In this document: one piece after another, positions 1-64,000 of the stretch
Layout of the letters: the number at the start of each line of letters is the position of its first letter
How positions within the stretch are numbered: the stretch's first letter is position 1
Source: Azolla caroliniana
Taxonomy: Eukaryota > Plantae > Polypodiophyta
Direction: 5' to 3'
NCBI GenBank assembly: GCA_043228905.1
Contig: JBHGNT010000011.1
Location: forward strand, 5,890,001 to 5,954,000
Length of the DNA stretch: 64,000 bases
Program-made: the position numbers and the translations under genes
Notes under the pieces: generated by a model
Seen by the model: the letters and a program-made list of their open reading frames with translations, nothing else
What the model was told of the DNA's origin: nothing
Database searches by the model: none

Positions 1-57
1 TTATTCTAGGCTCGGTTGTGGCCAAGTGTTGTTCATCCGGAGCGTGAGTTCCTGTCA
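1..57 (+). repeat. 3' end of a copia-type LTR (truncated by window start)
   Basis: CTCGGTTGTGGCC...ATCCGGAGCGTGAGTTCCTGTCA resembles the U5 end of the copia LTRs at 3193-3797 and ends in CA. Confidence 0.45.
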
Positions 58-471
58 AAACTAATGATAGATAGAAAGGAGAAAGAGAAAGAAGGGTGCT
101 GATCCACCCGACCACCCCCGAGCGAAGGGATCAAGACGGACTCGAGCCTCGATCGGCGTCCCATACCACCGCCATGGCGTCGAGTCGTACATGGTGCTGG
201 CGCGCTCACTACAAGAGTTGACCCACCACAAGAGCAGAGTCTCAATGTAGTCAAAAGATGATCAAATGAGGGTAGCTAGGCCTCTTATTTATAGCGATAC
301 CCAAGGCACCGAGGCAAGTTCACACTTAACCTGATGGGTTGTCTCAATCTCGAGGATTAAAAGTAATCCTCCCCTTCTTTACACTCTCATTTAACCCTCA
401 CACTTATCCACATGTATAGAATACTACGGTAAATTCTCACCACTGGATATTAAATTGTCATGCCCGTAACA
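58..471 (-). repeat. LTR-like segment (partial or solo LTR)
   Basis: Minus strand starts TGTTACGGG at 471, has a CTATAAATA TATA box (~286-294) and a pyrimidine-rich U5-like tract. It abuts a copia integrase at 472; the other end is interrupted. Confidence 0.45.
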
Positions 472-1545
472 GGAAGGCCCAAATTTGTGAAGCCTACCGG
501 CTTGGGAAGCAACACCGACTTCCATTCCCCAACGAGCAAAGCCGGAGCTGGAACAAGCTTGACTTGATACATTCGGATGTATGGGGATCGACACAGAATG
601 TAAGTCTTGGCGGGAGTCGATATTTCGTCTCCTTCATCGACGATTACAACCGACACACATGGATCTACCTCATCAAGAAGAAGAGTGAAGTCTTCGACTG
701 TTTTCGGAACCTTCAGAGTTTAGTCGAATGGGAAACGACGAGGAAGATAAAGTGCCTACGGTTGGATGGCAAAAAAGAATACTTTTCCAGCCAACTCAAC
801 AGTAATTTGTAGTAGAAGGGAATTCGGAGAGAATTCAGCTGCAGATATACGGTGGAGAAAAATGGCATAACCGAGCAGAAGAACCGATCGATTCTTGAGG
901 CGATAAGGGCAATGCTGGAGGAGAAGAGCATGCCGAAGTTCTACTGGGACGAAGCTATTCGGACGACAGTCTATATCCAAAATCGGATCGGGGAGAAGGT
1001 GTCCGCACACAAGCTATATTTCGGATGAAAGCCGAATTTACGACACCTGAGGATATTCAATAGCATTGCCTATGTGCATGTGCCCAATGAGAAGCGGAGG
1101 AAGTTGGACCCGAAGTCAGAGAAGTGCATTTTGGTCAGCTACTCTCATGCGCAGAAGGGGTATACGTATTATAACCCCTAGACCAAACAAGTTTGAGTAA
1201 GCCGCGATGTTGAATTCAATGAATCGGCATCCTGGTACTCTTTATTGCCTAAGACCCCCGGCAACTCCGACCACCCGATTACGGAAGATGAGGCCAATGA
1301 ACCCGACATGATTTGGGAAGAAGAAGAAGAAGACATCGGAGCTCTAGAAGAGAGTCTGATCTCATTCCGGCTAAATGGGCCGAATGAGCGACCGAGTCGG
1401 ATGAAGAGATGGTGAGTGGTGAGGACTCGACCGTGCTCTCTCTGCACAAGGAACCGAGGAGACGGTTCACGCGGAAGGAAAAAGGGAAGAAGAAGAGGCC
1501 TTGCTCGTGTAGGAAGCATGTGCGCTCCCGACTAGAGGCTCATCA
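472..1545 (+). pseudogene. pol: Degenerate Ty1/copia GAG-pre-integrase/integrase fragment (host of the chromovirus insertion)
   Basis: IHSDVWG...YFVSFIDDY...IKCLRLDG, KRRKLDPKSEKCIL and RFTRKEKGKKK motifs with several stops; same family as 16243-45802. Confidence 0.9.
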
Positions 1546-1705
1546 TGTCATGATGACACTTACATGCAATTTGGGTTTACAAGGAATCGAACCCACAACC
1601 TTGTTATATTCACATTGAGTTCTTGACCATTGTGATGATATATTTATTTGTAAAAGAATTGATAAACTATGTGAAATACTATAGAGTAATCTAGAGTACT
1701 CTATG

Positions 1706-1839
1706 TTCTAGAATGTTCTAGAATATTCTAGAGTGCTCTTTTATCTAGGAAATTCTAGAATATTCTAGCATGGTCTTTATTTTAGGAAGTTCTAGAATAT
1801 TCTAGCATGGTCTTTCTTCTAGGACTTTCTAGAATATCC
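1706..1839 (+). promoter_or_regulatory. Heat-shock element (nGAAn/nTTCn) array upstream of the LTR TATA box
   Basis: TTCtaGAAtgTTCtaGAAtaTTC at 1706-1728, plus TTCtaGAAtaTTC at 1753-1765 and 1790-1802 and a degenerate copy at 1827-1839. First module repeated at 63974-63996. Confidence 0.75.
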
Positions 1840-1959
1840 TATTAAAACTTATAAATATGCATATTACCATAAGAGATGAACCAATTTGGTTCAACGCCAT
1901 TCTAGAGCTCCCTTGTTTACTCGTTGTATTCCACTCTTCTATTGCAATACATTGTTACC

Positions 1960-2295
1960 TGTAAGAATATACAGGGAGGAATAAGGGTATGTGTAATGAT
2001 GTGGTTGATGTGTATGTGTAAAGTAAATGAGTGTGTGAGGATGAGTATGTGTATGGACACATGCACAATTATGTGCATGTGTACAAGAATGTGTAACGGT
2101 CTTATTTATAACGGTCATGTAACCGTTACATTGGATGTATTATATAAACCCCCTATGGGGTATGTAATGGGATAACCTTTTTCCCCTCTCACATTGTGTC
2201 ATTTTCTATTTCTCTCTTTCTCTAGCTCTCTCAGTATCGTAACCCCCTTGGGAGGGGGGTTCACCCCCCACCCAACAACATACATTATCTTTACA
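1960..2295 (+). repeat. Probable solo LTR inserted in U5 of the chromovirus 5' LTR
   Basis: TGTAAGAAT...ATCTTTACA ends and an internal TATATAAA; TSD is degenerate (TTACC/ATACT). Confidence 0.55.
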
Positions 2296-2329
2296 ATACT
2301 CTCTCTCTCTCTCTCTCTCTCTTGATAGT

Positions 2330-2341
2330 TTGAACCAAATT
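2330..2341 (+). other. Putative self-priming primer-binding site of the chromovirus
   Basis: TTGAACCAAATT is the exact reverse complement of 1883-1894 (AATTTGGTTCAA), 33 nt after the TATA box; no TGG-type tRNA PBS is present. Confidence 0.7.
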
Positions 2342-2404
2342 TCTTCTTTCCTTCCTCATTTCTTTCTCTTCCAAGAACCTTAATATGTTTCCCTCTTTTT
2401 TGTC

Positions 2405-3189
2405 CTCTTCCTTTGTACGATATGGAGTTTGTGAGCAAACAAGAATATATGCGCGTCTTTTCTGAGCTTGACATGCTCACAAATAAATTTGTGGCACTAG
2501 AGCAAGAAAATCAAAGACTACTTGGGGACCTACATCATGTGAGTACCAAGAAAGCGCAACAATATGAAGAGTTGTCACAACGGGTTCGCCAACTCGAGGT
2601 TACTATATTATCATTACGAGAACAAGCGTTGGGGGTTCAAAACTACCCCAAAGAACCGAAGATTAGCCTCGTTGCTAAGTTTGATGGTACGAGGTCTCTA
2701 TTTCGATGCTTTTTGAATCAAGTACGTTTGGTCATTCAACTACATCCTAATTGATATCTGTTGAAAATCAAGCTCAACTTGGTCTAGTGTGTGAACTCAC
2801 CTTGAGAGTGAAGAGACACTCCAACGGTCAAGAGTTACCATTATGTCACCACTTTGTATTCTAGCATTTAGTATGAGTCATAGAATCATATTCTATGACA
2901 CAACTTATGAGCTTTCACATTCCCCATGCTCCATGAGGCTTGTAGTTAATGAAGAGAGAGGGTGACTACATAAAGCACCCTCCTCCCACCTTGTATTATG
3001 TTGAGTCTTTCTCCTTTGTCAATACACTTTTATCTTGCGTATTCTCTGTGTTTCACTCTCTCTCTATCTCACTCTCTCTCTCTCTCTTACACACACACAT
3101 AACTCACATCTCTTCCGCTTCACAAGAATCCATCTCTTGATTCTTTACAATATCCAACGGAATCTGCTCGTGTGGGATTAGTAGGAACC
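2405..3189 (+). repeat. Direct duplication copy 1 (gag 5' end plus embedded solo LTR)
   Basis: Near-identical to 13647-14435, including the solo LTR and its ATATC TSD. Confidence 0.92.
2759..3149 (+). repeat. Copia solo LTR (family A) in chromovirus gag
   Basis: TGTTGAAAATC...TTCTTTACA with TSD ATATC (2754-2758/3150-3154); same family as the LTR at 13414. Confidence 0.92.
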
Positions 3190-3192
3190 ATC

Positions 3193-6100
3193 TGTTGGGA
3201 TTACGGTCCCTTCGGATGGGATGGTTGGATATCGGAGATGAATGCGGACAAGCCCGGTTTCGGTTTTCGGAACCGGATGATGAAGACCCCGGCTTCGGAG
3301 CCGGATGACGAATGTACCCGGAGAGAGATCCGGATACGGGGACATATCTGTGAATATGTTTACCAAGGGCCCTTGAGGCTATAGTTGTAAATAGCCCCAA
3401 AGTCATATGTGTATAAATATGACTTAGGGCAAACAGTTTGTATGTTGCTACTCATTTTTCTGTTTTTCCACTCAAGAGGACTGAAGAGAGAGCAGCCGTG
3501 AGAGAGATAGAGCGTGAGAGAGGAGGAGGTCGACGCCTCTGTGTATTTCCGCCGCCTGTGGCGAGGACAACGAGCTCAAGGTCGTCGCCTTGCAGCTCGC
3601 CATTTGTATACTTCTCTGTGCATAGTGTTTCGTTTGGAGTCTTGGACTCCCGTGGTTTTTCCCGTCTAGGGTTTTCCACGTTAATCTCTGTGTAATCGTG
3701 TCCTTTCTCTGTGGTTCCTATTTTCTGCTGTATTGATTCGCGCTTACTCGGTTGTGGCCGAGTGGTGAAGGTTAATCGGAGCATCGATTCCTCTACAAAC
3801 TGGTATCAGAGCGACTGTTGCAAAAAATGGAAGGCGGCGGCAGCGGGCAGCCGGGGATGATGGTGCTGAATGCACAGAATTACGCCGATTGGAAGATCAA
3901 GATGGAGGATCTTCTGATTGTTCGGGACCTGTACGAACCGATCGACAGGTCGGAAATACCGAAGGGGGTACTTGAGTCGGAATGGAGGCTTCTGAACCGG
4001 AAAGCCGTTGCAACCATTCGGCAATACGTCGACGTGAGCGTTCTACAACATGTGGCGAACGACACCAACGCATATGAGATGTGGCGGAAGCTGTCGGGCC
4101 TCTACGAGAGGAAGAATGCGTTGAACCGGACCTCCCTGATGAGGAAGATAGTGAACCTCAAGTACCGGGACGGCGAGAGTATGGTAGAACACGTAAGCAC
4201 GTTCATGGGATTCGTGAACCAGCTTGCGGCGATCAAGTTCCCGTTGGAGGATGCAATGCAAGCCATCATCCTGATGTGTACATTGCCGGAAAGCTGGGAG
4301 AACTTGGTGGTGACTCTCAGCACCTCCTGCACGGAAGATAACTTGTCCCTACAAACGGTAAAGACAAGTATTTTGAACGAAGAAGCGCGTCGGAGAGATA
4401 AAGAACCGGCCTCCGATCCGAAGATGTTGTTTACCGAATCGGAACGGGGAAGACAACGGAACCGGAGTCCGCAAAGACGGGAGAAGTCGGGGACCCGGTC
4501 GCAGTCAAGAGGAAGGCCCACATGCTTCCACTGTGGGAAGCCGGGGCACTTCCGAAAGAATTGTCGGCATTACCGAAAAGACAACGGAGCCGACGACACC
4601 GATTCGAAGAAGTCTTCGGAACGAAACGGTGCTTACCGGGGAGCCACTGACCGAAATGGTTCGGATCGGCGAGGGCAGGACCGGAAAGGAACGACGGCAC
4701 TCGCGGCAAGTGAAGAGGAGATCATGCTCATCACCGAAGAAGGTGAACTAAACATTGCTGGCGATGAGACTACCTGGGTGGTCGATTCCGGAGCGTCGTT
4801 CCACCTGACCCCGGAAAGAAGATACTTCTCATCCTACACAGCCGGTGAGCATGGCTGTGTTCGGATGGGAAATGAAGGTACGTGCCGGATTGCCGGCATA
4901 GGAGACGTGTGGTTGACAACCCCGACCGGATGCAAAATGCTGCTGAAGGATGTCCGACACGTTCCGGAGGTTCGATTGAACCTGATTTCGGCCGGGAGGC
5001 TAGACGATGAAGGCTACACAGGTAGCATCCGGAACGGCGTAATGAAGTTCAGCAAAGGGAGCCTGATAGTGGCTCGGGCCCGGAAGATCAACACACTGTA
5101 CCTGATGAATGCCCGGTTATGTCCGGAAGAGCTGAATGTGGCAGCCGACACTGCCGGTGAGCTGTGGCACAAGAGACTGTGCCACATGAGTGAGAAGGGG
5201 ATGAAGAGGCTTGCAGAAGACAACCTTATTCCAGTGAAGCATGTGCACCTGGAGAAGTGCACCGATTGCCTGGCCGGTAAGCAGAACCGAACCTCCTTCC
5301 ACTCAAGGCCACGGACGAGACGTAGCACACCATTGGAGTTGGTGCACACCGATGTGTGTCAGGTAGAAACGAAGTCACATGGCGGAGCCCAGTACTTCGT
5401 AACTTTCATAGATGATCATAGCCGAAGACTGTGGACGGCACCGATGAAGACAAAGGACCAAGTGTTGTCCGTCTTTAAAGAACTCCACGCGAGAGTGGAA
5501 AGAGAATCCGGCAAGAAGCGGAAAGCGATACGAGCGGATAATGGAGGGGAATACCGGGGACAGTTCCAGGAGTACTGTCGCTCGAAGGGAATCCGGCTCG
5601 AGTTTACTGTGCCGAAGACGCCGGAACTGAACGGGCTGGCCGAGAGGATGAACCGGACCATAATGGAGAGGGTGCGGAGTATGCTGGCGCATGCGAAATT
5701 ACCCTAGGGGTTTTGGGCTGAGGCAATGTCGACGGCGACATATGTGATAAACCGATCACCCTCAGTACCTTTGGACGGAGACACGCCGCAGAGAGTGTGG
5801 ACCGGTAGGGAAGTATCCTACCGGCATCTGAAGGTGTTCGGGTGTCTCGCATACGTGCATGTGGCAAAGGACCGGAGAGGAAAGCTAGATCCAAAGACCC
5901 GGCCATGCATATTCCTCGGTTACGGCGATGACGAGTTCGGCTACCGAGTATGGGACCCGGTCGACAAGAAGATATTCCGGAGTCGTGATATCATCTTCAT
6001 GGAGAACAAGACACTCGCCGACTGGGAGTCGGAGAAGAAGATGAAGAGCTCCAAGTCGACCGGTGAGGATCAACTCTACGAGGAGCAGTCCCGACCGGCA

Positions 6101-8515
6101 AGGGACCGGTTAGCACTCGAGGATCCGGCCGAAGACAGTGAAGAAACAGAACCGGCCGAAGAAGATGAAAATGATACCGGAACCGGCCCCGATCCCGAAA
6201 TGGATTCGGATGAAGAAGAATCGGAAGAACCGGTTACCGAAGCTCCGGAACGGAGATATCCTCTAAGAGAGAGAAGGGCCCCCCGGAGATTTCCGGAACC
6301 AGAGCACGTGCTGCTAACCGACGAAGGGGAGCCGGAGAGCTTTGAAGAAGCGAAGCATGACACCCAGAGCCGCAGGTGGTTGAGTGCCATGCAGGACGAG
6401 ATGGATTCCCTGCATGAGAAGCACACATATGAACTTGTGGAGTTGCCGAAAGGAAAGCGGGCACTTCGAAACAAGTGGGTGTTCAAGCTGAAACCGGGAG
6501 ATGCCGGAAACCCCCCGAGATACAAAGCCAGGATCGTGGTGAAGGGGTTTCAGCAGAAGAAGGGCGTCGACTTCGACGAGATATTTGCCCCGGTAGTGAA
6601 GATGACCTCCATCCGGACGGTGCTGAGCATAGCGGCAAGCATGGACCTCGAGGTAGAACAGATGGACGTGAAGACGGCATTCCTTCACGGTGACCTCGAA
6701 GAAGAGATCTACATGCAGCAACCGGAAGGATTCGAGAAGAAAGGGAAGGAGCACCTGGTATGCCGGTTGAAGAAGAGCCTTTACGGACTGAAGCAGGCTC
6801 CCCGGCAATGGTACCGGAAGTTCGACTCCTTCATGACCGACGAAGGGTACCTCAAAACGCAATCCGACGACTGCGTGTTTGTGAAGAAGTTCGAAGGAGG
6901 AGACTTTCTAATACTCCTCCTGTACGTGGACGACATGTTGATCGTCGGACGAGACCAGGTCAAGATACGGATGCTGAAGAAGGCTCTTCACCGAACCTTC
7001 TCAATGAAGGACCTGGGTCCGGCGAGACAAATACTAGGGATGCACATCATCCGGGACCGGAAGAAGAAGCAGTTGTGGCTGTCACAGGAGAAGTACGTGA
7101 CCAAGGTGCTTCACCGGTTCAACATGTCGGAAGCAAGACCGGTCGGGTCAACACTCCCGGCAAACTGCAAGTTGTCCAGCAAGCAGAGCCCCAAGACAAA
7201 GGCTGAGAAGGAGGACATGATGAAAGTACCATATGCCTCTGCCGTCGGGAGCTTGATGTACGCAATGGTGTGTACCCGACCGGACATCGGATATGCAGTC
7301 GGAGTGGTGAGCCGGTACATGAGCAATCCCGGCAAAGAGCATTGGAACGCGGCCAAGTGGATACTCCGATACCTGAAGGGCACGACAAACGTGTGCCTCC
7401 GATTCGGCTCCGGTAAGCCCGAACTCGACGGCTTCACTGATTCGGATATGTCGGCTGATGCAGATACCAGCCGGTCCACATCAGGGTATGTGATGACGTA
7501 TGCAGGGGGAGCTGTTTCATGGCAGTCGAGGCTGCAGAAGACGGTTGCGTTGTCAACCACGGAGGCGGAGTACATGGCGGCTGTTGAAGCCGGCAAGGAA
7601 ATAATATGGATGAAGGACTTCATTAGAGAGCTCGGTATCCGGCAGGAGGAGTACCGACTCTACTGCGACAGTCAGAGTGCAATCCACCTTGCGAAGAACG
7701 CGGCCTATCACTCCCGGACGAAGCACATCCAGCGAAGATATCACTGGATCCGGGAAAGGATAGAAGACAAGGAGTTCGTGCTGACGAAGATCCACACGGA
7801 CGAGAACGGGTCGGATATGCTAACCAAGGTGCTCACACCCGACAAGCTGGAAGCATGCCGGAAGAGGATCGGATTGGAGAGACATCCCATGCCGAAGTGA
7901 AGGGGGAGTTTGTTGGGATTACGGTCCCTTCGGATGGGATGGTCGGATATCGGAGATGAATGCCGACAAGCCCGGTTTCGGTTTTCGGAACCGGATGATG
8001 AAGACCCCGGCTTCGGAGCCGGATGACGAATGTACCCGGAGAGAGATCCGGATGCGGGGACATATCTGTGAATATGTTTACCAAGGGCCCTTGAGGCTAT
8101 AGTTGTAAATAGCCCCAAAGTCATATGTGTATAAATATGACTTAGGGCAAACAGTTTGTATGTTGCTACTCATTTTTCTGTTTTTCCACTCAAGAGGAGT
8201 GAAGAGAGAGCAGCCGTGAGAGAGATAGAGCGTGAGAGAGGAGGAGGTCGACGCCTCTGTGTATTTCCACCGCATGTGGCGAGGACAACGAGCTCAAGGT
8301 CGTCGCCTTGCAGCTCGCCATTTGTATACTTCTCTGTGCATAGTGTTTCGTTTGGAGTCTTGGACTCCCGTGGTTTTTCCCGTCTAGGGTTTTCCAGGTT
8401 AATCTCTGTGTAATCGTGTCCTTTCTCTGTGGTTCCTATTTTCTGCTGTATTGATTCGCGCTTACTCGGTTGTGGCCGAGTGGTGAAGGTTAATCGGAGC
8501 ATCGATTCCTCTACA
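3193..8515 (+). mobile_element. Full-length young Ty1/copia element B1 (Tnt1/Tork-like)
   Basis: LTRs 3193-3797 and 7911-8515 (605 bp, ~7 differences), TSD CCATC, tRNA-iMet PBS TGGTATCAGAGC 3801-3812, PPT before 7911. Confidence 0.97.
3827..7900 (+). pseudogene. gag-pol: Copia gag-pol polyprotein with a single nonsense codon
   Basis: CCHC knuckle, WVVDSGAS protease, integrase, RT (YVDDM) and RNaseH; TAG at 5705-5707 where copy B2 has AAG. Confidence 0.93.
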
Positions 8516-8520
8516 CCATC

Positions 8521-10531
8521 ATTATGCGTACATGAGCCGGAGAGCTACGCAGAAGTAGCTAAAGACGTGAATTGGTGTGCCGCGATAGAGGAAGAGATGC
8601 ACGCATTAGCGGAGAACGAGACCTGGGACCTGGTTGACGCACCAAGAGGGGTAAAACTGATCGGGTGTAGGTGGGTGTACAAGGTCAAGTACAACACCGA
8701 TGGCTTGGTCAACCGGTACAAGGCTCGACTAGTGGCAAAAGGCTATGCGCAAAAACACGGCATCAACTACGATGACACGTTTGTGCCGGTCGCGAAAATG
8801 ACGACCGTTTGTGTTTTGCTCGCAGTAGCCACGGCCAAGAGGTGGCACTTACATCAAATGGATGTAAAGAATGCGTTCCTGCAAGGTGACCTTGAGGAAC
8901 AGGTGTACATGGTACAGTCCCCCGGATTTCACTCTGGAACGAACTCCTCGGCAGTATGCCGACTAAAGAAGTCCCTTTACGGACTGAAGCAAGCCCCGCG
9001 TGCCTGGAACGCGAAGATCACGCAACAACTGCGTCGGATGGGTTTCGTCACGTCCAAATCAGACTCTTCCTTGTTCATCCGGAAAGGTCGACTCAGACCG
9101 GTTAGTATTTTACTATATGTTGATGACTTGGTCATCACCGGCGCCGACCTACGTGAAATCGACTGCGTGAAGTTCCAGCTTGCGGCATCGTTCAACATGA
9201 AGGATCTGGGTGACCTTCATTACTTCCTCGGGATCGAAGTGATCCGTACCCCCGAAGGCATATTGATCAACCAACGTCATTATGTGCTGAGTATGCTCTT
9301 CAAATTCGGGATGGCCGACTGTAAGTCCGTCTCGACTCCTCTGGACAGAACCATCAAGCTTTGTCCCAATATGGGAAAGGTATGCGACCCGACGAGGTTC
9401 CGACAAATTGTTGGAAGCCTCATATACTTGACCATCGCCCGACCTGACCTCAGTTATCCGGTCGGAGTGATCAGTGAGTTCATGGCGTGACCTACCGAGG
9501 AGCACCTTCAGTGTGCACAACGCATACTTCGGTATGTCAACGACACTAAGGACCGGGGACTGCTATATCGGACCGGTGCAACCGCGCAGTTAGTCGGCTA
9601 CACCGATGCTGATTGGACTGGCAACGCCGCCGAACGCTGATCCATGTTCGGATACGCGTTCTCCCTCGGGAGTGCCGCGATCGCGTGGAGCAGTAAGAAG
9701 CAGCCGATAGTTGCACTGTCGAGCATCGAAGCTGAGTACCGAGGAGCGGTTGTTGCGACATGCGAAGCCATATGGTTGAAGCGGCTACTTAAGGACCTGC
9801 AAGTGGAGGTGTCAGATCCGACGACGATCTACTACGATAACCTCAGCAGCATCCAGCTCGTGAAAAACCCCGTTTTCCACGCACGGACCAACCACATTGA
9901 GGCGCACTACCATTTCGTCCGTGAGCGTGTCCTTTCCGGTGAAGTCGAACTTCAATACGTTCCGACGGATCGGCAGATTGCCGACATCTTCACCAAGCGT
10001 CTTGGTCTGGACAAGTTGCGGCAATTCTCAGGTGTGCTCGGATTGCGTCACCTCGATGTGCCAAACTTGAGGGGGAGAAAAGTCCCGAACAACCAAGCAA
10101 GGCAACAGGAAAGGAGCGGAGACCGCGACACCGAGTCGGTTGACTCATCGGCTGAAGAAGCCGAGGGCGGACCCGCGGAAAAGCTCGGAAGAGGACAGAA
10201 GGGGAGCAGCCGAAGGAGAGAGCCGAAGCCAACCACGTATGGGGAAGATGACGCCACCGAGGGCGAGAAGACCGAAGACGAGGCCGGATCGGCTGAAGAA
10301 GCTGAGGACCGGATCGATTAGGCCGAGTGCGTAAACCGGGAGGCCGTTAGGAAAGATATTCTGTAAGGAATATGTTTGGGAGTTAGTGTAGGAGCTCTTA
10401 ATGAGCATTGAAGTACCGTCAGTACTTCGGTCAGTCCTTCGAGGACTTGTATAAAAGTGTTCATGGAACACACATGTGTATAGAGTGGTGAATAGAGATT
10501 TGAGTTGTTGTTGAATATAGTTCTTGTGTTT

Positions 10532-10563
<32 letters not shown>

Positions 10564-10668
10564 TCTGTCTCTCCTGCGTATACTGTGTAAGCTCAAGCTC
10601 TCCATTAAACCTGAGTGTTCTTCCTTCTGTTCGGTCTTCATACTTGCTTCCGCACGCTACTTTTTACA
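8521..10668 (+). mobile_element. 5'-truncated Ty1/copia (family C): RT-RNaseH plus partially deleted 3' LTR
   Basis: RT/RH ORFs 8429-9490 and 9644-10321; LTR ends CTACTTTTTACA at 10668, matching the LTRs at 35778 and 40659. Confidence 0.88.
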
Positions 10669-13622
10669 GCAAGCAACACCGACACCCATTCCCGAAAGAG
10701 TGAAACGTGAGCAAAGGTCTACTCAATGTAGTCCATTCCGACATATGGGGACCGGCGCAGACGGCTACATTCGGCGGATGCCGATATTACGTGCTCTTCA
10801 TTGACGACTTCTCTAGGCACACTTGGAGCTACCCGATGCGGCAAAAGAGCGAAGTATTCGGACACTTCCAAAATTTTAAGAATGAAGTCGAGAAAGCCAC
10901 AGGCTGACATGTACGATGCCTTCGATCGGATGGCAGCAAGGAGTACTTTTCGGACGATTTCACAACATATCTCTAAAAGGAAGGAATTCGGCGAGAATTC
11001 ACTTGCCGACACACTCCGCAACAAAACGGAGTAGCCGAGTGCAAAAATCGGCACATCCTCGAAGTAGCGCGGGCCATGATGAAGGAGAAGCATATGCCCA
11101 AGTCATATTCGGCCGAAGTTGCAAATACGGCCGTTTATCTAATGAACCGGTGCACAATATCCGACGTGCACGAGGTCACACCGCACGAAAAATACTTCGG
11201 AAAGAAGCCGGACTTATCGCACACCCGGATATTCGACGTGATAGCGTACGTGCAAATCCTCGACGAGAAGCGTCAAAAGCTTGACCCGAAGTTGGAGAAA
11301 TGTATCCTCATAGGATACTCATTGGAGCAAAAGGGGTACAAGTGCTATAACCCCTCAACTCGAAAATCTTGAGTAAGTTGAGATGTTGTTTTTGACGAGT
11401 CCGCATCTTGGTACGCACCAGAGACAACTCCAACTCCGACTCCGCTCGACCCGGAATTCGCCGAACAAGAGATCGAGGATGAAGATCGCCTTATGTGCAT
11501 ATTCGAAGAAAGTCTGATCACGACCCGATTGAGCAATCATGACCCGTGAAAAGAACCCCCTAAGTTGATTCGGGTACAACGATTATATGGTGTACCATTA
11601 CACCTTTATGATGAAGGTAGCGATAGTACGGGAGCCGGGAACCTTTTCGGAAGCCACGAAGAACCCGAGATGGATCGAAGCAATGAACGAGGAGATGCAG
11701 GCACTACGGAAGAACGAGACGTGGGATCGGATGTAGATGGATCTACAAGGTGAAGTATAACGCCGATGGCTCCGTAAACCGCGACAAAGCTCTACTCATT
11801 GCGAAAGGATATGCTCAGACGCATGGTGTTGACTACGAAGAGACCTTTGCCCCGGTGGCAAAGATGACGATGGTGCGGACCGTAATTGCGATTACCGCGG
11901 TGAAAGGGTGGCACCTCCATCAAATGGACGTCAAGAACGCCTTTCTACAAGGCGAATTAGAAGAGGAGGTGTACATGATCCAACCACCCGGCTTCAACTC
12001 GAGCACCCATCCGAAAGTTGTTTGCTGACTCAAGAAGCCACTCTACGGCCTCAAGCAAGCACCGCGTGCTTGGCATTCGAAGATAATGCAATATCTTCAT
12101 GAAATCGGCTTCCGTATGTCAAAATCGGACAACTCCCTCTACATACGAAGCGATTCCGCAAGTCCGATCGTCATCATTTTATATGTGGATAACCTAGTCA
12201 TTGGAGATGAGCACCCTCCTTTCCGACAAGTTCGAGATGACGAACATGAAGGAGCTCCACTACTTCCTTGGCATCGAGGTAATTCAGACTCCGGCCGGAA
12301 TCCTAATCTCTCAACGGCACTACATCCTCAACTTGTTATACAAGTTCCGGATGGCTAAGCGCAAATCCGTGGCAACCCCACTCGATCGTAATCTCAAACT
12401 AGATGCGAACTCCGGCACCAAAGCGTGTGAGCCGACTCAATATCGGCAACTCATCGGGAGTCTCATCTACCTCATCATCCCTCGACCCGATCTCAGTTAT
12501 CCGGTCGGTCTCCTTAGCCAATTCATGCAAACACTGCGTGATACTCACTTGGATTGCGCTAAGCGAGTTCTACGATACGTGAGCGGCACAATGGATTGCG
12601 GCATCCTCTACAAAACCGCGATGCCAATACGACTCGAGGGGTACATAGACGCCGATTGGGCCGGCTACAAAGCCGATAGAAGATCAACCTCCGGATTTGT
12701 TTTCTCCCTCGGCATCGGAGCAATATCCTAGAGTAGCAAGAAGCAGCCTACCGTCACTCTTTCGAGTACGGAGGCGGAATATAGGGGTGCAACCGTAGCT
12801 GCATGTGAAACCGTATGGCTCAAGAGGATTTTGAAGGATCTGGGTGTACCCATCAAGGATCCGACTTCCCTTTACTGCGACAACATGAGCAATATCTATC
12901 TGGCTCGGAACTCGGTGTTCCACGCGCAGACAAAGCACATCGAAGTGCACTATCACTTCATCCGAGAGCGCGTTTTGGCTAGCGATGTCGACCTACAACA
13001 CATTAGCACCAATCTTCAAACGGCCGACATCTTCACTAAAGCCTTAGGAGCCGACAAGCTATGGCAATTCATGACCGATCTTGGATTAACGATCCCTGAC
13101 CTGCCAAGCTTGAGGGGGAGTACTAAAGACACTACGCAATAACGCGTGGATTCCGCAACCATGCAACGAAGCAGCAAAGAGCCAATTTACCGCGCAAAGC
13201 CGCGAAGAAAGACGCAAGCCGAAGCACAGAGTTCGCAACTACACACGCAAGCCGAAGCACGGACTTTGTACCTACGCACAACGCAAGTTGGAGCACGGAT
13301 TCTGCAACTCCGCATAAAGCGAGCCGACGTGAGTCGACGAGGACTCCGGAATGCGAGTTGAAGCGGATTTCGGATACCGTCTAAAACCGACCCGACTTGA
13401 GCTTGAGGGGGCATGTTGAGAATCAAGCTCAACTTGGTGTAGTGTGTGAACTCACCTTGAGAGTGACGAGACACTCCAACGGTCAAGAGTCACCATTATG
13501 TCACCACTTTGTATTCTAGCATTTAGTATGAGTCATAGAATCATAGTCTATGACACATAACTTATGAGCTTTCACATTCCCCATGCTCCATGAGGCTTGT
13601 AGTTAATGAAGAGAGAGGGTGA
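10669..13622 (+). mobile_element. Degenerate Ty1/copia (family A/D): IN-RT-RH and truncated 3' LTR
   Basis: [16 protein letters not shown] and YCDNMS motifs; PPT then LTR TGTTGAGAATCAAGCTC from 13414, broken off at ~13622. Confidence 0.88.
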
Positions 13623-13646
13623 GCAAACAAGAATATGGAGTCTTTT

Positions 13647-14298
13647 CTCTTCCTTTGTACGATATGGAGTCTGTGAGCAAACAAGAATATATGCGCGTCT
13701 TTTCTGAGCTTGACATGCTCACAAATAAATTTGTGGCACTAGAGCAAGAAAATCAAAGACTACTCGGGGACCTACAACATGTGAGTACCAAGAAAGCGCA
13801 ACAATATGAAGAGTTGTCACAACGGGTTCGCCAACTCGAGGTTACTATATTATCATTACGAGAACAAGCGTTGGGGGTTCAAAACTACCCCAAAGAACCG
13901 AAGATTAGCCTCGTTGCTAAGTTTGATGGTACGAGGTCTCTATTTCGATGCTTTTTGAATCAAGTACGTTTGGTCATTCAACTACATCCTAATTGATATC
14001 TGTTGAAAATCAAGCTCAACTTGGTCTAGTGTGTGAACTCACCTTGAGAGTGAAGAGACACTCCAACGGTCAAGAGTTACCATTATGTCACCACTTTGTA
14101 TTCTAGCATTTAGTATGAGTCATAGAATCATATTTTATGACACAACTTATGAGCTTTCACATTCCCCATGCTCCACGAGGCTTGTAGTTAATGAAGAGAG
14201 AGGGTGACTACATAAAGCACCCTCCTCCCACCTTGTATTATGTTGAGTCTTTCTCCTTTGTCAATACACTTTTACCTTGCGTATTCTCTGTGTTTCAC

Positions 14299-14335
<37 letters not shown>

Positions 14336-14435
14336 CACACACACATAACTCACATCTCTTCCGCTTCACAAGAATCCATCTCTTGATTCTTTACAATATC
14401 CAACGGAATCTGCTCGTGTGGGATTAGTAGGAACC
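13647..14435 (+). repeat. Direct duplication copy 2 (continues into the rest of gag)
   Basis: Matches 2405-3189; contains solo LTR 14001-14395 with ATATC TSD. Confidence 0.92.
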
Positions 14436-16242
14436 TTGCTAAGTGGTACGGCACTAGCATGGTTTGCTCCACTCCTCGAGAAGAAGTCACCGTTGTTGTC
14501 GGATTTTGAGGCATTTGTTAAGGAGCTTCAGAGATACTGACAACACTAAGACCGCAATAAACAAGATTCGAAGGCTCCTGTTACCCGTTCCTTTGGGTGA
14601 ACACCTTCGATAGATCTGCGTATATTGGTCTTCAAAGGCGTGGTACGTGAAGGCTTGTAACAGAGGCGTCGAGAGAGATACAGGGCTAAGAGAGAAAACA
14701 CTAGCGAGGTCTTGATAGACGTGGCGGTGTAAAACTCATAGGTATGGATCAAAGCACAGACTCATGAAGCAAAAATAGGCACAAATAAGATATATTACTA
14801 TGACATAAAAGATTACAGAACACGGCCTATGGCCGGTGACCTTACGAGTTTATCTAATTACGAATGACTAAGCTAGTTCTTCCGCCTATAGTTTTCTTCT
14901 CTCCCTTCTCTGAGGTACTGGTCCTTGTTTAAATAACTTTTCCCCTAATACACAGCCGAGCAGTCGATGGCCCGTGATACTCGGACTCGGCGTTTGCTAA
15001 TTTCCTAATTTTACATTTCTGTCCTCTGGACAACAGCTCCAACAAGGAGATCGTCCCGCGTCGGCTTACGTAGTCAATTTCCGTCTCTTGGCATGCGATA
15101 TCCCTTGGGATGAGGCGGCTCTAATGGATCAATTTCGTCAAGGTCTGCGTAATGATGTCAAAGATCTTCTTCTTACCTTTCATGAAGATCCGAAATTTCT
15201 TACAGAGGCAATTAGTCGAGCTGTGCGTTGTGATAATCGCCTCTTTGAGCGACGCTCAGAGCGCCAACAAATGTTGCACCGTCAACCGGATCAAACGTAC
15301 GCTTCTATAGTCGCAACGCCTCCACTAGTCTCAAGACCCATTACGAGGGATGGCCTAACTCCAATGGAAATAGAGTCAACAAAACGTCGGGGGCCCTTAT
15401 CGGATGCTGAGAAGCAACAACGTCGAGCACACCGCTTATGTCTATATTGTGGGGGTTTAGGACATATAGATGTGAATTGTCCGCATAAGCCTAGACGCCA
15501 AGCATACCAAGTAAGTGGACAAGAAAACCCTATTCAAGTTCCGTTATTACTTCTAATAACATAATTAAGCCTAGTAGTCCATGCCATGAGAATAGATTCG
15601 AGGTCTTGAGCCAATTAGAGAATGTGTTAAAGGAGTAAGTCCGGCCAAAATAGGAGCCATTTGGTTGGACAACCCTAGATATGTAGAGTTAGTTCCTAGT
15701 CGTGGTTCCATTTCATCAAATCAAGTTAGTCGAGTTTTTTCTGCACAAGTTGAGCTTAGCACAACTATATGTCATCGAGTCCTAGCCTCTGCCCTATTAG
15801 ATTCTGGAGCCAACTCTTGTTTCATGGATCGTAAGTTTGCATTGACACAAAACATCCACTTGAATAGCCTCCCGAACCCAGTATCCGTAGAAGTCATCAA
15901 TGGTCGTCCTATAGCATCAGGTGATATAGTCGAATAGTCTGAGCCAATTCGTGTAGTTCTTGGTGATTTGGCAAGTATAATCTCTTTCAACATTATTCGT
16001 AGTCCAGAACACCCAATTAGTTCTAGGTCTCCCTTGGTTTGAACTACATAACCCAAAGATTGATTGGATGGATCCCATAAGAACAATTGAGGAATCCCAA
16101 GAAAAAAGAACTACACTCGCATCCCTCAACACTCCAAAATTTGATACTGGGTCCCATAAGTTATCAACCATCTCTCTCCATCAGTTACGTGAGGAAGGGG
16201 GGAACGAGGACATGTTCGTTTTTGCAATCATAGCAACTCCAT
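13664..16242 (+). pseudogene. gag: Chromovirus gag and aspartic protease (interrupted by two solo LTRs)
   Basis: PKISLVAKFDGTRSLFRCFLNQV, GTALAWF, WDEAALMDQFRQGL, PMEIES, CLYCGGLGHIDVNC knuckle, ALLDSGANSCFMD. Confidence 0.9.
14579..15035. repeat. Solo LTR (457 bp)
   Basis: TGTTACC...GGACAACA with perfect TSD GCTCC; gag resumes after removal. Confidence 0.9.
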
Positions 16243-19200
16243 TGTAAACGATTACTTGCGGAAGCATTAGAAAACAGAGAAAGCAGAGAATACACAGATT
16301 ACACGGGAGAGACAGAGAGAGCAGAACGTAAAAGCTATATTCAAAACAATATAATCACTCTGTGTATACAACTATGCTCAGTAGCACTATTTATACAAGT
16401 CCTCGTGGGACTGACAAAAGTACCGCGTACTTCAATGCACACATGAGCATCTGACACTTACTACGAGACTATAACTCCCTAGTAGTCTAAACTAATACTA
16501 GGCTTCCGGTTACCGATTGGATCCGGCTAACCGGCTCCCCAACTCACCAGCTCTGTTGCTTGCCGGCTCGGTTGCTCACCGGCTTACCGATCCGTCTTGC
16601 TCACCGTCTTACCGATCCATCTTGCTCACCGGCTCAGGCATATCCAGCCGATCCGGCTCCAGTTGAGCTTGCCGCTCAACACTCCTCCTCAAGCTCAACT
16701 TGAGGTTGGATCCTAGTGTCAGCCTCTGTGGCAGTCGGTTCTTCCAACTGACTTCTCCTGGCGTCGCTCCGCCTTGCTCGCGCTCCTCGTTCGGTTCGGT
16801 TCGGTTGGCCGCGACCCCTCTTGTTCTGCGCATCTCGACCTCCTCGATCGGCTTGTCTGCTGAACAAGCCCAATTCAGCTCCCTTGCTGCTGTGACTTTG
16901 GCGCGTTCCGGTTCGCCGATTCCTTCGTGTTGACGTCGACTTTCGCTGCCTTCTCATCCTCTTGGCCTTGAATTGATTTGGTTCTTCCGAATCTGTTTAT
17001 TGAACTGAATCGACTGTCTCTGATTTGTTCCAGGTCTTGTCCAAATTGGTTGCTCCCGATTCGTCTTTTGGTTCCAAGCCCTTCACAACATCGGACCATG
17101 TCCAAGTCTTGGCCTTCTTCTTTCGGTTGGCTCTAGCCTTCTTGACTCTACCACTGCTGCCGTTTGTTCCGACCTGTTTGGACGTGTCGACTTCCCTTGT
17201 CGACTTGGCTCCTTTCTTCTTCTTGACTCCCTTCGTTGGTTCTTCCCTCACCGGCGCAATCGGCAGTGTCTTTGCCTTTGCCCATTTTGGTGTCTTTGCC
17301 TGTTCTCCCCCTCAAGTCTGGCACGTCGAGATGCTGAACACCAAGCATTTCAGTGAAGTGCTGCAACTTGTCCGATTCGAGTGGTTTGGTGAAGATGTTG
17401 GCAACTTACCGATCCGTGTGAACATACCAAAGTTCGATCTCACCGCTCAGGACACGCTCACGCACGAAGTGATAGTGCACTTCTATGTGCTTTGCGAGCA
17501 TGGAATACGAGGTTCTTGGCGAGTTGCATGTTGCTTATGTTGTCGCAGTAGACTAGAATCGGGGTCAGTACCTCGATCCGTATGTCTTGCAGCAGTCGCC
17601 GAAGCCAAATGGCTTCACAGGTGGCAATGGTAGCGCCCCGATACTCGGCCTCAGTGCTCGACAAAGCAACTGTTGGCTGCTTTTTGCTATTTGAGGGGCT
17701 TGCTTCCGGCCGTACAACGACTTCTTCAGCCGGCATACCGCCGACTTGTTCATCTCCGATTGAAAACTGGGAGGCTGAGTCATAAAGATTTCTTCCTCAA
17801 GATCACCCTGAAGAAACGCATTCTTCACATCCATCTGGTGAAGATGCCACCCCCTTGCTGCAGCAACCGCGAGCACCACACGAACCGTCGTCATCTTCGC
17901 TACTGGAGCGAAGGTCTCGTCGTAGTCGATTCCGTGGGTCTGCGCGTATCCCTTCGTCACTAACCGGGCATTGTACCGGTTAACTTAACCGGCGGCGTTG
18001 TACTTTACCTTGTACGCTCACTTGCATCCAATCGGTTTTACAGTGACGGGGAGGGTCAACTAGGTCCCATGTCTTGTTGACATCAAGTGCCCGCATTTCT
18101 TCCTCCATAGCGGCACGCCAATTTGCGTCTTTTGCCGCTTCTGCATAGCTCTCCGGCTCACGCACTTCTGCCACCTTAGTCATGTATGCATAGTGATGCG
18201 CCATGTACTCATTGTACCCGTACCGCTTGATGGGATCCTTTTGATGGGTGGACTGGCGTAACTCACCGTTACCCGGCTTGAGGCCCTTCTTGGCCGGTTC
18301 GGTCTTCGTTGCCGAAGATCTGCCTTTCTCCTTGCCGGAGTCGGATGCACTCTGATCCGACTCATCGTTGACGGTTTCGAATTCCGGCATCTTTTTCTTC
18401 CCTTTCTCTTTGCGCGTGAACCGTCTCCTCGGTTCCTTGCGCGGGGAGAGCACGACAGAGTCTCCACTACTTGCCGGTTCCTCATCGGACTGGTCAGATT
18501 GACTCAGTCTCTCATTCGGCCCGCTCAACCGAAACGATTCCGGACTCTCATCCTGAGTCCACGCTTCATCATCATCTACCTGGGCCGGTTCAGGCTCACT
18601 AGCCTCATCCTCCGGCATCGGGTCGGATTCGGAAGTTGGAGCCAGTAAGGAGTACCACGATGCCGATTCATCGAACTCGACATCTCGACTAACTTGGACC
18701 TGCTTTGTCCGGGGGTTATAACATGTTGAGCGGCAAGCTCAACTGGAGCTGGATCAACTGAATAGGCCTGAGCCGGCAAGTGAGACGGATCGGTAAGCCC
18801 TGAGCAACGAGCTGGCAAGCAACAGAGCCGGTGAGCTGGGCAAGCCGGTTAGCCAGATCCAATCGGTAACCGGAAGCCTAATATAGTTTAGACTACTAGG
18901 CAATTATAGTGTCGTAGTAAGTGTCAGAAGCTCGTGTGAGCATTAAAGTACGCGGTACTTCTGTCAGTCCCATGAGGACTTGTATAAATAGTGCTATTGA
19001 GCACGGTTGTAGGTTACAGAGTGATTATATTGTTTTGAATATAACTTTTACGTTTTGCTCTCTCTGTCTCTCCCGTGTACTCTTTGTATTCTCTACTTTC
19101 TCTGTTTTCTAACGCTTCCACAAGTAATTGTTTACATGGTATCAAACCGCGAGGGTTGAGAACCTCTTTAGTCTACAAACGCTTGAAAGCAAACCCTAAC

Positions 19201-22200
19201 AGGTCGTAAGAACAACAGACAGAGAAGTGATGGATAGAGGGATGGCTAGCTCGTTCCCTATGGAGAAACTCGACAGATCCAACTATGCATCTTGGTCGTA
19301 TAAGATGCACCAGTACCTGCTTGGGCATGGCTACTGGAGTTTCGTCGAAGGAGGCAACGAAACAGCACCTTATGCGGCACATAAGGACTTCCCAGTGTGG
19401 GAACAATCGGCAAGCAGAGTGATGTACTGCTTTGCGTCCAGTGTAGGAGACCCGCTGCTGAGCTACATCCGAGATGCCAAGACGCCGAAGGAGGCTTGGG
19501 GGAATCTTAAGAAGGTTTTCACCATGCGCACTACAGCCCGAAAGCTGCAACTCCGACAGGAGTTGAGCAATGTCAGACAGAAGGACATTTCGGTGGCGGA
19601 TTACACGGCCCGGATCAAAGAGATCTGTAACTCGCTTGCCTCTATCAATGTTATCGTAGAGGAAGACGAGATGGTACAAGTCTGTCTTGGGGGCCTGGCG
19701 TCTAAGTTCAGAGCATTCCGAACGGCGGTGTGTACAAGGGAGCTACACAGAAGCGGCAAAGGACACAAATTGGCATGCCGCTATTGATGAACAAATGCGG
19801 GCACTCATTGCTAACGAGACATGGAACCTGGTTGACCCTCCTCGTCACTGTAAACCGATCCGATGCAAGTAGGTGTACAAAGTAAAGTACAACGCTGACG
19901 GTTCAGTTAACCGGTACAAGGCCTGGTTAGTGGCGAAGGGATATGCGCAGACCCACGGAATCAACTACGACGAGACCTTCGCTACTGTAGCGAAGATGAC
20001 GACGGTTCGAGTGGTGCTGGTGGTTTCTGCGGCAAGGGGATGGCATCTTGATCAGATGGATGTGAAGAATGCATTTCTTCAAGGTGATCTTGAAGAAGAA
20101 GTATTTATGGCTCAGCCTCCCGGTTTTCAATCGAAGATGAACAAGTCGGTTGTATGCCGGCTGAAGAAGTCGTTGTACAGCCTGAAGCAAGCCCCTCGAG
20201 CTTTGAATGCGAAGATCACGCACCAGTTACGTAAGATGGGGTTTGTGGCCTCCAAATCGGACTCTTCATTTTTCATCCGGCAAGGCTCAGGCGGTCCGGT
20301 ATGTATACTACTGTATGTTGACGATCTAGTCATCACCAGACCAGGTGTTCCAAAAATCAACCGCGTCAAGTCCTAGTTGTCGGACGCATTTGAGATGAAG
20401 GATCTGGGGGACCTTCATTATTTTCTAGGGATTGAGGTGATCCGAATCCCGGATGGCATATTGCTCTCACAACAACATTACGTCTTGAATATGCTGTACA
20501 AGTTCGGCATGACAGAATGTCGACCTGTCTCCACACCCTTGGACCGGAACCAAAAGCTTCGTCCCAACTCCGGACCGGCCTGCAATGAGCAACGGTTCCG
20601 ACAAATTGTCGGAAGCCTTATTTACTTGACTATCATGTGACCCGACATCAACTATCCAGTCGGAATGATAAGTCAGTTTATGCAGAAGCCGACCGTGGAG
20701 CACCTTCAGTGCGCGCAGCGAAACGAAGGACCGGGGACTGTTATACCGGCGCGGTATACTTGAAAAGTTGGTCGGTTACACAGATGCCGACTGGGCTGGC
20801 GATGCGTCAGATCGCCGATCAACCTCCAGTTACATGTTTTCCCTAGGTAGCGCGGCTGTTGCGTGGAGCAGCAAAAAGCAGCCAATAGTTGCTCTGTCGA
20901 GCACTGAGGCTAAGTATCAGGGCGCTACCATTGCCACCTGTGAAGCCATTTGGCTTCGGTGACTGCTGCAAGACCTACGGATCGAGGGACCGACCCCGAT
21001 TCTGCTCTACTGCGACAACATAAGCAGCATGCAACTCGCCAAGAACCCCGTATTCCATGCTCGCACAAAACACATAGAAGTGCACTATCACTTCGTGCGT
21101 GAGCGTGTCCTAAGCGGTGAGGTTGAACTTCGGTATGTTCACACGGATCGGCAAGTTGCCGACATCTTCAGCATCTCGACATGCCACGCTTGAGGGGGAG
21201 AACGGGCAAAGACACCGGAACGGGCAAAGGCAATGTGACTGCCAATTGCGCCGGTGAAGGAAGAACAGAAGGCGGAAGAGTCAAGAAGGACAGAGCCGAT
21301 CGAAGGAAGAAGGCCAAGACCCGGACATGGTCCGATGTGGTGAAGGGCTTGGAACCAGAAGACGAATCGGGAGCAACCGATTTGGACAAGAGCTAGAACG
21401 AATCGGAGACAGTCGATTCGGTTCAAAAGACAGATTTGGAAGAACTAGATCAATTCAAGGCCAAGCAGACACGGATGCAGCGGAAGTCAATAAGCGCCGG
21501 AGTCATAGCAGCGAAGGAGCTGAGAGGGGCCTATTGAGCAGACATACCGACTGAGAAGGTCGAGGCGCACAAAACAAGAGGGATCGCGGCAAACAGAACC
21601 GAACTGGACGAGGAGCGCGAGCAAGGCGGAGCGACGCCAGGAGAAGTTGGTTGGAAGAACCGACTGCCACAGAGACTGACACTAGGATCCAACCTCAAGT
21701 TGAGCTTGACGGGGAGTGTTGAGCGGCAAGCTCAACTGGAGCCGGATCGGCTGAATAGGCCTAAGCCGGCAAGCGAGACGGATCGGTAAGCCGTGAGGAA
21801 CGGAGCCGGCAAGCAATAGAGCCGGTGAGCCATATCCAATCGGTAACCGGAAGCCTAGTATTAGTTTAGACTACTAGGCAATTATAGTCTCGTAGTAAGT
21901 GTCAGAAGCTCATGTGAGCATTGAAGTACGTGGTACTTCTGTCAATCCCATGAGGACTTGTATATGAAGGGAACCGCACGCTCCCTATACGCAACCTTCG
22001 GCCACAACCGAGCTTAGAATCATACACAGAGAAACGGGAAAGAAAGCACGATGAGAAGAAGAGAAGAGTACACAAGATGTTTACGTGGAAAACCCAAACT
22101 AAGGGAAAAACCATGGGAGCCCACAGGTTGCAAACTATCACTATGTTAGAATGTACAACAATGAGTTCACGGAGGCAACAACCTCGTGCTCACGATCCTC

Positions 22201-22435
22201 GCCACAGGCGGCGGTTACAACAGAGGCAACGACCTCTTTCTCTCTCTCTCTCTATCTGTACACTGTTATGCGCTCGCTCTTTTCTTGCACCAACAAGAAA
22301 TGGCAACAACAACAACTAAAGCTTGCCCTAAGTCATATTTTTACTAATATGACTTTTCGGCTATTTACAAATATAGCCTCGATGGACTCTCAGAAACATA
22401 TTTACGAATATGTCTCTTCATCCGGTGAGCATTCC

Positions 22436-22800
22436 TCACCGGGTCTACACCATCCGGCTCTCCGTAGCCGGGTACTCCTCATCCGGTCTTCACCGGGTCT
22501 GCACCATCCCGCTCTCCGTAGCCGGGTACTCCTCATCCGGTCTTCACCGGGTCTGCACCATCCGGCTCTCCGTAGCCGGGTACTCCTCATCCGGTTCTTC
22601 ACCGAGTCTGCACCATCCGGCTATCCGTAGCCGGGTACTCCTCATCCGGTTCTCACCGGGTCTGCACCATCCGGCTCTCCGTAGCCGGGTACTCCTCATC
22701 CGGTTCTCACCGGGTCTGCACCATCCGGCTCTCCGTAGCCGGGTACTCCTCATCCGGTTCTCACCGGGTCTGCACCATCCGGCTCTCCGTAGCAGGGTAC
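22436..22800. repeat. 54-bp tandem repeat (~7 copies) in U3 of the element G LTR
   Basis: Unit TCACCGGGTCTGCACCATCCGGCTCTCCGTAGCCGGGTACTCCTCATCCGGTTC; shows as an 18-aa periodicity in the ORF track. Confidence 0.92.
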
Positions 22801-25800
22801 GTTCATCAACACTGTTCTTCTCCCTTCCCATCCGGAGGGACCTGTCTCCCAACAAACTCCCCATTCACTCCGGCATGAGGTGTCTTACTAGTCTGATCCT
22901 CTTCCGGCATGCATCCAGCTTGTAGGGTATCAGCACTTTGGTCAGCATATCTGACCCGTTCGTTCTCAGCCGTGTGGATCTTCGTCAGTGCGAACTCCTG
23001 GTCATCTACTCTTTCCCGAATCCAGTGATATCTTCGCTGGATATGCTTCGTCTGGGAATGGTAGGCCGCATTCTTAGCAAGATGGATGGCACTTTGACTG
23101 TCGCAATAGAGTCGGTATTCATCTTGCCGGATATCGAGCTCTCCGATGAAGTCCTTCATCCATAATATTTCCTTGCCGGCTTCCGCAGCCGCCATGTACT
23201 CCGCCTCCGTGGTTGACAATGCAACCGTCTTCTGCAGCCTCGGCTACCACGAGACAGCTCCCCCTGCATATATCATTACATACCAGGATGTAGACTGGCT
23301 GGTATGCACATCAGCGGACATGTCCGAGTCGGTGAAACCGTCAAGTTGAGGTCTTCCGGAGCCGAATCGGAGACACATATTTGAAGTGCCCTTCAAATAC
23401 TGGAGTATCCATTTGACCGCGTTCCAGTGCTCCTTGTCGGGATTGCTCATGAACCGGCTCACCACTCCGACTGCGTATCCTATATCCGGTCGGGTACAAA
23501 CCATTGCGTACATTAAGCTCCCAACGGTAGAGGCATATGGAATCTTCATCGTATCTGCCTTCTCTGCTTTCGTCTTCGGGCTTTGCTTACCGGATAGCCT
23601 GCATTTTGCCGGAAGTGTCGATCCGACTGGTTTCGTATTTGACATGTTGAACCGGTGAAGCACCTTTGTCACGTACTTCTCCTGTGATAGCCATAATTGC
23701 TTCGCTGACCGGTTCTGGATAATATGCATCCCCAACATCTGTCTTGCCGGACCCAAGTCTTTCATTGAGAAGGTCCGGTTGAGAGCCTTCTTTAGCATCT
23801 GTATTTTGACTTGGTCCCGTCCGACGATCAACATGTCATCCACGTATAGAAGGAGTATCAGGAAGTCGCCTCCTTTGAACTTCTTCACAAACACGCAGTG
23901 ATCGGCCTGCGTCTTGTGGTACCCTTGATCGGTCATGAAGGAGTCGAACTTCCAGTACCATTGCCAGGGGGCCTGCTTCAACCCGTAGAGGCTCTTCTTC
24001 AACCGGCAAACCAGGTGCTCCTTCCCTTTCTCCACGAATCCTTCCGGTTGCTGCATGTAGATTTCCTCTTCGAGGCCGCCGTGAAGGAATGTCGTCTTCA
24101 CGTCCAGCTGCTCTACCTCGAGGTCCATGCTTGCAGCTATACTCAGCACCGTCCGGATGGAGGTCATCTTTACTACCGGGGCAAATATCTCGTCGAAGTC
24201 CACGCCCTTCTTCTGCTGGAACCCCTTCACCACGATCCTGGCTTTGTATCTCGGGGGGTTGCCGGCATCTCCTGGTTTCAACTTATACACCCACTTGTTT
24301 CGGAGTGCCCGCTTTCCTTTCGGCAACTCCACCAATTCGTACGTATGGTTCTCATGCAGGAAATCCATCTCATCCTGCATGGCACTTAACCATTTGCGGC
24401 TGTGGGTGTCATCCTTCGCTTCTTCGAGGCTTTCTGGCTCCCCCTCATCGGTTAGCAGCACATGCTCTGCATCCGGAAATCTTCGGGGGGCCCTTCTCTC
24501 TCTTAGAGGGGATCTCCATCTCTGGGCTTCGGTAACTGGCTCCTCTATTTGCTCTTCATCCGAATCTTATTCGGGGTCTTGTCCAGTTCCGGTTTCAGCT
24601 TCCTCTACATCTTCTTCTGCCGGTTCGATATCCTCACCGTAACCGGCTGGCTCCTCGAGTGCTAACCGGTCTCTTGCCGGTTGGGTCTGTTCATTGTAGA
24701 GTCTATCCTTACCAGTCGACTCGGAGTTCATTATCTTCTTCTCCGACTCCCAGTCGGCGAGCGTTTTGTCCTCCATGAAGATAATATCTCGACTCCGGAA
24801 TACCTTCTTGTCAACCAGGTCCCACACTCGGTAACCAAACTCATCGTCACCGTAACCAAGGAATATGCATGGCCGGGTCTTTGGATCTAACTTTCCTCTC
24901 CGGTCCTTAGCTACATGCACGTATGCGAGACACCCGAATACCTTTAGATGCCGATAGGATACTTCCTTACCGGTCCACACTCTCTGTGGCGTGTCTCTGT
25001 CCAAGGGTACTGAGGGTCATCTATTTATCACATATGTCGCCGTGGACAATGCCTCAGCCCAAAACTTCTTGGGTAGTTTTGCATGCGCTAGCATACTCCG
25101 GACCCTCTCCATTATGGTCCGGTTCATCCTCTCGGCCAGCCCGTTTAGTTCCGGCGTCTTCGGCACGGTAAATTTGAGCCGGATTCCCTTCGAGCGACAG
25201 TACTCCTCGAATTGCCCCCGGTATTCACCTCCGTTGTCTACTCGAACCGCCTTCAGCTTCTGGCCGGTTTCTCTTTCCACTCTCGCGTGGAGCTCTTTGA
25301 AGACGGATAGCACCTTATCCTTCGTCTTCAACGGTGTGGCCCATAGCTTCCGGCTGTGGTCATCAATGAACATCACGAAGTATTGCGCTCCGGCATGTGA
25401 CTTTGTGTCTACTTGACACACATTTGTATGCACCAACTCTAGTGGTGCATTACGTCTCATCGGTGTCCTTGGTCGGAAGGAGGTCCGGTTTTGCTTACCG
25501 GTCAGAGAATCAGTGCACTTCTCCAAGTGCACGTTCTTCACTGGAATGAGGTTGTCGTCTGCAAGCCTCTTCATCCCCTTCTCACTCATATGACACAGCC
25601 TCTTGTGCCACATCTCACCGGCAGTGTCGGATGCCACGTTCACTTCCTCCGGACATAATCAGGCATTCATGAGGTACAAGGTGTTTACCTTCCGGGCCCG
25701 AGCCACAATCAGGCTCCCTTTGTTGAACTTCATGACACCATTCCGGATGCTACCCATGTAGCCTTCATCATCTAGCCGACTGGCAGATATTAGGTTCAGA

Positions 25801-25890
25801 CGAACCTCCGGAACGTGTCTGACATCCTTCAGCAGCAAGTTGCATCCGGTTGGTGTTGACAGCCACACGTCTCCTATGCCGACAATTTGG

Positions 25891-28800
25891 TGTTGGGATT
25901 ACGGTCCCTTTCGGATGGGATGGTCGGATATCGGAGATGAATGCCGACAAGCCCGGTTTCGGTTCCGGAACCGGATGATGAAGACCCCGGTTTCGGAGCC
26001 GGATGACGAATGTACCCGGAGAGAGATCCGGATGCGGGGACATATCTGTGAATATGTTTGCCAAGGGCCCTTGAGGCTATAGTTGTAAATAGCCCCAAAG
26101 TCATATGTGTATAAATATGACTTAGGGCAAATAGTTTTTATGTTGCTTATCATTTTTCTGTTTTTCCACTCAAGAGGAGTGAAGAGAGAGAGCAGCCGTG
26201 AGAGAGAGAGAGATAGAGCGTGAGAGAGGAAGAGGTCGACGCCTCTGTGTATTTCCGCCGCCTGTGGCGAGGACAACGAGCTCAAGGTCGTCGCCTTGCA
26301 GCTCGCCATTTGTATACTTCTCTGTGCATAGTTCATTTGGAGTCTTGGACTCCCGTGGTTTTTCCCGTCTCGGGTTTTCCACGTTAATCTCTGTGTAATA
26401 GTGTCCTTTCTCAGTGGTTCCTATTTTCTGCTGTATTGATTCGCGCTTACTCGGTTGTGGCCGAGCGGTGAAGGTTAATCGGAGCGTTGATTGCTCTACA
26501 AACTGGTATCAGAGCGACTGTTGCAGAAAATGGAAGGCGGCGGCAACAGGCAGCCGGGGATGATGGTGCTGAATGCACAGAACTACGCCGACTGGAAGAT
26601 CAAGATGGAAGATCTTCTGATTGTTCGGGACCTGTACGAACCGATTGACAGGTCGGAAATACCGAAGGGAGTACTTGAGTCGGAATGGAGGCTTCTGAAC
26701 CGGAAAGCCGTTGCAACCATTCGGCAATACGTAGACGTGAGTGTTCTACAACATGTGGCGAATGACACCAACGCATATGAGATGTGGAAGAAGCTGTCGG
26801 GCCTCTACGAGAGGAAGAATGCGTTGAACCGGACCTCCCTGATGAGGAAGATAGTGAACCTCAAGTACCGGGACGGCGAGAGTATGGTGGAACACGTAAG
26901 CACGTTCATGGGATTCGTGAACCAGCTTGCGGCGATCAAGTTCCCGCTGGAGGACGCAATGCAAGCCATCATCCTGATGTGTACATTGCCGGAAAGCTGG
27001 GAGAACTTGGTGGTGACTCTCAGCACCTCCTGCACCGAAGATAACTTGTCCCTACAAACGGTAAAGACAAGTATTTTGAACGAAGAAGCGCGTCGGAGAG
27101 ATAAAGAACCGGTCTCCGACTCGAAGGCGCTGCTTACCGAATCGGAACGGGGAAGACAATGGAACCGGAGTCCGCAAAGACGGGAGAAGTCGGGGACCCG
27201 GTCGCAGTCAAGAGGAAGACCCACATGCTTCCACTGTGGGAAGCCGGGGCACTTCCGAAAGAATTGTCGGCATTACCGAAAAGACAACGGAGCCGACGAC
27301 ACCGATTCGAAGAAGTCACCGGAGAGAAACGGTGCATACCGGGGAGCCACGGACCGGAGAGGTTCGGATCGGCGAGGGCAGGACAGGAAAGGAACGACAG
27401 CACTCGCGGCAAGTGAGGAAGAAATCATGCTCATCACCGAAGAAGGTGAGCTAAACATTGCCGGCGATGAGACGACCTGGGTGGTCGATTCCGGAGCATC
27501 GTTCCACCTGACCCCGGAAAGAAGATACTTCTCATCCTACACAGCCGGTGAGCATGGCTGTGTTCGGATGGGAAATGAAGGTACGTGCCGGATTGCTGGC
27601 ATAGGAGACGTGTGGTTGACAACCCCGACCGGATGCAAAATGCTGCTGAAGGATGTCCGACACGTTTCGGAGGTTCGATTGAACCTGATTTCGGCCGGGA
27701 GGCTAGACGATGAAGGCTACACAGGTAGCATCCGGAACGGCGTAATGAAGTTCAGCAAGGGGAGCCTGATAGTGGCTCGGGCCCGGAAAGTCAACACACT
27801 GTACCTGATGAATGCCCGGTTATGTCCGGAAGAGCTGAATGTGGCAGCCGACACTGCCGGTGAGCTGTGGCACAAAAGACTGTGCCACATGAGTGAGAAG
27901 GGGATGAAGAGGCTTGCAGAAGACAACCTTATTCCAGTGAAGCATGTGCACCTGGAGAAGTGCACCGATTGCCTGGCCGGTAAGCAGAACCGAACCTCCT
28001 TCCACTCAAGGCCACCGACGAGACGTAGTGCACCATTGGAGTTGGTGCACACTGATGTGTGTCAGGTAGAAACGAAGTCACATGGCGGAGCCCAGTACTT
28101 CGTAACATTCATTGATGATCACAGCCGGAAGCTGTGGACGGCACCGTTGAAGACAAAGGACCAAGTGTTGTCCGTCTTCAAAGAACTCCACGCGAGAGTG
28201 GAAAGAGAATCCGGCGAGAAGCTGAAAGCGATACGAGCGGATAACGGAGGGGAATACCGGGGACAGTTCCAGGAGTACTGTCGCTCGAAGGGAATCCGGC
28301 TCGAGTTTACTGTGCCGAAGACGCCGGAACTGAACGGGCTGGCCGAGAGGATGAACCGGACCATAATGGAGAGGGTCCGGAGTATGCTGGCGCATGCGAA
28401 ATTACCCAAGGGGTTTTGGGCTGAGGCAATGTCGACGGCGACATATGTGATAAACCGATCACCCTCAGTACCTTTGGACGGAGACACGCCGCAGAGAGTG
28501 TGGACCGGTAGGGAAGTATCTTACCGGCATCTGAAGGTGTTCGGGTGTCTCGCATACGTGCATGTGGCAAAGGACCGGAGAGGAAAGCTAGATCCAAAGA
28601 CCCGGCCATGCATATTCCTCGGTTACGGCGATGACGAGTTCGGCTACCGAGTATGGGACCCGGTCGACAAGAAGATATTCAGGAGTCGAGATATCATCTT
28701 CATGGAGAACAAGACACTCCCCGACTGGGAGTCGGAGAAGAAGATGAAAAGCTCCAAGTCGACCGGTGAGGATCAACTCTACGAGGAGCAGTCCCGACCG

Positions 28801-31220
28801 GCAAGGGACCGGTTAGCACTCGAGGATCCGGCCGAAGACGGTGAAGAAACAGAACCGGCCGAAGAAGATGAAAATGATATCGGAACCGGCCCCGATCCCG
28901 AAATGGATTCGGATGAAGAAGAATCGGAAGAACCGGTTACCGAAGCTCCGGAACGGAGATATCCTCTAAGAGAGAGAAGGCCCCCCGGAGATTTCCGGAA
29001 CCAGAGCACGTGCTGCTAACCGACGAAGGGGAGCCGGAGAGCTTTGAAGAAGCAAAGCATGACACCCAGAGCCGCAGGTGGTTGAGTGCCATGCAGGACG
29101 AGATGGATTCCCTGCATGAGAAGCACACATATGAACTTGTGGAGTTGCCGAAAGGAAAGCGGGCATTTCGAAACAAGTGGGTGTTCAAGCTGAAACCCAG
29201 AGATGCCGGAAACCCCCCGAGATACAAAGCCAGGATCGTGGTGAAGGGGTTTCAGCAAAAGAAGGGCGTCGACTTCGACGAGATATTTGCCCCGGTAGTG
29301 AAGATGACCTCCATCCGGACGGTGCTGAGCATAGCGGCAAGCATGGACCTCGAGGTAGAACAGATGGACGTGAAGACGGCATTCCTTCACGGTGACCTCG
29401 AAGAAGAGATCTACATGCAGCAACCGGAAGGATTCGAGAAGAAAGGGAAGGAGCACCTGGTATGCCGGTTGAAGAAGAGCCTTTACGGACTGAAGCAGGC
29501 TCCCCGGCAATGGTACCGGAAGTTCGACTCCTTCATGACCGACGAAGGGTACCTCAAAACGCAATCCGACCACTGCGTGTTTGTGAAGAAGTTCGAAGGA
29601 GGAGACTTTCTAATACTCCTCCTGTACGTGGACGACATGTTGATCTTCGGACGGGACCAGGTCAAGATACGGATGCTGAAGAAGGCTCTTCACCGAACCT
29701 TCTCAATGAAGGACCTGGGTCCGGCGAGACAAATACTAGGGATGCACATCATCCGGGACCGGAGCAAGAAGCAGTTGTGGCTGTCACAGGAGAAGTACGT
29801 GACAAAGGTGCTTAAGCGGTTCAACATGTCGGAAGCAAGGCCGGTCGGATCGACCCTCCCGGCAAACTGCAAGCTGTCCAACAAGCAAAGTCCCAAGACA
29901 AAGGCTGAAAAGGAGGATATGATGAAAGTGTCGTATGCCTCAGCCGTCGGGAGCTTGATGTACGCCATGGTGTGTACGAGACCGGACATAGGATATGCAG
30001 TCGGAGTGGTGAGCCGGTACATGAGCAATCCCGGCAAAGAGCATTGGAACGCGGCCAAGTGGATACTCCGATACCTGAAGGGCACGGCAAACGTGTGCCT
30101 CCGATTCGGCTCCAGGAAGCCCGAACTCGACGGCTTCACCGATTCGGATATGTCGGCTGATGCAGATACCAGTTGGTCCACATCAGGGTATGTGATGACG
30201 TATGCAGGGGGAGCTGTTTCATGGCAGTCGAGGCTGCAGAAGACGGTTGCGTTGTCAACCACGGAGGCGGAGTACATGGCGGCTGTTGAAGCCGGCAAGG
30301 AAATAATATGGATGAAGGACTTCATTAGGGAGCTCGGTATCCGGCAGGAGGAATACCGACTCTACTGCGACAGTCAGAGTGCCATCCACCTTGCGAAGAA
30401 CGCGGCCTATCACTCCCGGACGAAGCACATCCAGCGAAGATATCACTGGATCCGGGAAAGGATAGAAGACAAGGAGTTCGTGCTGACGAAGGTCCACACG
30501 GACGAGAACGGGTCGGATATGCTGACCAAGGTGCTCACACCCGACAAGCTGGAAGCATGCCGGAAGAGGATCGGATTGGAGAGACATCCCATGCCGAAGT
30601 GAAGGGGGAGTTTGTTGGGATTACGGTCCCTTTCGGATGGGATGGTCGGATATCGGAGATGAATGCCGACAAGCCCGGTTTCGGTTCCGGAACCGGATGA
30701 TGAAGACCCCGGTTTCGGAGCCGGATGACGAATGTACCCGGAGAGAGATCCGGATGCGGGGACATATCTGTGAATATGTTTGCCAAGGGCCCTTGAGGCT
30801 ATAGTTGTAAATAGCCCCAAAGTCATATGTGTATAAATATGACTTAGGGCAAATAGTTTTTATGTTGCTTATCATTTTTCTGTTTTTCCACTCAAGAGGA
30901 GTGAAGAGAGAGAGCAGCCGTGAGAGAGAGAGATAGAGCGTGAGAGAGGAAGAGGTCGACGCCTCTGTGTATTTCCGCCGCCTGTGGCGAGGACAACGAG
31001 CTCAAGGTCGTCGCCTTGCAGCTCGCCATTTGTATACTTCTCTGTGCATAGTTCGTTTGGAGTCTTGGACTCCCGTGGTTTTTCCCGTCTCGGGTTTTCC
31101 ACGTTAATCTCTGTGTAATAGTGTCCTTTCTCTGTGGTTCCTATTTTCTGCTGTATTGATTCGCGCTTACTCGGTTGTGGCCGAGCGGTGAAGGTTAATC
31201 GGAGCGTTGATTGCTCTACA
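25891..31220 (+). mobile_element. Full-length very young Ty1/copia element B2
   Basis: LTRs 25891-26500 and 30613-31220 (about 2 substitutions plus one GA unit), TSD TTTGG, PBS 26504-26515. Confidence 0.97.
26530..30602 (+). pseudogene. gag-pol: Copia gag-pol polyprotein with a single 1-nt deletion
   Basis: ORFs 26491-29019 and 29010-30602; AGAAGGCCCCCC at ~28975-28986 versus AGAAGGGCCCCCC in B1. Confidence 0.92.
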
Positions 31221-33775
31221 TTTGGCATGTACCTTCATTCCCCATCCGGACACAGCCGTGATCACCGGCTGAGTAGGATGAGAAGCATTTCCGGTCCGGG
31301 GTAAGGTGGAATGACGCTCCGGAGTCTACCACCCAGGTCATCTCGTTGTCGGCAAGGTTTATCTCACTCTCCTCGGTGATGAGCATCAACTCTTCTTCAC
31401 TTGCCGCGATTGCCATTGTCCCCTTCCGGTCCGGCCCCCTCCGGTCTTTACCGTTCCGGTCCGGTATCCGCTTCGAGTCGGTACCGTCAGTTTCCTTGTC
31501 CTTTCGGAAATGCCGACAGTTCTTCTGGAAGTGTCCCGGCTTGCCGCAATAGAAGCAAGTAAGCCTTCCCCTTGACTTTGACCGTGTCCCCGACTTCTCC
31601 GGTTCTGGGGACTACGGTTTCTATGTCTTCCGCGTTCCGATTCGGTAAGGAGCGCTTTGGAGTCGGAGCTCGTATCTTTATCTTTCCGACACGACTCCTC
31701 ATCTAGCAAGCTCGACTTTACTCTTGCTAGGGATAACCGTTTCCCTTCCGTCCCGGCGTTGCCCAAGGTGACAACCAACGTCTCCCAGCTATCTGGGAGG
31801 GAACCGAGCAGGAGTAGTGCTAGTACCTCATCGGCGAGAGGTACCTCCAATGATGTTGCTTGGTGGATCAGCCCCTGGAAGGCATTCATGTGCGCCGCCA
31901 TGCTGGAGCCATCTTGGTACCGGAGTCTTACTAGCTTCCGGACTACCGAAACCTGATTAACAACATTTTGTTTTGAAACATAATATCGATCTTCTCCCAG
32001 AGCTCATGAGCCTTGCTCTCTTCATTGAAGTTGTTGTACAGGCTCATGTCGATGAAGCACCGTATGTACGTCGTTGTCTTCATGTGCATCACCTCCCATA
32101 TCGCGGCGTCGATTTTGTCTGGTCTCTTGTCCCCGAACCGAACCGGCAGCCAGAGGTCTTTAACCACGAGCATGTCCCTCATCTTCGACTTCCACACCGA
32201 ATAGTTGGAGCCGGTGAGCTTGAACATGCCGCCAAACAATTCGTCCATTTTCTGTGTCGTTTTGCTCTGATACCACTTGAAGGGAACCGCACGCTCCCTA
32301 TACGCAACGCTCGGCCACAATCGAGCTTAGAATCATACACAGAAAAACGGGAAAGAAAGCACGATGAGAAGAAGAGAAGAGTACACAGGATGTTTACGTG
32401 GAAAACCCAAACTAAGGGAAAAACCACGGTAGCCCATAGGTTGCAAACTATCACTATGTTAGAATGTACAACAGTGAGTTCACGGAGGCAACAACCTCGT
32501 GCTCACGATCCTTGCCACAGGCGGCAGTTACAATAGAGGCCACGACCTCTTTCTCCAACAGTATAAACCTGTCTCCCAACAGTATAAATAGTGCTATTGA
32601 ACACAGTTGTAGGTTACAGAGTAATTATATTGTTTTGAATATAGCTTTTACACTCTGCTCTCTCTGTCTCTCCCGTGTACTCTGTGTATTCTCTACTTTC
32701 TTTGTTTTCTAACGCTTCCGCAAGTAATCGTTTACATAACACTTATAACCCTTTTGCTCTTGAGCATAGCCGACTAGGATGCATTTTTCCGATTTTGCAT
32801 CTAGCTTCCTCCACTTCTCATCCAGTACATGTTCAAATTCGGCTTTCGCCCGAAATACAGCTCGTGAGCTGACACCTTGTCACCGATCCGGTTTTGGATG
32901 TAGACAGCCGTTGGGATTGCCTCCGCTCAGTAGAATTTGGGCATGCTCTTCTCCTCCAACATTGCCCTTGCCGCATTAATAAGCGACCGGTTCTTCCTTT
33001 CGGCAACATCGTTTTATTGCGGTGTGTATCTGCAGCTGAACTCTCGCCGAATTCCCTTTTGTTGCAGATAATTGTTGAATTGGCCAGAAAAGTATTCTTT
33101 TCCGCCATCCGACCGCAGGCATTTGATCTTCCTCTATGATTCCCGTTCCACCATGCTTTGGAGACTCCGGAAACACAGGAAGACTTCACTCTTCCGCTCA
33201 ATGAGGTAGATCCATGTGTGCCGCGTATAGTCGTCGATGAAGGAGACAAAATATCGACTCCCGCCAAGACTAACATTTTTTGCCGGTCCCCAGACATCCA
33301 AATGGATAAGGTCGAGCTTGTTACGGCTCCGGTTACGTTCGGTAGGGAATGGAAGCCGGTGTTGCTTCCTGAGTTGGCAGGCTTCACATACTTGGGCCTT
33401 CCGGCCACTGAACTTTTAGCAAACCAAAAACAACTTGTTTCGTTTGCAGGTCTTGAAGCCTCTGGTAATTGACGTGGCCTATCCGCTTGTGCCACAAGTC
33501 GATGTCCGATTCGACCTTCTGTCCTTTTGCAAACAGAGCGGTGCCGACGTTATTGGTGTCGAGGATAAACATCCTCCCGTCTCTGCGCCCTTGCGCAATA
33601 ATCTGGCCCTCTTCCTCGATGAAGCACCCGAGGTGCGTAAACCACACCTACATCCCTTGGTCGACGATCTGTCCGACCGACACCAGGTTCTTCGTGATTG
33701 TCAAAATGTGTAATACGTTCATCAGCTTCCCCTTCTATCCGACGTGGCTCAAAGGGACTTCTCTGACGTGCACGA

Positions 33776-34275
33776 TGTTAGGAAACAGGTCCCTCCGGAT
33801 GGGAAGTGAGAAGAACCGTGTTGATGAGTATCGGCCTCGGCCGAAACCGGAAATCGTGGAGATAGCCAACACGAAAGGCTAAACTTGTAAATAGTCGAAA
33901 GGTTACATTAGTATATAAGTACTTAGGGCAATCATGTTAGAAAAGTGTGTTATTGTAAAGTTACTATTGATGAGGTTGTTGCCTCCGTAACTGTGAGAGT
34001 TAATGAGTGTGAGTGGAAGCGTGTGAGCTCCGTAGCCGCCTATTGGCGAAGTAGGATCTTGAGGTCATTGCCTCTGAGATCTCTGATTGTATTCCTTTCT
34101 CTCATAGTGTTCTGTTTCAGAGTTTCTGGACTCCACGTGGTTTTTCTTTAGTTCGGGTTTCCACGTTAAAATCTTTGTCATTCTCAGTTTCTGTATTCTG
34201 TTTTTCCTTTCCATTAGATTGACTATTATTCTGCACACGTACCACCGGTTGTGGCCGGCAATGATTTTAACTTCA
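33776..34275 (+). repeat. Solo LTR related to the element G LTR
   Basis: TGTTAGGAAACAGGTCCCTCCGGATGGGAAG...AACTTCA; degenerate TSD CACGA/CTCAA; host protease frame resumes. Confidence 0.75.
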
Positions 34276-35429
34276 CTCAATTGGGTGAGGAGTGTCGTCT
34301 CCGGTTTCGACTCCTCCTGGTTGATCTGGTTTCGACTACTCCTGGTTGATCTGGTTTCTCCAAAAAGGAGAACCACTCTTTGTGGCTCGTCATGTGGTTC
34401 GACACACCGGAATCAACATACCACACTTCCTCCGATTTGGAAGTGGTCTTCTTCATTGAGTTAGCCTCAGGCTTCATCACCAAGGTTGGCCCGTTACCGT
34501 TCTTGGATCCTCCCGATCCCTTCGCGTAGTCCGAGCTTTGCCGGCCATCCTTGCCGGCCTTGCCGGATCCGGATTTGTCCGAATCGGCGCGTTTTCTCCA
34601 ACATTCGCTTTCTCTGTGGCCCTTTTGCCACAGTACCAGCATTCTGTTGCAGTCTTCTCTTGCCGTCTTCCGGTGCCGCCATGACTCCCCCTGCTCCCGG
34701 AGGGTCCGGAACTGTTGTCGACACGTTCTTTGTGCCTTTGTTCCTGGTCTTGCCGGCCGCCTCCATTGCGTGCCAACCCGCCTCGTCCACCACGCCCACA
34801 GGTGTCAAGATTCGAACTCTTGGCATGACCAAGTTATAATCGAGTGTTATGTGTTACCACACATCTAACATATAATCATGTATATACTTCCTCATTGTAG
34901 GTTTTAGCTAGCATCATGTGCATAATTTCTCCCTTGTATTATTTACACTTGGCACATGCATGCGTACCTACTGCCTACATGCTCTATTATATCACATGCG
35001 TGCAACATGTATGCATGTCACTTAGTATAAATAGTTGAGTTCACCTTGAAGGAATTCAAGGTGAACAAAGCCAGTCATGGACATATCAATCTAGTATTCT
35101 CGTTTCGCCCATCTTCTCTCCTTAATCTTCATCTCTATCTTTATGCTCTTGTGTCATTCCATCATCGCTCTGTTGTAGCCTCATCATCCGTGCTCCGTCT
35201 TAGTCCGCATTTGGTGTGTCCGTGACAGTTTGTTCACCTTCCAACTAGAAGCATCACCTGTCTCCGTCATCGACCTTGCTTCTAGAGTTACCATCGTCAC
35301 TGTACCATCATCAACATCACTTCATTTCCTATCTTCCTTGCCATTTCTATCTCCTAGTTTCTTCTCATCATTTTCATTGCCTTTTAGTTTCTCCTCATCA
35401 TTGTCTCTATTTTTTAGTTTCTTTCCCGT

Positions 35430-35777
35430 TCGTGTTCGTGTTCCAGTTCCTGGTGAGGGCCGCACAAGGCCGCTCACTCCCGTTGGTGTTGGTGTTCTAG
35501 TTCTCACTCCCGTTGGTGTTGGTGTTCCAGTTCCCAGTGAGGTCCGCACAAGGCCGCTCACTCCTCTTGGTGTTCGTGTTATAGTTCTCGGTGAGGGCCG
35601 CATGGTCGCTCACGCCCGTTCGTGTTCAAGTTCCAGGTGAGGGCCATGTTCCGGTACCCGGTAAGGTCCGCACAAGGCCGCTCACTCCCGTTGGTGTTCG
35701 TGTTACAGTTCCCGGTAAGGTCCACACAAGGTCGCTCATGCCCGTTGGTGTTCGTGTTCGAGTTCCCGGCCAGGGTC
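35430..35777. repeat. Degenerate ~50-bp tandem repeat in the mini element (continues 41029-41160)
   Basis: Recurring GGTGAGGGCCGCACAAGGCCGCTCACTCCCGTTGGTGTTCGTGTT. Confidence 0.8.
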
Positions 35778-38700
35778 TGTTGAGAGACAAGCTCAACATC
35801 GGCCGGATCGGCTGAAGAAGCCGAGGACCGGATCAGTTGGGACCGATCGGTTAGGCCGTTAGGAAAGATATTCCGTGAGGAATATATTTGGGAGTTAGTG
35901 TAGTAGCTCTTAATGAGCATTGAAGTAATGTCAGTACTTCGGTCAGTCCTTCTAGGACTTGTACAAAGTGTTCATTGAACACATATATGTATTGTTGTTT
36001 TTTTCTTGAATATAACTTTCTTGTGTCTTCTCTCTCACCCTCTCCATCTCTCCCGCATATACTGTGTAAGCTCAAGCCCTCCATTAAACCTGAGTTTCCT
36101 TCCTTCTGTTCGGTCTTCATACTTGCTTCCCGATGCTACTTTTTACATGGTATCAGAGCGCAAGGGTTGAGAACCTCTCTGCAGCCGATACAGCTTGACG
36201 AAGAAGAACAAGAAGAACGATGGATAGAGGCATGGCGAGCTCGCTTCCAACAGAGAAGCTCGACAGAACCAACTACGCATCTTGGTCCTACAAGATGCAC
36301 CAGTACCTGCTCGAACACGGCTACTGGAGTTATGTCGAAGGAGCTAACGACGCGGCACCCGTATCGACACACAGAGACTTCCCATCGTGGGAGCAATCGG
36401 CGAGCAGGGTATTATACTGCTTCGCGTCGTGTGGGGGCGAACAGCTATTGAGCTATGTTCGGGATGCAAAGACGCCGAAGGGTGTGTGGGAAAATCTAAA
36501 GAAGATTTTCGCCGCGAGCACCACAGCTACGAAGCTTCAGCTCCGACAGGAGTTGAGCAACCTACGACAACGCGACTTGTCAGTGGCGGACTATACCTCG
36601 AAGATCAAGGATATCTGCAACTCCCTCGCCTCCATAGAGGTGAACATGGAGGAGAGCGAGATGGTCCAGATCTGTCTCGGAGGTTTGGCATCGAAGTTCG
36701 GAGCATTCCGAACGGTTGTGTGTACCCAGGAGAATACCCCGTCCTTTTTCGACTTACAGTCAATGCTCCTGGTAGAGGAGAACCACGCGGGTGCGTCTAC
36801 AAGCACGCACACCGACAACCAAATGTTGTACACAGAGGGAGATAGGCCTTGTGGACGTGGAGGACGAGGCGAGTCGGCGCGCAATGGAGGCGGCTGACGA
36901 GATCAAGGAAGAAGGCACCGAAGTGATGCCGACAGCAACTCCGGACCCTCTTGAAACAGGGGGAGTCGAAGCGATGAGAACCGGCAAGGGAAGGCCATCG
37001 CGGAGTGCTGGTACTATGGCAAGAAAGGCCACAGGGAAAGTGAGTGCTGCAAGAAGCGCGCCGATTCGGAGAGAACCGGTTCCGGAAACGGCTCCGGACA
37101 TACCGACAACGGAAATCGGCAGCGATCGCACTACGCCGAAGACTCTGGGAGAGCCGGAGAATGGTCTGTCTTCGTGACGAGACACGAAGCAAACTCAATG
37201 AAACGGACCACCCCGCGATCGGACGAGGTGTGGTAGGTAGACTCCGGCGCGTCAAACCACATGACGAGCCATATGGAGTGGTTCTCGTACCTTGCAAAAC
37301 CGATACAACCTGGAGCAGTCGCAACTGGAGACGACACTCCACATCCGATCGCGAATGTCGGAGAAGTTCCCCTTAGCCATGTCAGGCAGAATTTTGTGAA
37401 GCCTGCCAGCTCAGGAAGCAACACCGACTTCCTTTCCCCAACGAGCGAAACCGGAGCCGGAACAAGCTCGACCTTATACACTCCGATGTATGGGGGCCGG
37501 CACAAAACGTTAGTCTTGCCGGGAGCCGATATTTCGTCTTCTTCATCGACGACCACACGCGGCACACGTGGATCTACCTCATTGAGAGGAAGAGTGAAGT
37601 CTTTGATTGTTTCCAGGACCTCAAAGGGTTCGTGGAAACGGAAACGGGACGAAAGATCAAGTGCTTGTGGTCGGATTGCGGGAAAGAGTACTTTTCTGGT
37701 CAATTCAACGGTTATCTACAACAAATGGGAATTCGGCGCGAATTCAGTTGTAGATACACGCAGGAGCAGAACGGCGTGGCCGAGAGGAAGAATCGGTCAG
37801 TTGTGGAAGCGGCACGGGCAATGCTGGAGGAGAAGCGCTTGCCCAAGTTCTACTGGGCCGAGGCGGTAAGGACTGCGGTATACATCCAGAACCGGATCGG
37901 AGACAAAGTGTCGTTGCACGAGCTATATTTCGGAACGAAGCCGAACTTGCGACACTTGAGGGTGTTCGATAGCATTGCGTATGTGCATTTACCGAAAGAG
38001 AAAAGGAGGAAGCTGGACACAAAGGCCGAGAAATGCATCTTGGTCAGTTACTTGGACAAGTAGAAGGGTTATAAGTGCTATAACGCTCGCACCAAACAAG
38101 CGTGTGTCAGCCGCGACGTTGTGTTTGACGAGTCCGCGTCCTGGTACCTGCCCCCGACTCCGAACCCTGCCCCCAATCCGAGCTTTGACGATGAGGTCAG
38201 CGAAGCCGAGATGCCTCCGGATGAGCCCGAAATCGAGACCCGCAAAGAGAGTCCGATTTCACTCCGTTTAAGTGGACCGATTGGACGACTGTGTCCGTAC
38301 GATCAGTCCGATGAAGAGCCGGCGAATAGTGGAGACTCGGCCGTGCATTCCCCGCGCAGGAAGCTGAGGAGACGGCTTACGCACAAAGAGAAAGGGAAGA
38401 AGAAGGTGTCGGATTCCGGCACGGATAGGAACGAGCCAGACCGACGCGAGTCCGACTCCGAGGGAACCAGTGACGGGTCTTTAAAAGTGAAGTCCGCGTC
38501 GACCGAGAAGGCCTCGACATTGGCTAATGCGAGATTACGCCGATCTACCCGCTAGAAGAATCCTATTTCGCGGTTCGGATACAACGAGTACATGGCGTAT
38601 CATTATGCGTACATGACCCGTGTAGCGGAAGTGCGTGAGCGAGAGAGCTACGCAGAAGCGGCTAAAGACGCGACTTGGCATGCCGCGATGGTGAAAGAGA

Positions 38701-41028
38701 TGCACGCATTGGCGGAGAACGAGACCTGCGACCTGGTTGACGCACCAAGAGGGGTAAAACCGATCGGGTATAGGTGGGTGTACAAAGTCAACCGGTACAA
38801 GGCTTGGCTAGTGGCAAAGGGCTTCACGCAGAAACACGGCATCGACTACGATGAGACATTTGCGCCAGTCGCGAAAATGACGACCGTCCGGATTTTGCTC
38901 ACAGTAGCCACGGCCAAGGGGTGGCACCTACATCAAATGGATGTAAACAATGCGTTCCTGCAAGGTGACCTTGAGGAACAGGTGTACATGGTACAGCCCC
39001 CCGGATTTCACTCCGGAACGAACTCCTCGGCAGTATGCCGATTGAAGAAGTCCCTTTACGGATTGAAGCAAGCCCTGCGTGCCTGGAACGCGAAGATCAC
39101 GCAACAACTGAGTGGGATGGGCTTCATCACGACAAAATTGGACCCTTCCCTATTCATCCGGAAAGGTCAACTCGGACCGGTTAGTATTTTACTATATGTT
39201 GATGATGTGGTCATCACCGGCGCCGACCTAGGTGAAATCGACCGCGTGAAGCTCCAGCTTGCAGCATCGTTCGACATGAAGGATATGGGGGACCTTCATT
39301 AATTCCTCGGGATCGAAGTGATATGTACCCCCGAAGGCATATTGATCAGCCAACTTCATTACGTGTTGGGTATGCTCTTCAAACTCGGGATGGCCGACTG
39401 TAAGTCCATCTCGACTCCTCTGGACAGAACCGTCAAGCTTCGTCCTGATACAGGAAAGGTATGCGACCTGACGAGGTTCCGACAAATTGTCGGAAGCCTC
39501 ATATACTTGACCATCACCCGACCCGACCTCAGTTATCTGGTTGGGGTGATCAGTCAGTTCATGGCGCGACCTACCGAGCACCTTCAGTGTGCGCAACGCA
39601 TACTGCAGTACGTAAGCGACACTAAGGACCGCGGACTGCTATATCGGACCGGTGCAGTCGCGGAGTTAGTCAGCTACACCGATGCTGATTGGGCTGGCAT
39701 CGCCGCCGATCGCCGATCCACGTCCGGATACGCGTTCTCCCTCGAGAGTGTCGCGATCGCGTAGAGCAATAAGAAGCAGCCGACAATTGCCTTGTGGAGC
39801 ACTGAAGCTGAGTACCGAGGAGCGGCTGCCGCGACATGCAAAGCCATATGGTTGAAGCGACTACTTAAGGACCTGCAAGAGGAGGTGTCAGATCCGACGA
39901 CGATCTACTGCGACAACCTCAGCAGCATCCAGCTCGGGAAGAACCCCGTTTTCCATGCATTGACCAAGCACATTGAGGTGCACTACCATTTCGTCCGTGA
40001 GCATGTCCTTTCCGGTGAAGTTGAACTTCAGTATGTTCCGACGGATCGGCAGATTGCCGACATCGTCACCAAGCCTCTTGGTCTGGACAAGTTGCGGCAA
40101 TTCTCAGGTGCGCTCGGATTGCGTCACCTCGACGTGCCAAACTTGAGGGGGAGAACAGTCCCGAATGACCAAGCAAGGCAGCAGGAAAGGAGCGGAGACC
40201 ACGACACCGAGTCGGTTGTCGAGTTCGACTTCGGATCGGCTGAAGAAGCCGAGGACAGACCCGCGGAAAAGTCCGGAAGCGGACAGAAGGGGAGCAGCCG
40301 AAGGAGAGAGCCGAAGCCAACCACGCATGGAGAAGATGACGCCATCGAAGACGAGTTGGAGACAGCCAACTCGAACGAGAGAGAAAACCGATCGGAGGTA
40401 GCCGAGTCGGTTCGGATGTTTGATTCAGACACGTTGAATCAGCCGAGGCCCAAGCGGAAGAAAAGGCAGCAGAAGAAGTGTCGACACCGCAACAGTAGAA
40501 GAGCTGATAAGGGCCACATGAGCAGACAAGCCGACCAGAAGGGTCGAAGCGCGCGGAGTTGAACAGGTCGAGGAGCGCGAGCGAGGCGTGAAGCCAGGTG
40601 GAACAGGAGCTGTGAGCCCAAAGATCCCGAAGAGCCTCAAGTTGAGCTTGAGGGGGAGTGTTGAGAGACAAGCTCAACATCGGTCGGATCGTCTGAAGAA
40701 GCCGAGGACCGGATCGGTTGGGACCAATCGGTTAGGCCGTTAGGAAAGATATTCCGTGAGGAATATATTTGGGAGTTAGTGTAGGAGCTCTTAATGAGCA
40801 TTGAAGTACTGTCAGTACTTCGGTCAGTCCTTCTAGGACTTGTACAAAGTGTTCATTGAACACATATATGTATTGTTGTTTTTTTCTTGAATATAACTTT
40901 CTTGTGTCTTCTCTCTCACCCTCTCCGTCTCTCCCGCATATACTGTGTAAGCTCAAGCTCTCCATTAAACCTGAGTTTCCTTCCTTCTGTTCGGTCTTCA
41001 GACTTGCTTCCGCACGCTACTTTTTACA
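35778..41028 (+). mobile_element. Ty1/copia family C element (degenerate, internal deletion)
   Basis: LTRs 35778-36147 and 40659-41028, TSD GGGTC/GGGCC, PBS 36148-36159; gag, IN, RT and RH with stops; deletion at ~37390. Confidence 0.93.
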
Positions 41029-42715
41029 GGGCCGCATGGTCGCTCATGCCCGTTCGTGTTCCTGTTCCCGGTGAGGGCCTCACAGGGCCTCACACCTGTT
41101 GATATTTGTGTTCCAATCCTACGCGAGGACAACACATGGTCGCTCATGCCTGTTGGTGTCAAATACCTCGTCTTGTGGAAGGGTTACTCCTTGGAAGGAT
41201 TTACAAAATACTTTTGAGGTGATCTAAGATTTTCATCAACAATATCCCCTAAAGCCGACAAACGATTTGGGAAGGCATCATTGGAGGGGGGATAATGTCA
41301 TGATTCGAACTCTTGGCATGACCAAGTTATAATCGAATGTTATGTGTTAACCACACATCTAACATACAATCATGTATAGACTTCCTCATTGTAGGTTTTA
41401 GCTAGCATCATGTGCATAATTTCTCCCTTGTATTATTTACACTTGGCACATGCATGCGTACCTACTGCCTACATGCTCTATTGTATCACATGCGTGCAAC
41501 AGGTATGCATGCCACTTAGTATAAATAGTTGAGTTCACCTTGAAGGAATTCAAGGTGAACAACGCCAGTCATGGACATATCAATCTAGTATTCTCATTTC
41601 GCCCATCTTCTCTCCTTAATCTTCATCTCTATCTTTATGCTCTTGTGTCATTCCATCATCGCTCCATCGTAGCCTCATCATCCGTGCTCTGTCTTAGTCC
41701 GCATTTGGTGTGTCCGTGACAACGGGACTGATCTGCTTCCGTGTACAGCATCCAGCTATCAATGGGTGCGCTAGTTGACGCACCGGCGTGGTTCTCCTCT
41801 ACAAGGAGCATCGACTATATGTCGAAAAATGACGGTGTATTCTCCCTTGGATATACCGCCGTTTGGAACGCTCTGAACTTCGACGCCCGGCCCCCAAGAC
41901 AGACCTGTACCATCTCGTCTTCCTCTGCGGTAACGTTGATAGAGGCAAGCGAGTCACAGATCTCTTTGATCCGGGCCGTGTAATCCGCCACCGACATGTC
42001 CTTCAGTCGGACATTGCTCAACTCTTGTCGGAGTTGCAGCTTCCGGGCTGTAGTGCTCGCGGTGAAAACCTTCTTCAGGTTTCCCCAAGCCTCCTTCGGC
42101 GTCTTGGTGTCTTGGATGTGGCTCAACAACCGGTCTCCGACACTGGATGCGAAGCCGTACATCACTCTGCTTGCCGATTGTTCCCACACTGGGAAATCCT
42201 TATGTGTTGCATAAGGTGTTGTTTCGTTAGCTCCTTTGATGAAACTCCATTAGCCATGCCCAAGCAGGTACTGGTGCATCTTGTACGACCAAGATGTGTA
42301 ATTGGATCTATCGAGTTTCTCCACAGGGAGCGAGCTAGCCATTCCTCTATCCATCACTTCTCTGTCTGTTGTTCTTACGACCTATTAGGGTTTTCTTTCA
42401 AGCGTTTGTTGGCTGCAGAGGTTCTCAACCCTCTCGCTCTGATACCATGTAAACGATTACTTGCGGAAGAGTTAGAAAACAGAGAAAGTAGAGAATACAC
42501 AGAGTACACAGGAGAGACAGAGAGAGTAGAACGTAAAAGTTATATTCAAAACAATATAAACACTTTGTGTATACAACTATGCTCAGTAGCACAATTTATA
42601 CAAGTCCTCATGGGATTGACAAAAGTACCGTGTACATCAATGCTCACACGAGCATCTGACACTTACTACGAGACTATAACTGCCTAGTTAGTCTAAACTA
42701 ATACTAGGCTTCCGG

Positions 42716-45667
42716 TGTCGCGTTACTACGAGCGTGCGTGGAGAAACGAGGCGGGACCACCGGGGTCTTGAACCGAAGAGCAGGTGATAGGAGGGGAAAG
42801 AGAAAGAGAGGGACGAACGGTTACGTATGAGCAAAGAAACACAGGGACACGGCCTGTCAACGCAGAAAACACGAATGGACACAGAGACAGAGAGACACGA
42901 ATGTTCGTATATTAACAAATGACACAAAACAACAGAGCACGCGAGCAGTTACAACCGAACAGGACGGCGAACAGATGTTGATGCCTGCTCGTTTGCGCAC
43001 GAAAGGGGATAGGATGGAGGTGTTGTCGGAAGCACACGGGCGTTCCTCGAAGCAGCGCGAGCCTCCCGAAATCCTGCAGAGAAGAGCGATGGAGAATGAA
43101 CAAAGGAGAAGCGTTCGGTTACGGTCCGACAGCACTTCGTCCTCCTCAATCCGCGATCCCCTCTCCCCGCGTCTCCCTCTCCTTTATAGCTTCAAGAAGG
43201 GAGCCGTTTCCCTCATTAACTTCCTACCTACCGAATCTAACTACCTAGGATATACCTTTGTACCTAATCCTCTATTATATACATTAGAGGGCGCGCACGC
43301 GTGAAGAGCCGGTTCGCGCGCGCTATGCACCGATTGCGCTAAGGGACGGTTTTCTTCACGACATCCGCCCCCACCTAACCGCGCATCCACCGGTATGCGC
43401 CAAAATTGGGTTCTGGTTGGAGAAAACCAGTCCGGGTTCCGGTTCCTCGTCCATCGGTTCGTCCTCTGTTTCAGACTGTTCGTCGTCGCTCTCCAGGCCT
43501 CTTACATCCGGTTCGCCATCGTGGCACTTCTTGAACGCCTTGATCCGCTTCCCTGCTACCGGTATCGCCATCCTCGTATCGTCGAGTTCTGCCAGGTGAT
43601 ACGTCTCGTTGTCGTTGGCACTCGTTACCATGTAAGGCCCGAACCACCGCTTTGCAAACTTCCGTGTTGCCCGGTGCTGGTTGTCGAGGTTGTTGTCGTA
43701 GACTAACACCCAGTCGCCTTCCTCGATTTTCTTTGGTCAGAGCCAGTGCGTTCGGTCGAACCAGGCTTTGTTCCTCATCCTCGCCGTCCGAAGTCTCTCC
43801 GCCGCTTGTTCCACGTCCCCTGGCCTCCGCTCGAGCTGCCGTATACGTGCCGCTAGCAGTTCTTCCCGGCTCATCTCGTCTCTCCAGTCCATTGTCGCCC
43901 AAGAGGAGATCGTCCGTTCTATCGGCATGATCGGCTTCTGTCCGAACATGAGCTCTGACGGCATGAACCCGGTTACCGAACTGTGCATTGTCCGGTCCGC
44001 CCACAAGGCATAAGGTAACAGTCATGGCCAGTTCCCGACCTGGCCTCCGCATGCCCGGACTAGCGCTTTGATGATCAGTCCGTGTCCGTGCTCCACCTTC
44101 CCGTTCGCCTCCGGATTGTACGTTGTGGTGAGCGAGAGCTTGACCCCTAATCGGTCGAACAGCTCCTCGACCTCTTCGGCGTCCAACTCCCCGTGGTCAG
44201 CCACGATCTTCCCGACGCACCCGTACCAACATATCACGTCCTCGATCAGGAACCGACACACGGCCGCAGTCGTTTTGTTCTGCAGGGCTCGACCTTCCAC
44301 CTGGTTCGTCAGGTCCTCCCGGGCCTCTGTATAGGCCCCGTCTTCTACATCTAGGGAGGCTTCTTCCTCCGCATCCTTCGATCGCCTCCGGCCCGTCTCC
44401 ATAACAAGCCCTCCTTCGGCTCCGATTTTCGCCTTCACAAGCTCGCATGCCTCCCGTATTAGCACCTCTAGGTCGAGCTCCTCCGAACCGTTTTGTGTTG
44501 AGCTCTCTTCCGACAGTAGTGCGTACCCACTCACCGCTCTCTCTTCTCCACCGCTCGCGGGCCGTGTTGTGGTCGACCGCCTCGCATCATGTTGCCGGCA
44601 CCCCCACCGATCAAACTCATGTCGACCTCTTCCTTCCGGTTCCGTGTACCCGTACGCCTCCAATAGGGCTCCCTCAAAGGACACCCAAGACTCATGAGCT
44701 TCTCGTAGCTCCTTGACCTCCTTGTGCACCGATACGGCCGCCACTCGAGGAAAATACTCTAGCCGCATTGCCTCGTCTACGCCCCCTTTCGCCATCTCGG
44801 CATCGTACGCTTCCAAGAACCTCGGGACATCGTCCCCGTTGAATCGGCCGACTCGATCGACCACCCTCTCGATGGCTTGTTGAGCCGCATCTCGCCTCGC
44901 CTTTTTCCGTCGCGCATCCATCATGATCTTTGCCATCATCTCCTCGAAGTCGAAGTCTTCTTCAATCTCCATGCTCCCTTGCCGCCCTTCACGTCGGGTT
45001 CACCAAAGATGTCGCGTTGTTACGCACGTGCGTGTGGAAGGGGCGGGACCACGGGGGTCTTGGACTAGGGAGAAGAGGAGAAAGGTTAAGACAACGAATT
45101 GAAGATTAGCTCATAGATCAAGAGGAGAAGAGAACGAATATGACATTATGATAGAAGAAGATGAAGAAGATGGAGTCAAGATACTCAACAAGAAGTTCGA
45201 TTAAGAAAACATAAACGCTTTACAATGGTGGCCGCCATGGCCGCACCAAACGACTATAAGAAAACCCTAACCGAACCCTAACGCTCGACCTATGTGGTAT
45301 ACCTCGCACACTCAAAATAGGCAACCCCCACAATGGTGCCTTCTCTCTCCTTTTATAGCACAAGGAGGGAAGATCGTTTACAAAAGTGAGACTAAAATAT
45401 CCCCTTTTTTTCAAAGGGGATATTTGCCTTGATTTGGAGGAGGGTGAGATTGATGGCCCCTTAACTCCCACCTCCTCACAAACGACTAGGTACCTATGTA
45501 CCGCATAGTACCTCTCTCTCTCTCTCTCCCGTGGATGTGCGTACAACCACATCACCTTTATACCTTTATTACTATTACAAATACATTATGTACGTGTGCA
45601 ACGTTGCACATCGCTCTTTGGCTCTCGTTGCTCGGGTTTCCTCTTGTGGACGAAAATCTTCACGACA
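42716..45667 (-). mobile_element. Deleted non-chromoviral Ty3/gypsy element, tRNA-Trp primed, 4-bp TSD
   Basis: 5' LTR 45010-45667; 3' LTR 42716-43363; TSD CCGG/CCAG; gag fragment fused to integrase core (YNPEANGKVE, WFGPY); PPT 43364-43380. Confidence 0.85.
44988..45005 (-). other. PBS complementary to the tRNA-Trp 3' end
   Basis: Plus strand TTCACGTCGGGTTCACCA matches the 3' 18 nt of plant tRNA-Trp as recalled; 4 nt from the LTR. Confidence 0.8.
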
Positions 45668-45802
45668 CCAGTTACCGATTGGATCCAGCTCACCGGCTCT
45701 GTTGCTTGCCGGCTTGGTTGCTCACCGGCTTACCGATCCGTCTCGCTCACCGGCTCAGGCTTATCCAGCCGATCCGGCTCCAGTTGAGCTTGCCGCTCAA
45801 CA

Positions 45803-46639
45803 TCCATCAAGCCCATCACCCACCTTACCGGAGCCAGACGTCCAATTACCAAAAAAATACAAAGAGTTTCTAGACGTCTTTGATAAGGTGAAGGCAAATA
45901 CACTGCCAGAGCATAGGCCATACGACTGCCCTATTAACTTACAGCCATGGAAAGAACCGCCATGGGGGCCAATTTATAATCTCTCTCCTGTCGAGCTAGA
46001 GACTTTGCGAGAATATATCGAGGAGAATCTTGCAAACAGATTCATCCGGCATTCTAGATCCCCTGATGGTGCACCTATCATCTTTGTTAAGAAGAAAAAC
46101 GGGTCTTTTCGGTTGGTCGTGGATTATCGAGGGTTGAACAAAGTGACTATCCGGAATAGATATGCTCTACCCTTGATCCCAAACCTTTTGGAACGTCTCA
46201 GTGGAGCAAAATATTTCACAAAATTGGACCTTCGCAGTGCATACAATTTAGTTCGGATTCGCCCAGGGGACAAATGGAAAACTGTTTTTCGTACTAGTTA
46301 TGGACATTTCGAGTATACCATGATGCCATTCGGTCTCACAAATGCGCCTGCAGTGTTCCAACATATGGCGAATGATATTTTTTGAGATTTTCTCGATATC
46401 TTTACTATAGTTTATCTAGATGACATTTTGATCTACTCGAAGACTGAAGAGGAGCATGATAAACATGTTCATCAGGTATTACGTCGACTATGAGAATATG
46501 GTCTCTACGCAAAATTAGAAAAGTGCAGTTTCGGTCAGAACCAAGTGGAGTTTTTGGGGTATGTTGTATCATCAACTGGTATCTCTATGGACCCAATGAA
46601 GGTTCAAACCATTTTAGATTGGCAAACACCCCTTTCCGT
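45803..46639 (+). pseudogene. pol: Chromovirus reverse transcriptase (N-terminal part)
   Basis: [59 protein letters not shown]. Confidence 0.93.
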
Positions 46640-47232
46640 TGTCGTGAAGATTTTCGGCAATGGTGTGAAAATCACATAAAACATACAAAATCGAGTATGA
46701 ATCACATAAAATAATAATAGTGAAGATAATATTTTAAATAAGTTTAATATCTAAGTACAAAATGATGGAGGTCTTCAAGAGCTTTCGAATGCACTTTATT
46801 ACACGAGAAATGGACAACTAGATGTCAAAATATGAGGGTATAAAGTTTGTGAAAGGAAAAGAGAAAACTTTCAGATATCCCACATAGGCACGAAAAATAT
46901 GGCTCTCATCATATATAAGGTAGAGCAAAAGCTATTATCTTTGTGTCTATGTGTGGAGCATAGAGAGTTCAAGGTAACTTGAACTAAGAGTGGAGGTGGC
47001 CTAGCCACTTGTAAAGGTTTTGGCCAACCAATACTGGACCGACGATAGAGCCGGTGATCCGGCGGCATCCGGCAAAGCGACGGTGGCACACTGGCAACCG
47101 GTGATCCAACAAAGCCGGCGAGCTGGTGGATCCGACATCTGGTGGCAACCGACGAGGCGACAACATCTGGCGAACCGGCAACTAGATAAATAAATATATA
47201 AGTATATATACATATACAAGGAGGGCAAGTAA

Positions 47233-47286
47233 GGATTTGAACCTTGCACCTCCAAGTTAGGAGTTAATTGGCTTACCACTAAGCCA
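47233..47286 (-). promoter_or_regulatory. tRNA-like Pol III A box and B box inside the solo LTR
   Basis: TGGCTTAGTGG (A box) and GGTTCAAATCC (B box) 32 nt apart; D-arm GGCT/AGCC and T-arm AAGG/CCTT; no acceptor stem. Confidence 0.6.
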
Positions 47287-48208
47287 AGATATTTAGTTGA
47301 AATTATATTTCTATCATCGTACTTTTACATGTAAATTCTTATGCATGAGAGCTAAAATGAGTGACATGGGGTGAAAGCATGAGAGTGGAAACAATTAGCT
47401 ATGTCCTTGACATAGCTAATTAGCTATGCAAAAAGCTACCATTGATAAATAGTCATTTTAGCAAAAAACCATCATTAATAAATTAACTATGCAAAAAACT
47501 ACCATTGAAAATACTAGAGTGTTTTAATTACATATGTAAATGAGCACCATAAATGTGCAACATAAACGTGCAACATAAATTGATATGTGCACCATAAATG
47601 TGTACCATAAATTATATATCGAATTCCTAAGTCCATTATGCATGATCCTTTGCCACATCACGTAGGCCATCTCTAGTTGAGTATTGTGGGTTAGTTGCTA
47701 CCACTGTTGCTAAACCCTATCGAGTCCACCTGCCGCCACTCTACACTCAGTGGGCCGCTACTGTGAAGGTCGTGTATTGCTGCCACTTTTCGACCCAATG
47801 GCGTTAACAACTCCACTGCCGCCATTCTACTCTCAGTTGCCTTCTCTGTGCGTTCCAAGCATCATCGGTAATTGTTCAATCTGACGGGGTTCTCTCCTCC
47901 ATTGCCATCACTCTACACTCAGTTGCCGCTATTGTCCAGTCCTGGATTGCTTCCACATTTTGATTTGACGGAGTTCACTCATCCAACGGCAACATTCTAC
48001 ACTCAGTTGTCGCCATTGGTTGGTCCTAAATCGCCTCCTCAACTCTTCGATCCAACGGAGTGAACTCCTCAATTTTTCGGTCTTGGATTGCAATAATTTT
48101 TCTATTTATTGATTATCTTGTGTATTGTTGTGTCTAATCTTGTGTATTGTTGTTGCCCATAGCCATCTTAAATACTTGTTTTTTTTTCTGGAAATTTAGG
48201 GTTTTAAT

Positions 48209-51200
48209 ATGTCCAGCCAAATGGAAGGGGAAGAAGGGTGTTTAGAATTACCCCTCAATGATCATAAGGATAGGGATGATGCTATTAGGACACAACAAGC
48301 CATACGAAACTATTGGGCAGAAAAAAAAAGGAAACATCATCAATTGTTGAAGGATACAAAAGCCACACTCAGCAAAGGTAAGGATAGTTTAGCTGAGAAT
48401 GTAAGTAATGCGACTACCATCATAGAGAGAAAGGTTGTAGACTATTTCAATGTTCAAACCAAGCACATTAGCAATGAAAAAAAGAAGATAGTACTTTATG
48501 GAATATTAAATGATCCATCGATAAAGGACTTAGTTGATTGTGATGGTCTTAATGCAAACATATCATCTATTTTAGTAAATAATCTTCATAATAGTTTCGT
48601 ATCCATGAGCAGGTCAGAAGATGATCTTGTCTTAAAAAGGTCTAGTCTAATGATGTTACTTAATAATGATGTTGACGATGTAAACATCAGTGAGCTATCT
48701 AAGGTAATTGGTGTTAGTAGAAAAATAGTGTACAATACATTGAACCGTATAATTTCCTTGGGTGAAGGAACTAGTCTACTAAAGCTAACTACAAGATGTA
48801 AGCCAATGACAACCATAACATCAGAAATCAAGGATGTAATCACAATGTTTTGGACTAATGAGAGTAGGGTTTCACCCAATAAAAAGGATTTATGCAAGAA
48901 AAGTATTGGAAGAAATCAATACGAGGAGCATCCCATTCATCTTCTTGATGTACCTCAGGTATTTACATTTATCTCAACATTTGTTTTGACTGTACACGGA
49001 AAGTTAATTAGCTCAGTTAGCAGAAAAGCTAATTAGCTTATTAGTTACATTTACCTCAGTTAGCTACTAGGATAGCTACTACATAGGTAATTGGCTACTC
49101 TCAATAGCTACTACCATGATAGCTAATTAGCTATTCTCAATAGCTAATTTAGTTACTACCAGATAATTAGCTACCAAAATAGCTAACTAGCTACCATGAT
49201 AGCTAATTAGCTATTCTCAATAGCTAATTTAGTTACTACCAAATAATTAGCTACCAAAATAGCTAATTAGCTTTTAGGATAGCTAATTAGCTATTAGAAT
49301 AGGGTTTTAGCTACCATGATAGCCAAATAGCTACTAGAATAGCTAATTAGAATAGCTAATTAGCTAATTAGCTATTAGAATAGGTAATTACCTACCATGA
49401 TAGCTAATTAGCTACTATGATATTTAGCTACTCTAGTTATTACCAGCTAATTAGCTACTAGGACAACTAATTAGCTACTAGGATAGCTAATTTCGTTATT
49501 ACTAGCTAATTAACTACTATGAAAGTTAATTAGCTACCTTGATAGCTAATTAGCTACTAGGACAGCTAATTAGCCACCATGATAGCTAATTAGCTACTAG
49601 ACTAGCTAATTAGCTACCATGATAGTTAGTTAGCTACTAGGACAGCTAATTAGCTATCGTGATAGCTAATTAGCTACTAGAATAGCTAATTAGCTACTAG
49701 AATGGCTAATTAGCTACTAGAATAGCTAATTAGCTACCATGATAGCTAATTAGCTACTAGAACAACTAATTAGCTACTAGAATAGTTAGCTAGTTACAAG
49801 AATAACTAATTCCCCTTTATTACGCAGGTTGATTTATTTGTTAGGTTCAAACGAATGCATCCAAATATCAAAGTTCAACTACGAACATTCAAGTCTCTTA
49901 AGCCACACTTTGTGAGACGCTTAAAGGATCGATACACATGTTGTTGCATTTACCATGTACAGATGGGTTTTCTAAAGGACTCTGTTAATCTACTACGTCA
50001 CCATAGCGCATCCCTAACTAATACAGTTTTCACATGTGGGTGCCCAATCTGCCGATCAAGCCCGCAAGAGGAGTGTAAATCATTTGAGCACGTTATCTCT
50101 TCCATGAGTTATTTATTAGATTCAATATTGTGTCCGAGAGAAACTGACGCTATCTTCCATAGTCATAAATGTGTCATGGGTTTATGTCAAGATTGTGGCC
50201 CTACTAGATTTAGGTGGTGTCCAAATGAATTGAGTAGTGAAATATTGATCTTTGTGAAGTTATTTGAGTCAATGAACACCAATTTCGAAGGAAAGGTGTG
50301 TAAAAGAAAGGATCTAGTTCGGAAGATGCTTAAACCAAGGGATTTGGTGTCTCTGTTTGTAGTATCTCTAGGAAAGTTCATTAAACACAACTTCATTTAC
50401 TCATGGCAGGCCCATCAGTTTAAGACTTGCATATTTGATTTCCCAAATGATGTAGTAGTCTCAATAGTAGATTTCGTAGAGAATTATACTTTCAAGCAGA
50501 AGAATGAAATTCAATCTATGCATTGGTGTTCAGTTCAGGTAACCATTCTTGTGCACATAACATATTTTCGAGTTTCAGGTGATGTTAAAAAAGTAATTCA
50601 TTTCTTTATTTCTGATAATAAGAAGCATGATACCTTGTTCGTCCAACAGTGTTTTAAGTTACATTGGCAGTGGTTATTAGCTCAACGTTTGGAGCTTACT
50701 CAACATTGGGTCTGGTTTGACGGAGCTGCGTCACAATTCAAGGCTCGACATCCATTTTATTTTGTGGGGAGGTATCCTGCTATAACAGGTTTGGAGATGA
50801 GATGGAATTTTTTTGGGTCTGGCCATGGTAAAGGTGAACATGATGGTGCAGGGGTTGTTATAAAGCAGGCACTTACCCATGAACAACTAAAGACAGATGG
50901 CGTGCACATGAATTGTGCATCACATGTAGTTGAATTTTTAAGAACAAATATGTCAACGAGTGCAACAGGTGTTTATTCCTCGCAAGTCCGAGATATCAAA
51001 CGTGAATTTTGGGAAGTGAAGATAGATGAAGTAAATAGGGAGAAGACCTGGGAGTGCCAAGGAATTCCCGAATTGTGATCTCTGCATGTTGTTCACGGTT
51101 ATTCCAGGTTAGATGGTCATTGTATTGCGGTTAGAGAATTGACTTGTGTTTGCTTCCATTGTGTGCAGGGAAATTGGAGATATTGTCTAAACAAAGCATA

Positions 51201-51669
51201 CATTCAGAATTGGGAGTATCACACTCTGAATGATAAGGAAGCAGTTGATGGAGAAACAGGGCAGAATGCTGACTTCACATATGAGGGACTTGGAGATACT
51301 TTGAGTGATGTCCTGAACGTTGGGGATAACTTCGTTGTAAATGCTAAAGAAGGCAATTCAGAGGGTGCTGATTTCTATATATTGAAGTGCACGGTTAGTA
51401 AACAGTGTGCAAGGCAGAATATTGTAGATGCATGGGGAAATTTTGTATCTGTCGGGACATTCTACATCGAAGGCATTTTTTATGCAAAACTAGATGACTA
51501 CGAATATGTGTACAGGCTGTTAGAAGACAAACCAGCGGCGTACATGTACTCTCATTTGGTCAGGTGCATCAACGTCCCAATGTCAGAATACAATAGTTGC
51601 TCAGGTTTATACACTGTTGGTGCTAATGTGTATGAATGTATTTACAATAGTATGCCATGGAATTTGTAG
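48209..51669 (+). pseudogene. Spliced Sola2-type transposase (~860 aa; exons 48209-48958 and 49828-51669; one in-frame TGA at 51076-51078)
   Basis: Phase-0 GT-AG intron joins ...LLDVPQ to VDLFVRFKRMHPNIKV; motifs CCCIYH, DFVENY, WFDGAASQFK, WNFFGSGHGKGEHDGAG, CVCFHC. Confidence 0.82.
49020..49800. repeat. Array of palindromic TAGCTAATTAGCTA units (~21-bp period) filling the transposase intron
   Basis: Dozens of copies; the same motif occurs at 47395-47430, 51770-51855, 53909-53985, ~58060 and 60675-60727. Confidence 0.92.
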
Positions 51670-52192
51670 CTACAAGTAGCAATTACCATGTTCTCTTGTA
51701 AAACAAACATGTATTTCGCGAAAACAGTTAAATAAATTTGTTTGAGAATCAATTTCTTGTATACAGCCAGTAGCTAATTAGCTGTCAGTAGCTAATTAAC
51801 TGTTAGTAGCTAAATAGTCATCAGTAGCTAATTAGTTGTACATATGCAGCTAATTAGTTGTCAATAGAACCATGTACAACAGTATGCCATGGAACTTGTA
51901 GCTACAAGTAGCAATTACCATCTTTTCGTGTAAAACAAACATGTATTTCGAAAATACAGTTAAATAAAGCACTAGCATGAAATCAACAATCTGCAACATA
52001 TTCCTCAAATTACACAGTAGATAAGTACAATGGGAACAAGTAATTAAATTCTTCATTGAATAATGTCATCTCTTTACATATTTATAAATTACCATTGGAA
52101 ATGTCTACAAATCTCCTATAAACAACTAAGCTCTTGCTAGTCAGTGGAACGAGTCTACATATATTATCTGCATATCGAGCTCGGTATGGAGT

Positions 52193-53176
52193 CTACAACC
52201 ATGCACCTAGTTGGCAGCTCACTATTTGCACCAGGTACTGTTCAGGCATTTCCTCGAGTAGAATGAGACAACATCTTTGAATATTGAAGTAGTGCCGGAA
52301 TTGTTCTGTATCCAAAATCAATGTGTTTTCGGCATTATATTCAGGCCAAGTAGCCCAAAAATCAAAAAGTCTCTTGAATCTTGCAACTTCCATTTGCTCA
52401 CAATTTTCTCGTGGCCATTGACCTTTAAAATGACTTCACCATTTTGGGAAGAATCTCGCTAAACACTTCCACACATCTGATTTTGGTTTTTCACTCCAAA
52501 TAAACAAATCAAAGTATTGCCAATCCCACTCTAGAAATTGATTCGCGTCCCTCCTTGGCTGCATATATCTCACACTCATCAAGACTTTATCAAGCTCCAA
52601 GATCAAGGCTCTTCTTTCGACTTCTAGCGGTTTAGGTTTCCATTCCTGAAAATGAGCCGTTGTTACACCATTTTCTGGTAGGACACGATCAATCTCAATT
52701 AGCTCAGGTTCCTCCAACACAATTGGCGTCCTTTTCCTCTTCAAACCCCTAGTCGACTGTGTTGGTCCTGGCTTCACATTTTGGTGCTCTTGTTTTGTCG
52801 ACTTAGTTATCAATCCTTGGATTACCTCGGTGCATGTAGCTACTGATCTGCTCGATATCAGTCCACTGGTATCACATGTTGCATCTATCTGCAACAACAA
52901 GTCATCCGTGCAACATGTTGCACCTACCTGCAACATCAAGTCATCCGTGCAACATGCTTGATCAACTTGTGTGACCAGATCACTTGTGTCAGTTGCTACA
53001 TCTACTTTCAAGATGGGGCCCTTTAAACACGCCGCAACATCAACAGTATCCATAGTGCCATCGGCCTTACGAGCAATAGAATCAAACCCTTTAGACTCTG
53101 CAACATCAGAAAACACCAACATATTCACACTCACAAAGTAACTAATAGTCTCACAAAACAACATAATGAACATCAA
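52193..53176 (-). pseudogene. FCP1/NIF (HAD)-like phosphatase-fold coding region with a degenerate catalytic motif
   Basis: RRALILELDKVL...PRRDANQFLEW...FDLFIWS, an in-frame TGA, then WPRENC...FKRLFDFWATWPEYNAENTLILD. This follows the FCP1/UBLCP1 motif order, with DxDxT replaced by ELDKV. Confidence 0.6.
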
Positions 53177-53986
53177 AGAGTTTCAGTCATAGAACAACAC
53201 TCTTCAAATTATCTTGGAAAAACATCATAGAGTTCCATTACATAATGTGGATCAAGCAACAACCAATCTGAGGTTTTACTTGTCCAACAGGATAGTAAAA
53301 CTTCATAAAACCCTAGCAAAATCCCTAAGCTAACAATCATATCAAACTAAACAGTATTTCGCTCCACTACGTCTAGGACCCTTGACCGAGTAACTGGTCT
53401 TGTTCCCGATCGTGGCCCCTTCTTCAGCCTTTTTCTAGTCGGTTGCCCATTTAGCCTTGCTTCTTTCACCAATGCGCAAGTGTGTCCTCCTCCGACAACC
53501 TTCCCATCGCCTCAGCAACTAATTGCACATCAGTTGTTTCTTGCGCTAGCTTTTCAAGTACAGAGGGATCTGTTTGGACATTTTCAGTAGTTGGGCTCGG
53601 TGGGGTGGAATCAAGGTCTTGAGATTCGAAGAAATGTTGCATCAAGTGTTCAAAAACACTCTTGTTGTGAACCTCAGTTTGACATGTTGTTTCCACTATT
53701 TCATGGCATTTCACATTGTTGCCTAATTTAGTACAATGTTCCAAAAGAATAGGGTGGAGCTTATCTGAAGGAGATGTGATAGCAGGACTCTTACTTTCAG
53801 CCACGTTGGCAACTATCTCCTCATTTGTTGCAGCGTCATCAGCACCAGACACATCATGTGTCGTCCTTAATCCACAAGATTCTACAATAACATGGCAACT
53901 ATTTAGGATAGCTAATTAGCTACTTTACTAAACTATGGTAGTAGCTAGGATAGCTAATTAGCTAGTACGACAGCTAATTAGCTACT

Positions 53987-56900
53987 TGTTGAGAGACAAG
54001 CTCAACATCGGCCGGATCGGCTGAAGAAGCCGAGGATCGGATTGGTTGGGACCGATCGATTAGGCCGAATGCGTAAACCGGTACGCAGACCGGTGTGTAG
54101 GTAGGGCTGGATCGGTGCGTAAACCGGGAGGCCGTTAGGGAAGATATTCCATCAGGAATATATTTGGGAGTTAGTGTAGGAGCTCTTAATGAGCATTGAA
54201 GTACTGTCAGTACTTCGGTCAGTCCTTCTAGGACTTGTATAAAAGTGTTCATTGAACACACATATGTATAGAGTGTGGTGAATAGAGATTGTGTATTTTT
54301 TTTAATATACCTCTTGTGTTTCTCTCTCTCTCTCTGTCTCCCTCGCGTATACTGCGTGAGCTCAAGCTCTCCTTTAAACCTGAGTTTTCTTCCTTCTGTT
54401 CGGTCTTCATACTTGCTTCCGCACGTTACTTTTTACATGGTATCAGAGCGTGAGGTTTGAGAACCTCTCTACAGCCGACACAGCTTGACGAAGAAGAACA
54501 AGAAGAACGATGGATAGAGGCATGGCGAGCTCGCTTCCAACAGAGAAGCTCGATAGAACCAACTACACGTCTTGGTCCTACAAGATGCACCAGTACGTGC
54601 TCGGGCACGGCTACTAGAGTTATGTCGAAGGAGCTAATGACGCAGCACCCGAATCGACACACAGAGACTTTCCGTCGTGGGAGCAATCAGCGAGCAGGGT
54701 ATTATACTGCTTCGCGTCGTGTGTGGGCGAACAACTATTGAGCTATGTTCGGGATGCAAAGACGCCAAAGGGTGCGTGGGAAAATCTGAAGAAGATTTTC
54801 GCCGCGAGCACCACAACTAGGAAGCTTCAGCTCCGACAGGAGTTGAGCAACCTACGACAACGCGACTTGTCGGTGGCGGACTATACCTCAAAGATCAAGG
54901 ATATCTGCGACTCCCTCGCCTCCATAGAGGTGAACATCGAGGAGAGCGAGATGGTCCAGATTTGTCTCGGAGGTTTGGCGTCGAAGTTCGGAGCGTTCCA
55001 AACGGCTGTGTGTACCCAGGAGAATACGCCGTCCTTTTTCGACTTACAGGCAATGCTCCTGGTAGAGGAGAACCACGTGGGTGCGTCTACAAGCACGCAC
55101 ACCGACAACAGAATGCTGTACACGGAGGGAGATAGTCTCCGCGGACGTGGAGGACGAGGCGAGTCGACGCACAATGGAGGTGGCCGACGAGATCAAGGAA
55201 GAAGGCACCGAAGTGATGCCGACAGCAACTCCGAACCCTCCGAAAACTAGGGGAGTCGAAGCGATGAGAACTGGCAAGGGAAGGAAATTGCGGAGTGCTG
55301 GTACTGTGGCAAGAAAGGCCACAGGGAAAGTGAGTGCTGGAAGAAGCGCGCCGATTCGGAGAGAACCGGTTCCGGAAACAGCTTCGGACATACCAACAAG
55401 CGAAATCGGCAGCGATCGCACTACGCCGAAGACTCCGGGAGAGCCGGAGAAGGGTCTGCCTTCGTGACGAGACACGAAACAAACTCAATGAAACGGACCA
55501 CCCCGAGATCGGATGAGGTGTGGTACGTAGACTCCGGCGCGTCAAACCACATGACGAGCCATAAGGAGTGGTTCTCGTACCTTGAAAAACCGATACAACC
55601 TGGAGTAGTCGCAACTAGAGACGACACTCCACATCCGATCGCGAATGTCGGAGAAGTTCCCCTTAGCCATGTCGGGCAGAAAGGGAAACTCATGAACGTG
55701 TTGCACGTTCCGACAATCCCGAAGAACTTGGTCTCAGTCGGACAGATCGTCGACCAAGGGATGGAGGTTCGGTTTACACACCTCGGGTGCTTCATTGAGG
55801 AAGAAGGCCATGTGATTGCGCAAGGGTGCAGAGACGGGAGGATGTTCATCCTCGATTCCACTGACGGCGGCACCGCAATGTTCGCGAAGGGACAAATATC
55901 CGAGTCGGACATCGACTTGTGGCACAAGCGGATAGGCCACGTCAACTACCAGCGGCTTCAAGATCTGCAATCGAAACAGGTAGTGTTCGGATTGCCCAAA
56001 TTTAGTGGCCAAAAGGCACAAATTTGTGAAGCCTGCCAGCTCGGGAAGCAACACCGACTTCCTTTCCCCAACGAGCGAAACCGGAGCCGGAACAAGCTCG
56101 ACCTTATACACTCCGATGTATGGGGGCCGGCACAAAACGTTAGTCTTGGCGGGAGCCGATATTTCGTCTCCTTCATCGACGACCACACGCGGCACACGTG
56201 GATCTACCTCATTGAGAGGACGAGCGAAGTCTTCGACTGTTTCCGGGACCTCAAAGGGTTCGTGGAAACAGAAACAGGACGAAAGATCAAGTGCCTGCGG
56301 TCGGATGGCGGGAAAGAGTACTTTTCTGGTCAATTCAACGGTTATCTACAACAAATGGGAATTCGGCGCGAATTCAGTTGTAGATACACGCCAGAGCAGA
56401 ACGGCGTGGCCGAGAGGAAGAATCGGTCAGTTGTGGAAGCGGCACGACCAATGCTGGAGGAGAAGAGCTTGCCCAAGTTCTACTGGGCCTAGGCGGTAAG
56501 GACCGCGGTATACATCCAGAACCGGATCGGAGACAGAGTGTCAGCGCACGAACTATATTTCGGAACGAAGCCGAACTTGCGACACTTGAGGGTGTTCGGT
56601 AGCATTGCGTATGTGCATGTACCGAAGGAGAAAAGGAGGAAGCTAGACGCAAAGGCCGAGAAATGCATCTTGGTCGGTTACTCGGACGAGCAGAAGGGTT
56701 ATAAGTGTTATAACCCTCGCACCAAACAAGCGCGTGTTAACCATGACGTTGTGTTTGACGAGTCCGCATCCTGGTACCAGCCCCCAACTCCGAACCCCGA
56801 CTCCAATCCGAGTTCTGACGATGAGGTCAGTGAGGCCGAGATGCCTCCGGATGAGCCCGAAATCGAGACCCGCAAAGAGAGTCCGATTTCACTCCGTTTA

Positions 56901-58052
56901 AGTGGACCGATTGGACGACTGTGTCGGTACGATCAGTCCGATGAAGAGCCGGCGAGTAGTGGAGACTCGGTCGTGCATTCCCCGCGCAGGAAGTCGAGGA
57001 GATGGCTTACGCGCAAAGAGAAAGGGAAGAAGAAGGTGTTGGATTCCGACACGGATAAGAATGAGTCAGACCGACGCGAGTCCGACTCTGAGGGAACCGG
57101 TGACGGGTCTTTAAAGGTGAAGACCGCGTCGACCGAGAAGGCCTCGACATCGGCTAATGTGAGATTACGTCGATCTACCCGCCAGAAGAATCCTGTTTTG
57201 CGGTTCGGATACAACGAGTACATGGCGCATCATTATGCATACATGACCCGTGTAGCGGAAGTGCATGAGCCGGAGAGCTACGCAGAAGCAGCTAAAGACG
57301 CGAATTGGCGTTCCGTGATGGAGGAAGAGATGCACGAATTGGCGGAGAACGAGACCTGGGACCTGGTTGACGCACCAACAGGGGTAAAACCGATCGGGTG
57401 TAGGTGGGTGTACAAGGTCAAGTAGAACACCGATGGCTCGGTCAACCGGTACAAGGCTCGGCTAGTGGCAAAGGGCTACGCGCAGAAACACGACATCAAC
57501 TACGATGAGACGTTTGCGCCGGTCACGAAAATGACGACCGTCCGTGTTTTGCTCACAGTAGCTGCGGTGAAGGGGTGGCACTTACATCAGATGGATGTAA
57601 AGAATGCGTTCCTACAAGGTGACCTTGAGGAACAGGTGTACATGGTACAGTCCCCCGGATTTCACTCTAGAATGAACTCCTCGGCAGTATACCGATTGAA
57701 GAAGTCCCTTTACGGACTGAAGCAAGCCCCGCGTGCCTGGAACGCGAAGATCACGCAACAACTGCGTCGGATGGGCTTCGTCACGTCAAAATCGGACTCT
57801 TCCCTGTTCATCCGGAAAGGTCGACTCGGACCGGTTAGTATTTTACTATATGTTGATGACTTGGTCATCGCCGGCACCGACCTAGGTGAAATCGACCGCG
57901 TGAAGCTCCAGCTTGCGGCATCGTTCGACATGAAGCATCTGGGGGACCTTCATTACTTCCTCGGGATCGAAGTGATCCGTACCCCCGAAGGCATATTGAT
58001 CAGCCAACGTCATTACGTGCTGAGTATGCTCTTCAAATTCGGGATGGCCGAC
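53987..58052 (+). mobile_element. 3'-truncated Ty1/copia family C element in an intron of the accessory gene
   Basis: 5' LTR 53987-54437, PBS, gag-PR-IN-RT; breaks off in RT at ...GGATGGCCGAC; no 3' LTR or TSD. Confidence 0.92.
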
Positions 58053-59439
58053 AACTTATTAGCTACAGTATGGTATACCTGTTAGTTTTCTCCACTCATT
58101 TGGTAGAGCTGTACTGCAATCTCCCAAACAGAATTCAGCAATTCGACAGGCATATTGAAAACAAAGCAGATGGTATGTGTGGTTGCATGGTTGTAGGTGA
58201 ACCAACAAAGACGCAGTTTTGTCCTCCACACCTAACCCGCAAGTGATGCAACATGCTTGAACTGTCAATAAATCATTTTCTGGTTCTCCTTCATTTGGCA
58301 AGGGAGCAAGAATTTTTAGGTCCAAATCCTGTCTGCTCCTTACCATTCCCTCCACAAAATGTAGCTGCTTCTTAAGGTAGCTAACTACCTGTTCTTGATT
58401 AATGTATTGTTCCTTCAACGCAACAGAGAAATTTACCAATTAATTATTCCTGTTTGAGAAAGATACACCAACTTTGCTCAAGAATCGTTAACTTACTTGA
58501 AGCTTTTCCAAATTGTAATCTGCAACAGTATTTACACCTAGAAGGTCCAGGTTCATTGAAAGAACCTGGATCTCTATTTGCAGTTGTATTTTACGCTAGG
58601 GATCCAGTGGCCCCTCTAATTCAAGCTCCTATTGCGCAACCTATTCCAGATAATTCTTGATTAGCACATTTTACCCTTAAAGTTATTTATAACACAATCA
58701 CATACGAGCAAAACAATAGTTACCTGAATCTTATTTCTAATCGTTGTAATAGCTAAAGTAACTTTGCTCTCCATTGTAGAAGCCATTGTGGCTTTCTCTA
58801 AATCAGTCTTAAAAAATGCCAATGTCTCACAGGCTTCATGGACATTTTTTAGCATATAGCTAACCAATGTCTCACCTGTAACATCGACATTGGCTTTCCT
58901 TGGGTGTCGGCGTGGTGTATGCCCCCGGTTTTGCTGGGAGTCGGCAGTTGCATCAACAGCTGCCATGCTCCAAAATCTGTCTATTTTTTGTGCCAAGGTC
59001 CCCATCTTTCGGCATCTTTCTACCGATGCCTCACCATAGACTGCCCAAGCTACTCTATACATTTCAGGGTCTTTGGATTCCTTCGTTATTTTGCAGTACT
59101 CATATGCAAATGCTCTAGCAAATGAAACTGACAACTCATTGTTGACTGGGATCTCCTGATGAACTTTCTGGTGCAGCCTCATGCAGTCATCATACAAGTT
59201 GGCTCGTACATGCTTCAGCTTGACCTTGCCTTTGACTCTAGGCACTGTATATACTGTCATCCAGTCTACATCACTGATCAATTTATCACTTAGGACAGCA
59301 GGGTCAACACCCTCAAGTGACAGACCATAGGTGTTGTGGAAGTCCTCCTTTGTCTCGCAAAATTTTGCGAAGTTTAGCACTCTCGGATACGGAGGAACGA
59401 GCCATCTGAAATATCAAATCAGAAATTAGAAATAGTGCA

Positions 59440-60205
59440 AAATCAGAATATGTCAGAATCAGAAACCCCAATCAACAACAACAGAAATAGTGCAAAATCA
59501 TTAACCTAGCAAATCAGAAACCCCTTTCAGAAATTGCAATCAGATATTTGTAAACAGAAACCCTAATCATAATTTGTATTCAGAAATTTGAAATCAGAAA
59601 CCCTAATCAAAATATGTAATCAAAAGTTTGTAACTAGAAACCCTATTCAGAAATTCTAATCAGAAATTTATAATAAAAAACCCTAATAAGAAATTTTAAT
59701 CAGAAACCATAATCAAAAAATTGTAACCAGAAACAAAAACCCTAATCATAATTTGTATTCAGAAATTTGAAATCAGAAACCCTAATCAAAATCTGTAATC
59801 AGAAGTTTGAAATTAGAAACCCTAATCAAAATCTATAATCAGAAGTTTGTAACCAGAAACCCTATTCAGAAATTCTAATCAGAAATTTATAATCAAAAAC
59901 CCTAATAAGAAATTTCAATCACAAACCCTAATCAGAAATTTCAATCACAAAACCTAATCAAAAATTCTAATCAAAAATTTTTAAACAAAAACCCTATTCA
60001 GAAATTCTAATCAAAAATTCTAATCTGTAATCAAAATTTGTAACCAGAAACCCTATTAAGAAATTCTAATAAAAAATTTATAATCAAAAACCCTAATCAG
60101 AAATTTCAATCAAAAACCCTAATCAGAAATTTCAATCACAAACCCTAATCAGAAATTTATAAACAAAAACGCTAATCAGAAATTTCAATCAGAAACCCCA
60201 ATCAT
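59440..60205. repeat. AT-rich minisatellite with AAACCCTAAT (telo-box-like) cores, within predicted intron 59406-60249
   Basis: Many AGAAACCCTAATCAGAAATTT variants at ~20-30 bp spacing. Confidence 0.85.
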
Positions 60206-61134
60206 CACTAAAGATAGGATTAAAAACAAAAAAAGTAATATAAACACACCTGCTGCTACTCCCCGATCTGCGAGACATCCTTGTATGGGACTCCAAGGAC
60301 TTCACCCTATTCGATTTTGGGGAAATATGAATCGGCACCAAAGTTCAGACAATAATAAAAAAGAAAAAACAAATGTTTGGGGTTTCTGTAACTGAAACAT
60401 ACCTGGACGATGATTGAGCGGGTTCTATGTTGTAGCTCTGAATCTCCAATGTCGATTTTCTGCTACTGCGGGAGCTATGTCTGCGTTCGTGCTCTGAGTA
60501 CTCCATCTGCGTTCAAAATCAAACTTAGGCTAAACAGGAAATTGATGACATTGAAGTCGACCTTAGATGATGGTGTTATTCCCCAAGTTCCACTACGTCT
60601 GAAACAGAAGTTCAAATATTTGAGTTTTTTCATAAATTAGTTTTTCAAATATTTGATTTTCCCACAAAAAAGACTAGCTAAACAAATAGCTAATTAGCTA
60701 TGGCCATTTTAGTAGCTAATTAGCTATAATAGTGTTTCCACTCGCATGCTTTTACCCCATGGTCATCATGCACCACATGTAATACACGAGCGCCAAATGG
60801 CAAACATGCATCATATGCATGGGGGCATCTATAAAAGGATAGATGAAAATGTATTATGGATCCATGTATGAACTAAGAAATTAATGAGAAGAAAATTCAT
60901 TGATGATATATCTTGTTTCTTAAATCAAGAGTTAAAATCTTAATCTCAATATCTCTCTCTTGGCCATATCAATCTTTCTCAATCTAAGTCAAGCATTTAA
61001 TCTTAATCTCTTTCTCTCTCTCAATCTATCCTAAATACTTTCTCGCTAAGCTTGGTGCGAACTTTGATCCTTCCGGTCCAGAACCCCGGCAGTTCCGCCT
61101 CGCGATCCGCGCCTAGTGATGGATCTTCACGACA

Positions 61135-63813
61135 CCGTGCGTGATGTACAATGTTTTCTTGCATTTGCAAATTTTTATCGGAAATTCATTAAAAATTATT
61201 CCAAGGTCGTGCTTCTGCTCACCCGACTCACACAGAAAAATCAACCATTCAAATGGAATTTAGAGGCGACTGAGGTGTTCGAAAGTTTAAAATGAGCATT
61301 TACAACAACACCTATTTTGGCTCATGTTGATCCCAAGCAACGCTTCATCCTTGAAGCTGATGCATTCGACTTTGCATTAGGAAGTGTTCTATCACAAACT
61401 GTTACTCCTAGGGCCGGACAACAGCCTAACACAGGGTGTCCACTTAAGACACTTCACCAAAGGGTGGTACGACAGAATGACTTACGGCACAACGCTTAAT
61501 TAGACCTTAATCGATTACTTAGCAACACATTCTTAACACGCGTAAGATATAACAATGAGTACAAAACAGTAATAAATACTGAAGGATTAAGGCAATAAGT
61601 TCTATTAATTATCCGCTCTCGATTACATTGTAACCGGGCCTTTATATAGGTCTCCGGTGCGAAATACAAAACGGTGCCAACCGGCACCTTTTCGGGATTG
61701 GTCTAGATCCGGATTGGCATACCGATTCCGGTCCGTCCGTCCACTTCTTTTCATATATTAATATATATATTAAGACTACTAATTACAATAGTTCCTGAAT
61801 AAACTATTCCTTTTCACACTCTGGTTTGGACCTCCTTAAGACTTCTTGCCAGCCGGTAACACAAACTAGAGATCACAGGCAGCTACATCCTATTGCTTTT
61901 CATTCCCGAAAATTCGAAGCTGCAGAGATTAACTACGAGATCCATGACAAAGAGCATCTGGCAATTGTGGATTCTTTTCAACAATGGCAATATTTTCTGG
62001 AAGGTTCTTCTCAGCAGATAATTGTCTACAATGATCACAAGAACTTAACATATTTCCAAAATGCTCGAGTCTTAAGTTGGCGACAAGCCCGTTGGGCGCA
62101 GTTTTTGACTCACTTCGACTTCGTAATCATATATCGCCCAAGGATGCAACAAGGAAAAGCGGATGCTCTTTCTCGACGCTCTTATATGGAACTTCATCCA
62201 GGAGAACCAGCTTTTGAGCATAAAAAACAAATCCTTTTGGGCCCAAATCGCCTACGAGTTATGGCAGTCAATTCCATAGTCACACCTAGGGATTCCACTC
62301 TTCTTGATTCCATTCGAGATCATATGGCTATTGATGTGTTCGCGAAAGAAGTTTTAGATCATATCATCCCGGATCGTGCTTCTTGCTCGAAGTCGCAAAA
62401 CCCTCGTACTGACTATAGGCAGTTCTATTGGCATGATGGTTTTCTGTTTCGACAAAACCTTCTGTATGTACCTGATGGTTTTCTGTTTGCAAGTCTTACA
62501 ACATTGTCATGATACTCCAATGGTTGGACATTTTGGAGTAGCCAAAACTCTAGAATTAGTTTCTCGGCGATATTAGTGGCCTCGACTTCGTCATTTTGTG
62601 GAGGAGTATGTCCAAAGTTGTGATACATGTGGTCGATCAAAGAGTCCTCGACACCAATCATATGGGTTACTACTACCACTTCCAATTCCTGAAAATCCGT
62701 GGAAGTCTATATCCTTGGATTTCATTATCGATCTCCCAGTTTCGAGGGGTTTTGATACCATTTTGACAATGGTCAATCGACTTACCAAAATGGCACATTT
62801 TTTGCCATGTACAAAGTCTATTACGAGTCAAGAGACAGACGATCTAGTTATGCGAGAGGTAATCAAGCATCATGGTCTCCCAGACGATATTATCAGTGAT
62901 CAAGGTCCACAATTCATCTCAAAGTTTTGGAAGCACATGTTAAAACTTCTCCGAGTTTCGGCTAAGCTTTCTTCGGGCTATCATCCAGAGACTAATGGCC
63001 AAACCGAGCGTACCAACCAAACTTTGGAGCAGTATCTTCGTTGTTTCATCAACTATCAACAGGATGATTGGGTTGATTTTCTACTCTTGGCTGAATTCGC
63101 TTATAACAACTCCATCCACTCGTCTACAAGATATTCTCCATTTTTCGCAAATACTGGTTCTTATCGTCGTTGGACAATGATTGAACACCCCGGAGTTCCT
63201 CTCAACCCTGCTGCTGTGGATCATCTCAGTTGTCTCCAAGAAGTTCACGCTACCATTCTCCACAATTTGCGTGATGCCCAAAGTACTTACAAGAGGATTG
63301 CGGACCGTCATCGCCTAGACTCCTCAGAAATGTTTCAGGTCGGGGATCGTGTATGGCTTCTACAACACAACATCAAGACCACTCGGCCTTGTGGTAAATT
63401 AGATTACCAACGGTTCGGCCCGTACGAGATCACTGGTAAGATAAGCGATGTTGCATTTCGTCTTCACCTCCCTCACATGCATCTTCATCCCGTGTTTCAT
63501 GTCTCCCTTCTCGAACCTTACATCACAAGTTTGATTCCGGGCCGTCTTACAACTCCCCCGCCACCGATAGAGTTTTTGGAAGGACCAGAATTTGAGGTTG
63601 CGGCCATTCTCAATTCCAAGATCGTGCGCAACAAGTTGTATTACTTGGTCGATTGGTTAGGCTATACACCCAATGATCGAACTTGGGAACCTGCTGAAAA
63701 TCTTGTCAATGTTGTGGACATGGTCACCGAATTTCATCGACAATATCCTCATAAGCCCGGTCTTAGTTCAACCCATGTGACCCGTGATACGGGTCGTCGA
63801 AGAAGGGGGATAG
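61135..63813 (+). pseudogene. pol: Chromovirus RT C-terminus, RNaseH, integrase and chromodomain
   Basis: [85 protein letters not shown]...YYLVDWLGYTPNDRTWEP. Confidence 0.95.
61400..61861. repeat. Solo LTR (462 bp)
   Basis: TGTTACT...GGTAACA with perfect TSD CAAAC; RNaseH frame resumes. Confidence 0.92.
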
Positions 63814-64000
63814 TGTCATGATGACACTTACATGCAATTTGGGTTTACAAGGAATCGAACCCACAACCTTGTTATATTCGCATCGAGTTCTTGACCATTG
63901 TAATGATATATTTATTTGTAAAAGAATTGATAAACTATATGAAATACTATAGAGTAATCTAGAGTACTCTATGTTCTAGAATGTTCTAGAATATTCTAGA
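63814..64000 (+). repeat. 3' LTR of the chromovirus (truncated by window end)
   Basis: Matches 1546-1732 and follows the PPT. Confidence 0.95.

What the first reader, a model, noticed from the sequence alone, without database searches (positions are those of the whole stretch)
47369..60757. Large Sola2-like DNA transposon carrying RING and pseudo-phosphatase accessory genes (top candidate new system)
Seen: 25-bp TIRs, GGG/CCC ends, CATG TSD, spliced ~860-aa DDD transposase, and convergent coding sequence with a RING-H2 finger and an FCP1/NIF-like domain; ~9.3 kb without the nested copia. Known (from recall): Sola2 elements have GRG/CYC termini and 4-bp TSDs and were described mainly from animals and protists as single-gene elements. 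Inference: a plant Sola2 lineage with a dedicated accessory module (ubiquitin ligase plus phospho-binding decoy), possibly anti-silencing in the way VANC serves VANDAL elements.
Basis: partly seen in the sequence, partly recalled or inferred. Interest (0 to 1): 0.85.

Follow-up and report, generated by a model that had tools for sequence, protein, structure and literature searches.

The report
Plant Sola2 transposon with RING-ligase gene
This is a broken copy of a many-copy jumping gene, likely from a fern, that carries opposite its transposase one passenger gene predicted to join an undescribed domain, a ubiquitin-ligase-type RING finger and a likely inactive phosphatase domain; parts of that gene sit in the same place in distant plant relatives, and the protein would likely bind short palindromes repeated in the element's non-coding DNA to help it escape silencing.

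Summary
The element is real: 23/25 terminal inverted repeats, CATG on both flanks, and a two-exon 863-codon transposase with Sola2 motifs. This copy is dead (stops, a frameshift, a truncated copia), so 9.3 kb is a minimum length. The RING and FCP1/NIF pieces are not separate genes but one convergent multi-exon gene: unknown domain X, coiled coil, RING-H2, acidic/basic linker, NIF domain without the DxDxT motif. It is not a one-off capture. Its read depth is 0.6-0.85 of the transposase's. In 80 related loci, 23 of 24 profile hits lie downstream on the opposite strand and none upstream. Domain X has dN/dS 0.26 in one pair. The core is X plus RING; NIF is optional. Domain X folds confidently (pLDDT 96) and has no Pfam family. 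A 14-bp palindrome occurs 26 times, only in non-coding parts, as VANC targets do. Sola2 in plants and Sola elements with second genes (Fanzor, ParB-methylase) are already in print; this passenger was not found in 10 searches. Anti-silencing is my best mechanism (about 0.4) and is untested. Verdict: new variant of a known kind.

The parts
47365..47368 (.). Left 4-bp target-site duplication CATG (self-complementary)
47369..47393 (+). Left TIR, 25 bp, starts GGG
   Evidence: 23/25 match to right TIR
48209..48958 (+). Transposase exon 1 (250 aa, weak HTH match)
   Evidence: HTH_11 E 4.5e-4; 93% to L001
48959..49827 (+). Transposase intron (GT..AG, predicted) holding a 20-bp-period array of the 14-bp palindrome (19 copies at up to 1 mismatch)
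   Evidence: no RNA laid on this stretch
49828..51669 (+). Transposase exon 2 with Sola2-type DDD core; in-frame stop at 51076-51078, open in other copies
51670..52081 (.). Spacer between the convergent genes, with palindrome repeats at about 51765-51860
52082..53097 (-). Accessory gene, last exon: linker with basic patch, then NIF/FCP1-like domain with ELDKV in place of DxDxT; stops at 52436-38 and 52193-95 in this copy
53371..53881 (-). Accessory gene, predicted acidic/basic linker exon (3' border uncertain); frameshift near 53468 in this copy
   Evidence: table 4; phase fits the RING exon
53897..53986 (.). Palindrome repeats in the accessory intron, cut by the copia insertion
   Evidence: (table 7)
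53987..58052 (+). Nested copia fragment: 5' LTR 53987-54437, gag, protease, integrase, part of RT; no 3' LTR; not part of the transposon family
58079..58640 (-). Accessory gene exon: coiled coil and RING-H2; four in-frame stops in this copy
   Evidence: (splice)
58641..58723 (-). 83-bp intron, skipped in one contig of a run guessed to be RNA
   Evidence: table 5
58724..59405 (-). Accessory gene exon: domain X (about 150 aa, no Pfam family) and start of the coiled coil
59406..60249 (-). Accessory intron (predicted) with a second, 13/40-bp-period tandem array
60250..60506 (-). Two predicted short 5' exons (60506-60403 with ATG, 60306-60250), Ser/Arg-rich, phases fit; no RNA support
60733..60757 (-). 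Right TIR, 25 bp; palindrome copies lie just inside it (60680-60727)
60758..60761 (.). Right target-site duplication CATG

Best explanation
This is a decayed copy of a many-copy Sola2 DNA transposon whose family carries, facing the transposase gene, one conserved accessory gene (domain X, coiled coil, RING-H2, charged linker, optional NIF domain lacking the catalytic motif); its product likely binds, through domain X, the family's own palindrome arrays in introns and near the ends, and would use the RING to ubiquitinate host silencing or chromatin proteins there, keeping the element expressible. Shown: element boundaries, Sola2 motifs, one-gene architecture, linkage across divergent families, purifying selection in one pair, array placement, loss of DxDxT. 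Inferred: nuclear location (basic tails), DNA binding by domain X, dimerisation by the coiled coil, E3 activity, the target, and a role of NIF as a binder of phosphorylated proteins such as the Pol II tail.
For: One gene: X, RING and NIF occur in that order in 31 of 31 relatives holding all three; the window's exons splice in phase; P0172 (X+RING+NIF) is 79% identical over 159 aa to the convergent ORF of L008. Constancy: summed depth over accessory exons is 0.74/0.85 (run X1) and 0.60/0.68 (run X2) of that over the transposase (the tool warns this is no copy number). Linkage: with profiles built without any locus sequence, 9 of 9 hits in 80 loci are downstream on the minus strand; with iterated profiles 23 of 24; none in 230 kb upstream. 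Domain X of the divergent loci is homologous (hhalign 95.8%, E 7.7e-9). Selection: L015/L018 dN/dS 0.26 for X, 0.40 for the coiled-coil part, 0.65 for the linker. Arrays: 26 of 26 palindrome copies lie in non-coding parts of the element, none in exons, copia or 50.6 kb of flank; relatives have different arrays in the same intron. This is the pattern reported for VANC targets (PMC5735166 passages).
Against: No test of DNA binding or ligase activity. Domain X matches no known DNA-binding family in Pfam, and its pI ranges from 5.2 to 9.5 (median 8.3, 37 sequences). The element is CpG-poor (o/e 0.08-0.73) against about 1 for its neighbours, so the family has likely been methylated for a long time. 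RING matches are below Pfam cut-offs, the last cysteine pair is spaced x3-x4, and only 22 of 58 RING hits keep the first six ligands (many are decayed gene models). No RING was found in L015/L018. The intron motif recurs beyond the transposase in only 4 of 14 related loci; 3 have no repeated 9-mer. Transposases alone can activate their own elements (preprint 10.64898/2026.08.24.746577, passages), so the arrays may be transposase sites. 6 of 14 locus groups with 4 kb or more downstream show no accessory hit.
Confidence: 0.42

Rival explanations
1. The accessory protein is a transposition cofactor like maize MURB: it binds the transposase and helps integration or targeting, and the arrays are transposase binding sites.
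For: Convergent two-gene layout; MURA-MURB binding is shown in PMC12973397 (passages). Palindromes also lie just inside both TIRs. The transposase has an HTH-like exon 1.
Against: Most palindromes lie 1.6-6.6 kb inside the element, in introns. One subclade with intact transposases shows no such gene within 3-5 kb (L028, L032, L054), so it is not needed for transposition as such.
Confidence: 0.25
2. The RING protein limits the element: it ubiquitinates its own transposase or represses its promoter through the arrays, so that the family spreads without harming the host.
For: RING plus coiled coil plus a recognition domain is a usual substrate-directed ligase layout (established knowledge). The element is CpG-poor, as a silenced family would be.
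Against: No evidence on the substrate; a self-limiting gene would be lost easily, yet it is kept across deep branches of the transposase tree.
Confidence: 0.15
3. The protein acts globally on the host, for example by degrading a silencing factor or masking phosphorylated Pol II tails everywhere, without reading the element's DNA; the arrays are by-products of slippage.
For: NIF domains are related to Pol II tail phosphatases (established knowledge) and here lack DxDxT. Arrays are absent or unlinked in several families.
Against: NIF is missing from the nearest families L002 and L003 and from the divergent loci. One motif is spread over five separate non-coding parts of this element, which slippage alone explains poorly.
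Confidence: 0.13
4. The passenger is a captured host gene fragment without function for the element (Pack-type capture).
For: The copy in the window is broken in many places; many relatives are partial gene models.
Against: Depth close to the transposase's; same position and strand in families down to about 30% transposase identity; dN/dS below 1; open frames of 347-389 aa at 65-90% identity with in-frame indels; 77 related gene models in one fern genome.
Confidence: 0.04

Closest known systems
Sola2 group of the Sola superfamily (Repbase; alignment in the supplement of PMC3627910; Bao et al. 2009 not held, recalled only)
   Same: Motifs DF.ENY..Q.EIQS.HW..Q.TI, SDD..HD, SDG.A.QFK, FF.SGHGK..DG.G; N-terminal S...P.KK..V..R motif and Cys cluster; short TIRs; 4-bp TSD.
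   Different: Carries a second gene, a large intron with palindrome arrays, and a TSD that is not AT-rich.
Sola2-Fanzor1 chimeras of Dictyostelium and Polysphondylium (PMC3627910, passages)
   Same: Sola2 transposase, 12-13 kb, a second spliced gene inside short TIRs, 4-bp TSD.
   Different: The passenger is a Fanzor nuclease, unrelated to X-RING-NIF.
Sola1-1_Ec32 of Ectocarpus (PMC12477816, passages)
   Same: Large Sola element with an accessory gene on the strand opposite the transposase, proposed to bind and modify its own DNA.
   Different: Sola1, not Sola2; the passenger is ParB plus DNA methyltransferase; no RING or NIF is mentioned in the passages seen.
VANDAL/VANC of Arabidopsis (PMC5735166, passages)
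   Same: Accessory gene; family-specific short motifs in tandem arrays in introns, intergenic and terminal regions; conserved domains plus a variable linker.
   Different: Mutator superfamily; no Pfam match to DUF1985 or PMD here; VANC function is shown by experiment, this one is not; here the motif is a palindrome and a RING is present.
MuDR MURA/MURB of maize (PMC12973397, passages)
   Same: Transposase and accessory protein in one element (convergent layout recalled).
   Different: Different superfamily; no sequence likeness tested; MURB binds the transposase.
Giant Plavaka elements with PAG1-3 (10.1101/2025.02.11.637652, passages)
   Same: Accessory genes beside arrays of inverted repeats, proposed self-binding.
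   Different: EnSpm superfamily; ParB, methylase, SET and oxygenase domains.

Membership tests
Sola2 DNA transposons | DDD transposase with the Sola2 motif set, unlike Sola1 and Sola3 | tested here: met
   By-eye match to the Repbase Sola2 alignment; the first-motif consensus of the Sola1 and Sola3 profiles differs (parts 56 and 70 of the PMC5751038 supplement); animal relatives at E 5e-21 to 4e-9. No formal score against those profiles.
Sola2 DNA transposons | 4-bp target-site duplication | tested here: met
   CATG on both flanks; it is self-complementary and seen at one site only; dictyostelid Sola2 TSDs are AT-rich.
Sola2 DNA transposons | Terminal inverted repeats; GRG termini (recalled) | tested here: met
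   25 bp, GGG..CCC; the GRG rule is recalled, its source was not held.
Sola2 DNA transposons | Groups with Repbase Sola2 in a tree against Sola1/Sola3 | not testable with these tools
   Reference sequences could not be loaded; the tree holds only search hits.
VANC-type anti-silencing system | Family-specific motif arrays in non-coding parts of the element | tested here: met
   26 of 26 copies non-coding; only partly so in relatives.
VANC-type anti-silencing system | Homology to VANC (DUF1985) or PMD proteins | tested here: not met
   No such Pfam hit in 12, 58 and 23 proteins scanned. This lowers 'is a VANC', not 'works like one'.
VANC-type anti-silencing system | Binds the motif and lowers methylation of cognate elements | not testable with these tools
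   Needs binding assays and methylomes.
RING-H2 E3 ligase | C3H2C3 ligand pattern | tested here: met
   C-x2-C..C-x-H-x2-H-x2-C..C-x3-C in the window; Pfam RING E 1e-4 to 1e-2 in relatives, under cut-off.
RING-H2 E3 ligase | E2 binding and ubiquitin transfer | not testable with these tools
   No eukaryotic E2 reference is offered.
Active FCP1/SCP (NIF) phosphatase | DxDx(T/V) motif I | tested here: not met
   DLNGVL in 45, ELDKVL in 4, EIDKVF in 1 of 50 relatives in which the motif could be read; ELDKVL in the window.
ParB-methylase accessory genes of Sola1/Plavaka | ParB-like fold plus methyltransferase domain | tested here: inconclusive
   No Pfam hit to either; a family not listed in the fold searches is not excluded.

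The most novel reading that the evidence does not exclude
Land-plant Sola2 elements carry an old, undescribed class of DNA-targeted ubiquitin ligase: domain X is a new sequence-reading fold that co-evolves with each family's palindrome array and brings a RING, and in some fern-like families a dead CTD phosphatase, to the element's own chromatin. It would be a third route to transposon self-protection beside VANC and ParB-methylase, and hundreds of 'hypothetical' fern gene models would be its copies.
Probability: 0.35. Interest if true: 0.85.

Novelty: new variant of a known kind. Interest (0 to 1): 0.62.

Why it matters
Few transposon accessory proteins have a known function, and by the Bostrychia preprint VANC is the only one shown to bind and modify its own element. 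A conserved passenger with a ligase-type RING, a confidently predicted domain of no known family and a ready candidate binding motif makes a direct test possible of whether transposons use targeted ubiquitination against silencing. It also matters for annotation: 77 of 77 hits of one family are 'hypothetical protein' models of the fern Adiantum nelumboides, which are likely transposon genes counted as host genes.

Tried and rejected
No genome is held for the window, so TIR-bounded copies could not be collected. Cluster look-up could not be made. Viral contigs: 16 pattern matches, 0 relatives. Fold searches for domain X gave nothing usable: Foldseek PDB and BFVD no E below 0.001; VIA on the 227-aa model found only coiled coils, on the 156-aa model best Z 2.4, 7 of 48,161 chains at Z 2 or more; a missing match does not show a new fold. 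ESM Atlas: no usable hit for two queries. PDB sequence searches: coiled coils only for A2, nothing for NIF or the transposase. Homodimer prediction of X plus coil: no verdict, score 0.00, alignment not used. TIR search in loci: one weak candidate in L077 of 80, not recovered by blastn in 31 loci listed, so the accessory gene is shown inside TIRs only in the window. L042 has a same-strand coiled-coil-RING gene whose N-terminus does not match X. No RNA holder listed. A 75-nt skip at 52646-52720 in run X20 rests on 35 letters of a diverged contig and was not used. dN/dS for L005/L008 and window/L002, L003 is saturated. One search returned the wrong supplement (a Mariner alignment). Two separate accessory genes: rejected. 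Intact nested copia: rejected.
Full report
Observation. The ends are as described: 25-bp inverted repeats at 47369 and 60757 with 23 matches, GGG/CCC ends and CATG on both flanks. About 0.012 such pairs are expected by chance in the window. Two exons (48209-48958, 49828-51669) give an 863-codon transposase with a stop at codon 667. Other copies are open there. The surroundings are mostly nested LTR retrotransposons. The copia inside the element has only its 5' LTR and stops within RT at 58052, where two sister copies in the window go on. DNA runs show more palindrome repeats after 53986 in other copies, so 9,323 bp is a minimum.

Transposase. A search found 51 relatives, among them a 93% identical open protein, gene models of the liverwort Calypogeia, Taxus and Adiantum, and distant animal proteins. 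Its motifs match the Repbase Sola2 alignment in the supplement of PMC3627910 and differ from the start of the Sola1 and Sola3 profiles in the supplement of PMC5751038. This comparison was by eye. The host is likely a fern, since the named relatives of the accessory protein are fern gene models; this is inference.

The passenger is one gene. The minus-strand ORF at 58724-59405 has no Pfam family but 135 relatives. Long relatives carry RING and NIF after it, in the order X, RING, NIF in 31 of 31 that hold all three. Of 44 relatives of 300 aa or more, 4 have all three, 7 X+RING, 2 X+NIF and 31 X only, so many models are partial or chimeric. The window's exons join in phase from a predicted ATG at 60506 through the RING, and the phase fits the next exon beyond the copia. 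One contig of a run guessed to be RNA, from another organism code, skips 58641-58723 with minus-strand GT-AG ends; this is the only splice seen. The NIF domain passes Pfam's cut-off in close relatives but lacks DxDxT: ELDKV in this family, DLNGV in others. This copy has several private lesions.

It is part of the family. In two DNA runs the summed contig depth over the accessory exons is 0.60-0.85 of that over the transposase, and both are roughly a thousand times the depth of single long contigs; the tool warns that this is no copy number. One family of the protein has 77 gene models in Adiantum nelumboides, 72-100% identical; their genomic context was not visible. I fetched the best 80 of 260 loci with related transposases, which fall into 41 groups. 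With profiles made only from the window and protein hits, 9 of 9 hits lie downstream on the opposite strand (6 groups). With iterated profiles, which include locus sequences and are partly circular, 23 of 24 do (11 groups), none lies in 230 kb upstream, and reversed ORFs give no X hit and two weak RING hits. Among groups with 4 kb or more downstream, 3 of 14 (first profiles) or 8 of 14 (iterated) have a hit. Four of the six without are decayed copies with 3-6 stops in the transposase core; the other two, with L028, form a subclade near the Taxus protein with intact transposases and no such gene in 3-5 kb. Domain X of the divergent loci is homologous to the window's (hhalign 95.8%). The two nearest families (L002, L003; 56-57% transposase identity) have a convergent gene ending in an acidic-basic tail without NIF, so NIF is optional. 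In the one pair suited to it, dN/dS is 0.26 for X, 0.40 for the coiled-coil part and 0.65 for the linker. TIRs could not be fixed in the related loci.

Domain X and the arrays. Domain X folds with pLDDT 95.6 and pTM 0.89 into a mainly helical domain; searches for its fold are listed under Tried and rejected. A 14-bp palindrome occurs 26 times at up to one mismatch: 19 in the transposase intron, 3 in the accessory intron, 1 between the genes, 3 near the ends, and never in exons, copia or flanks. Related families have other arrays in the same intron. The intron motif recurs beyond the transposase clearly in 4 of 14 related loci, and 3 show no repeated 9-mer. The element is CpG-poor against its neighbours.

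Mechanism. The layout suggests a recognition domain, a dimerising coil, a RING and an optional phospho-binding module, with basic tails for nuclear import. Together with arrays placed as VANC targets are (PMC5735166), the most likely reading is a self-targeted anti-silencing ligase (0.42). Every functional step is inferred. The rivals are a MURB-like cofactor (0.25), a self-limiting ligase (0.15), a global host effector (0.13) and functionless capture (0.04). That the gene is a dedicated, selected part of these elements I put at about 0.9.

What is known. Sola is reported in moss and ferns, and Sola2 in cypress. Sola elements with second genes are in print. Ten full-text searches showed no paper on a RING or NIF passenger in Sola2. 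Seen as passages only: PMC3627910, PMC10741241, 10.64898/2026.07.23.736688, PMC6786969, 10.1101/2021.09.26.461848, PMC5735166, PMC12973397, 10.64898/2026.08.24.746577, PMC12477816, PMC5751038, 10.1101/2025.02.11.637652, PMC4455052 and PMC12501142. Supplements seen in part: PMC3627910 and PMC5751038. Bao et al. 2009 was not held and is recalled only. Repbase and the cypress preprint's supplements were not visible and may already hold this architecture. Earlier notes of this scan describe other plant Sola elements with palindrome arrays and ParB-type passengers; they are leads, not support, and one led me to the Ectocarpus paper.

Verdict. A real Sola2 element with a conserved accessory gene of a kind I could not find described; a new variant of a known kind; interest 0.62.

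Noticed in passing
window 35778-41031: A sister copia with both LTRs (96.5% alike), about 92% identical to the nested fragment; it is itself nested in another LTR element (34803-35227 / 41296-41721).
   Followed up: partly
window 3193-8515 and 25891-31220: Two copies (96.7% identical) of a 5.3-kb LTR element with LTRs about 99% alike, so recent; a third partial copy lies inverted at 22722-25886.
   Followed up: no
window 47731-48041: Three degenerate 84-86-bp repeats upstream of the transposase ATG, richer in GC than the rest of the element; possibly promoter or 5' UTR.
   Followed up: no
window 51640-51736 and 51872-51968: A 97-bp direct repeat (91%) that duplicates the end of the transposase gene and brackets the spacer palindromes.
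   Followed up: no
window 50991-51153 joined to 52443-52762 (run X19, record 3): An 803-nt contig joins a transposase piece to a NIF piece: an internally deleted relative, again linking the two genes.
   Followed up: no
L042:3658-4917 (+): A coiled-coil plus RING-H2 gene right after a Sola2 transposase but on the same strand, with an N-terminus that does not match domain X.
   Followed up: partly
P0048: An animal-type Sola2 transposase fused to a Ulp1 SUMO-protease domain (E 9e-12): a second link between Sola2 and ubiquitin-like pathways.
   Followed up: partly
L003:7600-8892: The convergent gene there has tandemly repeated short exons and introns, as described for VANC genes.
   Followed up: no
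L054:5703-6020 (+): A short frame that looks like a cullin fragment (recalled likeness, not tested) downstream of a transposase without the accessory gene.
   Followed up: no
window 61068-62512: Gypsy-type RT/RNase H fragments just right of the element.
   Followed up: partly
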